In this document: positions 1-64,000 of the stretch, in pieces
Position numbering within the stretch: position 1 is the first letter of the stretch
How the letters are laid out: each line of letters opens with the position of its first letter
Source of the DNA: Hyalangium minutum
GTDB lineage: Bacteria; Myxococcota; Myxococcia; Myxococcales; Myxococcaceae
Direction: 5' to 3'
DNA length: 64,000 bases
Assembly (NCBI RefSeq): GCF_000737315.1
Contig: NZ_JMCB01000006.1
Coordinates: 434,001-498,000, forward strand
Translations under genes and position numbers: made by a program
Notes under the pieces: model-generated
The model's database searches: none
Seen by the model: only the letters and a program-made list of their open reading frames with translations
Told to the model about the DNA's origin: nothing

Positions 1-581
1 GCGTACACCGTCGCGTCGAACGAGGTGGGGTGCTCTCCCTGCAGGAATGGCTTGTCACCCAGCAGCACTGCCACGGCGGTGAGGTCCGCCTTGCCCATCT
101 CCAGGACCTCCTCGGGCTGGTGACGCCCCATCCCCTGGGCCCGGCTCGCCTTGATCATACCCCGGCGGATCAGCGACGGAACGACCTTGCCGACGACAGG
201 TGGGAACAAGGACTCGAAGATGGGCCGGTTGACCGTCCACCCATCCTCCGCGATCCAGCGGTCATGGATGATGTTCCAATAGGTGCTCTCCTCCAGCATG
301 CGGCGCACGGCGTGGCCCGTGGCGGACTGCTCCGGGGTGAGCTTCGCGTCCAGCACGTCCCCGTGCTTGCGCTTGAGGTGCTCGATGATGTGCTGGGAGT
401 CCCCCAGGAACTTCCCGTCCTCCTCGATGAAGGGGATCTTCCCTTTCGGGGCCTTCCCGAAGCCCCCCACGGCCACCGTGTAGGGAACCTTCGTCATCCG
501 GAGGTAGCTCTCCAGCTTGAGGCAATACGGGCTGATGTTGGCGACGCCCCAGGCGGCCGGTCCTTGATACAGGGTGATCAT
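1..581 (-). CDS. Glutathione S-transferase-like protein (metaxin/FAX-type), 3' end runs off the window
   Basis: Manual translation from ATG at 581: MITLYQGPAAWGVANISPYCLKLESYLRM...APKGKIPFIEEDGKFLGDSQHIIEHL. SPYC, GKIP and DS motifs of the GST N-domain; GGGAG RBS; absent from the ORF track because there is no stop in the window. Confidence 0.85.
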   Translation of the reverse strand, partial: MITLYQGPAAWGVANISPYCLKLESYLRMTKVPYTVAVGGFGKAPKGKIPFIEEDGKFLGDSQHIIEHLKRKHGDVLDAKLTPEQSATGHAVRRMLEESTYWNIIHDRWIAEDGWTVNRPIFESLFPPVVGKVVPSLIRRGMIKASRAQGMGRHQPEEVLEMGKADLTAVAVLLGDKPFLQGEHPTSFDATVY

Positions 582-597
582 TGTTCTCCCTCGTGGG

Positions 598-1929
598 TCA
601 GCTCCCAGCCACTTCACGCAGCGAGGCCTCCACGCCGTGGAGCAGCTCGTCCAAGGCCTCGTCCGGGATGTTGAGCGCGGGCGCGATGTAGACCGTATCC
701 CCCAGTGGCCTCAAGTAGAGACCGCGGCGGCGTGCGGCCTCGTACACGCGCCAACCCCCATGGGACAGGTACCCGCCGCCGCCCAGGTCCACCGCACCCA
801 CCATGCCCAGCGCCCGGGGCCGCACCAGGCCCGGCACCGTGGAGGCCATCCGCTCGAAGGCGGCCTTCACCCGGATCGACTTGCGCGCCACCTGCCCCAG
901 CACGTCCTCGTCCCGGTACACCGCGAGCACCTCGCGCGCCACCGCGGACCCCAGCGGGTTCCCGCAGTACGAGTGCCCGTAGTACAGCGCCCGGTCCTTC
1001 GCACCGAGGAAGCCCGAGAACACCCGCTCCGTCGCCAGCGTCGCGCCGAAGGGCAAGAGCCCGCCGCTCAGCGCCTTGGCCAGGCACAGCAGGTCCGGTA
1101 CCACGTCCGCGAGGTCCACCGCGAAGCGCGCGCCCGTGCGCCCCAGGCCGGTGAACACCTCGTCCGCGATGAGGAACGTGTCCACCGCGCGCGTGGCCTC
1201 GCGCACCGCCTTCACGAAGGCCGGGGAGTAGAGCTGCATGCCCGCCGCGCCCTGGAGCACCGGCTCGAGGATGACGCCCGCCACCGTGTCGCCCTGCTCG
1301 CGCAGCGTCCGCTCCACCGCCGCGAACGCCCGCTCCCAGCCACCCTCCTCCGCTGGCGAGGGCACGTGCACCACGTCGAACAGCAGCGGCCCGAACACCT
1401 CGCGGAACAGCGGCACGCCGCCCACGCTCGTGGCGCCCACCGTCTCGCCGTGGAAGGCGCCGGAGAGCGTGATGAAGCGCGTGCGCTGGGGCCGGCCGTT
1501 CTGCGCCCAGTACTGCGCGGCCATCTTGATGGCCACCTCCACCGCCGTGCTCCCGTTGTCCGAGTAGAAGACGCGAGAGAGCCGCTGGTCCGTGGGCAGC
1601 CCGGCCCGCTCCGCTCCGGGCGCAATGGCCACGAGCTCCTCCGCCAGCCGGGCCGCCGGCTCGTGGGTGATGCCCGCGAGGGACACGTGGGCCAGCGCCG
1701 AGGCCTGCTCCACCAGTGCCTTCACCAGCCGTGGGTGCCGGTGTCCCAGGGTGGACACCCACCACGAGCCGTTCGCATCCAGGTAGCGGCGGCCGTCCGC
1801 GTCATAGAGGTAGGGGCCCTCGGCGCGGACCACCACCATCGGGTCGGTCTGGGCGATGTAGGTCTCCATCGCCGTGTACGGGTGCCAGACGTGCCGCTTG
1901 TCCAGGGTGACGATGTCCGCTCGCTTCAC
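598..1929 (-). CDS. bioA: Adenosylmethionine-8-amino-7-oxononanoate aminotransferase
   Basis: VWHPYT, YLDANGSWW, SDNGSTAVEVAIKMA, FHGET, IADEV, LAKALSGG (PLP lysine), YGHSYCGNP; class III aminotransferase of BioA type. Confidence 0.93.
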   Translation of the reverse strand: MKRADIVTLDKRHVWHPYTAMETYIAQTDPMVVVRAEGPYLYDADGRRYLDANGSWWVSTLGHRHPRLVKALVEQASALAHVSLAGITHEPAARLAEELVAIAPGAERAGLPTDQRLSRVFYSDNGSTAVEVAIKMAAQYWAQNGRPQRTRFITLSGAFHGETVGATSVGGVPLFREVFGPLLFDVVHVPSPAEEGGWERAFAAVERTLREQGDTVAGVILEPVLQGAAGMQLYSPAFVKAVREATRAVDTFLIADEVFTGLGRTGARFAVDLADVVPDLLCLAKALSGGLLPFGATLATERVFSGFLGAKDRALYYGHSYCGNPLGSAVAREVLAVYRDEDVLGQVARKSIRVKAAFERMASTVPGLVRPRALGMVGAVDLGGGGYLSHGGWRVYEAARRRGLYLRPLGDTVYIAPALNIPDEALDELLHGVEASLREVAGS

Positions 1930-2020
1930 GTGTGCTCCGGAAATTCACCGAAAAATCGGCCGGGAAGATCCTTCGCGCGCCCCGTTAGGTCAACGAACCT
2001 CGACACACGGAGCTGCTTCC

Positions 2021-3145
2021 ATGAAGAACTTCTCGCTTCCCTCCACCCGCTCGCTGCTCGCCGCAGGGCTCGCGTTCGCCAGTCTCACCACGCTGGGCTG
2101 CGACCCGGCGGCTCAGCCCCCCGAGCCCCCGAGCTACGAGGAGCAGCTGAAAGCGTTCGATCCCGCGCAGTCGCCGGACTGGAAGCTGGAGGGCATCGTC
2201 CCGCAGCGCGAGCACGCCGAAGGCGAGGCGATGGACCCGGCCGCCCCTCCGAAGGTTCCCTCTGGGGACTACCTCATCCTGGCCGACGGCCGCATGTTCC
2301 GGTACGTGGGCCAGGAGCCGCTGCCCGAGGCGCTCTTCAGCGGCGGCGGCAGCGACCGGGGCGAGGACGTGGACGCCGCGGGGCTGGGCTCGCAGGAGCA
2401 GGGCATCATCATCGGCACGGATGGCCGCAGCGTGGTCACCAGCGACACGACGCTGCGCGCCTGGCCGCACCGCTCCATCGGGGCGGTCATCTACAGCTCG
2501 ACGGCCACCAGCGGCGGCTGCACCGCGACGATGATTGGCCCTCGGCACGCGGTCACCGCAGCGCACTGCCTGCATGATGGCGCGGGCACGTGGTACTGGC
2601 CGCTGTACTTCTCCCCGGGTCACAAGGGTGAGGGCAGCGACCGCACGCCGAACGGGGCCTACCGCAAGGTCGTGGCCCGCTACGCGCGGACCTACGATGC
2701 GGGCTGGGACTACGGGCTGCTCATCCTCGAGGACCGGCCGGAGACGGCAAGCCTGGGCTGGCTGGGCTTCGGGTGGTGGAGCAGCGACTCCTTCTATGAG
2801 GACCGTGCGCTGCGCGTCTTTGGCTACCCGGGAGCGAACTACGCGTGCGCGGCCTCGCCGAACTCGGACGGCACCTGCGGCGGGTACATGTACCAGTCGT
2901 TCTGCTCGGTGTCCGACTACTCGAGCGACGTGCTGTACCACCAGTGTGACACCCAGAACGGCAACAGCGGCTCGGCGCTGCAGAGCTGGGTGGGCAGCGA
3001 CCTGTACGTGATTGGCGTGCACAAGGGCGCTCCGAACTCGACCGCCAACTACGGGCCGCGCTTCACGCAGCAGAAGGCCTCGGTGGACCTGTGCGGCTGG
3101 ATCAAGCAGTGGCCGAGCATCTACGCCTCGCGCAGCTGCAACTGA
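2021..3145 (+). CDS. Secreted trypsin-like (V8/glutamyl endopeptidase-type) serine protease, probable lipoprotein
   Basis: Signal/lipobox LTTLGC; catalytic motifs TAAHCL, DYGLL, GNSGS; start at ATG 2021 after GGAG. Confidence 0.88.
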   Translation: MKNFSLPSTRSLLAAGLAFASLTTLGCDPAAQPPEPPSYEEQLKAFDPAQSPDWKLEGIVPQREHAEGEAMDPAAPPKVPSGDYLILADGRMFRYVGQEPLPEALFSGGGSDRGEDVDAAGLGSQEQGIIIGTDGRSVVTSDTTLRAWPHRSIGAVIYSSTATSGGCTATMIGPRHAVTAAHCLHDGAGTWYWPLYFSPGHKGEGSDRTPNGAYRKVVARYARTYDAGWDYGLLILEDRPETASLGWLGFGWWSSDSFYEDRALRVFGYPGANYACAASPNSDGTCGGYMYQSFCSVSDYSSDVLYHQCDTQNGNSGSALQSWVGSDLYVIGVHKGAPNSTANYGPRFTQQKASVDLCGWIKQWPSIYASRSCN

Positions 3146-3175
3146 CCTACCGGTGGCCCTGCGGCACCTCTTGGG

Positions 3176-3200
3176 CTTGCCGCCATGAGTAGGCGGCGAG
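3176..3200 (+). terminator. GC-rich hairpin downstream of the protease gene
   Basis: CTTGCCGCC-ATGAGTA-GGCGGCGAG, 9-bp stem including one G-U pair; no U tract. Confidence 0.35.
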
Positions 3201-3245
3201 CCCGAGCCTGGATGGGCATAAGCACCTCCCCACGAACAGGGAGGT

Positions 3246-3482
3246 ATGCGGATGTCCCGACGTTTCTCTACCCGAACGCTCCTGAGGGCGCTGCGCGCGC
3301 TCGGCTGCCGCCCAGGGCCAGCGCGTGGTGGCTCTCACCAGACCTGGCTCACCCCCGGTGGCGCCACATTGACCGTGGTGTTGGGCCGCCGTGGCGCAGC
3401 GGTCTCCCCAGGAACCGAGGCCAGCATCCGCCGCACGCTGGGGCGAGAGGGACTGAGCCTCTGTCCACGTAGGCGTAGGTAG
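3246..3482 (+). CDS. hicA: HicA-family mRNA interferase toxin
   Basis: 78 aa, basic; pattern LLRALRALGC...RGGSHQTWLTPGG.TLTV...VSPGTEASIRR matches the HicA dsRBD-like fold with GSH motif; GGAGG RBS. Confidence 0.75.
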   Translation: MRMSRRFSTRTLLRALRALGCRPGPARGGSHQTWLTPGGATLTVVLGRRGAAVSPGTEASIRRTLGREGLSLCPRRRR

Positions 3483-3520
3483 TCCCTCCCCTTGCCGCCA
3501 GGGGTTGGCTGCCGCGTGCG

Positions 3521-5218
3521 GTGCCTGAGCACATCCTGAGCGAGAAACCCTCGGAGGTCTCTACACTGCTCGCTCCCGGCTCTATGAGTAACTTTCCCCC
3601 TTCCCACACCGCTTCCGGCGCACCCCAGCCCGAGGCTCCCTTGCCCACCAGTGGCGAGATCATCGGGTTTCTCGCGAAGACGATGGAGTGGTCCTTCGAG
3701 CCTGTAAAGCCGCGAACCTGGCGGAACTTCACCGCCGGCAAGCGCGTCAGCATGGAGACGCGACAGGCGGTCTTTCGAGAGCTGGCGGGCATGTTCGTGA
3801 CGGCAGCCCCCACGGCCGATCCCGAAGTTCACGAAGCGCTGCTGGCAGAGGCGGAACACCTGTTCTCCTCGAATGCGGACTGGTGGGACGGTCTCGTCCG
3901 TTTGGTGGCCAGCATCCCCGCCGCTGACTCGGCCCGGCTCACGCCCCAGGTCGCGCTCCGACTTGCAACCAGCGAGCTCGCCCAGCGCTTCGCCGCAGTC
4001 CTCGCGCTGGTCCGACAGCCCTGTCCCTCCGAGGAGCTACCCGACTGGCTTCAAGAAAATGCGATGCGGGACACGCTCCGAGCGCTCTTAAAAGGGGCCG
4101 GGGTCACACGGGAGGCACTCGCCACGGCCTGCAAGGTAGAGAAGCAAGCCGTGGACAAGTGGTTGGACGCGCCCCTTCCTCCAGACAGGCGCATCAAGAG
4201 CATCGTCAATGTGAGCTTGAAACAGCTGCCGCCCGAGGCGCGTCGCGAGGTCAGTGATGACCTGCTCAGGCTGCGCTTGAAGGCGAAGCTCGCGGAGCGG
4301 CTCGCGGCCAGGATCGGATGGCCAGAGTTGAAGGAGCTCGGCAGGGCCTTCTTCCGGCTCACGCGATCGGCTCTCGCGGCACTCGAACAGGTCTCCTTCG
4401 CCTCAGACGAAGAGCGCGCCCGCCAGCTCGTAGAGTGGCTGAGGATGGGCAGCGATGCCCCGATAGCCCAGAAAATCCAGCCCCGGGTCGCGGCAGCCGA
4501 GCGAGATAGATACTGGGCTCAAGTGGCGCAGCTCTCCTCGGAGGCCTGGTTCAAGCGACTCATGCTCGCCCAGCGCTTGCCCACGGCGCTCTCCAGGCTC
4601 AGAGAGATCATCAACTCGAAGCAGGTGCGCCACTACAACCCGGCCCATCTGGAGCTGATGGAGCGCATCCTGATGCGAGCCCCCTTGGCCCCGGAGGCGG
4701 TGGTCGATTTCCTGTCAGGTTCCTACCCTGGCTCAGATCCCGATGACGGGCCGAGGGATGCGTACGAATTCTATGTCCAACGGTTCGACGACATTCTGAA
4801 GGAACCCGACCGGGTTGTCGCCGTGCGGCGGCTCGAAAGGATCATCGACCTGCTGCCTCTGTGCATTGAAGTCAGGCCAGATACCCGCCTGCGAGGGGAC
4901 TTCGAACGGCTGGCCTGCCGCTATCACTGCTTGCGAGTCCTCCGGCTCCTTGAGCAGTACCAGGACACTCAGCGCCCTGGTGCCAGCATTCTCCTGCCCA
5001 CCGCGCGCTCCGCGGTGGAACAAGCCCTCCAAGAGCTGAGCCTTGCGCTGTCGGCCCTCAATGCGGAGCAGTCCCAGAACTCGCGTGAGGATGTTCAGCG
5101 GGCCAGGGCCACCCTGGTAGCCCTTCAGCAAGCACTGGAGCAAGGTGACACGCAGACCGCCGTACGTCTCGCGGGCACACTCTCACTCGACACCCAGGAG
5201 CCGCGCTCCACCCCTTAA
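3521..5218 (+). CDS. Large hypothetical protein with internal XRE-type HTH (start may be ATG 3584)
   Basis: Segment LRALLKGAGVTREALATACKVEKQAVDKWLDAPLPP (~4064-4190) fits the Cro/C1 HTH pattern; remainder predicted helical; more A/T-ending codons than flanking genes. Confidence 0.6.
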   Translation: MPEHILSEKPSEVSTLLAPGSMSNFPPSHTASGAPQPEAPLPTSGEIIGFLAKTMEWSFEPVKPRTWRNFTAGKRVSMETRQAVFRELAGMFVTAAPTADPEVHEALLAEAEHLFSSNADWWDGLVRLVASIPAADSARLTPQVALRLATSELAQRFAAVLALVRQPCPSEELPDWLQENAMRDTLRALLKGAGVTREALATACKVEKQAVDKWLDAPLPPDRRIKSIVNVSLKQLPPEARREVSDDLLRLRLKAKLAERLAARIGWPELKELGRAFFRLTRSALAALEQVSFASDEERARQLVEWLRMGSDAPIAQKIQPRVAAAERDRYWAQVAQLSSEAWFKRLMLAQRLPTALSRLREIINSKQVRHYNPAHLELMERILMRAPLAPEAVVDFLSGSYPGSDPDDGPRDAYEFYVQRFDDILKEPDRVVAVRRLERIIDLLPLCIEVRPDTRLRGDFERLACRYHCLRVLRLLEQYQDTQRPGASILLPTARSAVEQALQELSLALSALNAEQSQNSREDVQRARATLVALQQALEQGDTQTAVRLAGTLSLDTQEPRSTP

Positions 5219-5336
5219 CCATCGGCCGTCGCAAGGGAGTGGTGGCGCAGGGCCAGGAAGAAGTCAGGCAAGCTGGCAAGCCAGGTGCGTGACTGCCGAA
5301 CCTGTCCTCCCGTGATTTCGTGGTATCGGGAAAGAC

Positions 5337-7016
5337 GTGGAGACGCGCCCCACCCTCTTCGAGCCACAGCCGGACCCTCGCTCCGTCTCCGAGGCCTTTC
5401 CGAGCCCGTTCGATGAGCTGGGTCCCTCCGCGCTGGCCCGCCGCGCCGCGGAGGTGATGCAGGCGGAACTCCGAGGAGGCCTCATCGCCCCCGGGCTCCC
5501 GGCGGCGCTGCTCGATGGACCCGAGGGCGGCAAGATGTTCGGCGTGCTGGTGGTGCGAGAGCCCGGCGGCCGCGTGGGCTTCCTGCGCTCCTTCTCCGGC
5601 ATGCTCGCGGGGCGGTGGGAGGTCGAGGGCTTCGTCCCCCCCCTCTTCCACCGCACCGCCCGGGAGCAGGTGGAACCGGCGGGGGAGGCCACGGTGAAGG
5701 CACTGCTCGCCCGCTTCGAGGCGCACCAGTCCTCGGAGGAGCTGCGAGCGGTCCGCTCCGCGTACGCGTCCCAGGAGGCACGCCACGCCGAGGAGCGGGC
5801 AGCGCTGCGAGCCCGGCACGACGCGAACCGGAAGCGGCGCCACGTCCGGAGGGCGGAGCTGGAGGCATCTGTCACGCTCACGGAGGCGGAGCGGCACGAG
5901 GCCCTCCATGCGCTGGACCAGGAGAGCCGGGGAGACAAGGCGGAGAAGCGCCGGGCCGACGCCGCACAGGAAGAGGAGCGACGGGCGCTGCTACCCCAGA
6001 AGGTGAAGCAGGAGCGGCGCCTGCGATCCCTGGAGCGCCTCCGGCAGAAGGTCTGCCGTGAGCTGATGAAGCGGATCCACGACACCTACGAGGTGCCCAA
6101 CGCACGAGGCGAGCACCAGCCCTTGCGAGCCCTGTACGGCGTTGGGGAGCCGCCCTCGGGTGCTGGAGACTGCGCGGGGCCCAAGCTGCTCGCCTACGCC
6201 TTCCGGAACGGGCTGCGTCCGCTGGCCCTGGCCGAGTTCTGGTGGGGCGCGCCACCACCTGCGGGAGGACGCATCGCCGGAGCGTTCTATGCGGCATGCC
6301 AGGACAAGTGTGGGCCGCTGCTCCCGTTCATGCTGGAGGGCCTGGAAGTCGCGCCTCCTCGGACGTTCGCACCGCCAGCGGTGGTGGCAGATAACCTGTC
6401 CATCGTCTTCGAGGATCCGTGGCTGGTGGTGGTCGACAAGCCCGCGGGGCTGCTCTCGGTGCCTGCACGCGACACGTCCGTGACGGACTCCGTGCTCGCA
6501 CGGCTGCGCGCCCGGTATCCCCGCGCGATGGGGCCGCTCCTCGTACACCGGCTGGATCTAGACACGTCCGGGCTGCTCGTCGCGGCGCTCGACCCGGAGA
6601 CGTACGTGGACCTGCAGCGGCAGTTCACAGGCCGCGAGGTCCAGAAGCGCTACGTGGCGTGGCTTGCGGGGGACGCCCGAGGTGAGCGGGGCACCATCGA
6701 CTTCCCCATGCGCGTGGACCTGGAGGACCGGCCCCGGCAGATCTACGACCCCGTGCACGGCAAGGCCGCCGTCACCGAGTGGCAGGTCCTCGAGCGCCGC
6801 GGCGGCCGCACCCGGGTGGCCTTCTTCCCGCTCACGGGCCGAACCCACCAACTTCGCGTGCACGCGGCGCATCCGCTCGGCCTCGGTGCGCCCATCGTCG
6901 GAGACCGGCTCTACGGGCACGAAGAGGGTCGCCTGCACCTGCACGCGGAGGCCCTTTCGTTCCGGCACCCCAAGACAGGGCAGCAGCTCTCATTCGAGCG
7001 GCCTGCCCCCTTCTGA
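5337..7016 (+). CDS. RluA-family pseudouridine synthase with long N-terminal extension
   Basis: VVDKPAGLLSVP, HRLDLDTSGLLV (catalytic Asp), TGRTHQLRVH, IVGDRLYG, LHLHA. Confidence 0.92.
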   Translation: METRPTLFEPQPDPRSVSEAFPSPFDELGPSALARRAAEVMQAELRGGLIAPGLPAALLDGPEGGKMFGVLVVREPGGRVGFLRSFSGMLAGRWEVEGFVPPLFHRTAREQVEPAGEATVKALLARFEAHQSSEELRAVRSAYASQEARHAEERAALRARHDANRKRRHVRRAELEASVTLTEAERHEALHALDQESRGDKAEKRRADAAQEEERRALLPQKVKQERRLRSLERLRQKVCRELMKRIHDTYEVPNARGEHQPLRALYGVGEPPSGAGDCAGPKLLAYAFRNGLRPLALAEFWWGAPPPAGGRIAGAFYAACQDKCGPLLPFMLEGLEVAPPRTFAPPAVVADNLSIVFEDPWLVVVDKPAGLLSVPARDTSVTDSVLARLRARYPRAMGPLLVHRLDLDTSGLLVAALDPETYVDLQRQFTGREVQKRYVAWLAGDARGERGTIDFPMRVDLEDRPRQIYDPVHGKAAVTEWQVLERRGGRTRVAFFPLTGRTHQLRVHAAHPLGLGAPIVGDRLYGHEEGRLHLHAEALSFRHPKTGQQLSFERPAPF

Positions 7017-7131
7017 GCAACGTCTCGGCCAGAAGCCCACTCGCACCTGAGGCGAAGGGAAGCGTTGTTCGGCGGCCCCAGCATGTCCACGCTCGCGCGA
7101 GGACGCCGTGGGCCGCCTCAGTATGGGCGGG

Positions 7132-10100
7132 TCACGGAAGAGATGTTGCACGCCCCAATTGTTCCGACACCTCGTTTCGAAACTCCTGCAGGGCTACGGT
7201 GTGTCCCTTCGGAGCCCTCTCCAGGAGAGGCTGGATGAGCTGCAGGAGTTCCCGCCAAGGTTCTAGCTCCGCCGCTGGAAGTTCGGCGCTTCCCGCCAGA
7301 AGAATGAGCCCGGCGGTCGCCCATACCCACTCGAGTTCATCTCTGGCTCCTGACCAACGTGTGTAGTCTCGAGAACGGGCGAATGGCACGGCGAGTTGTC
7401 GCCGCGCCTTGTCGACGACCGCGCGTATGGCCTTGAGCTGCGCCTCTCGTGCTTCTCTCGTTGCGCGGACCAAGCTCCAGGCGACGGCCTCGGACAGGTC
7501 GGGGTCCTCGTGCTGGTTGAACATGTAGGAGCGCGGCTCCGTCCCGATGAGACTCTTCAGTCGGGTCTCCAGAAGCGTTCCCCAGTGCTTCAGGACGTCA
7601 TCCCATGTCAGCTTTCCCGCGGTGACAAGGGGCGCGAGGAGTTCTTGGGTGGTGGACAGCGCCCACCCGGCCTCACCGGGGCCTCCGAGCCGGGAAACGA
7701 GCGGGAGTTGCTGGGCTCCCTCCGGAGAGGGAGGCCAAAGAGCGATGAGCGCATCGAAGAGCTGCATGCGCACTGTGCGCACGTCCTCCGTCTCTTGGAA
7801 GTCGTTGCGGTTGGCTTGCACTCGCAGCTCGCTCGTCATCTCGGCGAGTGCAACGAGTCGCTCCGTGAGTTCCAGTTGCTGAAGCTGCTGAAGGGCGTCC
7901 GAAACGGTAGCGGCGTGGGCCACGCGAGCAGTCGCGAGCGCGCGCATGAAGGGGATCGAGGAGCGGAACATCCGAGAGGTGAGTGCTCCTCCATTATCAT
8001 CATGAAGCGCGTCCACGATGGCCCCGAGGGCAGGAAGCAAGACATGCATCGCCGCCACATGGGCGGGGTCATTGCTGTGTCTCTGGGCCTCCGGGGGGAG
8101 GCGGACGGCCACTTGTTCGACGACACCCACCAACCTCTCGGGGGCAACCTCCGCCAGGTCATTCACTGCGCTGCGGACCGAGCGGTTCTGCTCCCCATAG
8201 TAGCGGAAACGATACGAATCCAGGGACTGCGCATCGTCCAGCACCTGGGCATAGGGGCGAAAGAAGAGGTGGCCGAGGCCAATGGCTCCCGGGTCTAGCG
8301 CTACGCCTTTCGTCCCGAATGGGGCGTCGCGCCACGGAGCGCTCGCGAGCAGTTGCTCAAGCCGTGAAGCCAGGCGTGGCATGCGCCGCGCGAGTTCCTC
8401 CTCGAACGCGCGCCTTTCCCCCTGCAGCTCCGCCCTCCAGGAAGAAAGGGCCATCCAGAGCCTCAGGAAGGTCGCTTCGTCGGCCGTGATCATCTGCTCA
8501 ATGAATGGGTCCAGGACCTGGAGTGCGGCGGGTGATGGCTCATAGCGGCCATTCACCAGGAGGTGAGCCGCTTCGAGCGAGGTCCGGAGCCTCATCTCAT
8601 CGAGACCTTCAAGCGCGGGGTCACCGAGCAAGCGTGAGAAGAACAGCGCCGCGTCTGGAACGCCCTTCGGGCCCGGCTGCTGCAGGCGCCCCTTGCGCTC
8701 CGCGCCCGACGCGAAGAGGGTGACGAGCTGCGCGTTGGGAACCACTTGAGGATCCGCAGCACGAAGAGCTGCGATGTACTCTCCCACGGACTCGAGCGTG
8801 TCGGGCGGGATGGGGACCACGAGCAAAGGTGCGTTCCTGGTGGCCCCCTGAAGCGAGTTGGAGAGTACGAACCCCTTCACCAACTGCGCTTCATCTCCGT
8901 AGACCAGGATATAGCGATCATGGAAAAGCTCGTCCCGGTTATTCCCCTTGCTCTGCAGATCGAGGACGGTGAGTCGAAGCTGCGCCAGAACTCCCAGGAG
9001 GTTCTTGCATGTCTCCGGGATGCGCTCGCGTCTGGGCTTCTTCTTGGGCTCTCCCTTCGGGCTCTCATCGTCCTTGGACGGCACCTGTGTATTTGTCAGG
9101 ACGACATACTCCGCCTGCGTACCCCGTGCCCGTCCGAGGAACTCGTAGATGCCGACGTCATCGAAAAAAGGGTCCACGATGACGAACGCAGTGGCGGACG
9201 CGTCGTCGGTCAGCTCACGGAACCATTCAACGAACCCGAGAAGCCCGGGCCCCTCCTGCTTGTCCCATCCTTTGGGAAAGAAACGCGCTTCGGAGCGCTC
9301 CGGAAAGAGCCGTGCGGCCAGTGCACTCGCGGCCTGCTCCGCCAGCTCGCGCGAGGACCGCTTTCCAGTGGAGCTGATTCGATAGGAGACCTGGTCGATG
9401 GCTCTCACCTTCGCGGCGCGCTCTTTGACTTGCTTGTGCGCCCGTTCCATGGACTGGGTCCATGGGGTCTCCAGGTGGCCTTTCAGGCCCGAGACACCCA
9501 TCCCCATGGACATCTCTCGGATGAGAGGGCTGTCACTTTCGAACCAGATGTGTGCGTTGTCGTTCTTGTCGAGGTACCAGATGGTCACGAGGATTCGGGT
9601 CAGTTCACTGGTGCAGGGGAACTCCAGCAGCGGCCCTCCGACGGACGTATGCCGGCACTCGTCATGGGCGACCTCCTCTCCATAGTAGAGCCGACACCGC
9701 GCTAGGAGGCGCGTGCCGGTGGGGAGAGGACCCGGGTGCACGCTGACCTGCACGGCCTTGGCAATGATTTCGTCGTCCTCGTCACGTTCGCGCCGCGTGC
9801 GGACCGTCACGAACTTGTTCTCGAAGACATCGGTCGCACTCGGGCATATCCACTCGATGTCGCCGAGACGCTTGGCATCCGCTCCAGTGAAGACGAGTCC
9901 CGTTTCGCTCTCGAGGTACTCGAGGCAGCCGCGCGCGAGATCATCCGCACCCGGGAGGGTGTCGCGAGTCGGGCGAGCGCCCGGAGGTGGTGAGCCTGGG
10001 CCCCGTTGCTTCACCCACAGTTCGATCTTCCTCGCATCGGTCACCGCGCAACTGCGGACAGGACTCGATGAGGAGGGGCTGGTCAGCGGTTGCCGTGTGC

Positions 10101-10581
10101 GGACGCGCGACGGCCCGGTCACACTTGGCGAGAGAAAGCGGATGGGGCCCGGCGCATATCGGCGGGCGACCGCTCCGGCATCCTCGCCCAAGCGGAGCTC
10201 TCCAAAGAACTCGGGGGCCGAGAGGCCAGCCACGGCACAGCTCTCGGAGAGCGTGCGAGCCTCCCCCAAGCCTTTGAGGACCGCGTTGACATGCCGAGGA
10301 AGGGCCGTGAGTGTGAGCCGAACCATGCGGTACTCGCCAGCCGTGGCGCTCCCAGGCTCCAGCTTCTTCCAGTCGGGTTTGGTTGCGGCCCAATGGCCCG
10401 TCACCTCCCCGGGTGACGGGACGACCCAGCCGTAGAGCAGTCGCGTCTCGCTGCCGGTAGGCAGGTGCAGTTCGAGCAGCCACAGGCTCAGCTGCGCGAG
10501 GGTGCCGGAGCTGTCGGAGGCCAGGGCACGAAAGCGCGCGTCGTCGGCGAGGAGAGCGAGGTGTTGGGCAAAGGGATTCAT
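7132..10581 (-). CDS. VPA1262-like protein with PLD-superfamily nuclease-like domain
   Basis: 1149 aa; N-terminal LWLLEL...RLLYGWVVP recalls the VPA1262 N-domain (from memory); central IVDPFF ... FHDRYILV ... GFVLSNSLQG is a PLD-like HxR/K nuclease signature; long helical C-terminus. Confidence 0.62.
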   Translation of the reverse strand: MNPFAQHLALLADDARFRALASDSSGTLAQLSLWLLELHLPTGSETRLLYGWVVPSPGEVTGHWAATKPDWKKLEPGSATAGEYRMVRLTLTALPRHVNAVLKGLGEARTLSESCAVAGLSAPEFFGELRLGEDAGAVARRYAPGPIRFLSPSVTGPSRVRTRQPLTSPSSSSPVRSCAVTDARKIELWVKQRGPGSPPPGARPTRDTLPGADDLARGCLEYLESETGLVFTGADAKRLGDIEWICPSATDVFENKFVTVRTRRERDEDDEIIAKAVQVSVHPGPLPTGTRLLARCRLYYGEEVAHDECRHTSVGGPLLEFPCTSELTRILVTIWYLDKNDNAHIWFESDSPLIREMSMGMGVSGLKGHLETPWTQSMERAHKQVKERAAKVRAIDQVSYRISSTGKRSSRELAEQAASALAARLFPERSEARFFPKGWDKQEGPGLLGFVEWFRELTDDASATAFVIVDPFFDDVGIYEFLGRARGTQAEYVVLTNTQVPSKDDESPKGEPKKKPRRERIPETCKNLLGVLAQLRLTVLDLQSKGNNRDELFHDRYILVYGDEAQLVKGFVLSNSLQGATRNAPLLVVPIPPDTLESVGEYIAALRAADPQVVPNAQLVTLFASGAERKGRLQQPGPKGVPDAALFFSRLLGDPALEGLDEMRLRTSLEAAHLLVNGRYEPSPAALQVLDPFIEQMITADEATFLRLWMALSSWRAELQGERRAFEEELARRMPRLASRLEQLLASAPWRDAPFGTKGVALDPGAIGLGHLFFRPYAQVLDDAQSLDSYRFRYYGEQNRSVRSAVNDLAEVAPERLVGVVEQVAVRLPPEAQRHSNDPAHVAAMHVLLPALGAIVDALHDDNGGALTSRMFRSSIPFMRALATARVAHAATVSDALQQLQQLELTERLVALAEMTSELRVQANRNDFQETEDVRTVRMQLFDALIALWPPSPEGAQQLPLVSRLGGPGEAGWALSTTQELLAPLVTAGKLTWDDVLKHWGTLLETRLKSLIGTEPRSYMFNQHEDPDLSEAVAWSLVRATREAREAQLKAIRAVVDKARRQLAVPFARSRDYTRWSGARDELEWVWATAGLILLAGSAELPAAELEPWRELLQLIQPLLERAPKGHTVALQEFRNEVSEQLGRATSLP

Positions 10582-10595
10582 GGTTCTCCGCTTCT

Positions 10596-11183
10596 CTAGA
10601 GGCCGTTGCGGGAGGGAGCCAGTTCCGTCCTGACGAGTTCGATGCGCATGATGGCCGCCGAATTGCGGACACAGAGATGAATATGCGAATGCGAGGTGTG
10701 TCCGGACTCGGGGTAGAGCGAGTTGCCCTCAAGATAGATTCCACGCAGGGTGTCGACCGGACGATCAAGCCCATCGCAGAGCAGATTGAAGACCAAGCAG
10801 TCGAGAGTACGCCTCTTCCCACGATTGGTGGGGGTGGGCTCTCCGCGCGCCTGGTACTCCCGCTCGATCTCCGCATAGGCCGCTTTAAGGAGCGAGTCGA
10901 AGTCCTGGCTTGGCAGGTTCACGCACGTGCCGAGCCGAATGGAGGCTTTCACCACGCCAATGGCCTCACCGGGAAACCGATCGTACGCCCACTGAATGGC
11001 CCGCTTTTGCGACTCCTCCCAGAAGTAGATGCCGTCGCCTAACCAGTCGTAGGGATTACGGCTCGGATGCATCTGCTGCTCGGCCACGATGAGATGCGCC
11101 TGCTCGGCCCGTGTGCCGTGGTAGCCGATGACGATGCGGTCCGGGTCCTGCTCCGGACTCTCTGGAAATGCGAAGAGCGGCAT
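10596..11183 (-). CDS. ADP-ribosyltransferase-fold protein (YHGT / DWLG.GIYFW family)
   Basis: VIGYHGT, SRNPYDWLGDGIYFWE, D.LRG.Y.EG..LYP, HIHLCVRN; ends 14 bp before the next gene, which has a GGAG RBS. Confidence 0.68.
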   Translation of the reverse strand: MPLFAFPESPEQDPDRIVIGYHGTRAEQAHLIVAEQQMHPSRNPYDWLGDGIYFWEESQKRAIQWAYDRFPGEAIGVVKASIRLGTCVNLPSQDFDSLLKAAYAEIEREYQARGEPTPTNRGKRRTLDCLVFNLLCDGLDRPVDTLRGIYLEGNSLYPESGHTSHSHIHLCVRNSAAIMRIELVRTELAPSRNGL

Positions 11184-11262
11184 GGGGACGGTGAAGGAGA
11201 GCGGATAGCACCTTCAATAACCCACCGCTTACCCCTCAGCGCTCTCTAGCGATAGAGGTACC

Positions 11263-11330
11263 GGCCATTGAAGGAGTGCGCCCTCGCAGGTTCAGGGCCC
11301 CCCTCCTACACGGGTTCAAGTCCCGTGGCC
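11263..11330 (+). ncRNA. Candidate tRNA-like structured element (T-arm plus acceptor-like stem)
   Basis: ACGGG-TTCAAGT-CCCGT is a perfect T-arm; GGCCA/TGGCC closes the element; long internal hairpin TGAAGGAG..GCCCT/AGGGC..CTCCTACA; no canonical D arm. Confidence 0.3.
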
Positions 11331-11418
11331 AAGCCCTAGGCCCGAGGGCGCGACAGCCCCCCTCTGTACGCTGCCCCTCGGAGCCACCGAGGTACGCACG
11401 GCTCCTGAGGAGGCACTC

Positions 11419-12795
11419 TTGAGCTCCGTGTACGCCTTCACCCAGGCCGGCACCACGACGGCCCTCACCGTGGGAGGCGAGGCCCTCTCCTTCCACGAGC
11501 TGCGGCGCGAAGTCGAGGCACGCAAGCAGCGCCTATCGGGCCTGCCACCAGGGATCGCCATCCTCCGGGCGAACCGAAGCTGGAAGTTCATCGCCAACTT
11601 CCTCGCCTTGTACGAGGCGGGCCTCCCTCAGGCGGTCTTCGCTCCTGAGTGGACCCCCTCGGAGGCGGAGATGCGCCGGCGGACGCTCGGGTGCTGCTTC
11701 GAGCTGGATGAGGACCTGGGCGCCAGCTGGCAGAGCGCGTCATCCTCGCCTCAGCACCACCCGGACACCTCACTGGTGCTGTTCACGTCGGGCAGCACGG
11801 GGGCTCCTCGTGCCGTGCAGCTCTCTCGCTGGAACATCGAGGCGAATGTCGCTGCCGTCCTGAAGTCCTTGGACTTCTCCACGGCGCGCACGCAGACCCT
11901 GTTCCTCCCGCTCTCATACTCCTTTGGGCTGCTGGGCCAGCTCCTGCCCGCGCTGGCGATAGGCCTGCACACGGAGCTACTCGGCAACCTCGTGGAACTC
12001 AAGGCCCGGCTCGAAGAGGCACGGCCCATCGGCATGATCAGCGGCGTGCCCTCACACTATGAAGCGCTGCTGCGCCTGCTCGGGTCCGGGTCCACGCTGG
12101 GAAAGGGTGTCACCCACGTGGTCTCAGCGGGCGCGGCGATGCCCCTGCCCCTGCGTCAGCGCCTGCTCCAGGCGTTCCCTTCGAGCCGCATCTACACGAA
12201 CTACGGCCAGACGGAGCTGTCCCCGCGAGTCCTCTGCCTGCGCAGCGACCACCCGGCCTTCTTGAGCAGCGCCACGGGCTTTCCCGTGGGCAATCTCTCC
12301 GTGAAGCTCACCGCCCAGGGAGAGCTGTGCGTGCGCGGGGATCAAGTGATGCTGGGCTACCTCGGTGCTTCCGAGGCCACGCGCGAGAAGGTCCAGGACG
12401 GCTGGCTCCATACCGGGGACGTGGCGGAGCTGAGTCCCGATGGACTGGTGACAATCCTGGGGCGCAACGACGAGCTGCTCAAGGTGGGCGGCGAGCGCCT
12501 GAGTCCCTTCGAGATCGAGGCGGCCCTGCGCGAACTCCCGGGCGTCGAGGAGGCCGCCGTGTGGGGACGGGAGGACCCGCTGTACGGGACCACCCTCACG
12601 GCCTTCCTGCAGTTCCGCTCGGGAGCACCCTGCCCTCCCAAGCGCGAGCTGCGCCAGGCGCTGCGTGAGCGCCTGTCCGTGCACAAGGTCCCGGCCGACT
12701 TCTACCGGGTGAGCCAGCTTCCCAGGACGGCGAACGGGAAGCTGCAGCGCCACCGGCTCGCGGAGTGCGTGCGGCCCGAGCACCGCATCGACTGA
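11419..12795 (+). CDS. AMP-dependent acyl-CoA/acyl-ACP synthetase (ANL superfamily)
   Basis: LFTSGSTGAP (P-loop), YGQTE, TGD, R..ELLKVGGERLSP, PRTANGKLQR; TTG start after GAGGAGG. Confidence 0.9.
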   Translation: MSSVYAFTQAGTTTALTVGGEALSFHELRREVEARKQRLSGLPPGIAILRANRSWKFIANFLALYEAGLPQAVFAPEWTPSEAEMRRRTLGCCFELDEDLGASWQSASSSPQHHPDTSLVLFTSGSTGAPRAVQLSRWNIEANVAAVLKSLDFSTARTQTLFLPLSYSFGLLGQLLPALAIGLHTELLGNLVELKARLEEARPIGMISGVPSHYEALLRLLGSGSTLGKGVTHVVSAGAAMPLPLRQRLLQAFPSSRIYTNYGQTELSPRVLCLRSDHPAFLSSATGFPVGNLSVKLTAQGELCVRGDQVMLGYLGASEATREKVQDGWLHTGDVAELSPDGLVTILGRNDELLKVGGERLSPFEIEAALRELPGVEEAAVWGREDPLYGTTLTAFLQFRSGAPCPPKRELRQALRERLSVHKVPADFYRVSQLPRTANGKLQRHRLAECVRPEHRID

Positions 12796-12796
12796 G

Positions 12797-13807
12797 CTAC
12801 AGGCTTCGGAGGAGCGCGCAAGCCGAGGCCCCCCCCGCCCCGGCCGAGATGAGCAGGATGCGCTGCCCAGGCTGGAGCGGCAGCTTCTCCTTGAGGTGCG
12901 CCAGCGCGATGCCCACGCTGGCCCCCGAGGTGTTGCCGGTGAACTGCACGGTCTCCACCACCTTGGCCCGGTCCGCGCCCAGCTTGTCCGTCATGGTCCG
13001 GATGAGGTGCAGGTTGGCCTGGTGGGGCACGAACCAGTCCACGTCGGCCAGCGTCAGCTCCAGGCGGCGCAGGAGCCTGGCCGCCGCAGTGGACATGTTG
13101 TCCACGCCCTTCATGAACAGCGTGGCCCCGTGCTCCATCTTGAGGAACACCTTCGCCGGGTCGGTGTTCTGGTGGTGGGGCAGCCGGGAACCGCCCGCGC
13201 GGATGGCGATGATGTCCGCCATGGAGGCATCCGCTGCCAGCTCGCTCGCGATGAGCTGGAAGTCCGCCTGCTCGCGGTTCCGAGAGACCAGACAGCTCGC
13301 GGCACCGTCTCCAAACAGCGCGGTGGTCGCCAGATCCTCCTTGTTCAGAAACTTGGAGCGGATGTCCGCAGCGATGACAAGTTGATCCGTGTCCGAAGCC
13401 TGCGCGAGCCCCGCCGCGACATGCACCGCACTGGTGAAGCCCGCACAGGCGGCGCTCAAGTCGAGCACGCCCACTCCATCCAGCCCGAGCTTGGGGAGAA
13501 TCAACGGAGAGCTGGGAGGCGTGGGGAAGTCGCCGGAGACGGTGGCCAGCAGCAGCTGGGTGATGCGCTTCCGGTCGATGCGGTAGTCCTCCAGCAGGCG
13601 CGTGGCTGCGGCCGCGGCGATGTCGCTGCAGGCCTGGCTGTCCTCGACCCAGTGCCGTTGCTCGACGCCGGTGCGGTGAGTGATCCAGCTAGGACGCGCG
13701 CGCGTGCCCATCCAGTCGAGCACGTCCTGGTTGGTAACGACGCGCTCGGGAAGCCAGGCCTTGGGCCCGAGCAGGTACACCGGCTCCGCAGGTCTCATGA
13801 AGCTCAT
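12797..13807 (-). CDS. FabH-like 3-oxoacyl-ACP synthase III (copy 2)
   Basis: TGVEQRH, LSAACAGF (Cys), FVPHQAN (His), TGNTSGAS (Asn); ATG 13807 overlaps the SDR stop (ATGA). Confidence 0.9.
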   Translation of the reverse strand: MSFMRPAEPVYLLGPKAWLPERVVTNQDVLDWMGTRARPSWITHRTGVEQRHWVEDSQACSDIAAAAATRLLEDYRIDRKRITQLLLATVSGDFPTPPSSPLILPKLGLDGVGVLDLSAACAGFTSAVHVAAGLAQASDTDQLVIAADIRSKFLNKEDLATTALFGDGAASCLVSRNREQADFQLIASELAADASMADIIAIRAGGSRLPHHQNTDPAKVFLKMEHGATLFMKGVDNMSTAAARLLRRLELTLADVDWFVPHQANLHLIRTMTDKLGADRAKVVETVQFTGNTSGASVGIALAHLKEKLPLQPGQRILLISAGAGGASACALLRSL

Positions 13808-14559
13808 GGACGCAACACTCCTTCCATCCGGAACATCGGCAGACCACCTGTGACGTCGAGCACTGCTCCATTGATGTACTGGTGCGCGGATAGCAGGGGA
13901 TCGAGCACCTCGCCCACGTGCTCGGGCTCGCCCAGCGTGCCTTGGGGGATGACTCCGCCCATCCGCTCCACGTAGTTCGGCCGGGACCAGTACTTCTTCG
14001 TCCGCGTCGTCTTGTAGATGCCCAGCCGGACGGTGTTGGACAGGATGTTGAGCGCGCCGTAGTCCACCGCGAGGTTGCGCACCAACCCCTCCAGCGCGGA
14101 CTTGCACAGCACGTAGGCGCCGTAGCGCCCAGTCCCGTTGACCGTCGAGACGCTGGAGATGAAGACGATGCGCCCGTACCGAGCCTCCACCATGGACGGC
14201 AGCACGCGGCGCAGCAGCCAGAGGTTCCCCATCAAGTTGGCCTGGACGTCCGCCTCGAGCGCCTCTTGAGGCAGCTCGTGGAAGCGGTGCAGCGGTGGCC
14301 GCCGCGTCCACGCGTTCAGCACGAGCCCCTGGAGCCCTCCCGCGAGCACCGGGGCCAGGGCCGGCTCGCTCACAGCCGGAGCAGACAGGTCCAGCACCAG
14401 GCCACGAGGCTCCAGCCCCTCCGCCTTGTACCGGGCCAACGTCTCGGCAAGAGACTCCTCGGAGGAGGCCGTAACGAACACCTCATCACCCAGCGAGAGC
14501 CGGCGGCGCACGATGGAGCGGCCAATGTCCGAGCCGCCGCCCGTGACGAGTACCCTCAT
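13804..14559 (-). CDS. SDR-family oxidoreductase (FabG-like ketoreductase)
   Basis: VLVTGGGSDIG, IVFISS, YVLCK (YxxxK); ATGA-coupled to the ACP gene. Confidence 0.9.
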   Translation of the reverse strand: MRVLVTGGGSDIGRSIVRRRLSLGDEVFVTASSEESLAETLARYKAEGLEPRGLVLDLSAPAVSEPALAPVLAGGLQGLVLNAWTRRPPLHRFHELPQEALEADVQANLMGNLWLLRRVLPSMVEARYGRIVFISSVSTVNGTGRYGAYVLCKSALEGLVRNLAVDYGALNILSNTVRLGIYKTTRTKKYWSRPNYVERMGGVIPQGTLGEPEHVGEVLDPLLSAHQYINGAVLDVTGGLPMFRMEGVLRP

Positions 14560-14816
14560 GACGCGCCCAGCCTCCGCATCCAGCCTGCCAGCGCATCGAG
14601 GTCCCGGAAGTACTCCTCGGAGAACTCGTGGCCGGAGATGCGCAGCGAGAACTCCTTCTCCAAAGCCGCCACGGAGAGCACCATCATCAGGCTGTCCATC
14701 CCATACAAGGACAGCTCCTCGGACGGGCTGGTCGGCAGCTCCGCCATGCCCGCAGCGCGCAGCGCCTTGCTGATCCGCTCGAACAGTTCCATCGCTTGCT
14801 CCACCCTTTCCGTCAT
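14556..14816 (-). CDS. Acyl carrier protein
   Basis: 86 aa, acidic; LYGMDSLMMV phosphopantetheine motif; LEKEFSLRI. Confidence 0.9.
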   Translation of the reverse strand: MTERVEQAMELFERISKALRAAGMAELPTSPSEELSLYGMDSLMMVLSVAALEKEFSLRISGHEFSEEYFRDLDALAGWMRRLGAS

Positions 14817-14835
14817 CCCAGTCTCCGGCCGTGGC

Positions 14836-15885
14836 TCAGCACTTCACCCAGTGCTGCATGGCGTAGGACAGGCCGCCGCCCACGCTCATCAGCAGCACCT
14901 CGTCTCCAGGCTCGAACAGGCCCTGCTCCAGCGCCTCGGACAGCGAGAACAGGACGGAAGCGCCGCCGATGTTGCCGAAGCGGTCCGCGCTCCAGACGAG
15001 GCGCCCCGTCAGACCGCTCTCCTGGCAGACCTGCTCGATGAGCTTCCGGTTGATCTGGTGGGCCACCACCCAGCGGATGCGCTCCAGGCCGCGCCCCTCG
15101 GGGAACAGCGCCCGCAGCATCTCCTTGTAGCGCCGCAGGGCCTCCTCCCGGAGCCGCGTGCCATCCCCCGCCATGAAGTAGCCGCCCTGCGCCAGCGTCT
15201 CCCTGTCCGGAGGCAGCTTCCCCGGCGTGGTGTACAGGTCCACCAGCATGCCGTCGGTGGCGTAGAGGCACTGGCGGATCTCGAAGTCGGGCGAGGCATC
15301 CTCTCGCCGCAGCCACAGCGCCGCGCCTCCGTCCGCGAGGATGAACCAGGTCTCCTTGAGCTCCGGGTTCATCACCTTGGAGAGCGTCTCCGCGCAGCTC
15401 ACCATCACGTTGCGGTAGCCGCTGCCCAGCAGCGCCACCGCCAGATGCAGGCTGGCCAGCGAGGTGGAGCAGCCCGCCTTCAGCTCCCAAGCAGAAGCAT
15501 GGCTGTCCAACCGTCCCAGGATGGCCGCAGCCTGCGAGCCCGTGTAGCGGCTCGTGGTCGTCGTGCCATGGATGAAGGCCTGCACCTCGGAGCCACCACT
15601 CACCCCGAGCGCCTGCCGCACAGCCTTCAGCGACAGCAGCTCACTGGTCTCCTCGCTCGGCGGAGGGGCCGCTCCATCAAAGCGAGGCATCCGCGCGAGG
15701 TACCGCTGGCTGAAGCCCAGCCGCGACGCCAGCTTCCGGCCGAGGGCCTCCAGCGCCTCGGGGGACCGCCCCTGCTGCTCGGGATCCAAAGCGAGCAGCT
15801 CGGCGTTGGACACGGGCCGCTCTCCGGGCCAGGAGCGTCCATGCCCCAGCACCTTCACGCCCAGGCGTGGCTCGAGAACGATCAC
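14836..15885 (-). CDS. FabH-like 3-oxoacyl-ACP synthase III (copy 1)
   Basis: LKAGCSTS (Cys), VVAHQIN (His), FGNIGGAS (Asn), MSVGGG; GTG at 15885 overlaps the upstream stop (GTGA). Confidence 0.88.
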   Translation of the reverse strand: MIVLEPRLGVKVLGHGRSWPGERPVSNAELLALDPEQQGRSPEALEALGRKLASRLGFSQRYLARMPRFDGAAPPPSEETSELLSLKAVRQALGVSGGSEVQAFIHGTTTTSRYTGSQAAAILGRLDSHASAWELKAGCSTSLASLHLAVALLGSGYRNVMVSCAETLSKVMNPELKETWFILADGGAALWLRREDASPDFEIRQCLYATDGMLVDLYTTPGKLPPDRETLAQGGYFMAGDGTRLREEALRRYKEMLRALFPEGRGLERIRWVVAHQINRKLIEQVCQESGLTGRLVWSADRFGNIGGASVLFSLSEALEQGLFEPGDEVLLMSVGGGLSYAMQHWVKC

Positions 15886-16685
15886 GGCGCACGCTCCTCG
15901 GGACGAGGCTCGGGACGGGGCTCGGGGGGCGGGGCCTCCTGCTTCCGAGCCGGGTTGAAGTGCTCCCACTCGAAGTTCTCGAGCCGCGAGTCCTCGGGCA
16001 GGGTGTCCTTCATGAGCCGGTTGTGCATGCCAATCCAGCTCCGCGAGCCGATCGTCGTCCGGGGACCGACCAGGGTGCCGGTGCCCAGGAAGACGTTGTC
16101 GCCAATGTCCACGGTCCCCAGCATCACCTTGTCCCCGAGGAACATGTGTCCGAGGACGAAGACGTTGGCGCCCATCGTGCAGCCCTTACCGATGCGCAGC
16201 AGCGGGTAGTCCGCCAGCAGCGCGAAGATGGACGAGTTCACCCCGTAGGCGATGCGCGCGCCCATGGCCCGCCAGTAGAGGTACTTGGTCAGGTAGAAGG
16301 TGAAGAAGAACGGCTGGAGCCCGGCAATGCGCACGGCATGCCCCAAGCACAGCGTCATGTACCAGGCGAGGTAGTCCCGGGACATCTCCATCTTGTACGT
16401 GCCCGGCCGCATGCGAGGGATGCACAGGCGGATGATCCAGCACGCCGCCAGGAACGCTCCGGCCAGCACCGCGGGCGCCAACATGGCCCACAGCACGAAG
16501 CCGAGCCGATCCCAGCTCCACCGCAGGTAGCTCACGAAGGCGGCCCACGCCGCCAGCCCAGGTGTCAGCGAGAAGCTCATCGTGATGAAGTCCACGAGGA
16601 GCACCCGCGTGAAGCCGAAGGCCTGGGACTGATGTTTGAACTTCTGCCGAGCGGTGCTCAGCGAAGCGGTCGCGCTGTCCGTCAT
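15882..16685 (-). CDS. Membrane-anchored left-handed beta-helix (hexapeptide repeat) acyltransferase-like protein
   Basis: Two or three hydrophobic segments followed by GARIAYG, IGKGCTMGANV, VDIGDNVFLGTGTLVGPRTTIG hexapeptide repeats. Confidence 0.75.
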   Translation of the reverse strand: MTDSATASLSTARQKFKHQSQAFGFTRVLLVDFITMSFSLTPGLAAWAAFVSYLRWSWDRLGFVLWAMLAPAVLAGAFLAACWIIRLCIPRMRPGTYKMEMSRDYLAWYMTLCLGHAVRIAGLQPFFFTFYLTKYLYWRAMGARIAYGVNSSIFALLADYPLLRIGKGCTMGANVFVLGHMFLGDKVMLGTVDIGDNVFLGTGTLVGPRTTIGSRSWIGMHNRLMKDTLPEDSRLENFEWEHFNPARKQEAPPPEPRPEPRPEERAP

Positions 16686-16707
16686 AGGTCCTCAGGGCCC
16701 TGCGGGC

Positions 16708-17880
16708 TCACGGCTCGGGGTTGACCTGGAAGAGGGGGAAGTAGGAGGCGACGCGGCCCTGCTCGAAGTCCCGCGCCAGTTGGGGCACCTCCTCCCAGGC
16801 GTAGACGCGCTCTCCAAGGATGGGGGGCATCCACCCGGCCTCCTCGGCAAAGCCCACCGCCGCGACGGCATCCGCGTAGCGCGCGTAGTGGGTGTTGATG
16901 TGCTGGTGGCGCAGCGTGCACTCGGTGGAGCGCGAGACGTTGATGAGCTCCGCCCCCAGCTTCCACCCGGCCGAGGTAATCACTCCCTGCCGCCCCAGCG
17001 CCTTGAGCGAGGCCTGCAACAGCGGCGCGCCGATGTGGTCCAGGAAGATGGAGACATCCTGGCTCCGCCCGGCCTCACGGACTCGCGTGAGGAACTGCTT
17101 CTCCGACTGCGTGTAGCGCTGCCGGTACGCGGCGTCCGCCTCGAAGCGGGCCGTGTCCAGCATGAGGTCCGGAAACTCCCGCCGATCGATGGGGATGATT
17201 CCCACGGACTCCAGGTGCTTCAGCCGCTCCTCCAGCGAGGCGACCATGGCCACCCGGCACCCGGCGTACTTGGCCAGCTGGAGCTGCGCATAGGAGACGC
17301 CTCCGCCCCAGCCCACCACGAAGGGGTTTGGACAATCCGCCTCGCTGACCTGGAGGCGGAAACAGCCATAGGCGAGCCTCCAGTTGGACCACGCGGTGAT
17401 GTACCGCAGCGAGAACGCCGCCCACTGCTTCAGCGAGTGGCGGCTGTGGGGCGGAAGAGGGATGAGCACGTGCTGGGGCAGCCGCGTCCGCCGGGCCAGC
17501 AAGCCCATGGTGCGGCTGGCGTCATACGCGAGCACCTTGACCGTGTAGCCGTGCGCGTCCGCCTCGGCGTTGCAGAACACCAGGCACCTGTCTCCGGGCC
17601 GCACACGGGTGACGGCGCTGCCCGTCTCCAGCACCTGCACCACGCCCGCGTTGCCGATGACCACTTTGTCCTCGCGACGCAGCCGGCAGATGTCCACGGG
17701 CACGCGCTGGAGGGCGTGCCCCATGTTGCCCTCCCAACAGCCATAGATGGGCGCTGCCAGCACCTCCTCCGGGCCCAGCTCTGGAATGGCGAAGGACTCG
17801 TGGACCAGCTCCGCCGGAACGGGCGGCCCTCCGCGCTGCCGCTCCCCCCGATGAAGAACCCAAGCCTGAGTCTCCAACAT
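16708..17880 (-). CDS. MDR-family zinc-independent reductase, enoyl reductase / crotonyl-CoA carboxylase-reductase-like
   Basis: PELGPEEVL, GNAGVVQVLETGSAVTRVRPGD, YITAW, GWGGGVSYAQLQLAK, LKALGRQGVI; MDR fold without Zn-binding cysteines; GGAGG RBS. Confidence 0.75.
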   Translation of the reverse strand: MLETQAWVLHRGERQRGGPPVPAELVHESFAIPELGPEEVLAAPIYGCWEGNMGHALQRVPVDICRLRREDKVVIGNAGVVQVLETGSAVTRVRPGDRCLVFCNAEADAHGYTVKVLAYDASRTMGLLARRTRLPQHVLIPLPPHSRHSLKQWAAFSLRYITAWSNWRLAYGCFRLQVSEADCPNPFVVGWGGGVSYAQLQLAKYAGCRVAMVASLEERLKHLESVGIIPIDRREFPDLMLDTARFEADAAYRQRYTQSEKQFLTRVREAGRSQDVSIFLDHIGAPLLQASLKALGRQGVITSAGWKLGAELINVSRSTECTLRHQHINTHYARYADAVAAVGFAEEAGWMPPILGERVYAWEEVPQLARDFEQGRVASYFPLFQVNPEP

Positions 17881-17938
17881 GGCGCCTCCTCCGCATTTTC
17901 GAGGTTTCCCGCGAATCCCAACCAGGCATGGATGTTCA

Positions 17939-17952
17939 TGAATCCTGATTCA
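17939..17952. promoter_or_regulatory. Inverted repeat upstream of the biosynthetic operon, possible operator
   Basis: TGAATC-CT-GATTCA perfect palindrome 59 bp upstream of the 17880 start. Confidence 0.3.
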
Positions 17953-18148
17953 CGTCTCAAGAACACCACGGATGAGGATCCGTGCGGCCTGCGTCACACC
18001 GTGGTGGGTTTCCGAGCGGGAGCGCCGGCGCAACTACCCTCCAGGGCAGTTCCCGAAGCATTCGCCTCCTCGCGCGCCCAACGGAGTTGCGCCTGGGCGC
18101 GTTCTCCGTGGAATAATGCATCCCTCGTCACAGGAGCCCTCTCCCGCC

Positions 18149-18775
18149 ATGCCCTCCACGAATGTGATCCCAACACCTCCGGGAGGCGTGGAGGCGGATT
18201 ACGAGCGGCGCATCCAAATGACGACCCCGGAGGACACAGCGCGCGGCTTGTTCTTCAACGGCGTGCTGTCCGCCGTCGTGTCCCTGGGAGGGGATGCGGC
18301 CCTGAAGCAGTGCCACTCCCAACTGAACGACAAGCGCTTCGAGAAGCGCTTCACCGACTTCGCCAGCTACCCGGTGGCCGACTTCCTGCGGCTGGCGCTC
18401 GCCGCCACCCGGGTGCTCAGCCCCAAGCTCGGGGGCTCGGAGCTCACCCAGCAGCGGCTGGGCGGCCAGGCCACCCATGACTTCCTCAGCTCCATGGCGG
18501 GCCGCACGCTGCTGCTGCTGTCAGGGGATTCCCCCAAGCGGCTGGTCGGCAACCTCGCCTCGGGGTACCGCTCCGCGGTGAGCTACGGCGAGCGCATCGT
18601 CTCCATGCAGGGGGACCACGCCGCCCGCGTGGTGATGAAGCGCGACTTCATGCTGCCGCTCTACAACGAGGGCGTGCTCAAGGCGCTGCTGGAGTCCGTC
18701 CACGCCAAGGACGCGCAGGTGCGCGCCAAGCCTCTCGGGCAGCTGGACTGCGAGTACGAGCTGTCCTGGAGCTAG
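18149..18775 (+). CDS. DUF2378 / TIGR02265 myxobacterial family protein
   Basis: TARGLFFNGVL, YPVADFLRL, FLSSMAGRTLL, YRSAVSYGER; start at ATG 18149 (or 18116). Confidence 0.85.
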   Translation: MPSTNVIPTPPGGVEADYERRIQMTTPEDTARGLFFNGVLSAVVSLGGDAALKQCHSQLNDKRFEKRFTDFASYPVADFLRLALAATRVLSPKLGGSELTQQRLGGQATHDFLSSMAGRTLLLLSGDSPKRLVGNLASGYRSAVSYGERIVSMQGDHAARVVMKRDFMLPLYNEGVLKALLESVHAKDAQVRAKPLGQLDCEYELSWS

Positions 18776-18835
18776 CAGCGCCCGGCCCCTCGGCTGCTGG
18801 AGGCCCGGCGCACGGCGGAGGACCGCGTTAGAACT

Positions 18836-20008
18836 GTGCCCGTGACTGCTCCCTCCCTTCGCGTCAAGGTGCTCGACTCCATCACGGACCTTCCCGCCGC
18901 GCAGTGGGACACCCTGGCGGGCCCTACCGCGCCCCCCTTCGTGAAGCATGACTGGCTGACGGCCATGGAGGAGAGCGGCAGCGCCCGCATGGAGACCGGC
19001 TGGGCGCCTCACCACCTGACGCTCTGGCGAGGCAAGACGCTCGTGGCCGCCTCGCCCGCCTACCGGAAGTACCACAGCATGGGAGAGTACATTTACGACT
19101 TCTCCTGGGCGCAGGCCGCCGCGCGCATGGGCGTCGAGTACTACCCGAAGCTCGTCATCGGCGCGCCGCTCTCCCCCGCCACCGCCCCGCGCTTCCTGGT
19201 GGCCCCGGGCGAGAACGTCCGCGAGGCGCGCCACGCGCTCGTGGAGGCCGCCATCGAGAGCGCCCGCGAGGAGAACTGCTCCTCCATCCATGTGCTCTAT
19301 CCCACCGAGGACGAGGCGGACTTCCTGGAGCAGTCCGGCATGGCGCGGCGGATGACGCTGCAGTTCCACTGGAAGAACCCGGGCTACCGCACGTACGACG
19401 ACTACCTGGCGCGCTTCAGCTCCAAGCGCCGGCACCAGCTGCGCAGGGAGCGCGGCGCCGCCGAGGAGCAGGGCATCACCCTGCGCACCCTTCAAGGCGA
19501 GGAGCTCACCGCAGAGCACGCGCGGCGGGCCCACGCCTTCTACGCGGCCACGTGCGAGCAGTTCGCCTGGGGCCAGGTGCAGCTCACCCCGGACTTCTTC
19601 GCCCGCGTGTTCCGCACCATGCCCGAGGCCATGCAGATGGTGGAGGCCTCGCACGGCAAGAAGGTGATTGCCGGCGCCTTCAATGTAGCCACGCCCGAGC
19701 GGCTCTATGGGCGCTACTGGGGCTGCTTCGAGGAGCACCCCTTCCTCCACTTCCACGTGTGCCTGTACCACTCGGTGGATGAGTGCATCCGGGCGGGCCG
19801 CCAGGTGTTCGAGCCCGGCGCGGGTGGCGAGCACAAGATTTCGCGCGGCTTCGAGCCCACAGCCGTGCACAGCGCGCACCTCATCTTCGACCCGAACCTG
19901 AACCGCGCCATCCGCGACTTCCTGCGCCGGGAGAAGGCCCACCTGGCTCCCGCCGTGGCCGAGGCAGAGAAGCTGGCGGGCCTCAAGCCCTGGCCCCTGG
20001 CTGGCTAG
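18836..20008 (+). CDS. GNAT/FemAB-like protein (DUF482 type)
   Basis: K.HSMGEYIYDFSWA, YYPKL, LYGRYWG, LHF.VCLY, FEPGAGGEHKISRGF.P. Confidence 0.88.
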   Translation: MPVTAPSLRVKVLDSITDLPAAQWDTLAGPTAPPFVKHDWLTAMEESGSARMETGWAPHHLTLWRGKTLVAASPAYRKYHSMGEYIYDFSWAQAAARMGVEYYPKLVIGAPLSPATAPRFLVAPGENVREARHALVEAAIESAREENCSSIHVLYPTEDEADFLEQSGMARRMTLQFHWKNPGYRTYDDYLARFSSKRRHQLRRERGAAEEQGITLRTLQGEELTAEHARRAHAFYAATCEQFAWGQVQLTPDFFARVFRTMPEAMQMVEASHGKKVIAGAFNVATPERLYGRYWGCFEEHPFLHFHVCLYHSVDECIRAGRQVFEPGAGGEHKISRGFEPTAVHSAHLIFDPNLNRAIRDFLRREKAHLAPAVAEAEKLAGLKPWPLAG

Positions 20009-20089
20009 CCGCTCCCCGGCCCGTCCAGGAGACGTTTGGTGAATTTACGAAGTTGTGAAACCGGTCAGGCCCTTTAGAGTCCGCCTCAT

Positions 20090-20776
20090 ATGAAAGCGCC
20101 CGAGACGGAAGAGGACTTCGTCCAATGGTATGAGGACTGCTGGGCCGATCGCGACGAGGTGGAGTACCCGAAGCTCTTCGGGGCCATCAGCGATGACGTC
20201 TACACCTTGGAGCAGACAGGTGCTCTGCAAGCGTGGCTCGAGACCGACCTGGCCCAGGTCCAGGAGCTGGATCCGAACTGGGACCCCATGGGCGTGCGAG
20301 TGGCTCCGCCCAGCGAGAAGTTCCCGTACTGGTCCTACGTGACGAGCGGCCTGTCCAACCCGTTCACCGTGGCCCCGGGCGCCGAGGTGGCCCCGGACGC
20401 CCCGAGCGGCATTGGCTACGAGATGGTCATCCACACGCCCGAGGAGGCGCAGTGGCCGGTGCTCCGGCTGCTGGACATGATGGCCTACAACCTCGTGTGC
20501 CTGCGCGCCTTCGCGATGGGCCACCGCTATCCGGTGGAGGGCTCGCTCACCGGCGGAGAGTCGAAGCTCAACGGCTTCGTCTTCGTGAAGGATCCGTCGC
20601 GTGCCGCTGAGTTCACCCTGCCCTCGGGCAAGGTGCAGCTGCTCACGCTGGTGGGCGTCACCAAGAACGAGATGGCCTTCAGCCGCTCCAACGGCGCGGA
20701 CAAGCTGATGGCCAAGCTCGTCCAGGCGGGCACCGGCTACATCACCCACCCGGAGCGGGAAGAAGTGAAGCTGTAG
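20090..20776 (+). CDS. Suppressor-of-fused (SUFU) domain protein
   Basis: WSYVTSGLS, GIGYEMV, WPVLRL, GKVQLLTLVGVTKNE typical of bacterial SUFU. Confidence 0.8.
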   Translation: MKAPETEEDFVQWYEDCWADRDEVEYPKLFGAISDDVYTLEQTGALQAWLETDLAQVQELDPNWDPMGVRVAPPSEKFPYWSYVTSGLSNPFTVAPGAEVAPDAPSGIGYEMVIHTPEEAQWPVLRLLDMMAYNLVCLRAFAMGHRYPVEGSLTGGESKLNGFVFVKDPSRAAEFTLPSGKVQLLTLVGVTKNEMAFSRSNGADKLMAKLVQAGTGYITHPEREEVKL

Positions 20777-20823
20777 GCTTCAGGGGAGGCGAGGCGGCCG
20801 GGGCTCCCCGGCCGCGCTCACGC

Positions 20824-21606
20824 TCAGGAGGCGCGCAGGCTCGGCACCGGCAGCCGCGGCAGGTCCAGCTTCGGCAGCTTGAGCGTCTTGCGCAGCTCCT
20901 CGCCCGCGCGGCCCAGCGTCTCCGCCGTCTTGCCGCCCAGGCGCGCCACGTCGTCCGGGTTCAGCTTGCCGATCTTCGCGGCGATCTGCTTCACGCCTTC
21001 CTTGCCGAGCAAGTCCCTCAGCTCCGGCGTGGCGGCCAGCTTCACCTGATCCTGCGCGGAGAGGTTCAGCACGCCCGCTTGCACGCACGCCTGCGAGAGC
21101 GCCTCGGAGGTGAACTTCTTGAAGGCCTCGGGGTCGCGCTCCAGCTGAGCGAAGCCCGCCGGGTCCGCAGCGCGCTTCTGCTCCACGGCGTCCTGCAGCC
21201 CCTTCACCGCGCGGTCACGCCACGCCAGCCCCGCGGGCTGCAAATCCTTGGCGCCCAGGCTGCTGAGCTTCTCCAGCGAGCGCTGGCCCTGGCCCTGGTA
21301 CAGCTCCGGCGCCACCGCGTCCGGGTTGCGCCGCGCGAAGTCGTCCGCGCGCTGCCGGAAGTAGTCGGCGCTGGGCGTGCGCACCTCGGTGGGCAGCGAG
21401 CGTCCGGCCGCAGGGCCTGCGGCCCGGCCAGCGCCACCCGCGCGCGAGGCTTCGAATCCATCACCCGAGACTGAGGTCTGCCGCGTCGGTGCCTCGGAGC
21501 TCCGGGCCGTGGTGGCCGGTGCTTCCTTGGCGGTTGCAGGCTTGGTTGTTGCTGTTTCTGCCTGCTGGGGACTTCTTAAAGGCCCTCCTGAGCCGTTGAC
21601 GCGCAT
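20824..21606 (-). CDS. Hypothetical protein, low-complexity Ala/Thr/Ser N-terminus plus helical domain
   Basis: GC3-rich codon usage in the C-terminal part of ORF 20824..22350; likely start ATG 21606 (MRVNGSGG). Confidence 0.65.
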   Translation of the reverse strand: MRVNGSGGPLRSPQQAETATTKPATAKEAPATTARSSEAPTRQTSVSGDGFEASRAGGAGRAAGPAAGRSLPTEVRTPSADYFRQRADDFARRNPDAVAPELYQGQGQRSLEKLSSLGAKDLQPAGLAWRDRAVKGLQDAVEQKRAADPAGFAQLERDPEAFKKFTSEALSQACVQAGVLNLSAQDQVKLAATPELRDLLGKEGVKQIAAKIGKLNPDDVARLGGKTAETLGRAGEELRKTLKLPKLDLPRLPVPSLRAS

Positions 21607-21900
21607 GACACTACTCCTCAATCTGGTTCGGCCCATCTCTGAAGGCATGGGCGGGTGATCCTCGAATCCATTGTCGCACCAGTCCGCGGGAAGTTGCTCG
21701 CGATCAGCCGCGAAAACTTCCCGGAGTGTCGCCTCCCAGGCTCGGACCATGTAGCACAATGTAGGCACGCCCTTGGGAAAGAGAGGGGCCGCCCGGGGAT
21801 GGGGCCTGTACGATAGGCAGCGGTGAGGAAGCGCCGTGGCTTGCGGCGTGGCGTGGTGGAGATCGAGCCTGTCCTCGCGGGCTCTCGACGGGGGGTGGAC

Positions 21901-22284
21901 GTGGAACGGGTGTTGGTGCTCGAGGACGACAACGACCTGAGGACGCTGCTGTGCGAGCTGCTGGTCGCCTCGGGCGCGGCGGCGTGCGTGAGCGCCGGGT
22001 CCGTGGAGGCCATGGTCCGCCAGAAGGAGCAGGTGCTGGGGTGCGAGCTGGCCCTGCTGGATGTGAACCTGGGCGCACAGGCTGCCAGCGGCTTGGACGC
22101 CTATCATTGGCTGCGGGAGAACGGCTTTGGGGGGCGTATCGTCTTCCTGACGGGCCATGCCCGCTCCCATCCCTTGGTGCGCCAGGCGCACGCGCTGACC
22201 CAGGCGCAGGTGCTGTCCAAGCCCATCGACGCGAAGGTACTCATGGCACTGGTGGGGAAGGGCGATGGCTCGCGTGGCACCTAG
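21901..22284 (+). CDS. Single-domain response regulator (receiver)
   Basis: VLVLEDD, ALLDVNLG (phospho-Asp), VFLTGH, LSKP. Confidence 0.85.
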   Translation: MERVLVLEDDNDLRTLLCELLVASGAAACVSAGSVEAMVRQKEQVLGCELALLDVNLGAQAASGLDAYHWLRENGFGGRIVFLTGHARSHPLVRQAHALTQAQVLSKPIDAKVLMALVGKGDGSRGT

Positions 22285-22300
22285 CCCGGCCCGGCTCCAG

Positions 22301-23158
22301 GTGACGGATGAACAGCGCGCCCGAGCGTGGTGGGGCGCGTTGTTCGCCACCGCGATGACGCTGCTGGGCGAGGTGGCCTACCTCTTCATCGACTTGCGGG
22401 TGCACCCGGACGACCTGACGCTGCCGGTGCTCCGGGCCCTGCACGCGCTGGAAGCGGCGGGGCTGCTGGCGCTGCTGGTGGCCCGGCGTGGGACGGCCTC
22501 CCCGGAGCTGGGCGCCGGGGTGTTCACCGCGGTGGCGCTGCCGTACCTCCTCATCTTCGCCGTGGCGGAGGTGGCCATGGCGGCGCTGGGGCACCCGTGG
22601 ATGCCGCTGACGGGCCACCGGCTGCTGATGCTGGGCATTGGCCTGCTGGCACCCACGGGGCTGATGCTGGGCATTGGCCTGATTGGGGCGTTCGCGCTGG
22701 AGGGGGTGCTGCTCTGGTACGGCCTGGCGCTGGCCGAGCGGCTGGACATGCCGTGGGAGCCGTGGATCACCCTGGTGTGGGGCGGCACGGCGTGCGGGCT
22801 GCTGGTGTTCCGGGTGCGGACACAGCGCATCGAGCAACGGCTGCAGCGGGCGCGCGCCGAGGCCGAGTCCCTGGAGCGGGTGGCGCGGCTGTTCCTGGCG
22901 ATGCGGGATGCAGCCAACACGCCGCTCCAGTCCCTGGGGGTGGGCGTGAGCCTGCTGCAGCAGCGCGCGCCGGAGAACGCCGCCCTGCTCGTGACGATGG
23001 AGCGGGCGCTGACGCGGCTGCGCTCGCTCACCCAGCGCATGGCGATTGCCGATCCGCTGCTGGACTGGGACTCCCACGAGGAGTCCATCGATGCCGAAGA
23101 GGTCCTGCGCAGCCTGGAGGAGTCGCTCCAGCGCGAGCTGGAGCGGCGGCGGCACTAA
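22301..23158 (+). CDS. Multi-pass membrane protein with degenerate HisKA-like helix, no HATPase domain
   Basis: About six TM segments, coiled coil, then LAMRDAANTPLQSL resembling an H-box without His; protein ends shortly after. ORF track start 22265. Confidence 0.65.
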   Translation: MTDEQRARAWWGALFATAMTLLGEVAYLFIDLRVHPDDLTLPVLRALHALEAAGLLALLVARRGTASPELGAGVFTAVALPYLLIFAVAEVAMAALGHPWMPLTGHRLLMLGIGLLAPTGLMLGIGLIGAFALEGVLLWYGLALAERLDMPWEPWITLVWGGTACGLLVFRVRTQRIEQRLQRARAEAESLERVARLFLAMRDAANTPLQSLGVGVSLLQQRAPENAALLVTMERALTRLRSLTQRMAIADPLLDWDSHEESIDAEEVLRSLEESLQRELERRRH

Positions 23159-23162
23159 CCGC

Positions 23163-23963
23163 TCAACGCCGGGCCAGCTTCAGGTCGAGCGCATCGGACA
23201 GCGCTCGCAGCTTCTCCTGCACTCGCGCGACGTTCTTGGGCCCCATGCGCAGCAGATGCTTCTGGGCCGGAGTGAGCGCCTCAAGCGACGTGTCCTTGTA
23301 GGCCCACACCGCGCCGCGTGGCACCACCTCCGTGTCACCGCGCACCACGGGCACCTCGAGCAGGGTCTGAATGGAGCGCTGGAGCGCCTGATCAAAGCGT
23401 GCTCCTGGGGGCGCCAGGATCGCGTAGGCCGCGGAGAGCGCCGGACGCAGGGCTGAATAGGCTCGGCCCGTCGCCTCCACATCCAGCGAGCTCACCACGC
23501 GGGCCACGGTGTCGTAGCGCGCGTAGCTCGCGGCGGAGATGAAGGTCCCTGTCTTGCGCTCCTCCACCTTGAAGCTGCCCTGCGGCGCCAGGAAGGAGAG
23601 CGGCTCGCGAGGGCTGTGGCCCTCGGAGACAGCGGCCACCGCGGCGGCGATGCGGTCGACGAGCCCGCTCGCTTGCAGCCACCGCGCGTATTCGGGATCC
23701 GAGGACAAGGACTCGAGCAGCTCCAGAGGAGGACGGGTGTGGATCGGCGCCACCGGAGCCTGCGGCACCGCAGCCACGGGGGGCGGGGCCATGACTGGAG
23801 GGGAAAGTGCAGCAGGGCTGGAGCCGGGCTGACTCCACCACACGGCTCCGGCCACCAGCCCTCCCACCGTCAATACTCCCAAAGCAACGAGGGCGAGGTT
23901 TCGGGCGCGCACCGGGGCGGGCGTTGCATTCTGCGAGGGTGAGGGTGGCAAAGAGTCATTCAT
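23163..23963 (-). CDS. DUF3014-like protein
   Basis: N-terminal TM, Pro-rich linker, SYARYD, Y...RP...AY, Y.YKD..LEAL.PAQK.LLRMGPKN. Confidence 0.8.
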   Translation of the reverse strand: MNDSLPPSPSQNATPAPVRARNLALVALGVLTVGGLVAGAVWWSQPGSSPAALSPPVMAPPPVAAVPQAPVAPIHTRPPLELLESLSSDPEYARWLQASGLVDRIAAAVAAVSEGHSPREPLSFLAPQGSFKVEERKTGTFISAASYARYDTVARVVSSLDVEATGRAYSALRPALSAAYAILAPPGARFDQALQRSIQTLLEVPVVRGDTEVVPRGAVWAYKDTSLEALTPAQKHLLRMGPKNVARVQEKLRALSDALDLKLARR

Positions 23964-24124
23964 GGTGGCGGCCTCTCAGAGGGGAGATGGGCTGTGGAAT
24001 GCAGCCACTTCAGAAGGAAGCACGCGGCGTGCCGTCCACGAGCCCCCGCAATGCGGGCCGGTTTCCGCCTTTCAGTTCGCTCGGCGAGGGGGCTAGGGTG
24101 CATCCGTCTTTCACCTCTGCCCTC

Positions 24125-25201
24125 ATGCTCCCCACTGCCATCACCGCGCTGACCGCTGAGCCGTTGGATCTTCCCCTCACCGAGCCCTTCGCCATCGCTA
24201 CCGGGGCGCAGCACGTGGCGCACAACGTGCTCGTGCGCCTCACGCTGGCCGATGGCACCACCGGCCTGGGCGAGGCCGCGCCCTTCACTGCCGTCAGTGG
24301 AGAGACCCAGGCCCGGACGCTCGCTGCCATCCAGTCCATGCGCGAGCGGCTCATCGGTCAGGACGTCCGCGCCTGGCGCCCGCTGTCTGTGTCCCTCACC
24401 GAGGCGCTGCCCCATGAGCCCTCGGCCCGCTGCGGATTGGAGACTGCCCTCCTGGATGCGTTGACGCGGCACCACCGCGTCCCGCTGTGGGTCTTCTTCG
24501 GTGGCTCCGGTACGGAGCTGGACATCGACATGACGGTGACGGCCGGGGACCGCGCGCACGCCATCTCCTCCGCCCGCGCCATCATCGCCCGGGGCATCAC
24601 CACCCTGAAGGTGAAGGTCGGCGCCCTCCCCCCCGAGCAGGACGTGGAGCGGCTCATCGCCATCTATGAGGTGGCGCCCCAAGCGCGGCTGTTCGCCGAT
24701 GCCAACGGCGGCTACACCGTGCCTCAGGCCCGCGCCTTCCTCGCCGGCCTGGAGCGGGCCAATGTGCCGCTCGCGCTGTTCGAGCAGCCCGTCTCCGCCG
24801 ATGACATCACCGGCATGGCCGAGCTCACCCGCAGCTCCCGCATGCCCATCTGCGCCGACGAGTCCGCCCGCTCCGCCCAGGACGTACTGCGGCTCATCCG
24901 CGAGCGCGCCGCCAGCGGCATCAACATCAAGACCATGAAGTGCGGCGTCGTGGAGTCTCTCATGATGTGGCACCTGGCCCGTGCCTCGGGCATGGCGCTG
25001 ATGATCGGCGGCATGGTGGAGAGCACGCTGGCCATGAGCCTGTCAGCCCACCTCGCGGCGGGCCTCGGCGGCTTCCACTACGCGGACCTCGATACGCCCC
25101 TCTTCATCGCCAAGCACCCGTTCCGCGGCGGGTACCACCAGCAGGAGTCCCGGGTGAGCATCGGGGATGTCACCGCAGGCCACGGCGTGGAGCTGGCGTA
25201 G
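24125..25201 (+). CDS. L-Ala-D/L-Glu (dipeptide) epimerase, enolase superfamily
   Basis: PFAIA, GLGEAAP, TLKVKVG, DANGG, EQP, ADES, NIK, GGMVES, DLDTP. Confidence 0.9.
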   Translation: MLPTAITALTAEPLDLPLTEPFAIATGAQHVAHNVLVRLTLADGTTGLGEAAPFTAVSGETQARTLAAIQSMRERLIGQDVRAWRPLSVSLTEALPHEPSARCGLETALLDALTRHHRVPLWVFFGGSGTELDIDMTVTAGDRAHAISSARAIIARGITTLKVKVGALPPEQDVERLIAIYEVAPQARLFADANGGYTVPQARAFLAGLERANVPLALFEQPVSADDITGMAELTRSSRMPICADESARSAQDVLRLIRERAASGINIKTMKCGVVESLMMWHLARASGMALMIGGMVESTLAMSLSAHLAAGLGGFHYADLDTPLFIAKHPFRGGYHQQESRVSIGDVTAGHGVELA

Positions 25202-25204
25202 GGC

Positions 25205-26407
25205 CTACTTCAGGCCCTCGGCCGGTCCGGGCGGGGGCTTGGCGGCCGCGGCCACCTCGAGCGCCTTCTCCAGCTGGGGATCCTTCCCCGCCGCGTACGG
25301 CAGCGCCTCGGGCACCTCGACGTCCGGAGTGACTCCGACGCCCTCCAGCCGCGTTCCATCGATGGTCACGTCCATCACCGCCAGATAGAACAGGTCCCCG
25401 TTGGACAGGCGCAGGGGCGTGCCCGCCAAAGCCGCGCCCGCGGTCCGCTCGCCCACCAGCTTGGCCATCTCGCGCTGCTTCATGGCGAACGCCACCAGCT
25501 CCTTGCCGCTGCGCGAGCCGCCGTTCACCAGCAGCACCACGGGCTTCACCCAGGAGCCCACCGACACCACCTGCTTGCCGTCCCGCGCCACGGACGTGAG
25601 CACCGGCAACCGCGTGTTGAAGAGGTTGAGGAAGTCCACGTTGCACCCGCCCCACCCATCCCGCAGGTCCACCACGAGCGCGTCCGCCTCCTGCCCCTTG
25701 CCGAGGATGTACTCGGCCAGCGCCTCCTGGTGCTCCGAGCCCGCGCACGAGTAGACGTACTGGTAGGCCACGCGCTTGCCGCCGCGCTCGAGGATGCGCG
25801 AGCTCTTCTCCTGCACCTCGAGCCACTCGGCCTTCGGGTCCACGCGGCGCGGCGTCACCGTCACCGTGAGCGGCCGTGCGCCCTTCGCCCGCTCCACCGT
25901 CACCTGCGTGGGCTTGCCGGTCCGGTCCTTCAACGAGCGCACCGGGTGGAAGGGCTTGCCCTCCACGCTCACGATGCGGTCTCCCCGCTTCAGGCCCGCC
26001 GTGTCCGCCGGCCCGCCCGGGAAGACGTGGCGCACGAAGAAGCCCTCGGGGCGCTCCACCACGTCCACGCCCATGCTCACGTACTCCACCTCCTTCAACT
26101 TCAGGAACGGCCGGAAGATGGACGAGAGCGCCACGAACCCCTGGCTCTCGCGCGGGTAGTACGCCGTGTGCGAGGCCTTCAAGTCCGCCAGCGCCTCGTT
26201 CGTGAGCCGCTCGAAGTCCTCCTCCGACTTCGCCGCCGCACCGTAGCCCTGGTGGCTCCGGGCCCACTCCACCCCCTTCTTCGCGTCGTAGAAGCGCTCG
26301 CGCACCTGGGCCACCACCTCGTCCCCCCGCTTCGCGTACGCACCGGCAGCCTGGGCCCCTGCGCTCGTGCTCACCAGCCAGAGCCCCACCGCAATCCAGC
26401 GTTGCAT
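25205..26407 (-). CDS. S41-family peptidase with PDZ domain
   Basis: Signal peptide, FYD, SHT.YY, GPADTAGLKRGD (PDZ), VVDLRDGWGG, SRSGKE, GERTAG, GVGVTPDV. Confidence 0.85.
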   Translation of the reverse strand: MQRWIAVGLWLVSTSAGAQAAGAYAKRGDEVVAQVRERFYDAKKGVEWARSHQGYGAAAKSEEDFERLTNEALADLKASHTAYYPRESQGFVALSSIFRPFLKLKEVEYVSMGVDVVERPEGFFVRHVFPGGPADTAGLKRGDRIVSVEGKPFHPVRSLKDRTGKPTQVTVERAKGARPLTVTVTPRRVDPKAEWLEVQEKSSRILERGGKRVAYQYVYSCAGSEHQEALAEYILGKGQEADALVVDLRDGWGGCNVDFLNLFNTRLPVLTSVARDGKQVVSVGSWVKPVVLLVNGGSRSGKELVAFAMKQREMAKLVGERTAGAALAGTPLRLSNGDLFYLAVMDVTIDGTRLEGVGVTPDVEVPEALPYAAGKDPQLEKALEVAAAAKPPPGPAEGLK

Positions 26408-26560
26408 CCGTGTCTCCTCCCCTCTCGCTCGGGAGAGGCCGGCGGTGAGGGTACCCGCCTTCCTGTCCCCCTGCCCATGCCGGAGGTGAATGGGTGGAAT
26501 GTGCGCTGGCGCACACGTGACCCGGCGAAGGCGGTCCCTCCCGGTTAATCATGGGGACTC

Positions 26561-27199
26561 GTGCTGGACTCACTCGACACGCCGCTCCGCCTCGCCCTCG
26601 TGGCCGAGGATCCGCTCGCTCGCGGGGCCCTCTCCCGGGCGCTCTCCGACCAGGGCGGCGAGGGCCTCACCCTGGCCGCGGCCGGGACGCTCGCGGAGCT
26701 GGAGTCCGCCCGCACCGAGCCTCCGGACGTGGTGCTGTGGGACGTGGGTCTGCGCCTCACCGGTGCCGAGGGACGCCTGGAGGCCCCGGACCTGGGCGCG
26801 CCCGTGCTCGCGCTCGTGCCGGAGGAGGCGGCCGCGGAGCTGGCCCTGGGCGCGGGGGCTCGGGGCGTGCTCTTCCGGGACGCCGCTCCTGGCGCATTGG
26901 TGGCCGCGCTTCGGGCCGTGGCCCAGGGGCTCGCCGTCTTCGAGCCCACGCTCTCCCCCGTGCGCGTGGCCCCGCGGGCCTCCGCCCCTCCCACCCCGCC
27001 TGAGGCCCTGACGCCTCGGGAACGCGAAGTCCTCGCGCTGCTGGCCGAGGGCCTCTCCAACAAGGCCATTGCCGACCGGCTCGCCATCAGCGAACACACC
27101 GCGAAGTTCCACGTCAACGCGGTACTCGCCAAGCTGGGCGTCCAGCGGCGGACTGAAGCCGTCGTCAGAGCGGCGCGCCTGGGTTTGGTGACGCTATAA
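26561..27199 (+). CDS. NarL/LuxR-family response regulator with atypical receiver
   Basis: C-terminal LTPREREVLALLAEGLSNKAIADRLAISEHTAKFHV; receiver has PDVVLWD but lacks the conserved Lys and Thr/Ser. Confidence 0.9.
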   Translation: MLDSLDTPLRLALVAEDPLARGALSRALSDQGGEGLTLAAAGTLAELESARTEPPDVVLWDVGLRLTGAEGRLEAPDLGAPVLALVPEEAAAELALGAGARGVLFRDAAPGALVAALRAVAQGLAVFEPTLSPVRVAPRASAPPTPPEALTPREREVLALLAEGLSNKAIADRLAISEHTAKFHVNAVLAKLGVQRRTEAVVRAARLGLVTL

Positions 27200-27208
27200 C
27201 TCCCGGGA

Positions 27209-29302
27209 GTGTCACCCGCGCGATCCGAAAAGCCCGTGCCCTCCTCCTCTTCTGGCGATCCCCTGCTCCACGCGCTTTGGGAACTCCAGGCCGACGTCCT
27301 CCACGGAGGGGCCATCCAGTCCTCGCTCGAGCGATGGCTCACACTGCTGCTGGCGGAGGTGGGCGGTGAGCACGGCGTTCTCGGCGTGGAGCTTCCGGGG
27401 CCCGGTGCAACGAGGCGGCTCCAGCTCGTGGCCTCCACGCCCCCCGACTTGGTGAAAGTCATCTGGGAGGTGGCCTTGCTGCGGCTGGCCGAAGCTCCCG
27501 AGCTCCGGAGCCTCCAGTCCCTGGTGCACCTGGTGCTCTCGACGCGTCAGCCCGTGTCCGCCGAGGGCCCTGGGGAGCCATTGCCGCGCTTCGTTCGGGT
27601 GCTGCCTCTCGAATGCGAGCAGATGAGGGGCTTCGTGGGCTTCAGCCAGAGCCTGGGGGATGTCCCCTCCAAGACTCCGGAGTCCTTCCAATTGCTGCTG
27701 GACGTGGGCACCAGCCTCTTGCACAGCTGGCATGAGGAGCATCCTCCTCTGCCCCTCAACGAGTGGGGAGAGCTGGAGCAACTGCGACAGACGCTGGCGA
27801 GCGTGCAAGAGGAGGTGTGGTCCCTGGACGGCCCCACGGGGACACTGCGGGTGAGCCGCCGCTGGCGGGAGAGCCTCGGGTACACCGAGGACGAGGCGCC
27901 CCGCACCATCCCAGCGTGGCAGGCGCTCTGCCACCCTGAAGACTTGCCTCGCATCGAGCGCAGCTTCCAGGAGCACGCGACGGGCTCCACACCCTATGCC
28001 GAGTTCGAGTACCGCGCGCGAGGCAAGGATGGCGAGTGGGGCTGGCTGCGCAGCCGGGCGCGGGTGGCGGCGAGGGACGCGCAGGGGCAGCCGATCCGCC
28101 TGGTGGGCACCGACACGGACCTCACGGCCCTGAAGCGGAGCGAGGAGCGCTTGAGCGCCCTGCTCCAGGCGGTCCCGGACCTCATCTTCCGGCAGCACGT
28201 GGACGGCACGTTCCTGGACTTCAGCTGCAGCACCACCGAGGAGACCTTTCTGCGGCCCGAGGACTTCGTGGGCCGGAACATCCGGGACCTGGCGATGCCT
28301 CAGCACCTGATCGACACGACGTTCACGAACATCGAGAAGGTGCTCCGGGAGGGCCTGTTGGCCGTCTACGACTATGAGATGGACCTGCCGCACGGGCGCC
28401 AGAGCTACGAGGCGCGCATGGTCCGCAGCGGCCCGGACGAGGTGGTGAGCATCATCCGCAACGTGACCGAGCGGCGGCTGGTGGAGCAGCGGCAGGCCCA
28501 GCTCATCCAGGCCGAGAAGCTGGCCTCGCTGGGGCAGATGGCAGCGGGGCTCGCGCACGAGATCAACAACCCGGTGAGCTATGTGACGAGCACCCTGCGG
28601 GCGCTCGATGAATACGTGGTGGCCGTGGGCCCGCTGCTGCGGATGTTGAGCGAGTGGCTGGCGGTGCCGGGGACTGCGCCGCGCACGGTGACGGGGGAGC
28701 AGCTCGCGCGCATGCGCCAACTGTGGGAGCAGGGGGACGTGGACGAGCTGATCGCGGCCATGCCGGAGTTGCTGCAGGAGTCGCTGACGGGCACCCAGCG
28801 CATCAAGGAGATTGCCCAGAGCCTGCGGGTGTTCGCCCGCGAGGACGATGGCCAGGTCCAGACGGTGGATCTGAACGAGGAGCTGGAGTCCACGCTGCGG
28901 ATGGTGGGCAACGAGCTCAAGTACAAGTGCGAGGTGAAGCGGGACTTCGAGGCGTTGCCCCTCATCACGTGTTCGCCCACGCAGATCGTCCAGGTGTTCA
29001 CCAACCTGCTCCTGAACGCGGCTCAGGCCATCGAGACGCGGGGGGAAATTCGCATCCGCACGCGGCAGAAGGACCAGGAGGTGGTGGTGGAGGTCTCCGA
29101 CACGGGCAAGGGGATGACGGCGGAGACGCTCTCCAAGCTGTTCACACCGTTCTTCACCACCAAGCCGCGGGGACAGGGAACGGGGCTGGGGCTGTCCATC
29201 AGCCGTGACATCGTCACGCGGCAGGGAGGCCGCATCGAGGTGCGGAGCGAGCCTGGCAAGGGCAGCACCTTCACGGTGTATCTGCCCATCACGCCGCTGT
29301 GA
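27209..29302 (+). CDS. PAS-domain sensor histidine kinase (NtrB-like)
   Basis: Two PAS/PAC domains, LAHEINNP (H box), QVFTNLLLNA, DTGKG, FFTTKPRGQGTGLGL. Confidence 0.92.
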   Translation: MSPARSEKPVPSSSSGDPLLHALWELQADVLHGGAIQSSLERWLTLLLAEVGGEHGVLGVELPGPGATRRLQLVASTPPDLVKVIWEVALLRLAEAPELRSLQSLVHLVLSTRQPVSAEGPGEPLPRFVRVLPLECEQMRGFVGFSQSLGDVPSKTPESFQLLLDVGTSLLHSWHEEHPPLPLNEWGELEQLRQTLASVQEEVWSLDGPTGTLRVSRRWRESLGYTEDEAPRTIPAWQALCHPEDLPRIERSFQEHATGSTPYAEFEYRARGKDGEWGWLRSRARVAARDAQGQPIRLVGTDTDLTALKRSEERLSALLQAVPDLIFRQHVDGTFLDFSCSTTEETFLRPEDFVGRNIRDLAMPQHLIDTTFTNIEKVLREGLLAVYDYEMDLPHGRQSYEARMVRSGPDEVVSIIRNVTERRLVEQRQAQLIQAEKLASLGQMAAGLAHEINNPVSYVTSTLRALDEYVVAVGPLLRMLSEWLAVPGTAPRTVTGEQLARMRQLWEQGDVDELIAAMPELLQESLTGTQRIKEIAQSLRVFAREDDGQVQTVDLNEELESTLRMVGNELKYKCEVKRDFEALPLITCSPTQIVQVFTNLLLNAAQAIETRGEIRIRTRQKDQEVVVEVSDTGKGMTAETLSKLFTPFFTTKPRGQGTGLGLSISRDIVTRQGGRIEVRSEPGKGSTFTVYLPITPL

Positions 29303-29763
29303 TTCGGATCATCCCAGCCACACAGCCTTCCGAGGTGGCGCAGGTGAAGGCACTGGTTCTCGAGTACGTGGAGGGGCTCGGGCTAGACCTGAGCTTCCAG
29401 GACATCGAGGCGGAGCTGCACGAGTTCCCAGGCGAGTACGCACCGCCGGAGGGCCGTCTGCTGCTGGCCATGAGCGGGGAAGAGGCTGCGGGGTGTGTCG
29501 GCCTGCGCCCGCTGGAGCCGGACGTCTGTGAGATGAAGCGGCTGTACGTGCAGCCTCGCTACCGGGGGCACGGGTTGGGGGCACAGCTCGCGCGGGCGGT
29601 GATCACCGAGGCCCGTGCGATGGGTTATGCGGCAATGCGGCTAGACACGCTCCCGTCGATGACGTCGGCCATCGGCATGTACCGGGAGCTGGGCTTCCAG
29701 CTCATCGTCCCGTACTACCGGAACCCCATCGAGGGTGCGCTGTTCTTCGAGCTGAAGTTGTAG
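29299..29763 (+). CDS. GNAT N-acetyltransferase
   Basis: CEMKRLYV, RGHGLG, MRLDTL, YRELGF; GTGA-coupled to the kinase. Confidence 0.9.
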   Translation: MIRIIPATQPSEVAQVKALVLEYVEGLGLDLSFQDIEAELHEFPGEYAPPEGRLLLAMSGEEAAGCVGLRPLEPDVCEMKRLYVQPRYRGHGLGAQLARAVITEARAMGYAAMRLDTLPSMTSAIGMYRELGFQLIVPYYRNPIEGALFFELKL

Positions 29764-29949
29764 CCCGGAATAGGCAGATTCCCGACTCCCCGAAAGCATG
29801 AATCCCCTCCCCGCTGGGAGAGGAATTCCGGGCGCGGACTGCCTGGATGGGGAGGCCTCCTGCCTGAATGGGTAGGTGCCCAGCCTGACCGTCTCGCCGA
29901 TGTGGCGCGCTCCCGGGGCCTTTACCTTCTGGCCCAGAAAGGAAACGCC

Positions 29950-30843
29950 ATGTCCGACCTGCTCTCCCTCTCCCAGTCCATCGCCTCCCTTGTCGAGCGC
30001 GTTGCTCCCTCCATCGTTCGTGTCGAGGCCCGCCGCCGCCATGGCGCCACCGGCATCATCTGGAGCGCGGAAGGCCACATCCTCACCACCAGCCACGCCG
30101 TCGAGCGCGAGGAGCAAATTCAGCTCACCCTCCCCGATGGCCGCACCACTCCTGCCGAGATCGTCGGCCGCGACCCGAGCACCGATCTCGCCCTCCTCAA
30201 GACCGAAACCTCGGGCCTCACTCCGCTCACCCCTGCTCCGCTGGACGGCGTGAAGGTGGGTCACCTCGTGCTCGCCGTGGGCCACCCCGGCCGCACCACC
30301 CGTGCCACCCTGGGAATTGTCAGCGCTCTCGGCGATGAGTGGCGCACCCACGCCGGTGGCCGCGTCGACCGCTACCTGGAGACTGACGCGGACCTGCCCC
30401 CTGGCTTCTCCGGTGGCCCGTTGCTCGATGCCCAGGGCCGCTTCCTCGGCCTGCTCACCGCCGCGTTCTCCCGCACCGCCGCCGTCGTCATCCCCGGCGC
30501 CACCCTCACCCGCGTGGTGAACACCCTCAAGGAGCACGGCGGTGTCCGCCGGGGCTACCTCGGCGTGGGCGCCTACCCCGTACGCCTCCCCCAGCACCTC
30601 TGGGCCAAGGCGGGTGCGGAAACAGGCCTCATCTTCCTCTCCGTGGACCCCGACGGCCCCGCCTACCGCGCCGGCTTGCTGATGGGTGACGTGCTGGTGA
30701 ACCTCGGCGGCCGCACCCTGGAGGGCGTGGAGGATCTGCTCGGCTACCTCGCCGAAGAGAAGGTGGGCACCGCCGTCCAGGCCAAAGTGCTGCGGGCCGG
30801 CGAGGTGCGTGAAGTGTCTCTCACCGTCGGGAAGCGCTCGTGA
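29950..30843 (+). CDS. S1C (HtrA-like) serine protease with PDZ
   Basis: TSHAV (His), STDLAL (Asp), GFSGGPL (Ser), RRGYLGV PDZ. Confidence 0.9.
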   Translation: MSDLLSLSQSIASLVERVAPSIVRVEARRRHGATGIIWSAEGHILTTSHAVEREEQIQLTLPDGRTTPAEIVGRDPSTDLALLKTETSGLTPLTPAPLDGVKVGHLVLAVGHPGRTTRATLGIVSALGDEWRTHAGGRVDRYLETDADLPPGFSGGPLLDAQGRFLGLLTAAFSRTAAVVIPGATLTRVVNTLKEHGGVRRGYLGVGAYPVRLPQHLWAKAGAETGLIFLSVDPDGPAYRAGLLMGDVLVNLGGRTLEGVEDLLGYLAEEKVGTAVQAKVLRAGEVREVSLTVGKRS

Positions 30844-30872
30844 CAGCGCGCAGCACTCGGAAAGGACAGCCC

Positions 30873-31784
30873 ATGAACCTGCTGCAGCAATTCTCGGATG
30901 ATCTCGAAGGGCTCGTCGCCCGCGCCTCCCCCGCCGTCGTGGGTGTGGAGCACGGTCGTGGCCACGGCACCGGTCTCTTCCTCACCCCCGATGGCTACGT
31001 GCTCACCAACCGCCACGTCGTGCGCAACTCGCGCAAACAGACCATCACCCTCTCCACGGGCGAGGAGCGCAAGGCCACCTTCGTCGGCGGAGACGCCCCC
31101 ACGGACCTCGCCGTGCTGCGCGCCGAGGGCTCTGACTTCCCCACCCTCCCCCTGGCCGATCCCAAGGACGTGCGCATGGGGCAGCTCGTGGTGGCCATCG
31201 GCAACCCGTTCCGTCTGGAGCAGTCCGTGTCCCTCGGCGTGGTGAGCGCCATCAACCGCAGCATCACGCTGCCCGACGGCACAGTGCTGGAGGGCATGCT
31301 CCAGACGGATGCCGCCATCAACCCCGGCAACTCGGGCGGGCCGCTGCTCAACACCCGAGGCCAGGTGGTGGGGCTCAACACGCTCGTGTTGCCGTACGCG
31401 CAGGGCATCGGGTTCGCCGTCAGCGCCACCACGGCGGCCTGGGTCGCCAGCCTCCTCATCCAGCGCGGCAAGGTGGAGCGCCGCTACCTCGGCGTGGCCG
31501 CCCGCGCGGTGCTCCTCGAGCCCCGAGAGGCCAAGGACGCGGGCCAGCCTCGCGGCGTGCTCGTCCTCAAGGTGCAGGAGGGCACTCCCGCTGAAGAGGC
31601 CGGCCTCCAGCCGGAGGATCTGCTGCTGGGCATCAACGAGCACCCCGTGGGCAGCGTGGACGACGTGCAGCGCCTGATGGCCCTGTCCGTGGATCCGCAC
31701 GTGAAGATGGACGTGCTGCGCAAGGGCCGCCGCCGCGAGCTCTCCGCCTACATCTTCTGGCGCAAGGAGCACGCGGCCGCGTAG
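30873..31784 (+). CDS. S1C (HtrA-like) serine protease with PDZ
   Basis: LTNRHVV, TDLAVL, TDAAINPGNSGGPL, RRYLGV. Confidence 0.92.
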   Translation: MNLLQQFSDDLEGLVARASPAVVGVEHGRGHGTGLFLTPDGYVLTNRHVVRNSRKQTITLSTGEERKATFVGGDAPTDLAVLRAEGSDFPTLPLADPKDVRMGQLVVAIGNPFRLEQSVSLGVVSAINRSITLPDGTVLEGMLQTDAAINPGNSGGPLLNTRGQVVGLNTLVLPYAQGIGFAVSATTAAWVASLLIQRGKVERRYLGVAARAVLLEPREAKDAGQPRGVLVLKVQEGTPAEEAGLQPEDLLLGINEHPVGSVDDVQRLMALSVDPHVKMDVLRKGRRRELSAYIFWRKEHAAA

Positions 31785-31888
31785 TCCTCCCAAGAGGAGG
31801 CCCATGCTCACCTGTTCGGAAATGTCGGGACTTTGGGAGGGAGAGGCTCCGCACTAGAAAGAGGCCCCCTCTTCCTGGAGCCTCACCC

Positions 31889-32365
31889 GTGATGAAGCCT
31901 GCCTTCGCCGTTCGTCTGTGCGCCGTCCTCTCCCTGTCGCTCGCCGCAGGGTGCCTATACGAGCAGCGCCCCTACAACTTCACCGCGCCTCAAGGGCCTG
32001 AGGCTCCCATCGACACGCTCGTCCGGGCCCTGGCCACCGAGGGCGTCCAGCCCGCCATCGTCTCCCCCGAGCTGGGCATCGTCCACACGCGCTGGGACAA
32101 CCAGGGCATCTGCTACATGCCCGATGGCGCCGAGGGCTCGCTGCTGCGCCGCTTCACCAGCGCCGTGGCTCCCTCCGCATCCTCGGGCAACACCGTCACG
32201 GTGCGCGCGGACGTGCAGTGCTGCCGCCACGCCATGGTCAGCCCCGATGGAGCCAGTGTGATGGGCACCTGCGCCACCCTGCCCGCCATCTACGAGTCGC
32301 ACCAGCGTGAGGTGGATCAGCTCGGCTCCGCGCTCCAGAACGCCATGGCGCGCTCGGCCCGCTAG
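31889..32365 (+). CDS. Hypothetical lipoprotein
   Basis: Lipobox LAAGC; GC3-rich codon usage. Confidence 0.65.
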   Translation: MMKPAFAVRLCAVLSLSLAAGCLYEQRPYNFTAPQGPEAPIDTLVRALATEGVQPAIVSPELGIVHTRWDNQGICYMPDGAEGSLLRRFTSAVAPSASSGNTVTVRADVQCCRHAMVSPDGASVMGTCATLPAIYESHQREVDQLGSALQNAMARSAR

Positions 32366-32847
32366 TCCCCGCCGGGCTGCTCCCATTCCAGGGTGCTCGG
32401 GTTGGGAGCAAAGCCCACGGACTCGTAGAGCGGGCGGCCGTCCTCCGACGCGTGCATCCACAGCCGGCCGGCGCCGAGCCCCCGAGCGAACTCCATCAAC
32501 TCCGAGAGCAGCCTCCGGGAGATGCCCCGCCGCCGCCACTCGGGCTCTGTGTAGATGTTGAGGATGTAGGCCTCCAGGCCCGTCAGGTTCGTGGGCGCGG
32601 GCGGCCGCTCGAACAGGGTGAGCCCGGCACACGCCACCGCCCCATCCCCCACGTACGCGAGCCACACGTGGAACCGTCCCTCGGGCAGCGCGTCCTCGAG
32701 GTACCGCCGCGTCACGTTGACCCACGCCGCCTGCTCGCTGTCGGTCTCGAACTCGCTCAGCTCCAGCATCAGCGCCAGTCTCAGGCGCAGCACCTCTTCG
32801 AGTTCTCCGAGCCCCGCCTTGCGGAGAATCCACTCTCCCTGGGACAT
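32362..32847 (-). CDS. GNAT N-acetyltransferase
   Basis: ILNIYTEPEWRRRGIS, LHASEDGRPLYESVGF; start at ATG 32847 after GGAGG. Confidence 0.88.
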   Translation of the reverse strand: MSQGEWILRKAGLGELEEVLRLRLALMLELSEFETDSEQAAWVNVTRRYLEDALPEGRFHVWLAYVGDGAVACAGLTLFERPPAPTNLTGLEAYILNIYTEPEWRRRGISRRLLSELMEFARGLGAGRLWMHASEDGRPLYESVGFAPNPSTLEWEQPGGD

Positions 32848-32925
32848 ACGCGCCTCCTCCCCCAGCTGCAAAGAGGGCCCCCGTGACAAACGGAGGCCCT
32901 CGGACACCTCGCGGTGCGAACCTGT

Positions 32926-33516
32926 TCAGCTCTTGTACTTCACGCTGCAGCCATACGGCTCGGTGGTGGCGGCCGGCACCGGCTTGCCGTTGATCAGCGC
33001 GTCCACGGCGGTCTTCACGTGGTTGACGGGGGTGACGTTCTTGCCGCGCGGATCATCGTCAATCGCCCCGGCGTACTGGAGCACGCCCTTCTCGTCGATG
33101 ACGTACATGTGCGGCGTCGTCTTCGCGCCGTAGGCATGGCCCACCTTGCCGTCCGCGTCCTGCAGCACGGGATAGGTGAAGGCCTCCTCCTTCTTGAACG
33201 CCGCGGACTTGTCCGGCGTGTTGTGCGCGGTGGAGTTCACGGCCAGCCACACCACCTTCTTGGCATCGAAGCCCTTCAGGGTGTTCTGCATGGTGTCGAC
33301 CTTGTAGTGACGCTGGACGAAGGGGCACTCGGGGTTGGTCCACTCGAGCACCACAATCTTCCCCTGGTACTGCGCCAACGAGTGCTCCTTGCCCGTCTCG
33401 TCCTTCAGGGTGAAGGCGGGGGCGGGCTTGCCTACCTCGGCGCCGTCCGCGGCAAAGGCGGGAACAGCCACGCCCAGCGTGGCGGTGAGTGCAAGGGCAG
33501 TGAGAACACGCTTCAT
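32926..33516 (-). CDS. Secreted thioredoxin/peroxiredoxin-like (AhpC/TSA redoxin) protein
   Basis: Signal peptide, APAFTL, VVLEWTNPECPFV, AKTTPHMYVID, Y.GAIDD, YGCSVKY. Confidence 0.9.
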   Translation of the reverse strand: MKRVLTALALTATLGVAVPAFAADGAEVGKPAPAFTLKDETGKEHSLAQYQGKIVVLEWTNPECPFVQRHYKVDTMQNTLKGFDAKKVVWLAVNSTAHNTPDKSAAFKKEEAFTYPVLQDADGKVGHAYGAKTTPHMYVIDEKGVLQYAGAIDDDPRGKNVTPVNHVKTAVDALINGKPVPAATTEPYGCSVKYKS

Positions 33517-33603
33517 GACGTCATCTCCTGGTCTGCGGTGTAGAGGCGAGAGCAGTGCCCTCGCCCAAGGGAAATTGCTGCCGCTCGGATGCGCGAGCCG
33601 CGC

Positions 33604-35847
33604 TCACGTCGCATCCGCCACGGGCCCGGCCGCCCGCTGCACGGCCTGGATGACGAGGTCCGAGGTGAGCAGCTCGGGAAGCACCTCGGGCTTGTCGGGC
33701 GTCGAGGGGCTGATGACGAGGTACATGGGCACCCCAGCGCGGCCATGCTCGCCCAGCTTGGCGGAGATGCGCGCATCCCGGCGGGTCCAATCCGCCACGA
33801 AGAACGCCACCTGGTGCTGAGTGAAGGCCGCGCGCACATCCTCGCGCGTCAGCACGGTGCGCTCGTTGAACTTGCAGGTGAGGCACCAGTCCGCGGTGAA
33901 GTCGATGAACACCGGCTGACCGGCCTTGAGCGCGGCAGCCACCGCGGCCTCATCCCACGGCTGAGCCTCCGACACGGTGGAGGCGCGCGCGGCGGGAGCC
34001 GTCCCATCGAAGCGCAGGGTGAACCCTCCCGTGGCCACCAGCACGAGCACCGCGGCGGCAACGCGAACGACCTTCCGTGTCCCCTCGGCGGCCTGCGCCA
34101 GCCCGTACAGCCACGCGCCCAGGCCCACGGCGACGAGGAACGCGAGCAGCCGCGCCATGCCGTCCACTCCGGCCAGCCCGCCCACCACCCACACGAGCCA
34201 CACGGCGGTGCCCAGCAGCGCGAAGCCCAGCAGTTGCTTGGCGCGCTCCATCCACACGCCCGGCTTCGGCAGCCGCTTCGACAGACCCGGCACCATGACG
34301 AGCGCGCAGAACGGCAGCGCCAGCCCCAAGCCGAGCGCGGTGAAGATGGCCAGCACCGTGAAGGGGCCCGCCGCGAAGGCGAAGCCCACCGCCGTGCCCA
34401 TCATCGGCGCCGAGCATGGCGTCGCGAGCACCACCGCCAGCACGCCCTCGCCCACGCTGCGAGCCACGCCGCTCGACGCATCCACCTTGCTGGACAGCGC
34501 CGTGCCGTCCGTGCCCACGCTGAACACGCCGAACAGGTTGAGCGCGAACGCCACGAGCACCGCGCACACGGCGGCAACGAAGAGCGGCTCCTGGAACTGG
34601 AAGCCCCAGCCCACGCTGTGCCCACCCGCGCGCACCGCGAGCACCACGCCGGCCAGCAGCAGCATCGTCCCGATGATGCCGCCCGTGTAGCCGAGTGCGT
34701 GCACGCCCACGTGCTTCCGGTCCTCCTGCGCCATGCGTGTGAAGCCATAGGCCTTGAGCGCCAGCACAGGGAACACGCAGGGCATGAGGTTGAGGATGGC
34801 GCCTCCGAGGAACGCGAACACCAGCGCCAGGCCCAGGGACACGCCGCCCTCGCCCGCGGGCATCACCGTCTGAATCTGCGCGGCCGCGGCGGACGGATTG
34901 AAAGGGGCGACCTTGGCCACCGGCTTCGGAGCCACCGCCACGGCCTCCACGGACGCGAGCGGCAGATCCACTTCCAGCGCCTGATAGCCCGTCTGCGCCG
35001 TTCCGAGCCGCAGCACGCCCTTGAAGCGCGGCTCCTCCTTGGGCGCGTTGGGCGCGGCATCTCCCTTCAACTGGAAGCGGCCCGGAGACTCCAGCGTCAG
35101 GCCCATGCGGGTGATGCCCTTGATGCGCTCGGGGATGAAGAAGTCCGGCTCCACGGCGGAGAGGACCTTCCCATCACTCGCCGAGACCGTGACGGTGCCC
35201 GTGAACGGCTGCCCGGTCTTCAGCGTCTGCGCATCGAGCTTGAGCGCCACCGTGTGCCCCGTGGCCTCGGGAGCGCGCGGCACCTGGGCCTGGGCTGCAT
35301 CGAACAGAGCCGTGGACTCCGCATCTCGCACCGTCTCCGCGCCCACCGGCAGCGTGCGCGAGAGGAGGATCTCCGCCGGGACGCAGCGGTGCTCGCACAC
35401 CAGCGCGTCCACCGCGGCCGACAGCGTCAAGTTCCCCGAGGCCTGCTCTGAGGCGCGGGCCTCGGCGAAGAGGAGCACCTCGCCCTTGTAGCCATGGCTG
35501 ACGATGAAGCCGTCCGGGGAGCGGAACGTCGACGGGAAGGGCCAGCGCAGCTCGCCCACGGTGACGCCGGGCGCATCCCACGACACGTCCGTGGACAGGC
35601 CCGCGTCCCCCGGGTTCTTCCAATAGGTGTACCAGCCCGGATCCATCTGGAAGCGCACGCCCACGCGGAACGTGTCGCCCGGCTTCACCTGGGAGGCATC
35701 CACCAGCAGCGTCGCTTCCAGGCGCGGGTTGCCCTCGTCGTTCGCACCGGTGCCCTTGGCGGCCGCCTGCGGCTCCGCCCACGCCACGGCGGATGCCACC
35801 AGCACACACACCAGCACTGCCCACCTGGATGACCGCATACCCGTCAT
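33604..35847 (-). CDS. dsbD: Thiol-disulfide interchange protein DsbD-like
   Basis: GWYTYWKNPGDAG, CEHRC, LNLMPCVFPV, ATPCSAP, FTADWCLTC; start 35847 after GGGAGG. Confidence 0.9.
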   Translation of the reverse strand: MTGMRSSRWAVLVCVLVASAVAWAEPQAAAKGTGANDEGNPRLEATLLVDASQVKPGDTFRVGVRFQMDPGWYTYWKNPGDAGLSTDVSWDAPGVTVGELRWPFPSTFRSPDGFIVSHGYKGEVLLFAEARASEQASGNLTLSAAVDALVCEHRCVPAEILLSRTLPVGAETVRDAESTALFDAAQAQVPRAPEATGHTVALKLDAQTLKTGQPFTGTVTVSASDGKVLSAVEPDFFIPERIKGITRMGLTLESPGRFQLKGDAAPNAPKEEPRFKGVLRLGTAQTGYQALEVDLPLASVEAVAVAPKPVAKVAPFNPSAAAAQIQTVMPAGEGGVSLGLALVFAFLGGAILNLMPCVFPVLALKAYGFTRMAQEDRKHVGVHALGYTGGIIGTMLLLAGVVLAVRAGGHSVGWGFQFQEPLFVAAVCAVLVAFALNLFGVFSVGTDGTALSSKVDASSGVARSVGEGVLAVVLATPCSAPMMGTAVGFAFAAGPFTVLAIFTALGLGLALPFCALVMVPGLSKRLPKPGVWMERAKQLLGFALLGTAVWLVWVVGGLAGVDGMARLLAFLVAVGLGAWLYGLAQAAEGTRKVVRVAAAVLVLVATGGFTLRFDGTAPAARASTVSEAQPWDEAAVAAALKAGQPVFIDFTADWCLTCKFNERTVLTREDVRAAFTQHQVAFFVADWTRRDARISAKLGEHGRAGVPMYLVISPSTPDKPEVLPELLTSDLVIQAVQRAAGPVADAT

Positions 35848-35982
35848 GCGCCTCCCGTTAACCCGCCTGACCGAGGACCGCCACTCCCAATGTCCGGCTC
35901 CTCTCAACCTGCCGGGCGGGCAGGCATTCCCTGTCATGGCAGGTGACACGACGCGGCGAAAAGTTTCAGCCCTGCCGGGGGA

Positions 35983-36783
35983 TCAACGCCCGCGGCTGCT
36001 GAAAAGCTCCTCGAGCGCCTTGAGCTGGGTACTGTTCGAGCGCCCCTGGAGTGCCGAGGCGCACACGGTCTTCAGCCGGGCGAGCACGCGGTAGGCCGTG
36101 GCGCGGGCCATGCCCTGCTCCCTCGCCCAATCCTCGACAGTGCCCTCGTCCAGCAAGAGGTGGCGCAGCAGCTCACGCTCCTGGGGCTTGAGCACCTCCA
36201 GGAGCTTGCGGGCCAGGCGCTGCGCATCCATGCGGCGGCGGAGCGCCTCGGGCGGATCATGCAGCCCGCTGTCCTCGCTTCGAAGCTCGGGAACCTCCGG
36301 GGAGTAGCGGCGCAGCAGCTCGCGCACGGCCTCGGCGGGGGTGGGCCACCGGAGCAGCTCGGCCGCGTAGGCGCGGAGGGCCTCCTCGACGAGCGCCCGG
36401 CTGAAGCGCTCGCCGTGCGTGAGCAGCGAGGGCCAGGGCGCGGACTTGGGCACCTCTCCCGAGCCCCGGGCGAGCACGTCACGCACGTGGGCCCCCAGCG
36501 CATGCGCCACCTCGTGGCCATCGCGCCCATCCGCCACCACCTGACGGAAGCGGTGGCGCAGGGCCCGTCCGAGCGCCTCGTCATCCATCGCGAGCAGCTC
36601 ACGCCGGCGGGTGGCCTGGAGGATGTGGCGCTCGAAGAAGAGCCCGAGCAGACCGTCAACCAGCTCTCCGGGGACGGCGCCGGCCAGCAGCGTGCGCAGG
36701 GCGGCGAAGGCCGGCTCGGAGAAGACGCCGCTGGCCTCGAACTCGCGCAGCGCCTCGCGCACGGTGGCCAGCGACGAGGCCAT
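35983..36783 (-). CDS. Sigma-70 region 4-like HTH protein (divergent ECF-like)
   Basis: C-terminal LKPQERELLRHLLLDEGTVEDWAREQGMARATAYRVLARL resembles a region 4 HTH; region 2 poorly recognisable; 3 bp after the VWA stop. Confidence 0.55.
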   Translation of the reverse strand: MASSLATVREALREFEASGVFSEPAFAALRTLLAGAVPGELVDGLLGLFFERHILQATRRRELLAMDDEALGRALRHRFRQVVADGRDGHEVAHALGAHVRDVLARGSGEVPKSAPWPSLLTHGERFSRALVEEALRAYAAELLRWPTPAEAVRELLRRYSPEVPELRSEDSGLHDPPEALRRRMDAQRLARKLLEVLKPQERELLRHLLLDEGTVEDWAREQGMARATAYRVLARLKTVCASALQGRSNSTQLKALEELFSSRGR

Positions 36784-36786
36784 GCT

Positions 36787-38031
36787 TCAGTGCTCCACCT
36801 TCTTCTTCGGATTGATGGGGATGCGGATCACCTGGCTGAGCGAGGTGCGCGCACCCTCGGCCTTCGCGCGGCGCACCATGAGGGCGGGGAGCTCGGCCAC
36901 GCGGCGCTCCACGGCGAGCCGCAAGTCCGCCAGCCGCTCCAGGTGGCGGCGCGCGGGCACCTCCTCCACGGAGAGCCGCACCAGCTCATGCAGCGCGGCC
37001 TCGGCCTCGTTGAGCGAGCGCCCGGCCCCATCCACATCCCGGCGGGAGAGCGCCTTCCACGCGGCGCCCTCGGCGGCCACCAGGTCCAGCTCCACGCTCA
37101 CCGCGCGGACCAGCCGGCCCTGCGGGCTGTCCGGGAGCACACGGGTGAGCGGCACGGAGGGCAGGCGCGTATCGCCCCGCTCGATGAAGGAGGCGGTGAC
37201 GCCCAGGTTCCACTCGGCGGACGCGAGCCGTCCGGTGAAGAGCGCGCGGCGCAGCGAGGCCTGGGACACGGAGCCGAGCGCCACGCTCATGGCATCGCCC
37301 TCGACGCGGGCGGGGTAGCGGTGGCGGCAGCGCAGCTCGGTGAAGCCCGAGGGCAGCATGTGGACGCGGGCATCCGAGGCCACCTCACCGAACAGCTCGG
37401 TGACGATGCCGGCCACGGTGGTGGGCAGGGCCTCGGCATCATCCGCGTGGGAGAAGCCGGTGCCCGAGGAGGCGGTGAGGGCCTCGAGGATCTCCGGCAT
37501 ATAATGACGGCCCAAGCCGAGCGCGTGCAGCGTGAGCCCGGACTCGGCGACCTTGGAGCCCAGCTGGCGGAAGTCAGAGACAGCGGCCCGGCCCACGGAG
37601 GGCTCGCCATCGGTGAGCAGGAGCAGCTTGGGCCGCGCGCCGGGAACGAGCACCCGGCGGAGCGCGGCGGCGCCCAGGTCCACGGCCTCGTAGAGCGCGG
37701 TCCCCGAGCCCGTCTCGAGGGCGGAGAGGCTCTCGGCAAGCTCGGTCTTGGCGGCGGGCTCCATGGCGCGCACGGGGAGCACCTGCTCGGGCACGCCATC
37801 GAAGGCGAGCAGGCCGATGTAGTCCCGAGGCCCGGCCTGGGCGACGAGGGCCTGCGCGGCCTCGACGGCGGCAACCAGGGGCGCGCCGCGCATGGAGGCC
37901 GAACGATCAATCAACAGGTTGACAGCCACTGGGGCGCGCGGGGCATCTGCATCCGCTTCGAGGGTGACGAGGACGGAGACCTCTCTGCCCTGCTCGTTGT
38001 CGCGCTCCACCGCCCAGGCCGTCAGCTTCAT
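36787..38031 (-). CDS. von Willebrand factor A domain protein
   Basis: MIDAS residues DRSAS, GSGTAL, LLTDG; typical YfbK-like VWA. Confidence 0.88.
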   Translation of the reverse strand: MKLTAWAVERDNEQGREVSVLVTLEADADAPRAPVAVNLLIDRSASMRGAPLVAAVEAAQALVAQAGPRDYIGLLAFDGVPEQVLPVRAMEPAAKTELAESLSALETGSGTALYEAVDLGAAALRRVLVPGARPKLLLLTDGEPSVGRAAVSDFRQLGSKVAESGLTLHALGLGRHYMPEILEALTASSGTGFSHADDAEALPTTVAGIVTELFGEVASDARVHMLPSGFTELRCRHRYPARVEGDAMSVALGSVSQASLRRALFTGRLASAEWNLGVTASFIERGDTRLPSVPLTRVLPDSPQGRLVRAVSVELDLVAAEGAAWKALSRRDVDGAGRSLNEAEAALHELVRLSVEEVPARRHLERLADLRLAVERRVAELPALMVRRAKAEGARTSLSQVIRIPINPKKKVEH

Positions 38032-38115
38032 GCAGTTCCCTCACCGGATGGAGCCTATTGTGCCCCGTTCAGTAATAACGAGGACGGCAGGAGTGCTCGG
38101 CGCGTCTCACGCTCG

Positions 38116-38251
38116 TGCCCAACCCAAGGATTCCGAGAGGTTGCAAACTCTGGTGACGAACCGGGGAACCCCCTGGGGAGCTGCGACCCGGCAACACCGG
38201 CCTACCTGAACGACATCGGGAGCCCCCGCGCTGCCGGAAGCCGCGGGGGCA
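38116..38251 (+). ncRNA. Candidate structured RNA with partial ZMP/ZTP (pfl) riboswitch-like architecture
   Basis: GGTTGCA/TGCGACC stem, GGGG-AAC-CCCC stem followed by TGGGGAGC, possible GGTG/TACC pseudoknot, 9-bp GC hairpin at 38222-38250; P3 does not fit. Confidence 0.25.
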
Positions 38252-38258
38252 CTCGACA

Positions 38259-38420
38259 CTATTCGGGATCCCAACCGCCCCACGACTCTTCACTGTAGGT
38301 CCACTGGCGGCCGCCTGCGGTGACGGTCACCGGTTGAACCCCCTCGTTCTCGCCATCGTCTCCGAGGACAACGAAGCCCATGCCATCGTCGTCGAGATAC
38401 GTCGTGTCGTCGTGCCTCAT
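38259..38420 (-). CDS. Small acidic protein (53 aa)
   Basis: GGAGGT five nt before ATG 38420; MRHDDTTYLDDDGMGFVVLGDDG...WGGWDPE; strong hairpin right after the stop. Confidence 0.5.
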   Translation of the reverse strand: MRHDDTTYLDDDGMGFVVLGDDGENEGVQPVTVTAGGRQWTYSEESWGGWDPE

Positions 38421-38674
38421 GCTGCACCTCCGGGCGCTCCGCGACGGCATGCTGGGTAGACGGTGGAGACCACTCGCCCCCCTGCGGACGCCCCCCTGGT
38501 TCGGTCCACGGGGACCCGCCCCATGCGGTGCCCCCCCAACGCGTTGACCGATTTACCGGTAGGGTGGGCACGTGCTTCGGACGTGTAAACCCGTTGAGGT
38601 GCTCGGCTCCCTGGCACGTCGGGCAGCGCACGGCCGCTCGGCTGCTCCCGTCCGATGCTGGATGCTGAGGTGCT

Positions 38675-40039
38675 TCAGCAGCCGCAGTCGCAGTTGGGCA
38701 GGAAGCTCGTGGCCATCGGCGTGCCGTCCTCGCGCACGAGGGCCATCCGCTGGGAGTCCGATGGAGCCCGCGTGAGCAGCTCCACGGTCCCATCTCCCTC
38801 CAGGTCCATCACCGAGACGACGCTCTCGCCGTTGACGTTGGCCAAGAACGCCCCCTGGCCTTCCTCGCTCACGGCCCGCACGCGGGAGACCGAGGCCCCA
38901 TAGTCCGGCCCTCCACATTCGGTGTGCCCCTCGCCCGTGAGGAACCGGGCAATGGACACCACGAACCGGCGGGGGCCCACGGTGGCCGAGGTCTGCACCC
39001 AGGACTCCCGCAGGGGCTCGCCCTGCGCCTTCGCATGGGTCTCTCCCTGCTCGCGGGCCTGGGTGTAGTCGGGCAGGGACTTGAGGGCCGCTTCCTCTGA
39101 GGCCTTCAGCGGCGCGGGCAGCTCGCTCTGCAGCGGGAAGTACTTCGGGGCGGGCCGGCTCGCCGGGAGGACGAAGACGGGCGACTCCATGTTCATGGCG
39201 CGCGTGCCCACGAGCGAACAGTCCAGCTCAGCCACGGGCCAGGCGTTGCCACAGCCGGGTGCATCCGGCTCCTCGGCCTGCTGGAAGTACCCGAAGTGAG
39301 GAATGCCCCGGTTGAGCGAAGCAAACCCCTTCACGCGGCAGCCGGACTTCACCAGCCCTTGCTTGTCGTAGACGTTGAAGGCGTCCCCGGCTTTGAAGGT
39401 GCCCGTAGGGTCCTTGGGGAGCGAGGCCATCCAGAAGCCTCGGTCGCCGCCCTGCGGGCGCAGCGCCGCGCCGGGAGTGTCCTGGGGCTCGCTGGAGAGG
39501 AGCACGAAGGTCCGAGGGCCGCGCAAGTCCACGAAGCGGGGATCCGCGGCCGTGTCCGGTCGCGCCGCTGCCGCGGCCTGGAGCTGGGCCTGCTCGCGGC
39601 AATCCGCCTCGCGCTGCTCCCGGTCCTCCGCGAGCGCCCCCGAGTTCTTCAGGTAGTTCTTCACACCCGCGCCATCCAGCTTCCGGGCGAGGGCCAGCGC
39701 CGAGTCCTTGTCCGCGAAGGCTCCGGCGATGACCACCTCGAGACAGGGGCGCAGGGAGGAGAACGGCGTGGAGGACAGCCGCTGCACCTCCGCGGCGAGC
39801 CCAGCGGTTCGGATCTTCTCCACGAGTTCCTGACCCTCACCGGGAGTAGGAGAGGAGTGGACGATGACGAGGTACTTCCTGGCGAAGCGGGCCTCGGGAG
39901 GCTCGGGAGCGGCGGGGCGCGGGGCCTCAGCCTTAGGAGCCGGCGCGGGAGCCGGCGCGGGAGCGGAGCTTCCACACCCCTTCACCGAGCCGCAGCCCGC
40001 CAGGAGGATGAACGCGAACGAGGAAACCCAGGAGCGCAT
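38675..40039 (-). CDS. Hypothetical lipoprotein with SPOR-like domain
   Basis: Lipobox LLAGC, PAPAPA linker, V.AGAFADKDSALALARKL (SPOR-like), C-terminal VMDLEGDGTVELL and CDCGC. Confidence 0.7.
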   Translation of the reverse strand: MRSWVSSFAFILLAGCGSVKGCGSSAPAPAPAPAPKAEAPRPAAPEPPEARFARKYLVIVHSSPTPGEGQELVEKIRTAGLAAEVQRLSSTPFSSLRPCLEVVIAGAFADKDSALALARKLDGAGVKNYLKNSGALAEDREQREADCREQAQLQAAAAARPDTAADPRFVDLRGPRTFVLLSSEPQDTPGAALRPQGGDRGFWMASLPKDPTGTFKAGDAFNVYDKQGLVKSGCRVKGFASLNRGIPHFGYFQQAEEPDAPGCGNAWPVAELDCSLVGTRAMNMESPVFVLPASRPAPKYFPLQSELPAPLKASEEAALKSLPDYTQAREQGETHAKAQGEPLRESWVQTSATVGPRRFVVSIARFLTGEGHTECGGPDYGASVSRVRAVSEEGQGAFLANVNGESVVSVMDLEGDGTVELLTRAPSDSQRMALVREDGTPMATSFLPNCDCGC

Positions 40040-40255
40040 GGCGCCGCCCTGCTTAGCACGAGGCCTGGGCCGCTCCGTGCCGGGTAGCCAACGGTTGCCC
40101 CAGGGGCAGGCACACGCCCAGAACGGGCTTCGTTCACCCGAGGCACCTCCGCGCTTGATTCGCGAATCAACCTTGTTAGGTTTGAACTCCCGTGCTTGCC
40201 GCGATGCGGCAAGCAGGACACCCGCCGCTCCGGCTGCCACGCGTACCGAGACCCT

Positions 40256-42418
40256 ATGAGCCCCATCATCACAGGCCTGCTCATCGTCGTCGCTGTCTCC
40301 TTCTTCATCATGACCATGTCGGGGCGCACAGGCGTCCTGCTGGGCTTGAAGGGGGAGAACCGGCTGGACAACATCCCCTTCCGCATCAATGCGCTGCTGC
40401 GCTTCGGCCTCGGCCAGAAGCGCATGGTGGATCCGGAGGAGTTCACGCCGGGAATGATGCACGTGTTCATCTTCGCGGCGTTCCTGGTGCTGCAGGTGCG
40501 CAGCCTCATGCTGTTCAGCATGGGCTTCAGCGAGTCGGCGCTGGTGCTCTTCTCGGACCTGTCGCACCCGTTCTGGCTGGAGAACCCGGGGGTGCTCGGC
40601 GCGTACCGGGCGTACCTGCTGGTGAAGGACGTGGTGGCGGCGCTGGCGGTGCTGGGCGTGCTGTACTTCTGCTTCCTGCGCGCCAAGGTGAAGCCGGACC
40701 GCATGACGCCGTCGTGGGAGGCCTACCTCATCCTGGGCTTCATCGGCGGGCTGATGGTGACGGAGTTCCTGTTCGGCGGCAGCCACATGGTGGAGCAGAA
40801 CGGCGGCTTCGTGTGGTGGGAGCCCGTCACCAGCACGGTGGGCCTGGGCATGAATGCGCTGGGCCACACGGGTGCCTACGTGCTGGGCCGCATCGGCTTC
40901 TGGATGCACCTGAGCATCATCCTGGCGTTCCTGAACTTCCTGCCGCTGGGCAAGCACTTCCACATCATCACCGGCCTGCCGAACGTCTTCTTCCAGCGCA
41001 CGCGCGCCAGCGGGAAGCTCGGCACGCCGAACCTGGAGAAGGAGGAGTTCGGCACCGCCACGGTGAAGGACCTGACGTGGAAGCAGGGCCTGGACTTGTA
41101 CTCCTGCACCGAGTGCGGCCGCTGCCAGACGCACTGCCCCACGTACATCACCGGCAAGCCGCTGACGCACAAGGGAGTGAACCAGGACCTGAAGCACTGG
41201 ATCTGGGACCACGAGCAGTGGGTGGAGGAGGGCTACAGCGCGAGCGGCGTGAAGGAGCCGCTGCCTGAAATCATCGGCTCGGCGCTGAAGGCGGAGACGG
41301 TGTGGGCGTGTACGAGCTGCGGCTGGTGCGAGACGGCGTGCCCGGTGTTCATCGAGAACATTCCGCGCCTCATCGACATGCGCCGCTACCAGGTGCAGGT
41401 GAAGGCGGAGTTCCCGCAGGAAATCCAGCGCGTCTTCGAGGGCATCGAGCGCCAGGGCAACCCGTGGGGCATCGGCCAGGACCGGCGTGATGAGTGGGCC
41501 GAGGATCTGCACCTGCCCACATGGGGCGACGGCGGCGGCCCGTACGAGTACCTGTTCTTCGTGGGCTGCGCGGGCAGCTACGACGACAAGCAGAAGAAGG
41601 TGAGCCGGTCGCTGGTGAAGATTCTGCGCGAGGCGGGGGTGAGCTTCGCGACGCTGTCCAAGCAGGAGATGTGCAACGGCGAGACGGCGCGCCGCATGGG
41701 CAACGAGTACCTGTACCAGACGATGGCGAAGATGAACGTGGAGGCGTGGAACGGCCTGGGCGTGAAGGCCGTGATTACCCAGTGCCCCCACTGCTTCAAC
41801 ACCATCAAGAACGAGTACCCGGAGTTCGGCGGCGAGTACCGCGTCATCAGCCACACGGAGCTCATCAACGAGCTGCTGAAGGACAAGCGCATCAAGCTGT
41901 CTCAGGTGATGAACACGAAGCTGACGTACCACGACCCGTGCTACCTGGGCCGGCACAACGGGGTGTACGATGCGCCGCGCGAGGTGCTCAAGGCCATCCC
42001 AGGCCTGGAAGTGGTGGAGATGCAGCGCAGCAAGCGCGAGGGCTTCTGCTGCGGCGCGGGCGGCGGGCGCATGTGGATGGAGGAGCACATCGGCACGCGC
42101 ATCAACCACAACCGCGTGAACGAGGCCGCGCTGACGCTCCAGCATGCCTCGAACCCGAGCACTCCGTTCCCGGATGCCACGGACAAGCAGAAGCCGGGCA
42201 TGGTGGGCGACTACAAGGAGAAGGGGGGCTCGGGCGTGGTGGCAGTGGCCTGCCCGTTCTGCTCGACGATGCTCCGCGACGGGGTGAACGACACGGGCCG
42301 CGAGGAGAACATCAAGGTCAAGGACATCGCCGAGCTGGTGGCCGACGCCATGGAGACGAAGCCGGGCGGGGCCGCCACGGTGACGCCGGGCCCAGCGGTG
42401 CACGCCAAGCCCGAGTAG
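40256..42418 (+). CDS. Membrane Fe-S oxidoreductase, FadF/HdrD/GlpC-like
   Basis: N-terminal TM domain, CTECGRCQTHCP and CTSCGWCETACP, cysteine-rich CCG domains (YHDPCYLGRHN, CCGAGGG, ACPFC). Confidence 0.92.
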   Translation: MSPIITGLLIVVAVSFFIMTMSGRTGVLLGLKGENRLDNIPFRINALLRFGLGQKRMVDPEEFTPGMMHVFIFAAFLVLQVRSLMLFSMGFSESALVLFSDLSHPFWLENPGVLGAYRAYLLVKDVVAALAVLGVLYFCFLRAKVKPDRMTPSWEAYLILGFIGGLMVTEFLFGGSHMVEQNGGFVWWEPVTSTVGLGMNALGHTGAYVLGRIGFWMHLSIILAFLNFLPLGKHFHIITGLPNVFFQRTRASGKLGTPNLEKEEFGTATVKDLTWKQGLDLYSCTECGRCQTHCPTYITGKPLTHKGVNQDLKHWIWDHEQWVEEGYSASGVKEPLPEIIGSALKAETVWACTSCGWCETACPVFIENIPRLIDMRRYQVQVKAEFPQEIQRVFEGIERQGNPWGIGQDRRDEWAEDLHLPTWGDGGGPYEYLFFVGCAGSYDDKQKKVSRSLVKILREAGVSFATLSKQEMCNGETARRMGNEYLYQTMAKMNVEAWNGLGVKAVITQCPHCFNTIKNEYPEFGGEYRVISHTELINELLKDKRIKLSQVMNTKLTYHDPCYLGRHNGVYDAPREVLKAIPGLEVVEMQRSKREGFCCGAGGGRMWMEEHIGTRINHNRVNEAALTLQHASNPSTPFPDATDKQKPGMVGDYKEKGGSGVVAVACPFCSTMLRDGVNDTGREENIKVKDIAELVADAMETKPGGAATVTPGPAVHAKPE

Positions 42419-42442
42419 TGCTGCAGACTCACCGGGCTGGAG

Positions 42443-43057
42443 CTACTGCTTCTCCAGCTCGGTGATGCGGGCCTCGATGGCCTGGGCCTTGGCCTCGTCC
42501 AGGTACTGGAGCAGCTTCCACTCCAGCTCGCCGTCCCGGCTGAAGCTGCGGGTCATCTGCGCGGGCGCCCGGGTGAGGGGCGTGTGGTCCGCCGAGGTTC
42601 CGAGGAACTGGTTGAGCTTGATGGGGTCCTCGGCGAACGGGGAGGCGTCTCCCGCGCCACCCACCGTGATGCTGCTCGCCAGGGAGTTCTCACGCGCGCT
42701 CATGGCTCCCTTGTCCCCCGTGAAGATCGACTGCCGGAAGATGCGCACGAAGCAGCTGTTGCTGTCGACGCGGTAGCCCTCGGCGTAGATGCGCGACGAG
42801 GAGCTGACCACGCGCGAGTCCATGGTGTCGTTGCGCCACTCGGAGACGAGGATGAACGCGTCTCCGCCCTTGCGAGGCGGGTAGCCCGACGCCGCCACGA
42901 GGCTGACCACCTGCGGCCACACCTTCTCGATGGGCTGCGCGTACACATGCCGGTGCGCCTGCTCGTAGAGCGCCTGGCGATGACGCTCCGAGGCACAGCC
43001 ACTCAGGGCCACCATGACGCTCAGCGTCAGGCCCCAACGAACGACACAGGAACTCAT
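42443..43057 (-). CDS. Hypothetical lipoprotein
   Basis: Lipobox LSGC; myxobacterial-type HVYAQPIEKVWP. Confidence 0.7.
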   Translation of the reverse strand: MSSCVVRWGLTLSVMVALSGCASERHRQALYEQAHRHVYAQPIEKVWPQVVSLVAASGYPPRKGGDAFILVSEWRNDTMDSRVVSSSSRIYAEGYRVDSNSCFVRIFRQSIFTGDKGAMSARENSLASSITVGGAGDASPFAEDPIKLNQFLGTSADHTPLTRAPAQMTRSFSRDGELEWKLLQYLDEAKAQAIEARITELEKQ

Positions 43058-43205
43058 GGCGACTCCCTCCAGAACCCAGGTTCAGGGGCGTGCCTGTCAG
43101 CTCCATCCGGTTGAAGCCCGCCAGCCCCCAGCACGGCGAGAACGCACCGGGGTGGCGGATATATCGAGCCGCTCCAGCGCCCGGTGCGGACGGTGCGAGC
43201 CCGCG

Positions 43206-43700
43206 CTACTTGCGATTCTTCTCCGCGCGGAACAGCCGGGCCAGCCGCTGGGTGGGACCGTCGTCTCCGAGCTTGCTGGACACCTTGGCGCCCACCTCGG
43301 CGAGCTTGCGGCGCCGCTCGCTGTTCAGGAAGCCCTCGTCCTTCTTGGGCTCGGGGGGAGGCCCGGGGGCCACCTCGAAGGGGTTGCTGCCGGAGTTCCG
43401 CAGCAGCTGCTGGGCGAGGTCGCGCTCGTCCTCGCGCGCGTGGGGCATGAGCAGCTTGACCACTCCCGGGTGGCCATGGGCGGCGGCGATCACCAGGGCC
43501 GTCTCGCCCACGTCGTCGGTGAGGATGGGCTCGGCGCCGCTGGCCAGCAGGGAGCGAACGATGCGCTCGTTGCCTGCCTCGGCGGCCATCATCAGGGGCG
43601 TACGGCCGCGGTCGCCCAGGGGATTGGGGTCCTCCCCCGCGTCGAGCAGCGCCTCCACGCGGGCGGCATCACCGGCCATCACGGCATCGAAGAGGGACAT
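43206..43700 (-). CDS. Ankyrin repeat protein
   Basis: GRTPLMMAAEAG, GETALVIAAAHGHPGVVKLL. Confidence 0.9.
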   Translation of the reverse strand: MSLFDAVMAGDAARVEALLDAGEDPNPLGDRGRTPLMMAAEAGNERIVRSLLASGAEPILTDDVGETALVIAAAHGHPGVVKLLMPHAREDERDLAQQLLRNSGSNPFEVAPGPPPEPKKDEGFLNSERRRKLAEVGAKVSSKLGDDGPTQRLARLFRAEKNRK

Positions 43701-43768
43701 CAGCTACCTCCGGGCCGGAGCATCGCGCCTTCTCCCACCGGGCGCCAGGGCCCGGTGCGCCTGCCTGT

Positions 43769-44734
43769 CTACTGCCCGCCGTAGTCCGGCTCGCCCGCGC
43801 TGGGGATCAGCAGCGTGCCGCCACCCAGCGTCGTGGTGGGGAGCGTGACGCTGTAGATGTTCTGCCCGCCACCCGCGGTGGAGAGGAAGCCCACCTGGGT
43901 GGTGCTCATCCAGCTGGGGAAGGTGTCCTGCGCGCCCGGCTCACCCTGGTGGTCCGTCACCTTGGTGGGCGCGCTGTAGGGGCTCAGCGGCCCCACGAAG
44001 ATGCGCGAGCCGCCCGAGGACAGGCGCCCATCCAGCGCGAACTGCTGGCCATTCGGAGAGACCACGGCGCGGTTGAGGACCCACAGCACCTCGTTGCCCA
44101 GGTTGTTGGCAATCACCGTGACGGTGCCGGTGAGGCTCACTCGTGAGAGCTGGCTGAGCTGGTTGCTGGTGGAGCCCGAGGGCGCCAGCACACTCTGCCC
44201 ATCCGGGAAGAACGAGGGCGCACCGAAGGAGGTGCTGGGCTGCTTGGTGAGCGCCTGGAAGCCGCTGCCGTCCGTGTTCACCTTGCCCAGCGCGAAGTTG
44301 CCCGCGCCGTTGTTGAACGCGAAGACGATGACGGTGCCCGTGGGGTTGAAGGTGGGGTAGCGGAAGTTGGTGCATCCCCCGCATCCGGTTCCGGAGGCGA
44401 GCACCGTGGAGGGCTGGCCGGTGCCCGTCGTGGCCACCGTGCGCAGTTCGAAGCCGGAGCCCGTCTGCTGCACGTAGACGACGCTGCGCCCGCTGCGCGC
44501 CACCGCGGGGTTGGAGGCCCCACCGCCAGTGGTGAGCCGCTTCGGGCTGTTGGCGTCGCCCTTGTCGTCCACCACGTAGACGTTGCGGTCCTCGCGCACG
44601 AAGACGAAGCCCTTGGTGAACAGCACGTTCCCGCCGCCGCCGCCGCCACCGCCGTCATCGATATCGATGGGCTCACACGCCGCGAGGCCCGCGACCAGCA
44701 CCAGCGCGCCGACAATCCGACTCATGCGCTTCAT
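43769..44734 (-). CDS. TolB-like / PD40 beta-propeller lipoprotein
   Basis: Lipobox LAAC, poly-Gly linker, repeated P.FNPTG / PSFFPDG / SPNG motifs. Confidence 0.8.
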   Translation of the reverse strand: MKRMSRIVGALVLVAGLAACEPIDIDDGGGGGGGGNVLFTKGFVFVREDRNVYVVDDKGDANSPKRLTTGGGASNPAVARSGRSVVYVQQTGSGFELRTVATTGTGQPSTVLASGTGCGGCTNFRYPTFNPTGTVIVFAFNNGAGNFALGKVNTDGSGFQALTKQPSTSFGAPSFFPDGQSVLAPSGSTSNQLSQLSRVSLTGTVTVIANNLGNEVLWVLNRAVVSPNGQQFALDGRLSSGGSRIFVGPLSPYSAPTKVTDHQGEPGAQDTFPSWMSTTQVGFLSTAGGGQNIYSVTLPTTTLGGGTLLIPSAGEPDYGGQ

Positions 44735-44830
44735 AGGCTCCCTGTTCCACTCATTGCGTAGGCGCCCACACTCTGGGCACACGTCCCTTGGACGTCAACG
44801 CGCGCGTGGCATTCACTGCCGCAGGAAAAC

Positions 44831-45358
44831 CTACCGGCGAAGCTTGGCCAGCTCGTTGCGGCAGGGATTGCACAGTCCCTGCTGCTTGCGATCGATGTCC
44901 CCGGGAGATTGGGCGAGGAACATCACGCAGCGGGAGTCCTCGCAGTAGGACAGGCCCAGCAAGTGCCCCACCTGATTCACGGCCTCCACCTGCACGCGCC
45001 GCCGGAGCTGGTCCGCGCTCACGCCGGCACGCAGCTTCGCGGTGCTCACCACGGCGGCATGGGCCTCGCGGTCTGCCTCACCGAACACGAAGGGCGAGTC
45101 CGGCACGAATAAATCCACATCCGTGACGCCGAGCACCATGGCCTGGCCAGGCTCCAGCAGCGTCACCAGCCGGCGCAGGATGGCGTTGCAGTGGTACTGG
45201 GCGCGGTCCTTGTTGAAGGCGTAGTCCGGGCGGGACAGGACGGCCTTGCTCACCACGGCCGAGAGGCCCAGGTGGGTGGCGAGCGGCTCCTCGAGATCCT
45301 TCAGCAGCGTGGGGGGCGGTCCGCCCAGGGAGGCCAGGAGGAGGAGCTTCTGGGGCAT
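44831..45358 (-). CDS. Archaemetzincin-like protein with degenerate zinc-protease motif
   Basis: AFNKDRAQY, VDLFVP..PFVFGEA, EAVNQVGHLLGLSYC in place of HELGH..GL.HC; structural Cys (C..RCVM, LCNPC) kept. Confidence 0.85.
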   Translation of the reverse strand: MPQKLLLLASLGGPPPTLLKDLEEPLATHLGLSAVVSKAVLSRPDYAFNKDRAQYHCNAILRRLVTLLEPGQAMVLGVTDVDLFVPDSPFVFGEADREAHAAVVSTAKLRAGVSADQLRRRVQVEAVNQVGHLLGLSYCEDSRCVMFLAQSPGDIDRKQQGLCNPCRNELAKLRR

Positions 45359-45421
45359 CCGCACCACCGTCCTTTGCGCGCATCACCGGTGGCGGAGACA
45401 CACCATCCGAGAGCGAGGTGA

Positions 45422-45492
45422 CTGGGGCGCAAGGATTCGAACCTTGATACTCAGAGTCAAAGTCTGATGTCCTGCCATTAGACGACGCCCCA
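45422..45492 (-). tRNA. tRNA-Gln: tRNA-Gln (anticodon UUG)
   Basis: TGGGGCG acceptor, D loop TAATGGCA, TCAGA-CTTTGAC-TCTGA anticodon arm, CAAGG-TTCGAAT-CCTTG T arm; CCA not encoded. Confidence 0.96.
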
Positions 45493-45681
45493 GCAAGTTT
45501 GCGTTGTCCGGGGTGGATTGTAGGCCATCCTCGGGAACGCGGAAACTTCTCTCGCAAAGGATCAACACGAACGGAGGGTGTGGGGACTGACCGTGCGCCT
45601 ACACGGGGCGTTCAATGGAGCACACCCCACCCCCTCCCGAGCGGGCAGCCAGGCTCGCTGGCTGCCCCGGCCCGGCCCCTT

Positions 45682-46839
45682 TCAGCCCTTGAGGACCGCG
45701 ATGGGGGTGAGCCGCCGCACCGGCGTCACGAGTTCCTCCTCGTCCTCGAGGACTTCGGTGATGTCGCGGTAGGCGGCGGGGGCCTCCTCGACCAGGGTGG
45801 CCACGCGGCCCGTGTCGAACACCACCCGGCGGAGGGCGTGCTCCAGCGCCGCCGGACGGATGGACGCCCGAGCCTCCTTGCGCGTCATCACCCGGCCCGC
45901 CCCATGTGAGCACGAGCAGAAGGCCCGGAGCTCTCCCCTCCCGGCGACGAGGTACGAGGCCGTCCCCATGCTGCCGGGGATGAGGCCTCGCTGTCCGGGG
46001 GCCAGTCCGATGGCTCCCTTGCGGTGGACCAGCAACGTGCGGCCGAAGTGGTGCTCGGCGGCGACGTGGTTGTGTTGCACGTCCACGCGGGAGTCCGGCT
46101 CGGGTTCTCGTCCGAGCGCCTCGGCGAGCACCGCTGCCGCGCGTGACAGGAGCGCGTCGCGGTTGGCACGGGCGAAGCGGCACGCCAGCTCGGTGTCGGC
46201 GAGGCAGGCGGCGCCCTCGGGTGTATCCGTGCTCAGGCCGGGCAGCGAGCCCTGTCCTTGGACCTGGGCCCCCCGCACGTGGTGAGCCGCAATGGCAGCG
46301 CCCACCCCGCGCGAGCCCGTGTGCAGGAGCAGCCAGAGGTCTCCTCCCGCGTCACGGTCCAGCTCCAGGAAGTGGTTGCCTCCGCCCAGCGTCCCCAGGT
46401 GCCGGGGCGCCAGCCGCTCCCACTCGCGCTGGAGGCGGTGGGTGGAGAGCTGTGCGGCTTCGAGCTCGGGCGGCAGCGGCAACCCTCGGCCTCGGTGCAC
46501 CGCGTCTCCCACAGGCACGGCCCGGGAGAACGCGGTGAGGAGGCGCGTGAGCTCCGCTCGATCGAGCGCGGAGGCGGGGTAGTCGAAGCGCACGGCGCTC
46601 ACCCCACAGCCGAGATCTCCCCCGAGCGCTCCAGGGACGATGTGACGCTCGGTGGCGAAGACGGTGCCCACGGCGACGCCCTCGGCCACGTGAACGTCCG
46701 GCATGGCGGCCACGTGCTCGACGACATAGGGCTGGCTGGCGATGTGCTGCAGCTGTTTCACCGCGCCCGCCGGCACTGCGCGGGCCCAGGCGAGGATGGG
46801 GACGGCGCCCGGTGGGCTCTCGAGGAGGCGCGGCATCAT
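45682..46839 (-). CDS. rtcB: RtcB-family RNA 2',3'-cyclic phosphate/5'-OH ligase
   Basis: MPDVH, DLGCG, GTLGGGNHFLE, HTGSRG, HNH, HRKGA, PGSMG, SCSHGAGR; all metal and guanylylation residues present. Confidence 0.93.
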   Translation of the reverse strand: MMPRLLESPPGAVPILAWARAVPAGAVKQLQHIASQPYVVEHVAAMPDVHVAEGVAVGTVFATERHIVPGALGGDLGCGVSAVRFDYPASALDRAELTRLLTAFSRAVPVGDAVHRGRGLPLPPELEAAQLSTHRLQREWERLAPRHLGTLGGGNHFLELDRDAGGDLWLLLHTGSRGVGAAIAAHHVRGAQVQGQGSLPGLSTDTPEGAACLADTELACRFARANRDALLSRAAAVLAEALGREPEPDSRVDVQHNHVAAEHHFGRTLLVHRKGAIGLAPGQRGLIPGSMGTASYLVAGRGELRAFCSCSHGAGRVMTRKEARASIRPAALEHALRRVVFDTGRVATLVEEAPAAYRDITEVLEDEEELVTPVRRLTPIAVLKG

Positions 46840-47225
46840 GCCTCACCCCCTTCCTCGGACTCTTCGTCCCAGGCGGACTCCTGGGACACTCCCACGTAGA
46901 CGAAGCGCAGGTGCGGCACGCGCTTCAGGTCCAGCCCCATCGCGAGCTGGGAGCGGATGAATCCACTCGCGCGCTTGAGGGCCTCCTCGACCGGAGCAGG
47001 CCCGAGGTGCGCGAGCTCGGGAGGGAGGGTGAAGCCGAGACGGGCGTTGCGCCCATCCGGCGTGAGCTCGATCGACGTCACGGAGACGCCTTCGAGCAAC
47101 GGATCCGTCAGCTCTCCACGGAAGAGGCGGGACACCTCCTGGAACAAGAGGGATTGAACGCGCAGGTGACGCGCGGGAATGGACTCGATTTCTGCGTGGC
47201 TACGGCTATGCTTGGAAGAAGTCAT
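46836..47225 (-). CDS. rbfA: Ribosome-binding factor A (RbfA) family paralogue
   Basis: RVQSLLFQEVSRLFRGELTDPLL.GVSVTSIELTPDGRNAR...ALKRASGFIRSQLA..L.LKRVPHLRFVY matches the RbfA KH fold; not in an infB/truB context; ATGA overlap with rtcB. Confidence 0.8.
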   Translation of the reverse strand: MTSSKHSRSHAEIESIPARHLRVQSLLFQEVSRLFRGELTDPLLEGVSVTSIELTPDGRNARLGFTLPPELAHLGPAPVEEALKRASGFIRSQLAMGLDLKRVPHLRFVYVGVSQESAWDEESEEGGEA

Positions 47226-47397
47226 TTGGACGAACGGTTCCCGTCAGGCCGCACGCGTCCCCGGCGGCTCCGGACACGGAGCACGCGAGAGACACGTCGG
47301 CCAAAGTCAGCTCGACAGAGCCCCGTGCAGACGCCCGCGCGCCGGAGGCGGCAGGCCCGTTCGTCTCGACTTCAGCGAGGGAGCGGAGCGCGCCCGG

Positions 47398-47451
47398 TCA
47401 GGCGAACGTCAGCGTGGAGCGACCCGAGACACCGTTTTGCACAGTCCCCAT
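47398..47451 (-). CDS. Putative 17-aa leader peptide MGTVQNGVSGRSTLTFA
   Basis: GGGAGGT five nt upstream of the ATG; lies between the sigma54-like promoter and rbfA. Confidence 0.35.
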   Translation of the reverse strand: MGTVQNGVSGRSTLTFA

Positions 47452-47489
47452 GGCACACCTCCCGCCGCGCAGGTTGAAGCGCGATCCAG

Positions 47490-47505
47490 TGCGGACACGG
47501 TGCCA
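47490..47505 (-). promoter_or_regulatory. Sigma54 (-24/-12)-like promoter
   Basis: TGGCACCGTGTCCGCA: GG and GC at exact consensus spacing; TT before GC replaced by CC. Confidence 0.55.
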
Positions 47506-47697
47506 CCGCACCCTGTCCGAGTCAACGGCCCGGACGCGCCTCACGTCAGAGGCTGACGGAGACGGCGGCAGGCGCTCCGGGTGACGGAACTGCCCGAAGG
47601 ATGAGGCGTCTGTCGACCGCTGCGCAGAGGCACCCTCGTGCCTTGGCGAGGCCCCACGGTCAGCGTACTCAGGGGGAAGACACGGGAGGGACAGCAC

Positions 47698-49095
47698 ATG
47701 GCGGATGCGTTCGATGTGGTGGTCATCGGCGGAGGCCCCGCGGGCGAGAACGCGGCCGCACGCGCGGCGGCGGGCCAGAACCCGCCTCTCTCGGTGGCGC
47801 TCGTGGAGCGGGAGCTGCTCGGGGGCGAGTGCTCCTACTGGGCGTGCATCCCCAGCAAGGCGCTGCTTCGGCCCGCCGAGGCCCAGTGGCTCGCGCGCCA
47901 CGCACCCGGCCTGAGCGCGTCCGTGCAGGGAGCACTGAACCCGCGCGAGGTGCTCCGCCGCCGCGACGCCATGGTCAGTGGTTATAAGGACGACTCGCAG
48001 CTGAAGTGGGCCGAGGGCGCCCACCTCCACGTGGTACGCGGCCACGCGCGGCTGAGCGGGCCGCGCACCGTGCGCGTCGAGGGACAGGGAGGCACACGCG
48101 AGCTGACGGCACGTAAGGCCGTGGTCCTCGCCACGGGGAGCCGCCCGCGCCTGCCGGAGCTTCCCGGCTTGAAGGAAGCACGGCCCTGGGACAACCGGGG
48201 CGGGACGGCCGCGAAGGAGGTGCCACGGCGCCTGGTGGTGCTCGGCGGAGGGGTGGTGGCCGTGGAGCTGTCGCAGGCGTGGCGCTCCTTGGGCTCGGAG
48301 GTGACGCTGGTGCAGCGAGGCCCACGGCTGCTCTCCCGCTACGAGCCGTTCGTGGGCGAGGAGGTGGAGAAGGCGCTGCGCGAGAGCGGCATCACGGTGC
48401 TCCTGGGCACGGAGGCCTCGCGCGTTCACAGGCCCGGAGGGCGGGGGGAGGTGACGGTGACGCTCTCCTCGGGTGGCACGCTCCAGGCGGACGAGCTGCT
48501 GGTGGCGATGGGCCGCGTGGCGAACACCGCGGAGGTGGGGTTGGAGACCGTGGGCCTCACACCGGGCAAGCCCGTGGAGGTGGACGACCAGCTGCGCGCC
48601 AAGGGCGTGGAGGGCGGGTGGCTCTACGCGTGCGGGGACGTCAATGGACGCAACCTCCTCACGCACATGGGCAAGTACCAGGCGAGGCTCGCGGGGGACC
48701 ACATCGCGGGCCGGGAGGTCCGGGCCTGGGCGGATGCCAAGGCGACACCCCAGGTCATCTTCACGCACCCCCAGGTGGCTTCCGTGGGGCTCACCGAAGC
48801 GCAGGCCCTCAAGCAGGGGCTGCGCGTCCGCGCGGTGCAGTACGCGGTAGGCGATGTGGCGGGCACGGCGCTGCTGGGCAAGGGGCTCGGCGGCACGGCG
48901 AAGCTGGTGGTGGATGAGTCCCGGCGCGTCATCGTGGGCGCGACCTTCACGGGTCCCGGCGTGGGCGAGTTGCTGCACGCGGCCACCGTCGCCGTGGCGG
49001 GCGAAGTGCCCCTGGACACTCTCTGGCACGCAGTGCCGTCCTTCCCAACGGTGAGCGAGGTGTGGCTGCGGCTCCTGGAGGCCTACGGTCTCTGA
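47698..49095 (+). CDS. Pyridine nucleotide-disulfide oxidoreductase (dihydrolipoamide dehydrogenase family)
   Basis: VIGGGPAG, GGECSYWACIPSK redox-active CxxxxC, ATGSRP, ACGD, IFTHPQ, FPTVSE. Confidence 0.9.
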   Translation: MADAFDVVVIGGGPAGENAAARAAAGQNPPLSVALVERELLGGECSYWACIPSKALLRPAEAQWLARHAPGLSASVQGALNPREVLRRRDAMVSGYKDDSQLKWAEGAHLHVVRGHARLSGPRTVRVEGQGGTRELTARKAVVLATGSRPRLPELPGLKEARPWDNRGGTAAKEVPRRLVVLGGGVVAVELSQAWRSLGSEVTLVQRGPRLLSRYEPFVGEEVEKALRESGITVLLGTEASRVHRPGGRGEVTVTLSSGGTLQADELLVAMGRVANTAEVGLETVGLTPGKPVEVDDQLRAKGVEGGWLYACGDVNGRNLLTHMGKYQARLAGDHIAGREVRAWADAKATPQVIFTHPQVASVGLTEAQALKQGLRVRAVQYAVGDVAGTALLGKGLGGTAKLVVDESRRVIVGATFTGPGVGELLHAATVAVAGEVPLDTLWHAVPSFPTVSEVWLRLLEAYGL

Positions 49096-49153
49096 GCGCT
49101 CCCGGCCCTCTCCCGAGCCGGGGTGGGCTTACCTCTCCCGGGCCTCCTGAAGC

Positions 49154-50014
49154 ATGCTGTGCTCCATGGCCGCGACGACGAACGCTGAAGCTGTCCCCGC
49201 AGAGGCTCGGGAGGGCTCACCACCCTCCGCTGATGCCGCACCCCGCGTGGTCCCCGTCCCGGCCGCCGCCGAGCCTCGCGCCGTCACGGCCGATGGCACT
49301 CCCGATTGGGTCGGGGAGAGCTGGCACAAGTACAAAACCCGTGGACTGGACTACTTCCGCCATGCCTTCACGCTGCTCGTCCGGCCCGGGCGCGCCATGG
49401 AGGAGTGGGCCACGGGCCAGCGTGAGGTGCTCAACCCGCTGCATTTCCTGGGCCTGGGCTTCCTGCTGATCATCACCGCGCGCCACCTCGGCGAGCAGTA
49501 CCTGCTCGGGCCGGCGCTGGAGGCCCAGAACCTCACGTCCGTGCTGAAGACACCGCTGGGCGTGGAGCTCGTCTTCCTGACGCTGTCCCTGCCCACCCAC
49601 GCCGTCATGCGGCTGAGCGGCAGCCGCGCCCCCCTCAGTGCCACCCTCGCCGCGTTCATCTACACCTTCATGGGGCCCGTGGTCCTGCTGCAGGCGGGCG
49701 CGTGGCTGATCAGTGGGCTCCTCGTGCTGATCACCGGCTCCCTGCCGCTCTACGAGCTCAAGGTGGGATTCATCACGCGCCTGTACCAGCACAACGCGTA
49801 CCCCTGGCCGCTCATGGTGGCCAACTGGGTGGCGCTCATCTACTGCGTCCGCGCCATCGCCGGAGTCCACCGCAAGCGCTGGGGCTGGGCCTTCCTGGCC
49901 CTCTTCGCCGCCCACCTCGTCTTCGTTCCCCTCATCTCCCAGCTCACGAAGGTCGAGCTCGAGGACATCTCCCGGCTCATCGATAGCGCAAGCCAGTGGC
50001 TGGGGCCGGGATGA
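49154..50014 (+). CDS. Membrane protein, DUF3667-like
   Basis: TLLVRPG...GQREVLNPLHFL followed by about five TM segments. Confidence 0.6.
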   Translation: MLCSMAATTNAEAVPAEAREGSPPSADAAPRVVPVPAAAEPRAVTADGTPDWVGESWHKYKTRGLDYFRHAFTLLVRPGRAMEEWATGQREVLNPLHFLGLGFLLIITARHLGEQYLLGPALEAQNLTSVLKTPLGVELVFLTLSLPTHAVMRLSGSRAPLSATLAAFIYTFMGPVVLLQAGAWLISGLLVLITGSLPLYELKVGFITRLYQHNAYPWPLMVANWVALIYCVRAIAGVHRKRWGWAFLALFAAHLVFVPLISQLTKVELEDISRLIDSASQWLGPG

Positions 50015-51264
50015 GCCCTCACGGTGGCATGGCCACCTCCAACGCCCCAGCCTCCGAGGTCCGCTCCACCTCCACTGTTCCCGAGTGGGCATTCCTCGCG
50101 CTGCTGCTGGGGCTCGCCGTGCTGGCGGTGGCGCTGGGGCAGCATCCCCGGCGCGGCTTGGACTTCCGGGTGTACCTGCTCGCCGCCGAGCGCTTCCTCG
50201 CAGGCGCCGACCTCTACCCCGTCAGCGATGGCCCGATGCCGTTCAAATATGCGCCGTTGACGGCGCCCCTGTTCCTCCCCTTCACGCTCCTGCCCGCACG
50301 GGCCGCGGCGGCGCTCTGGAACCTGGGCGCGGTGGTGGCACTCGGAGCCCTGGCCCGGCTCGCCTCGCGCGCGGAGCCTGCTCCCCGAGAGCGCGCTCCC
50401 TGGCCGTGGGCCCCCGCGCTTGCCACGCTGGCGCTGCTGCCCGCCTTCCACCTCGAGCTCTTCTATGCACAGGTGGATGGGGTGATGCTGCTCCTGCTCG
50501 CCCTGGCCGCCGTGGGCGCCGAGCGGGGCCACACCTGGGGTCCTGCCGCCGCCTGGGCCCTGGCCGTCCTCCTCAAGCCTCCCGCAGTGCTCCTGGCCCT
50601 CTTCCTGCTCGCCCGGCGGCACTGGCGCGTGCTCCCGGCGAGCATCGGCGTCGGGCTCCTGCTCGCGGTGCCCTCCGTCGCCCGGTATGGGTTTGAAGGG
50701 CTGTGGGTGCAGACCCAGTCCTGGATGGAGACGCTCGCTCGCACCACGCCGCCCTGGGCGCTCGGGCACAACCCGCAAGGGCTTCCCACGCTGCTCCTCT
50801 CGCTCGTCTGGCCTGCGGACACCGAGCCCACCGGCTCGGCCCTCACCCTGGCGCAAGGGATCGCGCTCGCGATCTTCGCCGCCGTGGTGCTCTGGAGCCG
50901 CGCGGGAGCGGTGGAGCTGCTTGCCCTGTGCTGCCTCGGTGTGACGCTGCTCTCCCCGCTCGCCTGGCGAGCCAACTTCGTCATGGCGTGGCCCTTGCTT
51001 CGCACCACCGCGGAGGCCCGGACACGCGGAGGCCTCGCGCTCCTCGCGCTCGCGGGCCTCACGGGTGTCCTCACCTCGGACACCGTCCTCGGCGCGGAGA
51101 CCGCGCGCCAGGTGCTGCTCTGGCGGCCCTACGCGCTCGTCTTTACCTCCCTGATGCTGTGGACAACGTGGCAGTCGCGCCGGGCCGCGAATCCGAACGT
51201 CTCCGCCGTTTCCCCCCGGCTGCCCCAGGACTTCAGTAGGCGGCCTCCTGCGACTGGGCACTGA
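50011..51264 (+). CDS. GT87/DUF2029 GT-C-fold membrane glycosyltransferase
   Basis: LDFRVY, FKYAPL, AQVD, LKP; about 10 TM segments; ATGA overlap with the upstream gene. Confidence 0.82.
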   Translation: MSPHGGMATSNAPASEVRSTSTVPEWAFLALLLGLAVLAVALGQHPRRGLDFRVYLLAAERFLAGADLYPVSDGPMPFKYAPLTAPLFLPFTLLPARAAAALWNLGAVVALGALARLASRAEPAPRERAPWPWAPALATLALLPAFHLELFYAQVDGVMLLLLALAAVGAERGHTWGPAAAWALAVLLKPPAVLLALFLLARRHWRVLPASIGVGLLLAVPSVARYGFEGLWVQTQSWMETLARTTPPWALGHNPQGLPTLLLSLVWPADTEPTGSALTLAQGIALAIFAAVVLWSRAGAVELLALCCLGVTLLSPLAWRANFVMAWPLLRTTAEARTRGGLALLALAGLTGVLTSDTVLGAETARQVLLWRPYALVFTSLMLWTTWQSRRAANPNVSAVSPRLPQDFSRRPPATGH

Positions 51265-52330
51265 CGCCCGCCACGTAGGCATCCCTCGCCTCGCGCAGCC
51301 GCTCCATCTCCAGCGCCACGTCCTCGTCCGCCTGGCCCTGCTCCCGGGTGTCCAGCTCGCCGAACTCCAGCACCCCCATGTCCGCGAAGGCACTCCGCAG
51401 GCGCGGACCCCACAGCCCGATGTCCTTCAGCGTGGGCACGATGCGCGTGAACAGCATCCGCTGGTACTGCTGCATGATCTCGGAGGTCCGCATGTGCTCC
51501 GCGCAGGCCGGCACATCCAGCCCCAGCTTCTCGAAGACCTCCTGCCCCAGGAAGCGGTCCCGCATCAGGTAGCAGGCCTCCACGGCGAACTCCTCCCGCT
51601 CGTCCCGCTCCTTCTCCGTCAGCCGTGGATACAGGTCCTTGAGCGCCAGCCGCCCGAAGGCCACATGCCGCGCCTCGTCTTGCATCACGTATGCCGTCAA
51701 CGAGCGCCCCAGCGGCTCGGTGGCCAGGTCCCGGATCAGCCCGAAGGCCGCCAACGCCAGCCCCTCGATGAGCACCTGCATGGCCAGGTACGTCATGTCC
51801 CAGCGCGCGTCCCCGAGCGCCTGCCCCAGCAGCGTCTGCAGGTTCGGGTTGATGGGGTAGATGATGTGCAGCTTCTCTCGGAGGTAGCGCGAGAACACCT
51901 CCACGTGACGCGCCTCGTCGAACACCTGCGTGGCGGCGTAGAACTTGGCGTCCAGGTCCGGCACCACCTGGACGATGCGTGAAGCGCACACCAGCGCGCC
52001 CTGCTCGCCATGCAGGAACTGGGAGAAGCGCCAGCAGTCCAGGTGGCGGCGCACCAGGCCCCGCTCCTTCGCGTCCATGCGCTCCCAGATGGCCGAGCCG
52101 TAGAGCACCACGTACTCATCCGGGAAGCCGAGCGGGTTCTCTGGATCCACATCCTGCGACCAGTCCAGCCGCGTGTTGGCGTCCCACTGCTTCGTCTTGC
52201 CCTTCTCGTAGAGGGCGAGCAGCCGGTTGCGACCCCCGTCATAGTCCCAGTGAAAGACAGCATCCGTGCCCGGCGAGGCAATGGACCACCGGGCAGCCTT
52301 CTGTGGCTCCGTGGACGAGTGCGTCTTCAT
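51233..52330 (-). CDS. Ferritin-like diiron protein (AurF-like)
   Basis: SQFLHGEQGAL, DEARHVEVF, IEGLA, QDEARHVAFG (two ExxH motifs); start at ATG 52330. Confidence 0.85.
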   Translation of the reverse strand: MKTHSSTEPQKAARWSIASPGTDAVFHWDYDGGRNRLLALYEKGKTKQWDANTRLDWSQDVDPENPLGFPDEYVVLYGSAIWERMDAKERGLVRRHLDCWRFSQFLHGEQGALVCASRIVQVVPDLDAKFYAATQVFDEARHVEVFSRYLREKLHIIYPINPNLQTLLGQALGDARWDMTYLAMQVLIEGLALAAFGLIRDLATEPLGRSLTAYVMQDEARHVAFGRLALKDLYPRLTEKERDEREEFAVEACYLMRDRFLGQEVFEKLGLDVPACAEHMRTSEIMQQYQRMLFTRIVPTLKDIGLWGPRLRSAFADMGVLEFGELDTREQGQADEDVALEMERLREARDAYVAGVSAQSQEAAY

Positions 52331-52558
52331 GGTCTGGCTCCTGTGTGCCCAGATTGGCGCGGTGGGCGCCGTGACGGTGTGTATGCACCTTTGCGATGGC
52401 AACGTGTCGGCGGCAGCGAACTGTCCAGGATTCAATGCCGGGTCACGGCTCACCGCTTCACGGAGGCCCACCTTGGGGGCTGAGCGCCCGTCTCCCCCCT
52501 GACTGGACGTGCCCCCAAAAGCCATGCCAAATGGACGCGCTTCAAGCCCCAGGGGACC

Positions 52559-53674
52559 ATGGCGGAGGAAGAGAAGAAACAGCGCGGACTGGGGGCGGCG
52601 GCGGCGATGGTGGCCGTGGTGGCCGTGCTCGGGGCCTTGATGTGGCCTCGCAGCCCGAAGCCGGTCTCCCCTCCGGGTGACGCAGCCGGGGCTCCGGTAC
52701 CCGAGGTGGCCCAAGCGCCGAGACCGCCCCCACCTCCCGTCAGCCAGCCAGCGGCTTCGTTGGATCCACTGCCTCCGGGAACAACGCTGGCCACACCTCC
52801 AGAGGCGCCTCCGCTCGAGCTGCCCCCGACGACGCAGGTTCTCACGGAGGAGCTCTTCCCCGGCACGACGGACTGGGAGTCCATCCCCGTGGATGACGCC
52901 CACCAGCTGCGCATCCAGCCGCTGCGCTACAACGTGGTGACGCCCATGCCGATCGCCGTCCTGCTGGAGATGATCGACGCGCAGGGCCAACGCCAGCCGC
53001 TGCCCTCTCCCCGAGTGCGCGTGCGTTCCCAGGCCAACGCCGCGCAGCCGTGGATCCAGGTGCCAGTGAAGGATGACGGCACGGGCTCGGACGCCAAGGC
53101 GGGGGACTTGCAATACACGGCCACGCTCCAGCCCACCGCCGAGCAACAGAAGCTGCTGCTCGGACAGGTTCTCATCGAGGGCAGCGTGGAGGGGCCCGGC
53201 AAGGGGACGCAGGTCATTCCCTCGATGCTCGTCTACTCGCGAGGGCCTCGCGCGAAGCTGACGGACCAGTGGCGGGACTTCATCCGCCAGGGCCATCTCG
53301 ACCTGGAGGCGGAGGTGGAGGTGGAGGAGGCCGGGAAGTTCACGCTGATGGCGCAGATCTTCGGCCCGAACCAGCAACCCATCGCCTGGGTGCGGCAGAC
53401 GGACGAGCTGCTCGCCGGACGCGGCCACATCACCTTGGAGGTGTTCGGCAAGGTGCTGCACGACGCGGGCATTGATGGCCCGTACCGCGTGCGACAGGTG
53501 CTGCTCACGCGCAACGACGAGAACTCGAGCCAGTACGACCCGGGTGTCCCGATAGAGGAGGCGCACCAGACGAAGGCCTACCGCGCCAGCGAGTTCTCCG
53601 CCGAGCCGTACCAGCCCGCCCTTCCTCCGGCGGGCACTCCCCCCTCCCCAGGTCCCCAGGACTTGGAGCACTGA
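52559..53674 (+). CDS. Membrane-anchored hypothetical protein with choice-of-anchor X-like motif
   Basis: N-terminal TM, Pro-rich linker, DDGTGSDAKAGDLQYTA, beta-rich C-terminus. Confidence 0.6.
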   Translation: MAEEEKKQRGLGAAAAMVAVVAVLGALMWPRSPKPVSPPGDAAGAPVPEVAQAPRPPPPPVSQPAASLDPLPPGTTLATPPEAPPLELPPTTQVLTEELFPGTTDWESIPVDDAHQLRIQPLRYNVVTPMPIAVLLEMIDAQGQRQPLPSPRVRVRSQANAAQPWIQVPVKDDGTGSDAKAGDLQYTATLQPTAEQQKLLLGQVLIEGSVEGPGKGTQVIPSMLVYSRGPRAKLTDQWRDFIRQGHLDLEAEVEVEEAGKFTLMAQIFGPNQQPIAWVRQTDELLAGRGHITLEVFGKVLHDAGIDGPYRVRQVLLTRNDENSSQYDPGVPIEEAHQTKAYRASEFSAEPYQPALPPAGTPPSPGPQDLEH

Positions 53675-53722
53675 GCCTCAGCACTCCGGGCCCGAGGCCC
53701 TGCTTCCCAGTGGCTCCGGCGA

Positions 53723-54238
53723 TCAGGCCGTGTGCAGCGTGCCGTTGGCGGACTCGGCCTCGACGGCGGCGATGAGCTCGGGCGAGGCACCTTCCGCGAA
53801 CAGCGGCGCGCTGGTGCGAGCCTTCGGCGGACGGCCCCGGCGGCGCGGCGCGTTCTCCTCGCCCTGAGCCGAGGGAGCCTCCAGCACCGGTGCCCCCTCC
53901 GCCCGCAGCGCCTTGCGCACCGGCCGCGGCAGGCTGATGCTGTCCAGCTTCGCGCTCAGCTCCGCGTCCTCCTCGGCGAAGATGCGCGCGTAGGCCAGGG
54001 CCCGCTGGCCCTTCTGCAACAGTGCCTCCTGGCTCTCGTAGAGCGCCTGGCGCGCCGCCTCCAGTGCCGCCTGCGCCTGCGCCAGCTCCGCCGCCTTGTC
54101 CTTCACCCGCTCCGCCGCCTCCTCCAGCACCGCACGGTCGAGCTCTGGGAACTTCACCGTGGCCAGCTCCTGGCCAAACAGCTTCAGCAGGTCCTGCAGC
54201 GCAGGGGAGATGGGGTCATTGCCAGATGGATCGAACAT
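53723..54238 (-). CDS. Hypothetical coiled-coil protein with AT-hook-like RRRGRPPK
   Basis: GGAGG RBS; helical heptads; GRP motif near the C-terminus. Confidence 0.65.
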   Translation of the reverse strand: MFDPSGNDPISPALQDLLKLFGQELATVKFPELDRAVLEEAAERVKDKAAELAQAQAALEAARQALYESQEALLQKGQRALAYARIFAEEDAELSAKLDSISLPRPVRKALRAEGAPVLEAPSAQGEENAPRRRGRPPKARTSAPLFAEGASPELIAAVEAESANGTLHTA

Positions 54239-54367
54239 GGGTTACCTCCGAGGTAGGGCCCTCCATCTGCACAGATGTTCAGTCCCATTTCAAGAGGCTC
54301 TTTCCCGAGGCCTACAAATCGGCCCGGGCGCGTTTCCACTCGCTGACCGCCAGCGGCGTCCCCGCGC

Positions 54368-54961
54368 TCACCAGCGCACGTCCACCGTGAAATCCAGGTA
54401 AGGCACGAAGGTGCTCGGATCCACCTCGAGCGTGGCCTGGCACCCTTTGATTCGCTCGATGCCCGCCCGGAACATACCGAGCATCCAAGCAGGCCCCGGC
54501 AGCTCCCCCCGGAAGATGAACCGCCCATGGTTGTCGGCCACGCGCTGGTACTCGCGCTCGCCGAACGAGGTGATCATCCGAGACACGCCCGGCACCTCGG
54601 CGAGCCCCGCGTGCGGATCCTTCTCGGCGGCGGCGAGCACCATCTGCCCGGTGGACCAGGCGAACAGGCCATCCGCCGCGCCGTACCCCAGCGCCTCCAT
54701 GGCCGCCTCGAAGCTGCGCCCTCGCGCCATCAGGGCCTGGCTGGCCAGCTGCAGCAGACGCAAGTAGTCGGAGGCCGGGTATGACAGCACCGGCAGGAGC
54801 GCCTCCTGGGTGCACGGCACCTGCGAGCGAATCTCCGCGACCACCTCGCCACCAATGAGCCGCTCCACGTGCTCCAGGGCTCCTTGGAAGAAGAACCCCG
54901 TCAACGTGTGCTCCGGGCGGCAGCGCTTCATCCGGGCCTGGAGGGTCAGCGCCGATTCCAT
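54368..54961 (-). CDS. DUF2378 / TIGR02265 family protein
   Basis: HTLTGFFFQG, SYPASDYLRL, ITSFGEREY. Confidence 0.85.
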   Translation of the reverse strand: MESALTLQARMKRCRPEHTLTGFFFQGALEHVERLIGGEVVAEIRSQVPCTQEALLPVLSYPASDYLRLLQLASQALMARGRSFEAAMEALGYGAADGLFAWSTGQMVLAAAEKDPHAGLAEVPGVSRMITSFGEREYQRVADNHGRFIFRGELPGPAWMLGMFRAGIERIKGCQATLEVDPSTFVPYLDFTVDVRW

Positions 54962-54965
54962 GGCC

Positions 54966-56060
54966 TCAGTCTACGCGCACCACCGCCACGTCTTGCACTC
55001 CCTTGGCAGGGTCCACATCCACCGCGAGGTAGTGCCGCCCCACCCCATCGAACGTCTCCGGGATGGCGCCACCTCCGCCGGAGATGTAGGCGGGGATGCC
55101 CGCGTTCGAGAACGCGTAGTACGAGTGGACGTGACCATAGAGGGTCAGGTCCACCCCGGCCCGCGACATCTTGCCCACCAGTGCGGCGGCCTCGTTGCGG
55201 CTGGAGAACGAGCCGTTGCGCACCCCCACCGGATCCAGCGGAGCGATGTGCATGCCCACCACGTGCACCGCGTCCTCACCGTCCGCCAACCACCCGTCGA
55301 ACTGCTCCTCCACCGTGGGATCCAACGTGCCGTTGCCTGTGTCCAGCAGCGAGAAGTGCACGCCCTGGAAGGTGAAGTGCTGGCTGCCCCGCCCGACGAG
55401 CTCGTGGTACGGCACTCCCACCGTGAACGTCTCGTGGTTGCCCAGCGTGGCGTACAGCGGAATGCGTGAGGCCTCCTGCCGCAGCTGGAACTCCTCCAGC
55501 TGCTCGCGGCTGCCCGTCTCCGTCAGGTCCCCCGAGAAGACGATGAAGCGCAGCGACGGGTCCTCGTTCATCCGCGCGTAGATGTCCCCCACCTTCGGGA
55601 GCGCCTCCTGCACGTCCGCCAGCGCGGCGAACCGGTAGGGCTTGGGCTGGTCCCAGTCCGGTGGTGCCACCGTGAGACGCACCTCGCGGCCAGCCCGGAG
55701 GTGGACGCGCCACGTCTTCACCGTCGGCACCATCGAGGGCCCCGGCTCCACCTCCAGCGGCTCGCTGCCCGCCTCCGCTGACAGCACCGCGTCCGGCATG
55801 GCGTTGCGCACCACCAGCGTCCACCACTCGGGCGCGCCGGCCTGGGCCGTGGCCCGCAGGCGCAACACGGGCGCGTTGCCCCACAACGTCAGCGCGCCAG
55901 GCTCCAGGCCTCGCACCGCCGCCAGCCCGTCCTCCACCACCAGAGAGAGCCCTCCGCTCTCGGCGCGGCCAATCTCCAGATCCTTCAGCGCACGCCCCTC
56001 CGCGGGCCGCACGCACCCGGCCAGCGGCAGCAGCACCAGCAACCACCCCAGACGCCTCAC
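54966..56060 (-). CDS. Calcineurin-like metallophosphoesterase lipoprotein
   Basis: Lipobox LAGC; ADVQ, GDLTE, GNHE, H.APLD, GHVH. Confidence 0.88.
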   Translation of the reverse strand: MRRLGWLLVLLPLAGCVRPAEGRALKDLEIGRAESGGLSLVVEDGLAAVRGLEPGALTLWGNAPVLRLRATAQAGAPEWWTLVVRNAMPDAVLSAEAGSEPLEVEPGPSMVPTVKTWRVHLRAGREVRLTVAPPDWDQPKPYRFAALADVQEALPKVGDIYARMNEDPSLRFIVFSGDLTETGSREQLEEFQLRQEASRIPLYATLGNHETFTVGVPYHELVGRGSQHFTFQGVHFSLLDTGNGTLDPTVEEQFDGWLADGEDAVHVVGMHIAPLDPVGVRNGSFSSRNEAAALVGKMSRAGVDLTLYGHVHSYYAFSNAGIPAYISGGGGAIPETFDGVGRHYLAVDVDPAKGVQDVAVVRVD

Positions 56061-57286
56061 GGCTCACCTCCCAGCGCGTACACCGCCGACAGCCGCGCCA
56101 CATAGGCCGAGCCCGCCTGCACATCCGCGGACACGCCCCAGTGCTCGCTCAGCAGCACACGGCCGCGCAGGCCGAAGTGCCCCGGCACTCCCGCGCCCAC
56201 CTTCAGGCCGCCGGCATAGTCATCCTTGCGGTGGTCGTAATAAAGGAGCGCCTCCCCGCGCAGCGGCCCCGCGCGCCCCAGGTACACCCCATAGCCGAAC
56301 GTGAAGAGCAGCTGCTGGTGCAGCGCATCGTCGGAGGGAGGGCCGAAGTAGCCGTAGCCCTGGAAGGCCAGGCCCGCGCTCACCTCGGCGAAGGAGCCCT
56401 CGAGCCGGGGGCTCATCCGCGCCATGGCGTACCGGCCTCGCAGGCCCACCTCGGCGCTGCCCATGAAGAAGCCCTCGGTGGGGAAGCGGTGGTAGATGGC
56501 CGCGGCCTCCACATCCACCGCTGTGCCATCGTCTCCGCCCCGGGCCCGCTCCGGCGCGCCGAGCACCCGGTACGCACCTCCCACCCGCAACCGCGAGTTG
56601 CCATCGCCAGGAGACAGCCGCGCGGAGCCCTCCAGCCGCACCGACTCCAGCCGCGCGGTGGCCCCCAGCGCCAGAAAGTGGCGGTAGTCGAAGTTCGGAT
56701 CGCTCACGTGCTGGTAGCCGAAGTCCAGTTCCAGCGGCGGCAAGGAGGACGCGGCCCAACCAGGCGTAAACGCGGGGGACACCGTGGAGTAGAGGTTGGC
56801 CATCGCGGACAGAGAGAAGAGGCCCGCGCCCGCCAGACACACCGTGTACAGCGGGCCCACGACGCGCCGGGATGCCCCCGTCAGGGCGATGGGCGCTCCG
56901 CCCACGAGCAGCAGCCCCAGCCCCGTCCCTTCCATGGCGAAGAGCCGCCCCGCGGTCCGCGTGTCGCCCGCCGCCAGCGGCCCCATCCCATGCAACAGCA
57001 GCCCGGGCACCACCGAGGCCACCACCGGGAACACCTGGAAGCCTGGGCGGGCCGGCCCGAGCTCGGCAGGCCCTGGCGAAGGCGTTCCCACCAGCGAGCC
57101 CTCGGAGCTCCCGGGGAGCGGCGCCAGCCCGGGTCGCGCCCGAGGCGCATCGGACGCCACCGTCTCCACGACAGGCTCGGAGGGGGCCGCACCTGACAGG
57201 TCCTCGGCCCTCCCCACCCCGGGCCCTCCCACCAGGAGCAACACCACTCCTACCTTTAGGAGCAGGGACTTATCTGGGTCTGCCAT
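56057..57286 (-). CDS. Hypothetical exported protein, probable C-terminal beta-barrel
   Basis: Signal peptide, PGLLLHG.G TM pair, alternating beta-strand pattern; GTGA-coupled to the phosphoesterase. Confidence 0.6.
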   Translation of the reverse strand: MADPDKSLLLKVGVVLLLVGGPGVGRAEDLSGAAPSEPVVETVASDAPRARPGLAPLPGSSEGSLVGTPSPGPAELGPARPGFQVFPVVASVVPGLLLHGMGPLAAGDTRTAGRLFAMEGTGLGLLLVGGAPIALTGASRRVVGPLYTVCLAGAGLFSLSAMANLYSTVSPAFTPGWAASSLPPLELDFGYQHVSDPNFDYRHFLALGATARLESVRLEGSARLSPGDGNSRLRVGGAYRVLGAPERARGGDDGTAVDVEAAAIYHRFPTEGFFMGSAEVGLRGRYAMARMSPRLEGSFAEVSAGLAFQGYGYFGPPSDDALHQQLLFTFGYGVYLGRAGPLRGEALLYYDHRKDDYAGGLKVGAGVPGHFGLRGRVLLSEHWGVSADVQAGSAYVARLSAVYALGGEP

Positions 57287-57429
57287 GGCCTCTCCTCGTG
57301 TCCTTCCTGGAAGTCCCATTGAGGGAGCAAACCCCGGATCAGGTCAACCCCCGGTCCGCGGGCCCTACTTCCGGATTTCCAAACCGAATCCAGGTATGCT
57401 GCGGTCACCCTACCTCCCCCTTCTGCACC

Positions 57430-60141
<2,712 letters not shown>

Positions 60142-60446
60142 TCGCTGATCCACTCGGGACGAGCGGCCAGCCGAGCCCTGGGGCTGTTCCTCGAAGGACG
60201 ATTCCCACTCAGAGTGCAGTGCCTACCCTGTAAGCGTTGGCGCCTCGCGCGAGGGAGCAAGGCTAAGCCCTCGGAAAACCTGAGGTAGCCAAAAGGATCA
60301 TGAAAGGCACCCGTATTCTGGGTATGATCCACAGGTTCCTTCCGTAAAGGCCCCGAGGCCCAAGCCTCGGACCGCTCGACAAGGACGGGAAAGGCACGTG
60401 GGCGCGGAGCCGAGGTGGGCACCGGGCCCACGGGTCTTTTGAGGGC

Positions 60447-60486
60447 AAAAAAAAGCCGCACTCAGGTGAGGAGACCCAAGTGCGGC
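60447..60486 (-). terminator. Rho-independent terminator
   Basis: 13-bp stem (two G-U pairs) followed by eight T, downstream of the araC-type gene. Confidence 0.8.
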
Positions 60487-60530
60487 CCGCGACCCGGAAC
60501 GGAGGGGTTGGACACCGGGACGCGAAACAA
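60447..60530 (-). ncRNA. Candidate sRNA / 3'UTR element: two hairpins with C-rich loops ending in an intrinsic terminator
   Basis: Minus strand: CGCGTCCCGG-loop(TGTCCAACCCCTCCGTT)-CCGGGTCGCG, then GCCGCACTTGGGT-CTCCTC-ACCTGAGTGCGGC followed by T8. Confidence 0.5.
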
Positions 60531-60586
60531 CCCTGCGAGCGGCAAGCTAACGTCCCGGTCTGACATCCGCTGGTGAACACCTTCTC

Positions 60587-61630
60587 CTACTCGGAGAAAC
60601 GGGCGCTTCGCGCCGCCCGGCCACGCTCTCCCAGCCCCCGCCGGGCCCTCCCGAGCCCCCGAGCCGCCTCCTCTGGAGGCACCACCACCGCCTCCAAGGC
60701 CTCGCGCATCTGCTCGCGGTAGCGCCCGGGGGGCACGCCGCGGACGCGGTGGAAGGTGCGATTGAAGGCGAACTCGGAGGCGTAGCCCACGCGCTCGGCG
60801 ATGACGGCCAGGGACAGCTCCCCGTCTCGCATCAGGCGCGCGGCCACATCCATGCGCAGGCGCGTGAGGTAGACGAGCGGAGGCTCTCCCACCAGCTCGC
60901 GGAAGCGCCGCGAGAAGGTGGCGCGAGAGCAGGCCACCTCGGCCGCGAGCGACTCCACCGTCCAGTCCCTTCGGGGCTCTCCGTGCATCAGCGCCAGCGC
61001 ACGGCCCACCTGCGCATCCCTCACTGCGCCGAGCCACCCAGCACTGCCCTCGGGCTGCTGCTCCAGCCAGCCGCGGATGATGTGGATGAAGAGCACATCC
61101 ACCAGGCGCGCGGTGACGGTGACGGTGCCAGGGCCGGGCTGGGTGTACTCGGCCACCAGCAACCGGAGCACGGCCTCCAGCGGTCCGGACATGACGCCCG
61201 CATCCGCGCGGAGGTGAATCACGGACGGCAGCAGCGAGAGCAGCGGGTGGACGCCGTCGTGCTCGAAGCGATAGGCGCCGCACAGGAGCACGGTGGAGGG
61301 GCCCTTTCCCTCCAGGCTCAGGCTCATGCCATGCGGGCCCTGGGAGACCTGGCACCGCGCGAGCATCTTCGGGAAGGGCATCGGCTGGACGTTGGGCGCG
61401 CTGGTGAGGCTGTGCCCGGCGCCGTGGGGCAGCAGGACGACGTCTCCCTGCGCGAGGTGCAGGGGCTCGCGGCCCTTGGTGCGCAGCCAGCACGAGCCCT
61501 TCGCGACGATGTGGAGCCCGGCGCGAGAGGCGGGCTCGAAGAGCATGCCCCAGGGAGCAGGGAGCTCGGACCGGGCGAACACCGTCCCGCCGATCTGGGT
61601 GGAGGAGAGCACGTCTGCCAGCACATCCAT
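60587..61630 (-). CDS. AraC-family transcriptional regulator (Cupin_6 plus HTH)
   Basis: MDVLADVL, PWG, HIVAKGSCW, GDVVLLPHG, WTVESLA..SRATFSRRF, VGYASEFAFNRTF. Confidence 0.92.
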   Translation of the reverse strand: MDVLADVLSSTQIGGTVFARSELPAPWGMLFEPASRAGLHIVAKGSCWLRTKGREPLHLAQGDVVLLPHGAGHSLTSAPNVQPMPFPKMLARCQVSQGPHGMSLSLEGKGPSTVLLCGAYRFEHDGVHPLLSLLPSVIHLRADAGVMSGPLEAVLRLLVAEYTQPGPGTVTVTARLVDVLFIHIIRGWLEQQPEGSAGWLGAVRDAQVGRALALMHGEPRRDWTVESLAAEVACSRATFSRRFRELVGEPPLVYLTRLRMDVAARLMRDGELSLAVIAERVGYASEFAFNRTFHRVRGVPPGRYREQMREALEAVVVPPEEAARGLGRARRGLGERGRAARSARFSE

Positions 61631-61817
61631 ACCGGTGGGTTGCGAGCGCCGCATGATGAGGCGAACGCTACCACGCGCCTCCCACCCGAAACGAACCGGC
61701 CCCAGAACACCAGGAGCGAGCAAGCTCCCAGCGTCCAGGGCCGGTGTGGCTCTTCTCTGATCAGCGGAAAAGAGCCGATGTGGGCACCGGAGTCCGCTCA
61801 GTCGCGGCGAGCGAGCC

Positions 61818-63464
61818 CTACATGCCCGCGGCCTGCTGCAGATCGGCCAAGGAACTCGTGTTGCCGTGGCCACCCGTCACGGTGGTGACATCCAGGCTGT
61901 AGGTGGTCTTGATGGCGGTGTAGAGCTCCTTGGGGCCGTTGCCGAAGCCGCCCTGGCCCGGGTTGAAGAGGTCCGAGGCGAAGGCGATCTTGTCGTTGGG
62001 CAGGTAGAACAACAGCATGTCCGCCGCGTGGGTGTTGGGCAGGTTGTACGCGACGACCGGGTGCGAGGCGTCGTCGAGGCGCAGCGGGGTGCCGATGGCC
62101 ACGGGGACGATGGTGGGCGCAGTGGGCTTCTGGGCCAGGGCGTCCGGGCGGAGGGTGGACGGCGCGCGGAACAGCTCCTGGTAGAAGCTGGTGAGGGACT
62201 CGTGCGCGACGACCTTGGTGCCCTGAGCGACGTAGGAGCGCAGGCCGCCCGCGTGGTCGCTGTGGTGGTGCGTGGCCAGCACGTGGGTGATGGGCTTGTT
62301 GGGGAACTTCGCCTTGATCCAGTTGATGATCGCGTCACTGCGCTCGGGGTAGAGCGGCGCCTCGAGGACCACGATGCCGTTGGCCTGCTCCACGACGAGG
62401 GTGTTGTGCGAGTAGCCCCGGAGGTAGTGCACGCCCGGAGTCAGCACTGTCTCACTCGTGGTGAGGTCCACGCCGTCCAGCGGGATGCCGAAGGAGGCGA
62501 AGACCTGGTGGAAGACGTGCTGGGAGGCGCCGCGCGCCGCGTCCTCGGCATTGTAGGGCGGCAGGTTGGTGCCCGAGGGGAGCTGGAAGAGCGAGGCGGC
62601 CAGGGTGCCGTTGACCGTCACCGTCTTGCGCGTCTCGCTGGAGACGAGGTGCCCATCCACGCCCATGTAGACGTTCTTGGGGAAGAGCAGGCCGCTGGAG
62701 GTGGTCTCCCAGCCCTCATAGAAGACCTCGACGGGGACGTCGCGGTGGAGCGGCTCGTTCTCCAAGGTGGAGAGCTTGGCGAGCTTGCCCGTCTTCGCGT
62801 TCACATAGAGGGTGATGGGGTGGACGGAGTCACTGACCACCAGCAGGTTGTGGAGGCTGCCGTCGAGCAGGGCCGAGCCGCCGTCGGTGGCGATGCTCGG
62901 GTTGGCGGCGATGTCCTTGAGGATGAGGTGCGGGTTGAGGAACCGCTGCTGGCGGCGGATGGCGGCGGTGCGGTCCGAGAGCAGCGGGCCACCGGGTGCG
63001 CCGAAGAGGCTCTCGGTGCCGTCCAGGAAGCCGTCGTTGCCGTTGACGATCTCCTTGAAGTCCTGCTGGAGGGGGAAGAAGAGCGTCAGGGTGCGCTTGT
63101 GGTGGATGGCCAGCTTGTTGCCCGCGACGTCATAGCTGATGGTGGTGCCATTGGAGGTGCTGCCCATCAGCGGGGGATCCGACGGACGGAAGCCCTCGCC
63201 GGCGGTGTAGGCCTGGCCGGAGACGGTGAGCTCGAAGTTCTGCAGGCCTTGGACAGCGGCCTTTCCGCCGATGCCGGCAAACGCCTTGTCGGCAGTGCCG
63301 AGCGAAGGGTCAACGGTGGCGTCCGTGCCAGGCGCGCCCTGAGGACCTTGCTCGCCTTGAGGGCCTGCGTCTCCCTCGCAGCCAGCGGCGACGAGGGCAA
63401 AGCCAAGGGTAACGGCGCGCAGGGTGCGCAGCGGAGACCAGCGGGTGGAGGACAGCTTTCTCAT
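61818..63464 (-). CDS. Metallo-beta-lactamase-fold lipoprotein with short collagen-like repeat
   Basis: Lipobox VAAGC, GDAGPQGEQGPQGAPG, THHHSDHAGG (HxHxDH), H.AD, SDLF, GGHG. Confidence 0.85.
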   Translation of the reverse strand: MRKLSSTRWSPLRTLRAVTLGFALVAAGCEGDAGPQGEQGPQGAPGTDATVDPSLGTADKAFAGIGGKAAVQGLQNFELTVSGQAYTAGEGFRPSDPPLMGSTSNGTTISYDVAGNKLAIHHKRTLTLFFPLQQDFKEIVNGNDGFLDGTESLFGAPGGPLLSDRTAAIRRQQRFLNPHLILKDIAANPSIATDGGSALLDGSLHNLLVVSDSVHPITLYVNAKTGKLAKLSTLENEPLHRDVPVEVFYEGWETTSSGLLFPKNVYMGVDGHLVSSETRKTVTVNGTLAASLFQLPSGTNLPPYNAEDAARGASQHVFHQVFASFGIPLDGVDLTTSETVLTPGVHYLRGYSHNTLVVEQANGIVVLEAPLYPERSDAIINWIKAKFPNKPITHVLATHHHSDHAGGLRSYVAQGTKVVAHESLTSFYQELFRAPSTLRPDALAQKPTAPTIVPVAIGTPLRLDDASHPVVAYNLPNTHAADMLLFYLPNDKIAFASDLFNPGQGGFGNGPKELYTAIKTTYSLDVTTVTGGHGNTSSLADLQQAAGM

Positions 63465-63542
63465 GGGACAGCTCCCGGGGTGAGTGATGCGAGACGGGTG
63501 ACGACCGCGGGCCACTGAGTAGCGCTGGAGCCGTCCCGCGAG

Positions 63543-63581
63543 CCATGCCCGGGAGAATCAATGTTTTGTCCGTTCGTCTCA
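63543..63581 (-). promoter_or_regulatory. Possible AraC-type tandem operator upstream of the MBL gene
   Basis: TGAGACGAACGGACA and TGATTCTCCCGGGCA imperfect direct repeats about 21 bp apart. Confidence 0.35.
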
Positions 63582-63595
63582 CGCGCTCCCGGACG

Positions 63596-64000
63596 TCAGG
63601 AGTCCCGCTCGCGCATCAATGCGCCGACGGCGCGGAGCTCAGTGTCTTCGCTGCGCTCCAGCCGCTCCATGACGGCGCGGCGGTCCTCGGGAGCCCGGTT
63701 CTGGTTGAGCTTGAACTTGCCCTCCACGCGCGAGAGGCGGAGCTCGAACGCAGCAATACCGGGCAGGAGCTTCCGGGCATAGTCACCCTCCATGGACCAC
63801 GGCTTCTCGAAACCGGACTCATAGGTGTCCACGGAGGCGCGGAGGATGCGCAGCGCCTCCTCGGGCTCCTCGATGAGCCGAGGCTGGCCGTAGGCGTGGA
63901 CCACGGTGTAATTCCACGTTGGGACGTTGGGCTGGGTGACGTACCAGGACGGCGACACATAGGTGTGCGGGCCCTGGAAGATGACGAGGACGTCCTGGTC
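63596..64000 (-). CDS. FMN-binding PaiB-family protein (5' end outside the window)
   Basis: VIFQGPHTYVSPSWY, NVPTWNYTVVH.YG, GKFKLNQNR. Confidence 0.9.
   Translation of the reverse strand, partial: DQDVLVIFQGPHTYVSPSWYVTQPNVPTWNYTVVHAYGQPRLIEEPEEALRILRASVDTYESGFEKPWSMEGDYARKLLPGIAAFELRLSRVEGKFKLNQNRAPEDRRAVMERLERSEDTELRAVGALMRERDS

Follow-up and report, generated by a model that had tools for sequence, protein, structure and literature searches.

A Juno-family defence gene in a conserved operon with a CmdT-like ADP-ribosyltransferase-fold gene in Hyalangium minutum

The window, a stretch of 64,000 nucleotides from Hyalangium minutum, carries on its minus strand a two-gene cassette, whose features are listed in Table 1. 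The original prediction described a co-oriented pair, 14 bp apart, and both open reading frames are indeed found in this arrangement; within the spacer, a GGAG lies 6 nt ahead of the ATG of the larger gene. The annotated flanks also agree with the proposed insertion between rluA and a biosynthetic cluster: an RluA-type gene (PseudoU_synth_2, 5337-7016) is found on one side, while on the other, from position 11419 onward, AMP-binding, two KAS III, SDR and ACP genes form a fatty-acid/polyketide-like cluster. Codon usage is less GC3-biased than in the neighbours, as had been noticed: GC3 is 0.750 in the larger and 0.765 in the smaller gene, that is 0.75-0.77, against about 0.86-0.89 in the surrounding genes (0.864 for the RluA-like, 0.876 for the AMP-binding, 0.878 and 0.881 for the KAS III pair, 0.869 for the SDR gene). 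The DPFF, HDRY, SNS and YHGT motifs are all present, and their coordinates were checked. Relatives were found for both proteins, 664 among 50%-identity representatives for the larger one and, for the smaller one, in at least 552 metagenomic stretches, 69 plasmids and 31 viral contigs; both genes are therefore real, rather than chance reading frames of a high-GC genome.

Table 1. Features of the cassette; positions are those of the window, and residue numbers refer to the protein concerned.
Feature	Position	Strand	Remarks
Juno / VPA1262-family gene	7132-10581	minus	1149 aa, ATG start; large defence protein
Juno C-terminal all-helical solenoid, aa 640-1149	7135-8664	minus	resembles ARM/HEAT repeats; may serve as sensor or scaffold
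Juno central alpha/beta domain, aa 430-625	8707-9294	minus	candidate phosphodiesterase-type effector; conserved core
SNS motif, aa 574-576	8854-8862	minus	conservation across 122 representatives
HDRY motif, aa 554-557	8911-8922	minus	candidate catalytic His and Arg; conservation across 122 representatives
DPFF motif, aa 470-473	9163-9174	minus	D470 and P471 in 122/122
Juno beta-sandwich, probably FN3/Ig-like, aa 258-352	9526-9810	minus	AF2 strands; inferred placement
Juno N-terminal beta-rich domain, aa 1-150	10132-10581	minus	AF2 secondary structure, pLDDT about 64-91
Operon junction	10582-10595	minus	14-bp spacer with GGAG ribosome-binding site; sequence read
CmdT-like ADP-ribosyltransferase-fold gene	10596-11183	minus	195 aa, ATG start
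H167, opening strand 167-172	10683-10685	minus	invariant; inferred catalytic Glu/Asp/Gln position; strand order from AF2
Y53, Tyr of GIYFW	11025-11027	minus	invariant; counterpart of roughly position 41 in the CmdT profile
YHGT, aa 21-24	11112-11123	minus	holds H22 of the NAD-binding triad, invariant in 36
Upstream non-coding region and junction with conserved chromosome	11184-11310		comparison with L133 and L134

Over its full length, the large protein belongs to the VPA1262 family of NCBIfam (NF040699; 797 bits, cut-off 325, E 2.6e-239), and is also matched by NF040700 (231 bits, cut-off 80). The family was renamed "Juno" in an August 2026 preprint, where two homologues, acting as single genes, conferred more than 100-fold protection in E. 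coli and four coliphages were countered; the genes tested were from Gammaproteobacteria, and neither domains nor a mechanism were proposed (bioRxiv 10.64898/2026.08.01.741415). Since the large protein belongs to a family with two protective members, the anti-phage role suggested for the pair is likely. The claim that no named system features this pair holds in part: Juno is known as a single-gene defence system, while its pairing with the transferase is undescribed and is what is new here. The window protein shares 19-47% identity with most family representatives, belongs to the same length class (about 1,050-1,190 aa) and has the invariant DP[YF]F / HDR / S[NT]S core of other Junos. It is part of the accessory genome, like the founding VPA1262, located in the VPaI-6 GMT island. 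Unlike the tested members, it comes second in an operon, behind an ADP-ribosyltransferase (ART)-fold protein, and its host has a high GC content.

Among 122 diverged representatives, near-invariant residues occur only in the three motifs and the central domain that contains them. D470, P471, H554, R556 and S576 are kept in all 122, D555 and S574 in 121 each, and N575 in 110, with Thr in 11 others; W453 is invariant or 99% conserved.

An AF2 model of Juno, of moderate quality (pLDDT 71.8, pTM 0.44), bears out the anticipated domain layout, where a beta-rich N-terminal part and a central alpha/beta part precede a long helical C-terminal one. The first 150 residues, beta-rich, could not be assigned to a fold. 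When the model was searched by Foldseek, an FN3 domain was retrieved (5dft, TM 0.70, rmsd 3.5 over 96 columns), and the top matches, which fit an ARM/HEAT-like solenoid at the C-terminus, were a designed ARM protein, beta-catenin, importin-beta and the PP2A scaffold.

The central domain had been described as PLD-nuclease-like. Weak support, at the level of fold, comes from one Foldseek match (5lzk_A, the PLD-like DUF1669 of FAM83B; E 0.047, TM 0.58) and from one local hhalign alignment with Nuc (P = 0.027, obtained in one of two alignment modes), where H554 falls on the HKD histidine and F-H-D-R-Y-I-L is paired with I-H-D-K-V-I-I. On the other side, Pfam PLD models matched none of 31 Juno domain sequences, and PDB profile searches and global hhalign were both negative for the core. 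A canonical HKD domain is rejected, the motif being H-D-R ... S-N-S and not HxK(x)4D(x)6GSxN. Around the motif, strands and helices follow one another in the same order in Juno, in HKD nucleases (Nuc from IncN plasmids, BfiI) and in DUF1669, which is a PLD-like pseudo-enzyme domain. In both Nuc (HDKVIIV) and Juno (HDRYILV) a His two residues ahead of the basic residue opens a hydrophobic strand, and a Ser/Asn-rich turn on the next strand is shared with the HKD superfamily. Juno differs from HKD nucleases by Arg in place of Lys, by the HxR(x)5D spacing, by an S-N-S turn instead of G-S-x-N, and by a single motif copy per chain. The domain thus weakly resembles, as modelled, a PLD fold, and may be regarded as a candidate nuclease.

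The small protein may be assigned with confidence, from its predicted structure and profile matches, to the diphtheria-toxin/PARP clade of ADP-ribosyltransferase folds, as a remote relative of CmdT. The ART fold originally proposed is borne out by an AF2 model with pLDDT 95.8, whose top Foldseek matches are all exotoxin A, PARP1/2/4 or NatT. The PADLOC model PD-T4-9_A (CmdT) matches the window protein (E 2e-5, limited to its N-terminal 53 residues) and all 36 aligned members (best E 2.8e-9); phrog_14664 matches the window protein at E 5e-16, while, among the 36, Pfam finds PARP in 10 and Exotox-A_cataly in 1. H22, Y53, R147, H167 and R173 are invariant in this alignment. The first four are kept in all seven Juno-linked transferases, R173 in six (Leu in L042). 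A clade-specific N-terminal motif, M-[AP]-L-F-x-[FL]-P, is also found in six of the seven.

In CmdTAC (PD-T4-9; PMC11618068, PMC9519451), the toxin CmdT, which ADP-ribosylates mRNA, is accompanied by the antitoxin CmdA and the SecB-like chaperone CmdC. Y41 of CmdT is the residue mutated for inactivation, and its homologues have Glu, Asp or Gln at the third triad position (PMC11618068). The window transferase resembles CmdT in clade, in size (195 aa against a 191-position model), in the His and Tyr of the triad, and in being the first gene of its operon. The window operon has, unlike CmdTAC, neither a CmdA-like nor a SecB-like gene, its partner being the 1149-aa defence protein; similarity to CmdT is confined to the N-terminal half, and the presumed third residue of the triad is an invariant His. 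H167 probably corresponds to this third catalytic position, and the putative activity is uncertain because the residue is not Glu, Asp or Gln. With a pI of about 6, the transferases linked to Juno are mildly acidic, which lends no support to a nucleic-acid substrate.

Relatives of the transferase are nearly always paired with a small basic protein or with an HTH protein. The small basic partner is located upstream in 49 loci, a homologous one downstream in 14, and a CapH-like HTH partner (a 343-aa HTH protein) is found in 12; every partner class follows its own transferase clade. One transferase (L059) adjoins a UvrD/PD-(D/E)XK protein. These genes occur in prophages and on small plasmids, and also beside genes for partition and transfer. 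Most of them are reminiscent of type II toxin-antitoxin modules whose toxin is an ADP-ribosyltransferase, of which DarTG is an example: two genes, overlapping or abutting, one of them encoding a basic partner of 57-100 aa, on plasmids and prophages. The window departs from this scheme: it encodes no small partner, and Juno is found in that place.

Juno is immediately preceded by a transferase gene in the window and in L133, L001/2, L005, L006/7, L042 and L142/3. Eight independent loci agree in gene order, orientation and a spacing of 0-15 nt, with Juno identity to the window protein ranging from about 27% upward. Stop and start codons overlap as ATGA in four pairs (L001, L005, L042, L142), and L133 has the same spacer as the window. 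In the Juno tree, transferase-bearing members fall in one sub-clade; the corresponding transferases cluster apart from those of every other partner class. The pairing in L142 was foretold from the tree before the locus was looked up, and was found as foretold. The pair is a conserved operon, and very probably the locus holds a defence gene of the Juno family whose operon partner genuinely has the ART fold. In L010 an intact Juno is preceded by the last ~19 codons of a transferase gene, a decayed remnant, and next to cyanobacterial Junos a PD-DExK protein is found instead. Since tested homologues act singly and L010 keeps Juno without the transferase, the latter is dispensable, and any coupling an add-on.

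The site of the cassette is a variable locus. In L133 the same cassette is found in a different upstream context, similarity to the window stopping at about 11269. Synteny of L134 with the window begins at 11310; this contig shares 90.5% identity with it along the biosynthetic cluster, features a TPR gene at the place of the cassette, and contains neither cassette gene within its 760 nt upstream of the cluster. Other related loci sit among relaxase/TraG/ArdC/integrase, SIR2/HepT, and TIR/Fic genes. The operon is horizontally acquired, as indicated by its low GC3, its different context in L133, the TPR gene in its place in L134 and the mobile-element genes around related loci.

The best explanation overall, held with somewhat more confidence than doubt, is a horizontally acquired anti-phage operon, in which Juno and a toxin-like transferase would be coupled. 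Catalysis, or the effector function, would reside in the central domain of Juno, whose PLD-like scaffold, with the HKD Lys replaced by Arg, would most likely form a phosphodiesterase or nuclease-type site; sensing or scaffolding would fall to the ARM/HEAT-like C-terminus. The transferase would be translationally coupled to Juno downstream, and Juno, in one sub-clade, takes the position of the usual cognate partner. More tentative is the suggestion that Juno restrains the transferase and then releases it: the transferase would be kept inactive by Juno, to be released or activated on sensing infection. Two chemistries would then strike the cell, the effector activity of Juno and an NAD-dependent ADP-ribosylation whose target, by analogy with CmdT, would probably be RNA or some other nucleic acid; infection would be aborted. 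The cross-talk between the two proteins, the substrates of both and the activity of a transferase with His in place of Glu are all putative.

An unlikely contender would have the transferase regulate Juno, or serve it as an adaptor, rather than act as a second toxin, either by ADP-ribosylating Juno or its target and so setting its activity, or by tuning the sensing done by Juno as an NAD+/ADP-ribose-binding pseudo-enzyme. The stop/start coupling, suggestive of a stoichiometric complex, would fit this role, as would the His found where an acidic residue is expected, the clade-specific N-terminal motif, and the conserved effector-like core of Juno, which acts alone in other species. Yet the four residues H22, Y53, R147 and H167 are kept family-wide, even beside tiny partners on plasmids and phages, in toxin-antitoxin-like arrangements, which argues for one conserved enzymatic activity needing neutralisation; R173, moreover, is nearly as well kept in Juno-linked copies as in the whole alignment, and the related CmdT is a proven toxin.

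Two independent genes, placed side by side as in defence islands, with the transferase as stand-alone effector or orphan toxin, are a clearly less probable explanation. Constant order, orientation and spacing across such diverged Junos, the separate clustering of the linked transferases, matched by one sub-clade of Junos, the fulfilled tree-based prediction of context, and the lack of an alternative neutraliser in the window all speak against it, even though tested Junos are autonomous, cyanobacterial ones adjoin another protein, and transferase neighbours are promiscuous, as in L059.

It is very doubtful that the transferase is an NAD glycohydrolase by virtue of its ART fold, aborting infection through Juno-triggered NAD+ depletion. 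Bacterial defence systems commonly abort infection by depleting NAD+, and the His-for-Glu change could alter the chemistry; the nearest characterised relative, CmdT, however, transfers ADP-ribose to mRNA, and the sequence contains no specific pointer to hydrolysis. A module serving a mobile element rather than phage defence, by addiction, exclusion or as an interbacterial toxin, would agree with the plasmid and prophage location of transferase relatives and with the mobile GMT island carrying VPA1262, but is highly improbable, as Juno homologues protect against four coliphages and nothing related to secretion is found in the flanks or among the family matches of both proteins, which are only to ART-fold and VPA1262 models.

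A known defence protein, equipped with a new accessory effector of toxin-like type, is the best reading of this operon.

The two open reading frames of the cassette, encoding Juno (the large VPA1262-family protein) and the small transferase, are present, along with their short motifs, exactly where the original prediction had placed them. They are separated by 14 bp, and a GGAG in the spacer sits 6 nt before the second ATG. Cassette GC content is 0.62–0.65, versus 0.68–0.72 in the surroundings and 0.689 for the whole window. Third codon positions account for most of the gap, with GC3 values of 0.750 for Juno and 0.765 for the transferase, against 0.864–0.881 for the nearby RluA-like, AMP-binding, KAS III and SDR genes. 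Chance open reading frames in high-GC DNA were rejected for both genes, because the existence of homologues and the GC1/GC2/GC3 pattern contradict such an origin. No sigma-70-type promoter was found for the cassette, and terminator-like hairpins all fall within coding sequence.

On one side the cassette is flanked by a gene for an RluA-type pseudouridine synthase, on the other by a divergent cluster encoding an AMP-binding enzyme, two KAS III enzymes, an SDR and an ACP. In the RluA-type protein the synthase domain is confined to aa 363–512, and the Arg/Glu-rich N-terminal extension of 350 aa has no family match. The 565-aa frame beyond this gene may be another acquired gene; it has no match in Pfam, NCBIfam or PADLOC, and phage repressor PHROGs give only a weak, HTH-like match at aa 181–231. 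Coordinates are collected in the table, where related loci and contigs carry L-numbers, Juno representatives carry P-numbers, and U1, D1 and D2 indicate classes of partner proteins encoded beside transferase relatives.

Features of the window, partner classes and related loci
Feature	Position	Strand	Remarks
565-aa ORF, no assigned family	window 3521-5218	+	composition: GC3 0.774, atypical like the cassette
RluA-type pseudouridine synthase, 559 aa, long N-terminal extension	window 5337-7016	+	domain match
Juno, 1149 aa	window 7132-10581	-	ORF call
Juno motifs DPFF / HDRY / SNS	aa 470-473 / 554-557 / 574-576	-	coordinates checked
Transferase, 195 aa	window 10596-11183	-	ORF call
Transferase motif YHGT	aa 21-24	-	coordinates checked
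U1 partner, 57-100 aa	upstream, abutting or overlapping		basic, pI about 10; 49 loci
D1 partner, small	downstream		homologous to U1; 14 loci
D2 partner, about 343 aa	downstream		CapH/XRE-like HTH; 12 loci
U1/D1 modules, examples	L135 2299-3061; L136 2301-3094
D2 locus, example	L029 1345-2376
U1-type partner, transferase and 1112-aa protein	L059 4977-8915
Pair in L133			cassette DNA 86.7% identical to window; 14-nt spacer
Pair in L001/L002			Juno 47% identical to window; ATGA overlap
Pair in L005			Juno 38% identical to window; ATGA overlap
Pair in L142/L143			Juno 38% identical to window; ATGA overlap
Pair in L006/L007			Juno 36% identical to window; 15-nt gap
Pair in L042			Juno about 27% identical to window; ATGA overlap
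Transferase remnant	L010 6922-6978		last ~19 codons
209-aa PD-DExK protein	L008 11573-12202; L014 6670-7314		after Juno
Split Juno relative	L019 3818-7244		HMM matches 3818-5089, 5055-7244
TIR and Fic proteins	L142 4775-7252		beside Juno
DUF2290 protein, ATPase, methyltransferase	L137 7368-11240		beside Juno

By its defining sequence features, the large gene belongs to the Juno family. The NCBIfam model NF040699 matches end to end (E 2.6e-239; 796.9 bits, cut-off 325; residues 31–1087 on profile positions 2–1026 of 1026), and the model of the VPA1262 N-terminal domain, NF040700, scores 230.9 bits (cut-off 80) over residues 212–607. The core residues W453, D470, P471, H554, D555, R556, S574 and S576, 99–100% conserved among 122 representatives, are all present. 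The guess of a defence function is made likely by this membership; that the large protein already has a name, Juno/VPA1262, had been overlooked. Pfam and PADLOC gave no match for Juno, the PADLOC library (2023) being older than the name. The VPA1262 family was renamed Juno in an August 2026 preprint, which presents it as a widespread single-gene defence, without domain analysis or mechanism; phage protection is demonstrated there for two homologues alone, those of P. agglomerans and V. parahaemolyticus (10.64898/2026.08.01.741415). The founding gene, VPA1262, resides in the mobile VPaI-6 GMT island.

Among representatives clustered at 50% identity, an exhaustive profile search identified 664 Juno relatives, 309 with E < 1e-30; most are 1,050–1,190 aa long and match end to end. 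A word-indexed homologue search gave the same 10 proteins when it was repeated with the Juno alignment, and single-sequence searches against PDB sequences found no matches for either Juno or the transferase. According to its annotation, one related Juno belongs to a Polyangia MAG. The family also occurs in archaea: in a Methanobacteriaceae MAG (L019) the Juno relative is split over two ORFs; this could reflect a frameshift, a pseudogene or an assembly error.

The conserved core was defined on an alignment of 122 full-length Juno representatives, most of them 19–47% identical to the window protein. W453, D470, P471, H554, R556 and S576 are fixed in all 122, D555 and S574 in 121; G240 and P585 are also among the few fixed positions. 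From these a signature can be drawn, DP[YF]F ... [FL]HDRY ... LS[NT]SxQ, lying entirely within aa 453–585. The AF2 model of Juno is of moderate quality (pLDDT 71.8, pTM 0.44), with a confidence of about 70–87 in the central domain. When the whole model was searched against PDB by Foldseek, the helical C-terminal half matched ARM/HEAT solenoids, an FN3 domain was found at TM 0.70, and 5lzk_A, the PLD-like DUF1669 domain of FAM83B, was found with E 0.047, probability 1.0 and TM 0.58 over 192 columns; against viral structures, nothing interpretable emerged.

The large protein had been proposed to be PLD-nuclease-like. In the model, the elements around the core run strand-helix-strand-helix-strand-strand-strand-strand-helix, presumably the same order as in PLD domains, a correspondence that we use as a lead only. 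Alignment of the central domain by hhalign gives a probability of 0.2 with Nuc, an HKD PLD nuclease, alone and of 0.07, not significant, with five plasmid Nuc-family nucleases in global mode. In local mode, with the same five sequences, P = 0.027 is obtained: F-H-D-R-Y-I-L is placed on Nuc I-H-D-K-V-I-I, and the Juno His on the HKD His, which is taken as a hint only. The HxK(x)4D(x)6G(S/T)xN motif is absent, Juno reading F-H-D-R-Y-I-L-V-Y-G ... G-F-V-L-S-N-S: Arg stands at the HKD Lys position in 122 of 122 sequences, with S-[NT]-S in the turn in place of G-S-x-N. Pfam shows no PLDc-type match for the whole of Juno, nor, with E allowed up to 10, for 31 sequences of the central domain; PDB profile searches with the family and with the central domain return noise (TRAPPC3, catalase, a glucosaminidase). 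Of the PLD proposal there remains, then, a weak likeness of fold, seen with DUF1669 and in the local alignment; motif, Pfam and PDB profiles all speak against it. Without the HKD motif, the central domain is not a canonical HKD domain, and Juno should not be classed among the PLD nucleases, even if its mode of action may resemble theirs. We read it as a conserved, catalytic-looking centre whose scaffold is perhaps PLD-like, and the label "nuclease" is to be read as conjectural.

The small gene has an ADP-ribosyltransferase (ART) fold of CmdT-like type. The fold had been anticipated, and the evidence agrees: the AF2 model reaches a pLDDT of 95.8, and nearly all of the 50 PDB matches listed by Foldseek (E 1e-4 to 4e-3, TM 0.35–0.46) are ARTs of the diphtheria-toxin/PARP clade, including exotoxin A, PARP1/2/4 and NatT; one of the 50 is a cyanophage pre-ejectosome chain. 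The transferase itself has a sub-threshold Pfam PARP match, and its profile matches PARP2, PARP4, exotoxin A and cholix toxin, again below threshold, over the segments bearing the His and the Tyr of the NAD+ site; among its relatives, 10 of 36 match Pfam PARP and one of 36 Exotox-A_cataly. Both motifs of this site are found, H-G-[ST] as GYHGT with H22 and G-x-Y-[FI] as GIYFW with Y53, and both residues are invariant in 36 aligned sequences, together with G20, S41, D46-W47-L48-G49, G51, F54, R147, H167 and R173. H167 opens the strand that, by strand order rather than by superposition, would hold the third residue of the triad. At the place usually taken in this clade by a catalytic Glu, Asp or Gln, it suggests a putative His-Tyr-His site.

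The PADLOC profile PD-T4-9_A matches the transferase at E 2.1e-5, over residues 17–69 only, and all 36 aligned relatives (best E 2.8e-9). PD-T4-9 is the CmdTAC system (PMC11618068, PMC9519451); its first gene, CmdT, encodes a diphtheria-toxin-family transferase that ADP-ribosylates mRNA and is inactivated by Y41A (PMC11618068). Y53 of the transferase aligns at about position 41 of the profile. The isoelectric points of the transferase classes give no clear pointer to a substrate.

The transferase family is far larger than a word-indexed search implied: it was found in at least 552 metagenomic stretches, in 31 IMG/VR contigs, on 69 plasmids and as phrog_14664, which is listed as of unknown function; all 69 plasmid copies are labelled "hypothetical protein". 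Partner classes were counted over about 118 transferase loci. U1 and D1, which have an "aGi...kGkl" motif in common, form modules with the transferase on plasmids, prophages and viral contigs (among others L003, L011, L013 and many of L047–L132); the U1 arrangement is plain on an 8.5-kb Acinetobacter plasmid and on a Rhizobium conjugative plasmid. D2, whose C-terminus is a CapH/XRE-type HTH (PADLOC capH, E 1e-11), follows the closest transferases not linked to Juno (L022–L029, L032, L035, L038, L041). In the transferase tree each partner class falls in its own clade, and the Juno-linked copies are grouped apart. Homologues of U1, D1 or D2 are encoded nowhere in the window. The presence of a copy of the small-partner domain inside Juno or D2 was considered and dropped, the U1 and D1 HMMs finding no match in either. 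In L059, a U1-type partner and the transferase are directly followed by a 1112-aa UvrD-helicase/PD-(D/E)XK protein, GajB-like according to PADLOC. The family looks like a toxin-antitoxin family that has escaped annotation. Its gene neighbourhoods resemble those of a toxin-like enzyme always in need of a cognate partner, a position held by Juno in the clade of the window.

Within the Juno family, the pairing with the transferase is conserved in a single branch. The transferase lies directly upstream of Juno in the window and in seven other distinct loci, where Juno is about 1,110–1,150 aa long. Neighbour-joining of 122 Junos places those linked to a transferase in a single clade with 11 representatives, to which P0080 is nearest; the Juno fragment of L042 corresponds to the N-terminus of P0080. 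A transferase beside P0041 was predicted from the Juno tree before its context was known, and was found (E 1e-61). Outside the clade, none is present beside the Junos of Coleofasciculus, Symplocastrum, WOR-3, Archangium gephyra, the Methanobacteriaceae MAG and a Nostoc plasmid, the Junos whose neighbours were read; four further Juno copies are plasmid-borne (Anabaena, two Agrobacterium, Shewanella). A scan of a genome collection gave seven Juno loci, none with a transferase. Within the Juno-linked clade, no transferase was seen without Juno. The converse occurs in L010, whose Juno, 87% identical to that of L001, has no intact transferase gene: a remnant, 74% identical to P0004, follows an unrelated 440-aa LprI-like gene and lies just upstream of Juno, which is itself intact. 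The remnant indicates that the gene was lost secondarily there, and that Juno outlives the loss of its partner. Two Coleofasciculus MAGs (L008, L014) encode, after Juno, a PD-DExK protein that matches the CRISPR-associated type of PADLOC PD_DExK at E 1e-51; it may be a different, lineage-specific Juno accessory.

The locus of the cassette is variable. In L133 the upstream context is different, and similarity to the window ends at about 11269. The metagenomic contig L134, from a close relative, matches the window at 90.5% identity, starting at 11310 and covering the whole biosynthetic cluster (11310–19738, 8.4 kb). On L134, hexapeptide-repeat, zinc-ADH and DUF2378 proteins are also encoded in the matching stretch. 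DUF2378 is a myxobacterial paralogous family; together with the window GC of 0.689 and the Juno of the Polyangia MAG, it makes a myxobacterial host probable. Upstream of the cluster, within the 760 nt that the contig extends there, L134 has a TPR gene, absent from the whole window, and neither cassette gene. Relaxase, TraG, ArdC and integrase genes neighbour the related cassette in L005. In the window no integrase marks an insertion, no tRNA genes lie within 1–20000, and the direct or inverted repeats flanking the cassette are short chance pairs only. Elsewhere the neighbours are SIR2 and HepT genes (L006), or genes for a CAP12/PCTIR TIR protein and a Fic protein (L142). On the Nostoc plasmid L137, Juno lies beside genes for a DUF2290 protein, an ATPase and a type I methyltransferase.

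Compared with known systems, the locus is not CmdTAC, because it has two genes only, between RluA-type and AMP-binding neighbours, and lacks both the antitoxin CmdA and the SecB-like chaperone CmdC. It differs from a type II toxin-antitoxin module in the absence of a small adjacent antitoxin, present as U1 or D1 in 63 related loci. It differs from single-gene Juno in that here, as in the seven other loci, Juno shares an operon with the transferase; in L010 Juno persists alone. The Juno family was already named; what had not been described is the pairing.

As a mechanism, we propose that Juno acts as a sensor-effector, its solenoid and beta domains sensing and its HDR/SNS centre acting, and the transferase would be a second effector, held in check by Juno and released upon infection. 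This mechanism is suggested by the universal need of the transferase family for a partner, by the lack of any other partner in the window, by the stop/start coupling of the two genes, by the co-diversification of transferase clades with partner type and by the asymmetry of loss. Counting against it are the autonomy of Juno in the tested species, the uncertain activity of the His-Tyr-His site and the weakness of the PLD likeness. A more far-reaching reading would make Juno, by origin a stand-alone immune protein, the 1,150-aa "sensor-antitoxin" recruited to control a CmdT-like ART toxin, in a large, unannotated family whose partners (small basic, HTH or Juno) are lineage-specific and in which His-Tyr-His replaces His-Tyr-Glu, one sensing event leading to both phosphodiester cleavage and nucleic-acid ADP-ribosylation; we regard this further reading as possible but rather unlikely. 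The transferase may instead be a regulator of Juno or a pseudo-enzyme, a reading that leans on the doubtful activity of its site and has to accommodate the invariance of H22 and Y53. Less probably, it is an NADase; the characterised enzyme nearest to it, CmdT, modifies mRNA. A function serving the mobile element is a further, improbable rival. That the two genes are merely adjacent fits an autonomous Juno, and fits poorly the pairing kept down to about 27% Juno identity.

The locus exposes a large family, publicly labelled only "hypothetical", that looks like a modular ART toxin whose partner varies by lineage. For Juno, it supplies near-invariant residues for mutagenesis (D470, H554, R556, S574, S576) and a testable architecture of beta domains, divergent PLD-like core and ARM/HEAT solenoid, together with a natural variant in which an effector of different chemistry appears coupled to it. 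Should restraint of the transferase by Juno be real, it would illustrate how an autonomous immune sensor can merge with a toxin-antitoxin module into one system; otherwise, the locus would still help to annotate, in Myxococcota-like genomes, a defence family that was described only recently.
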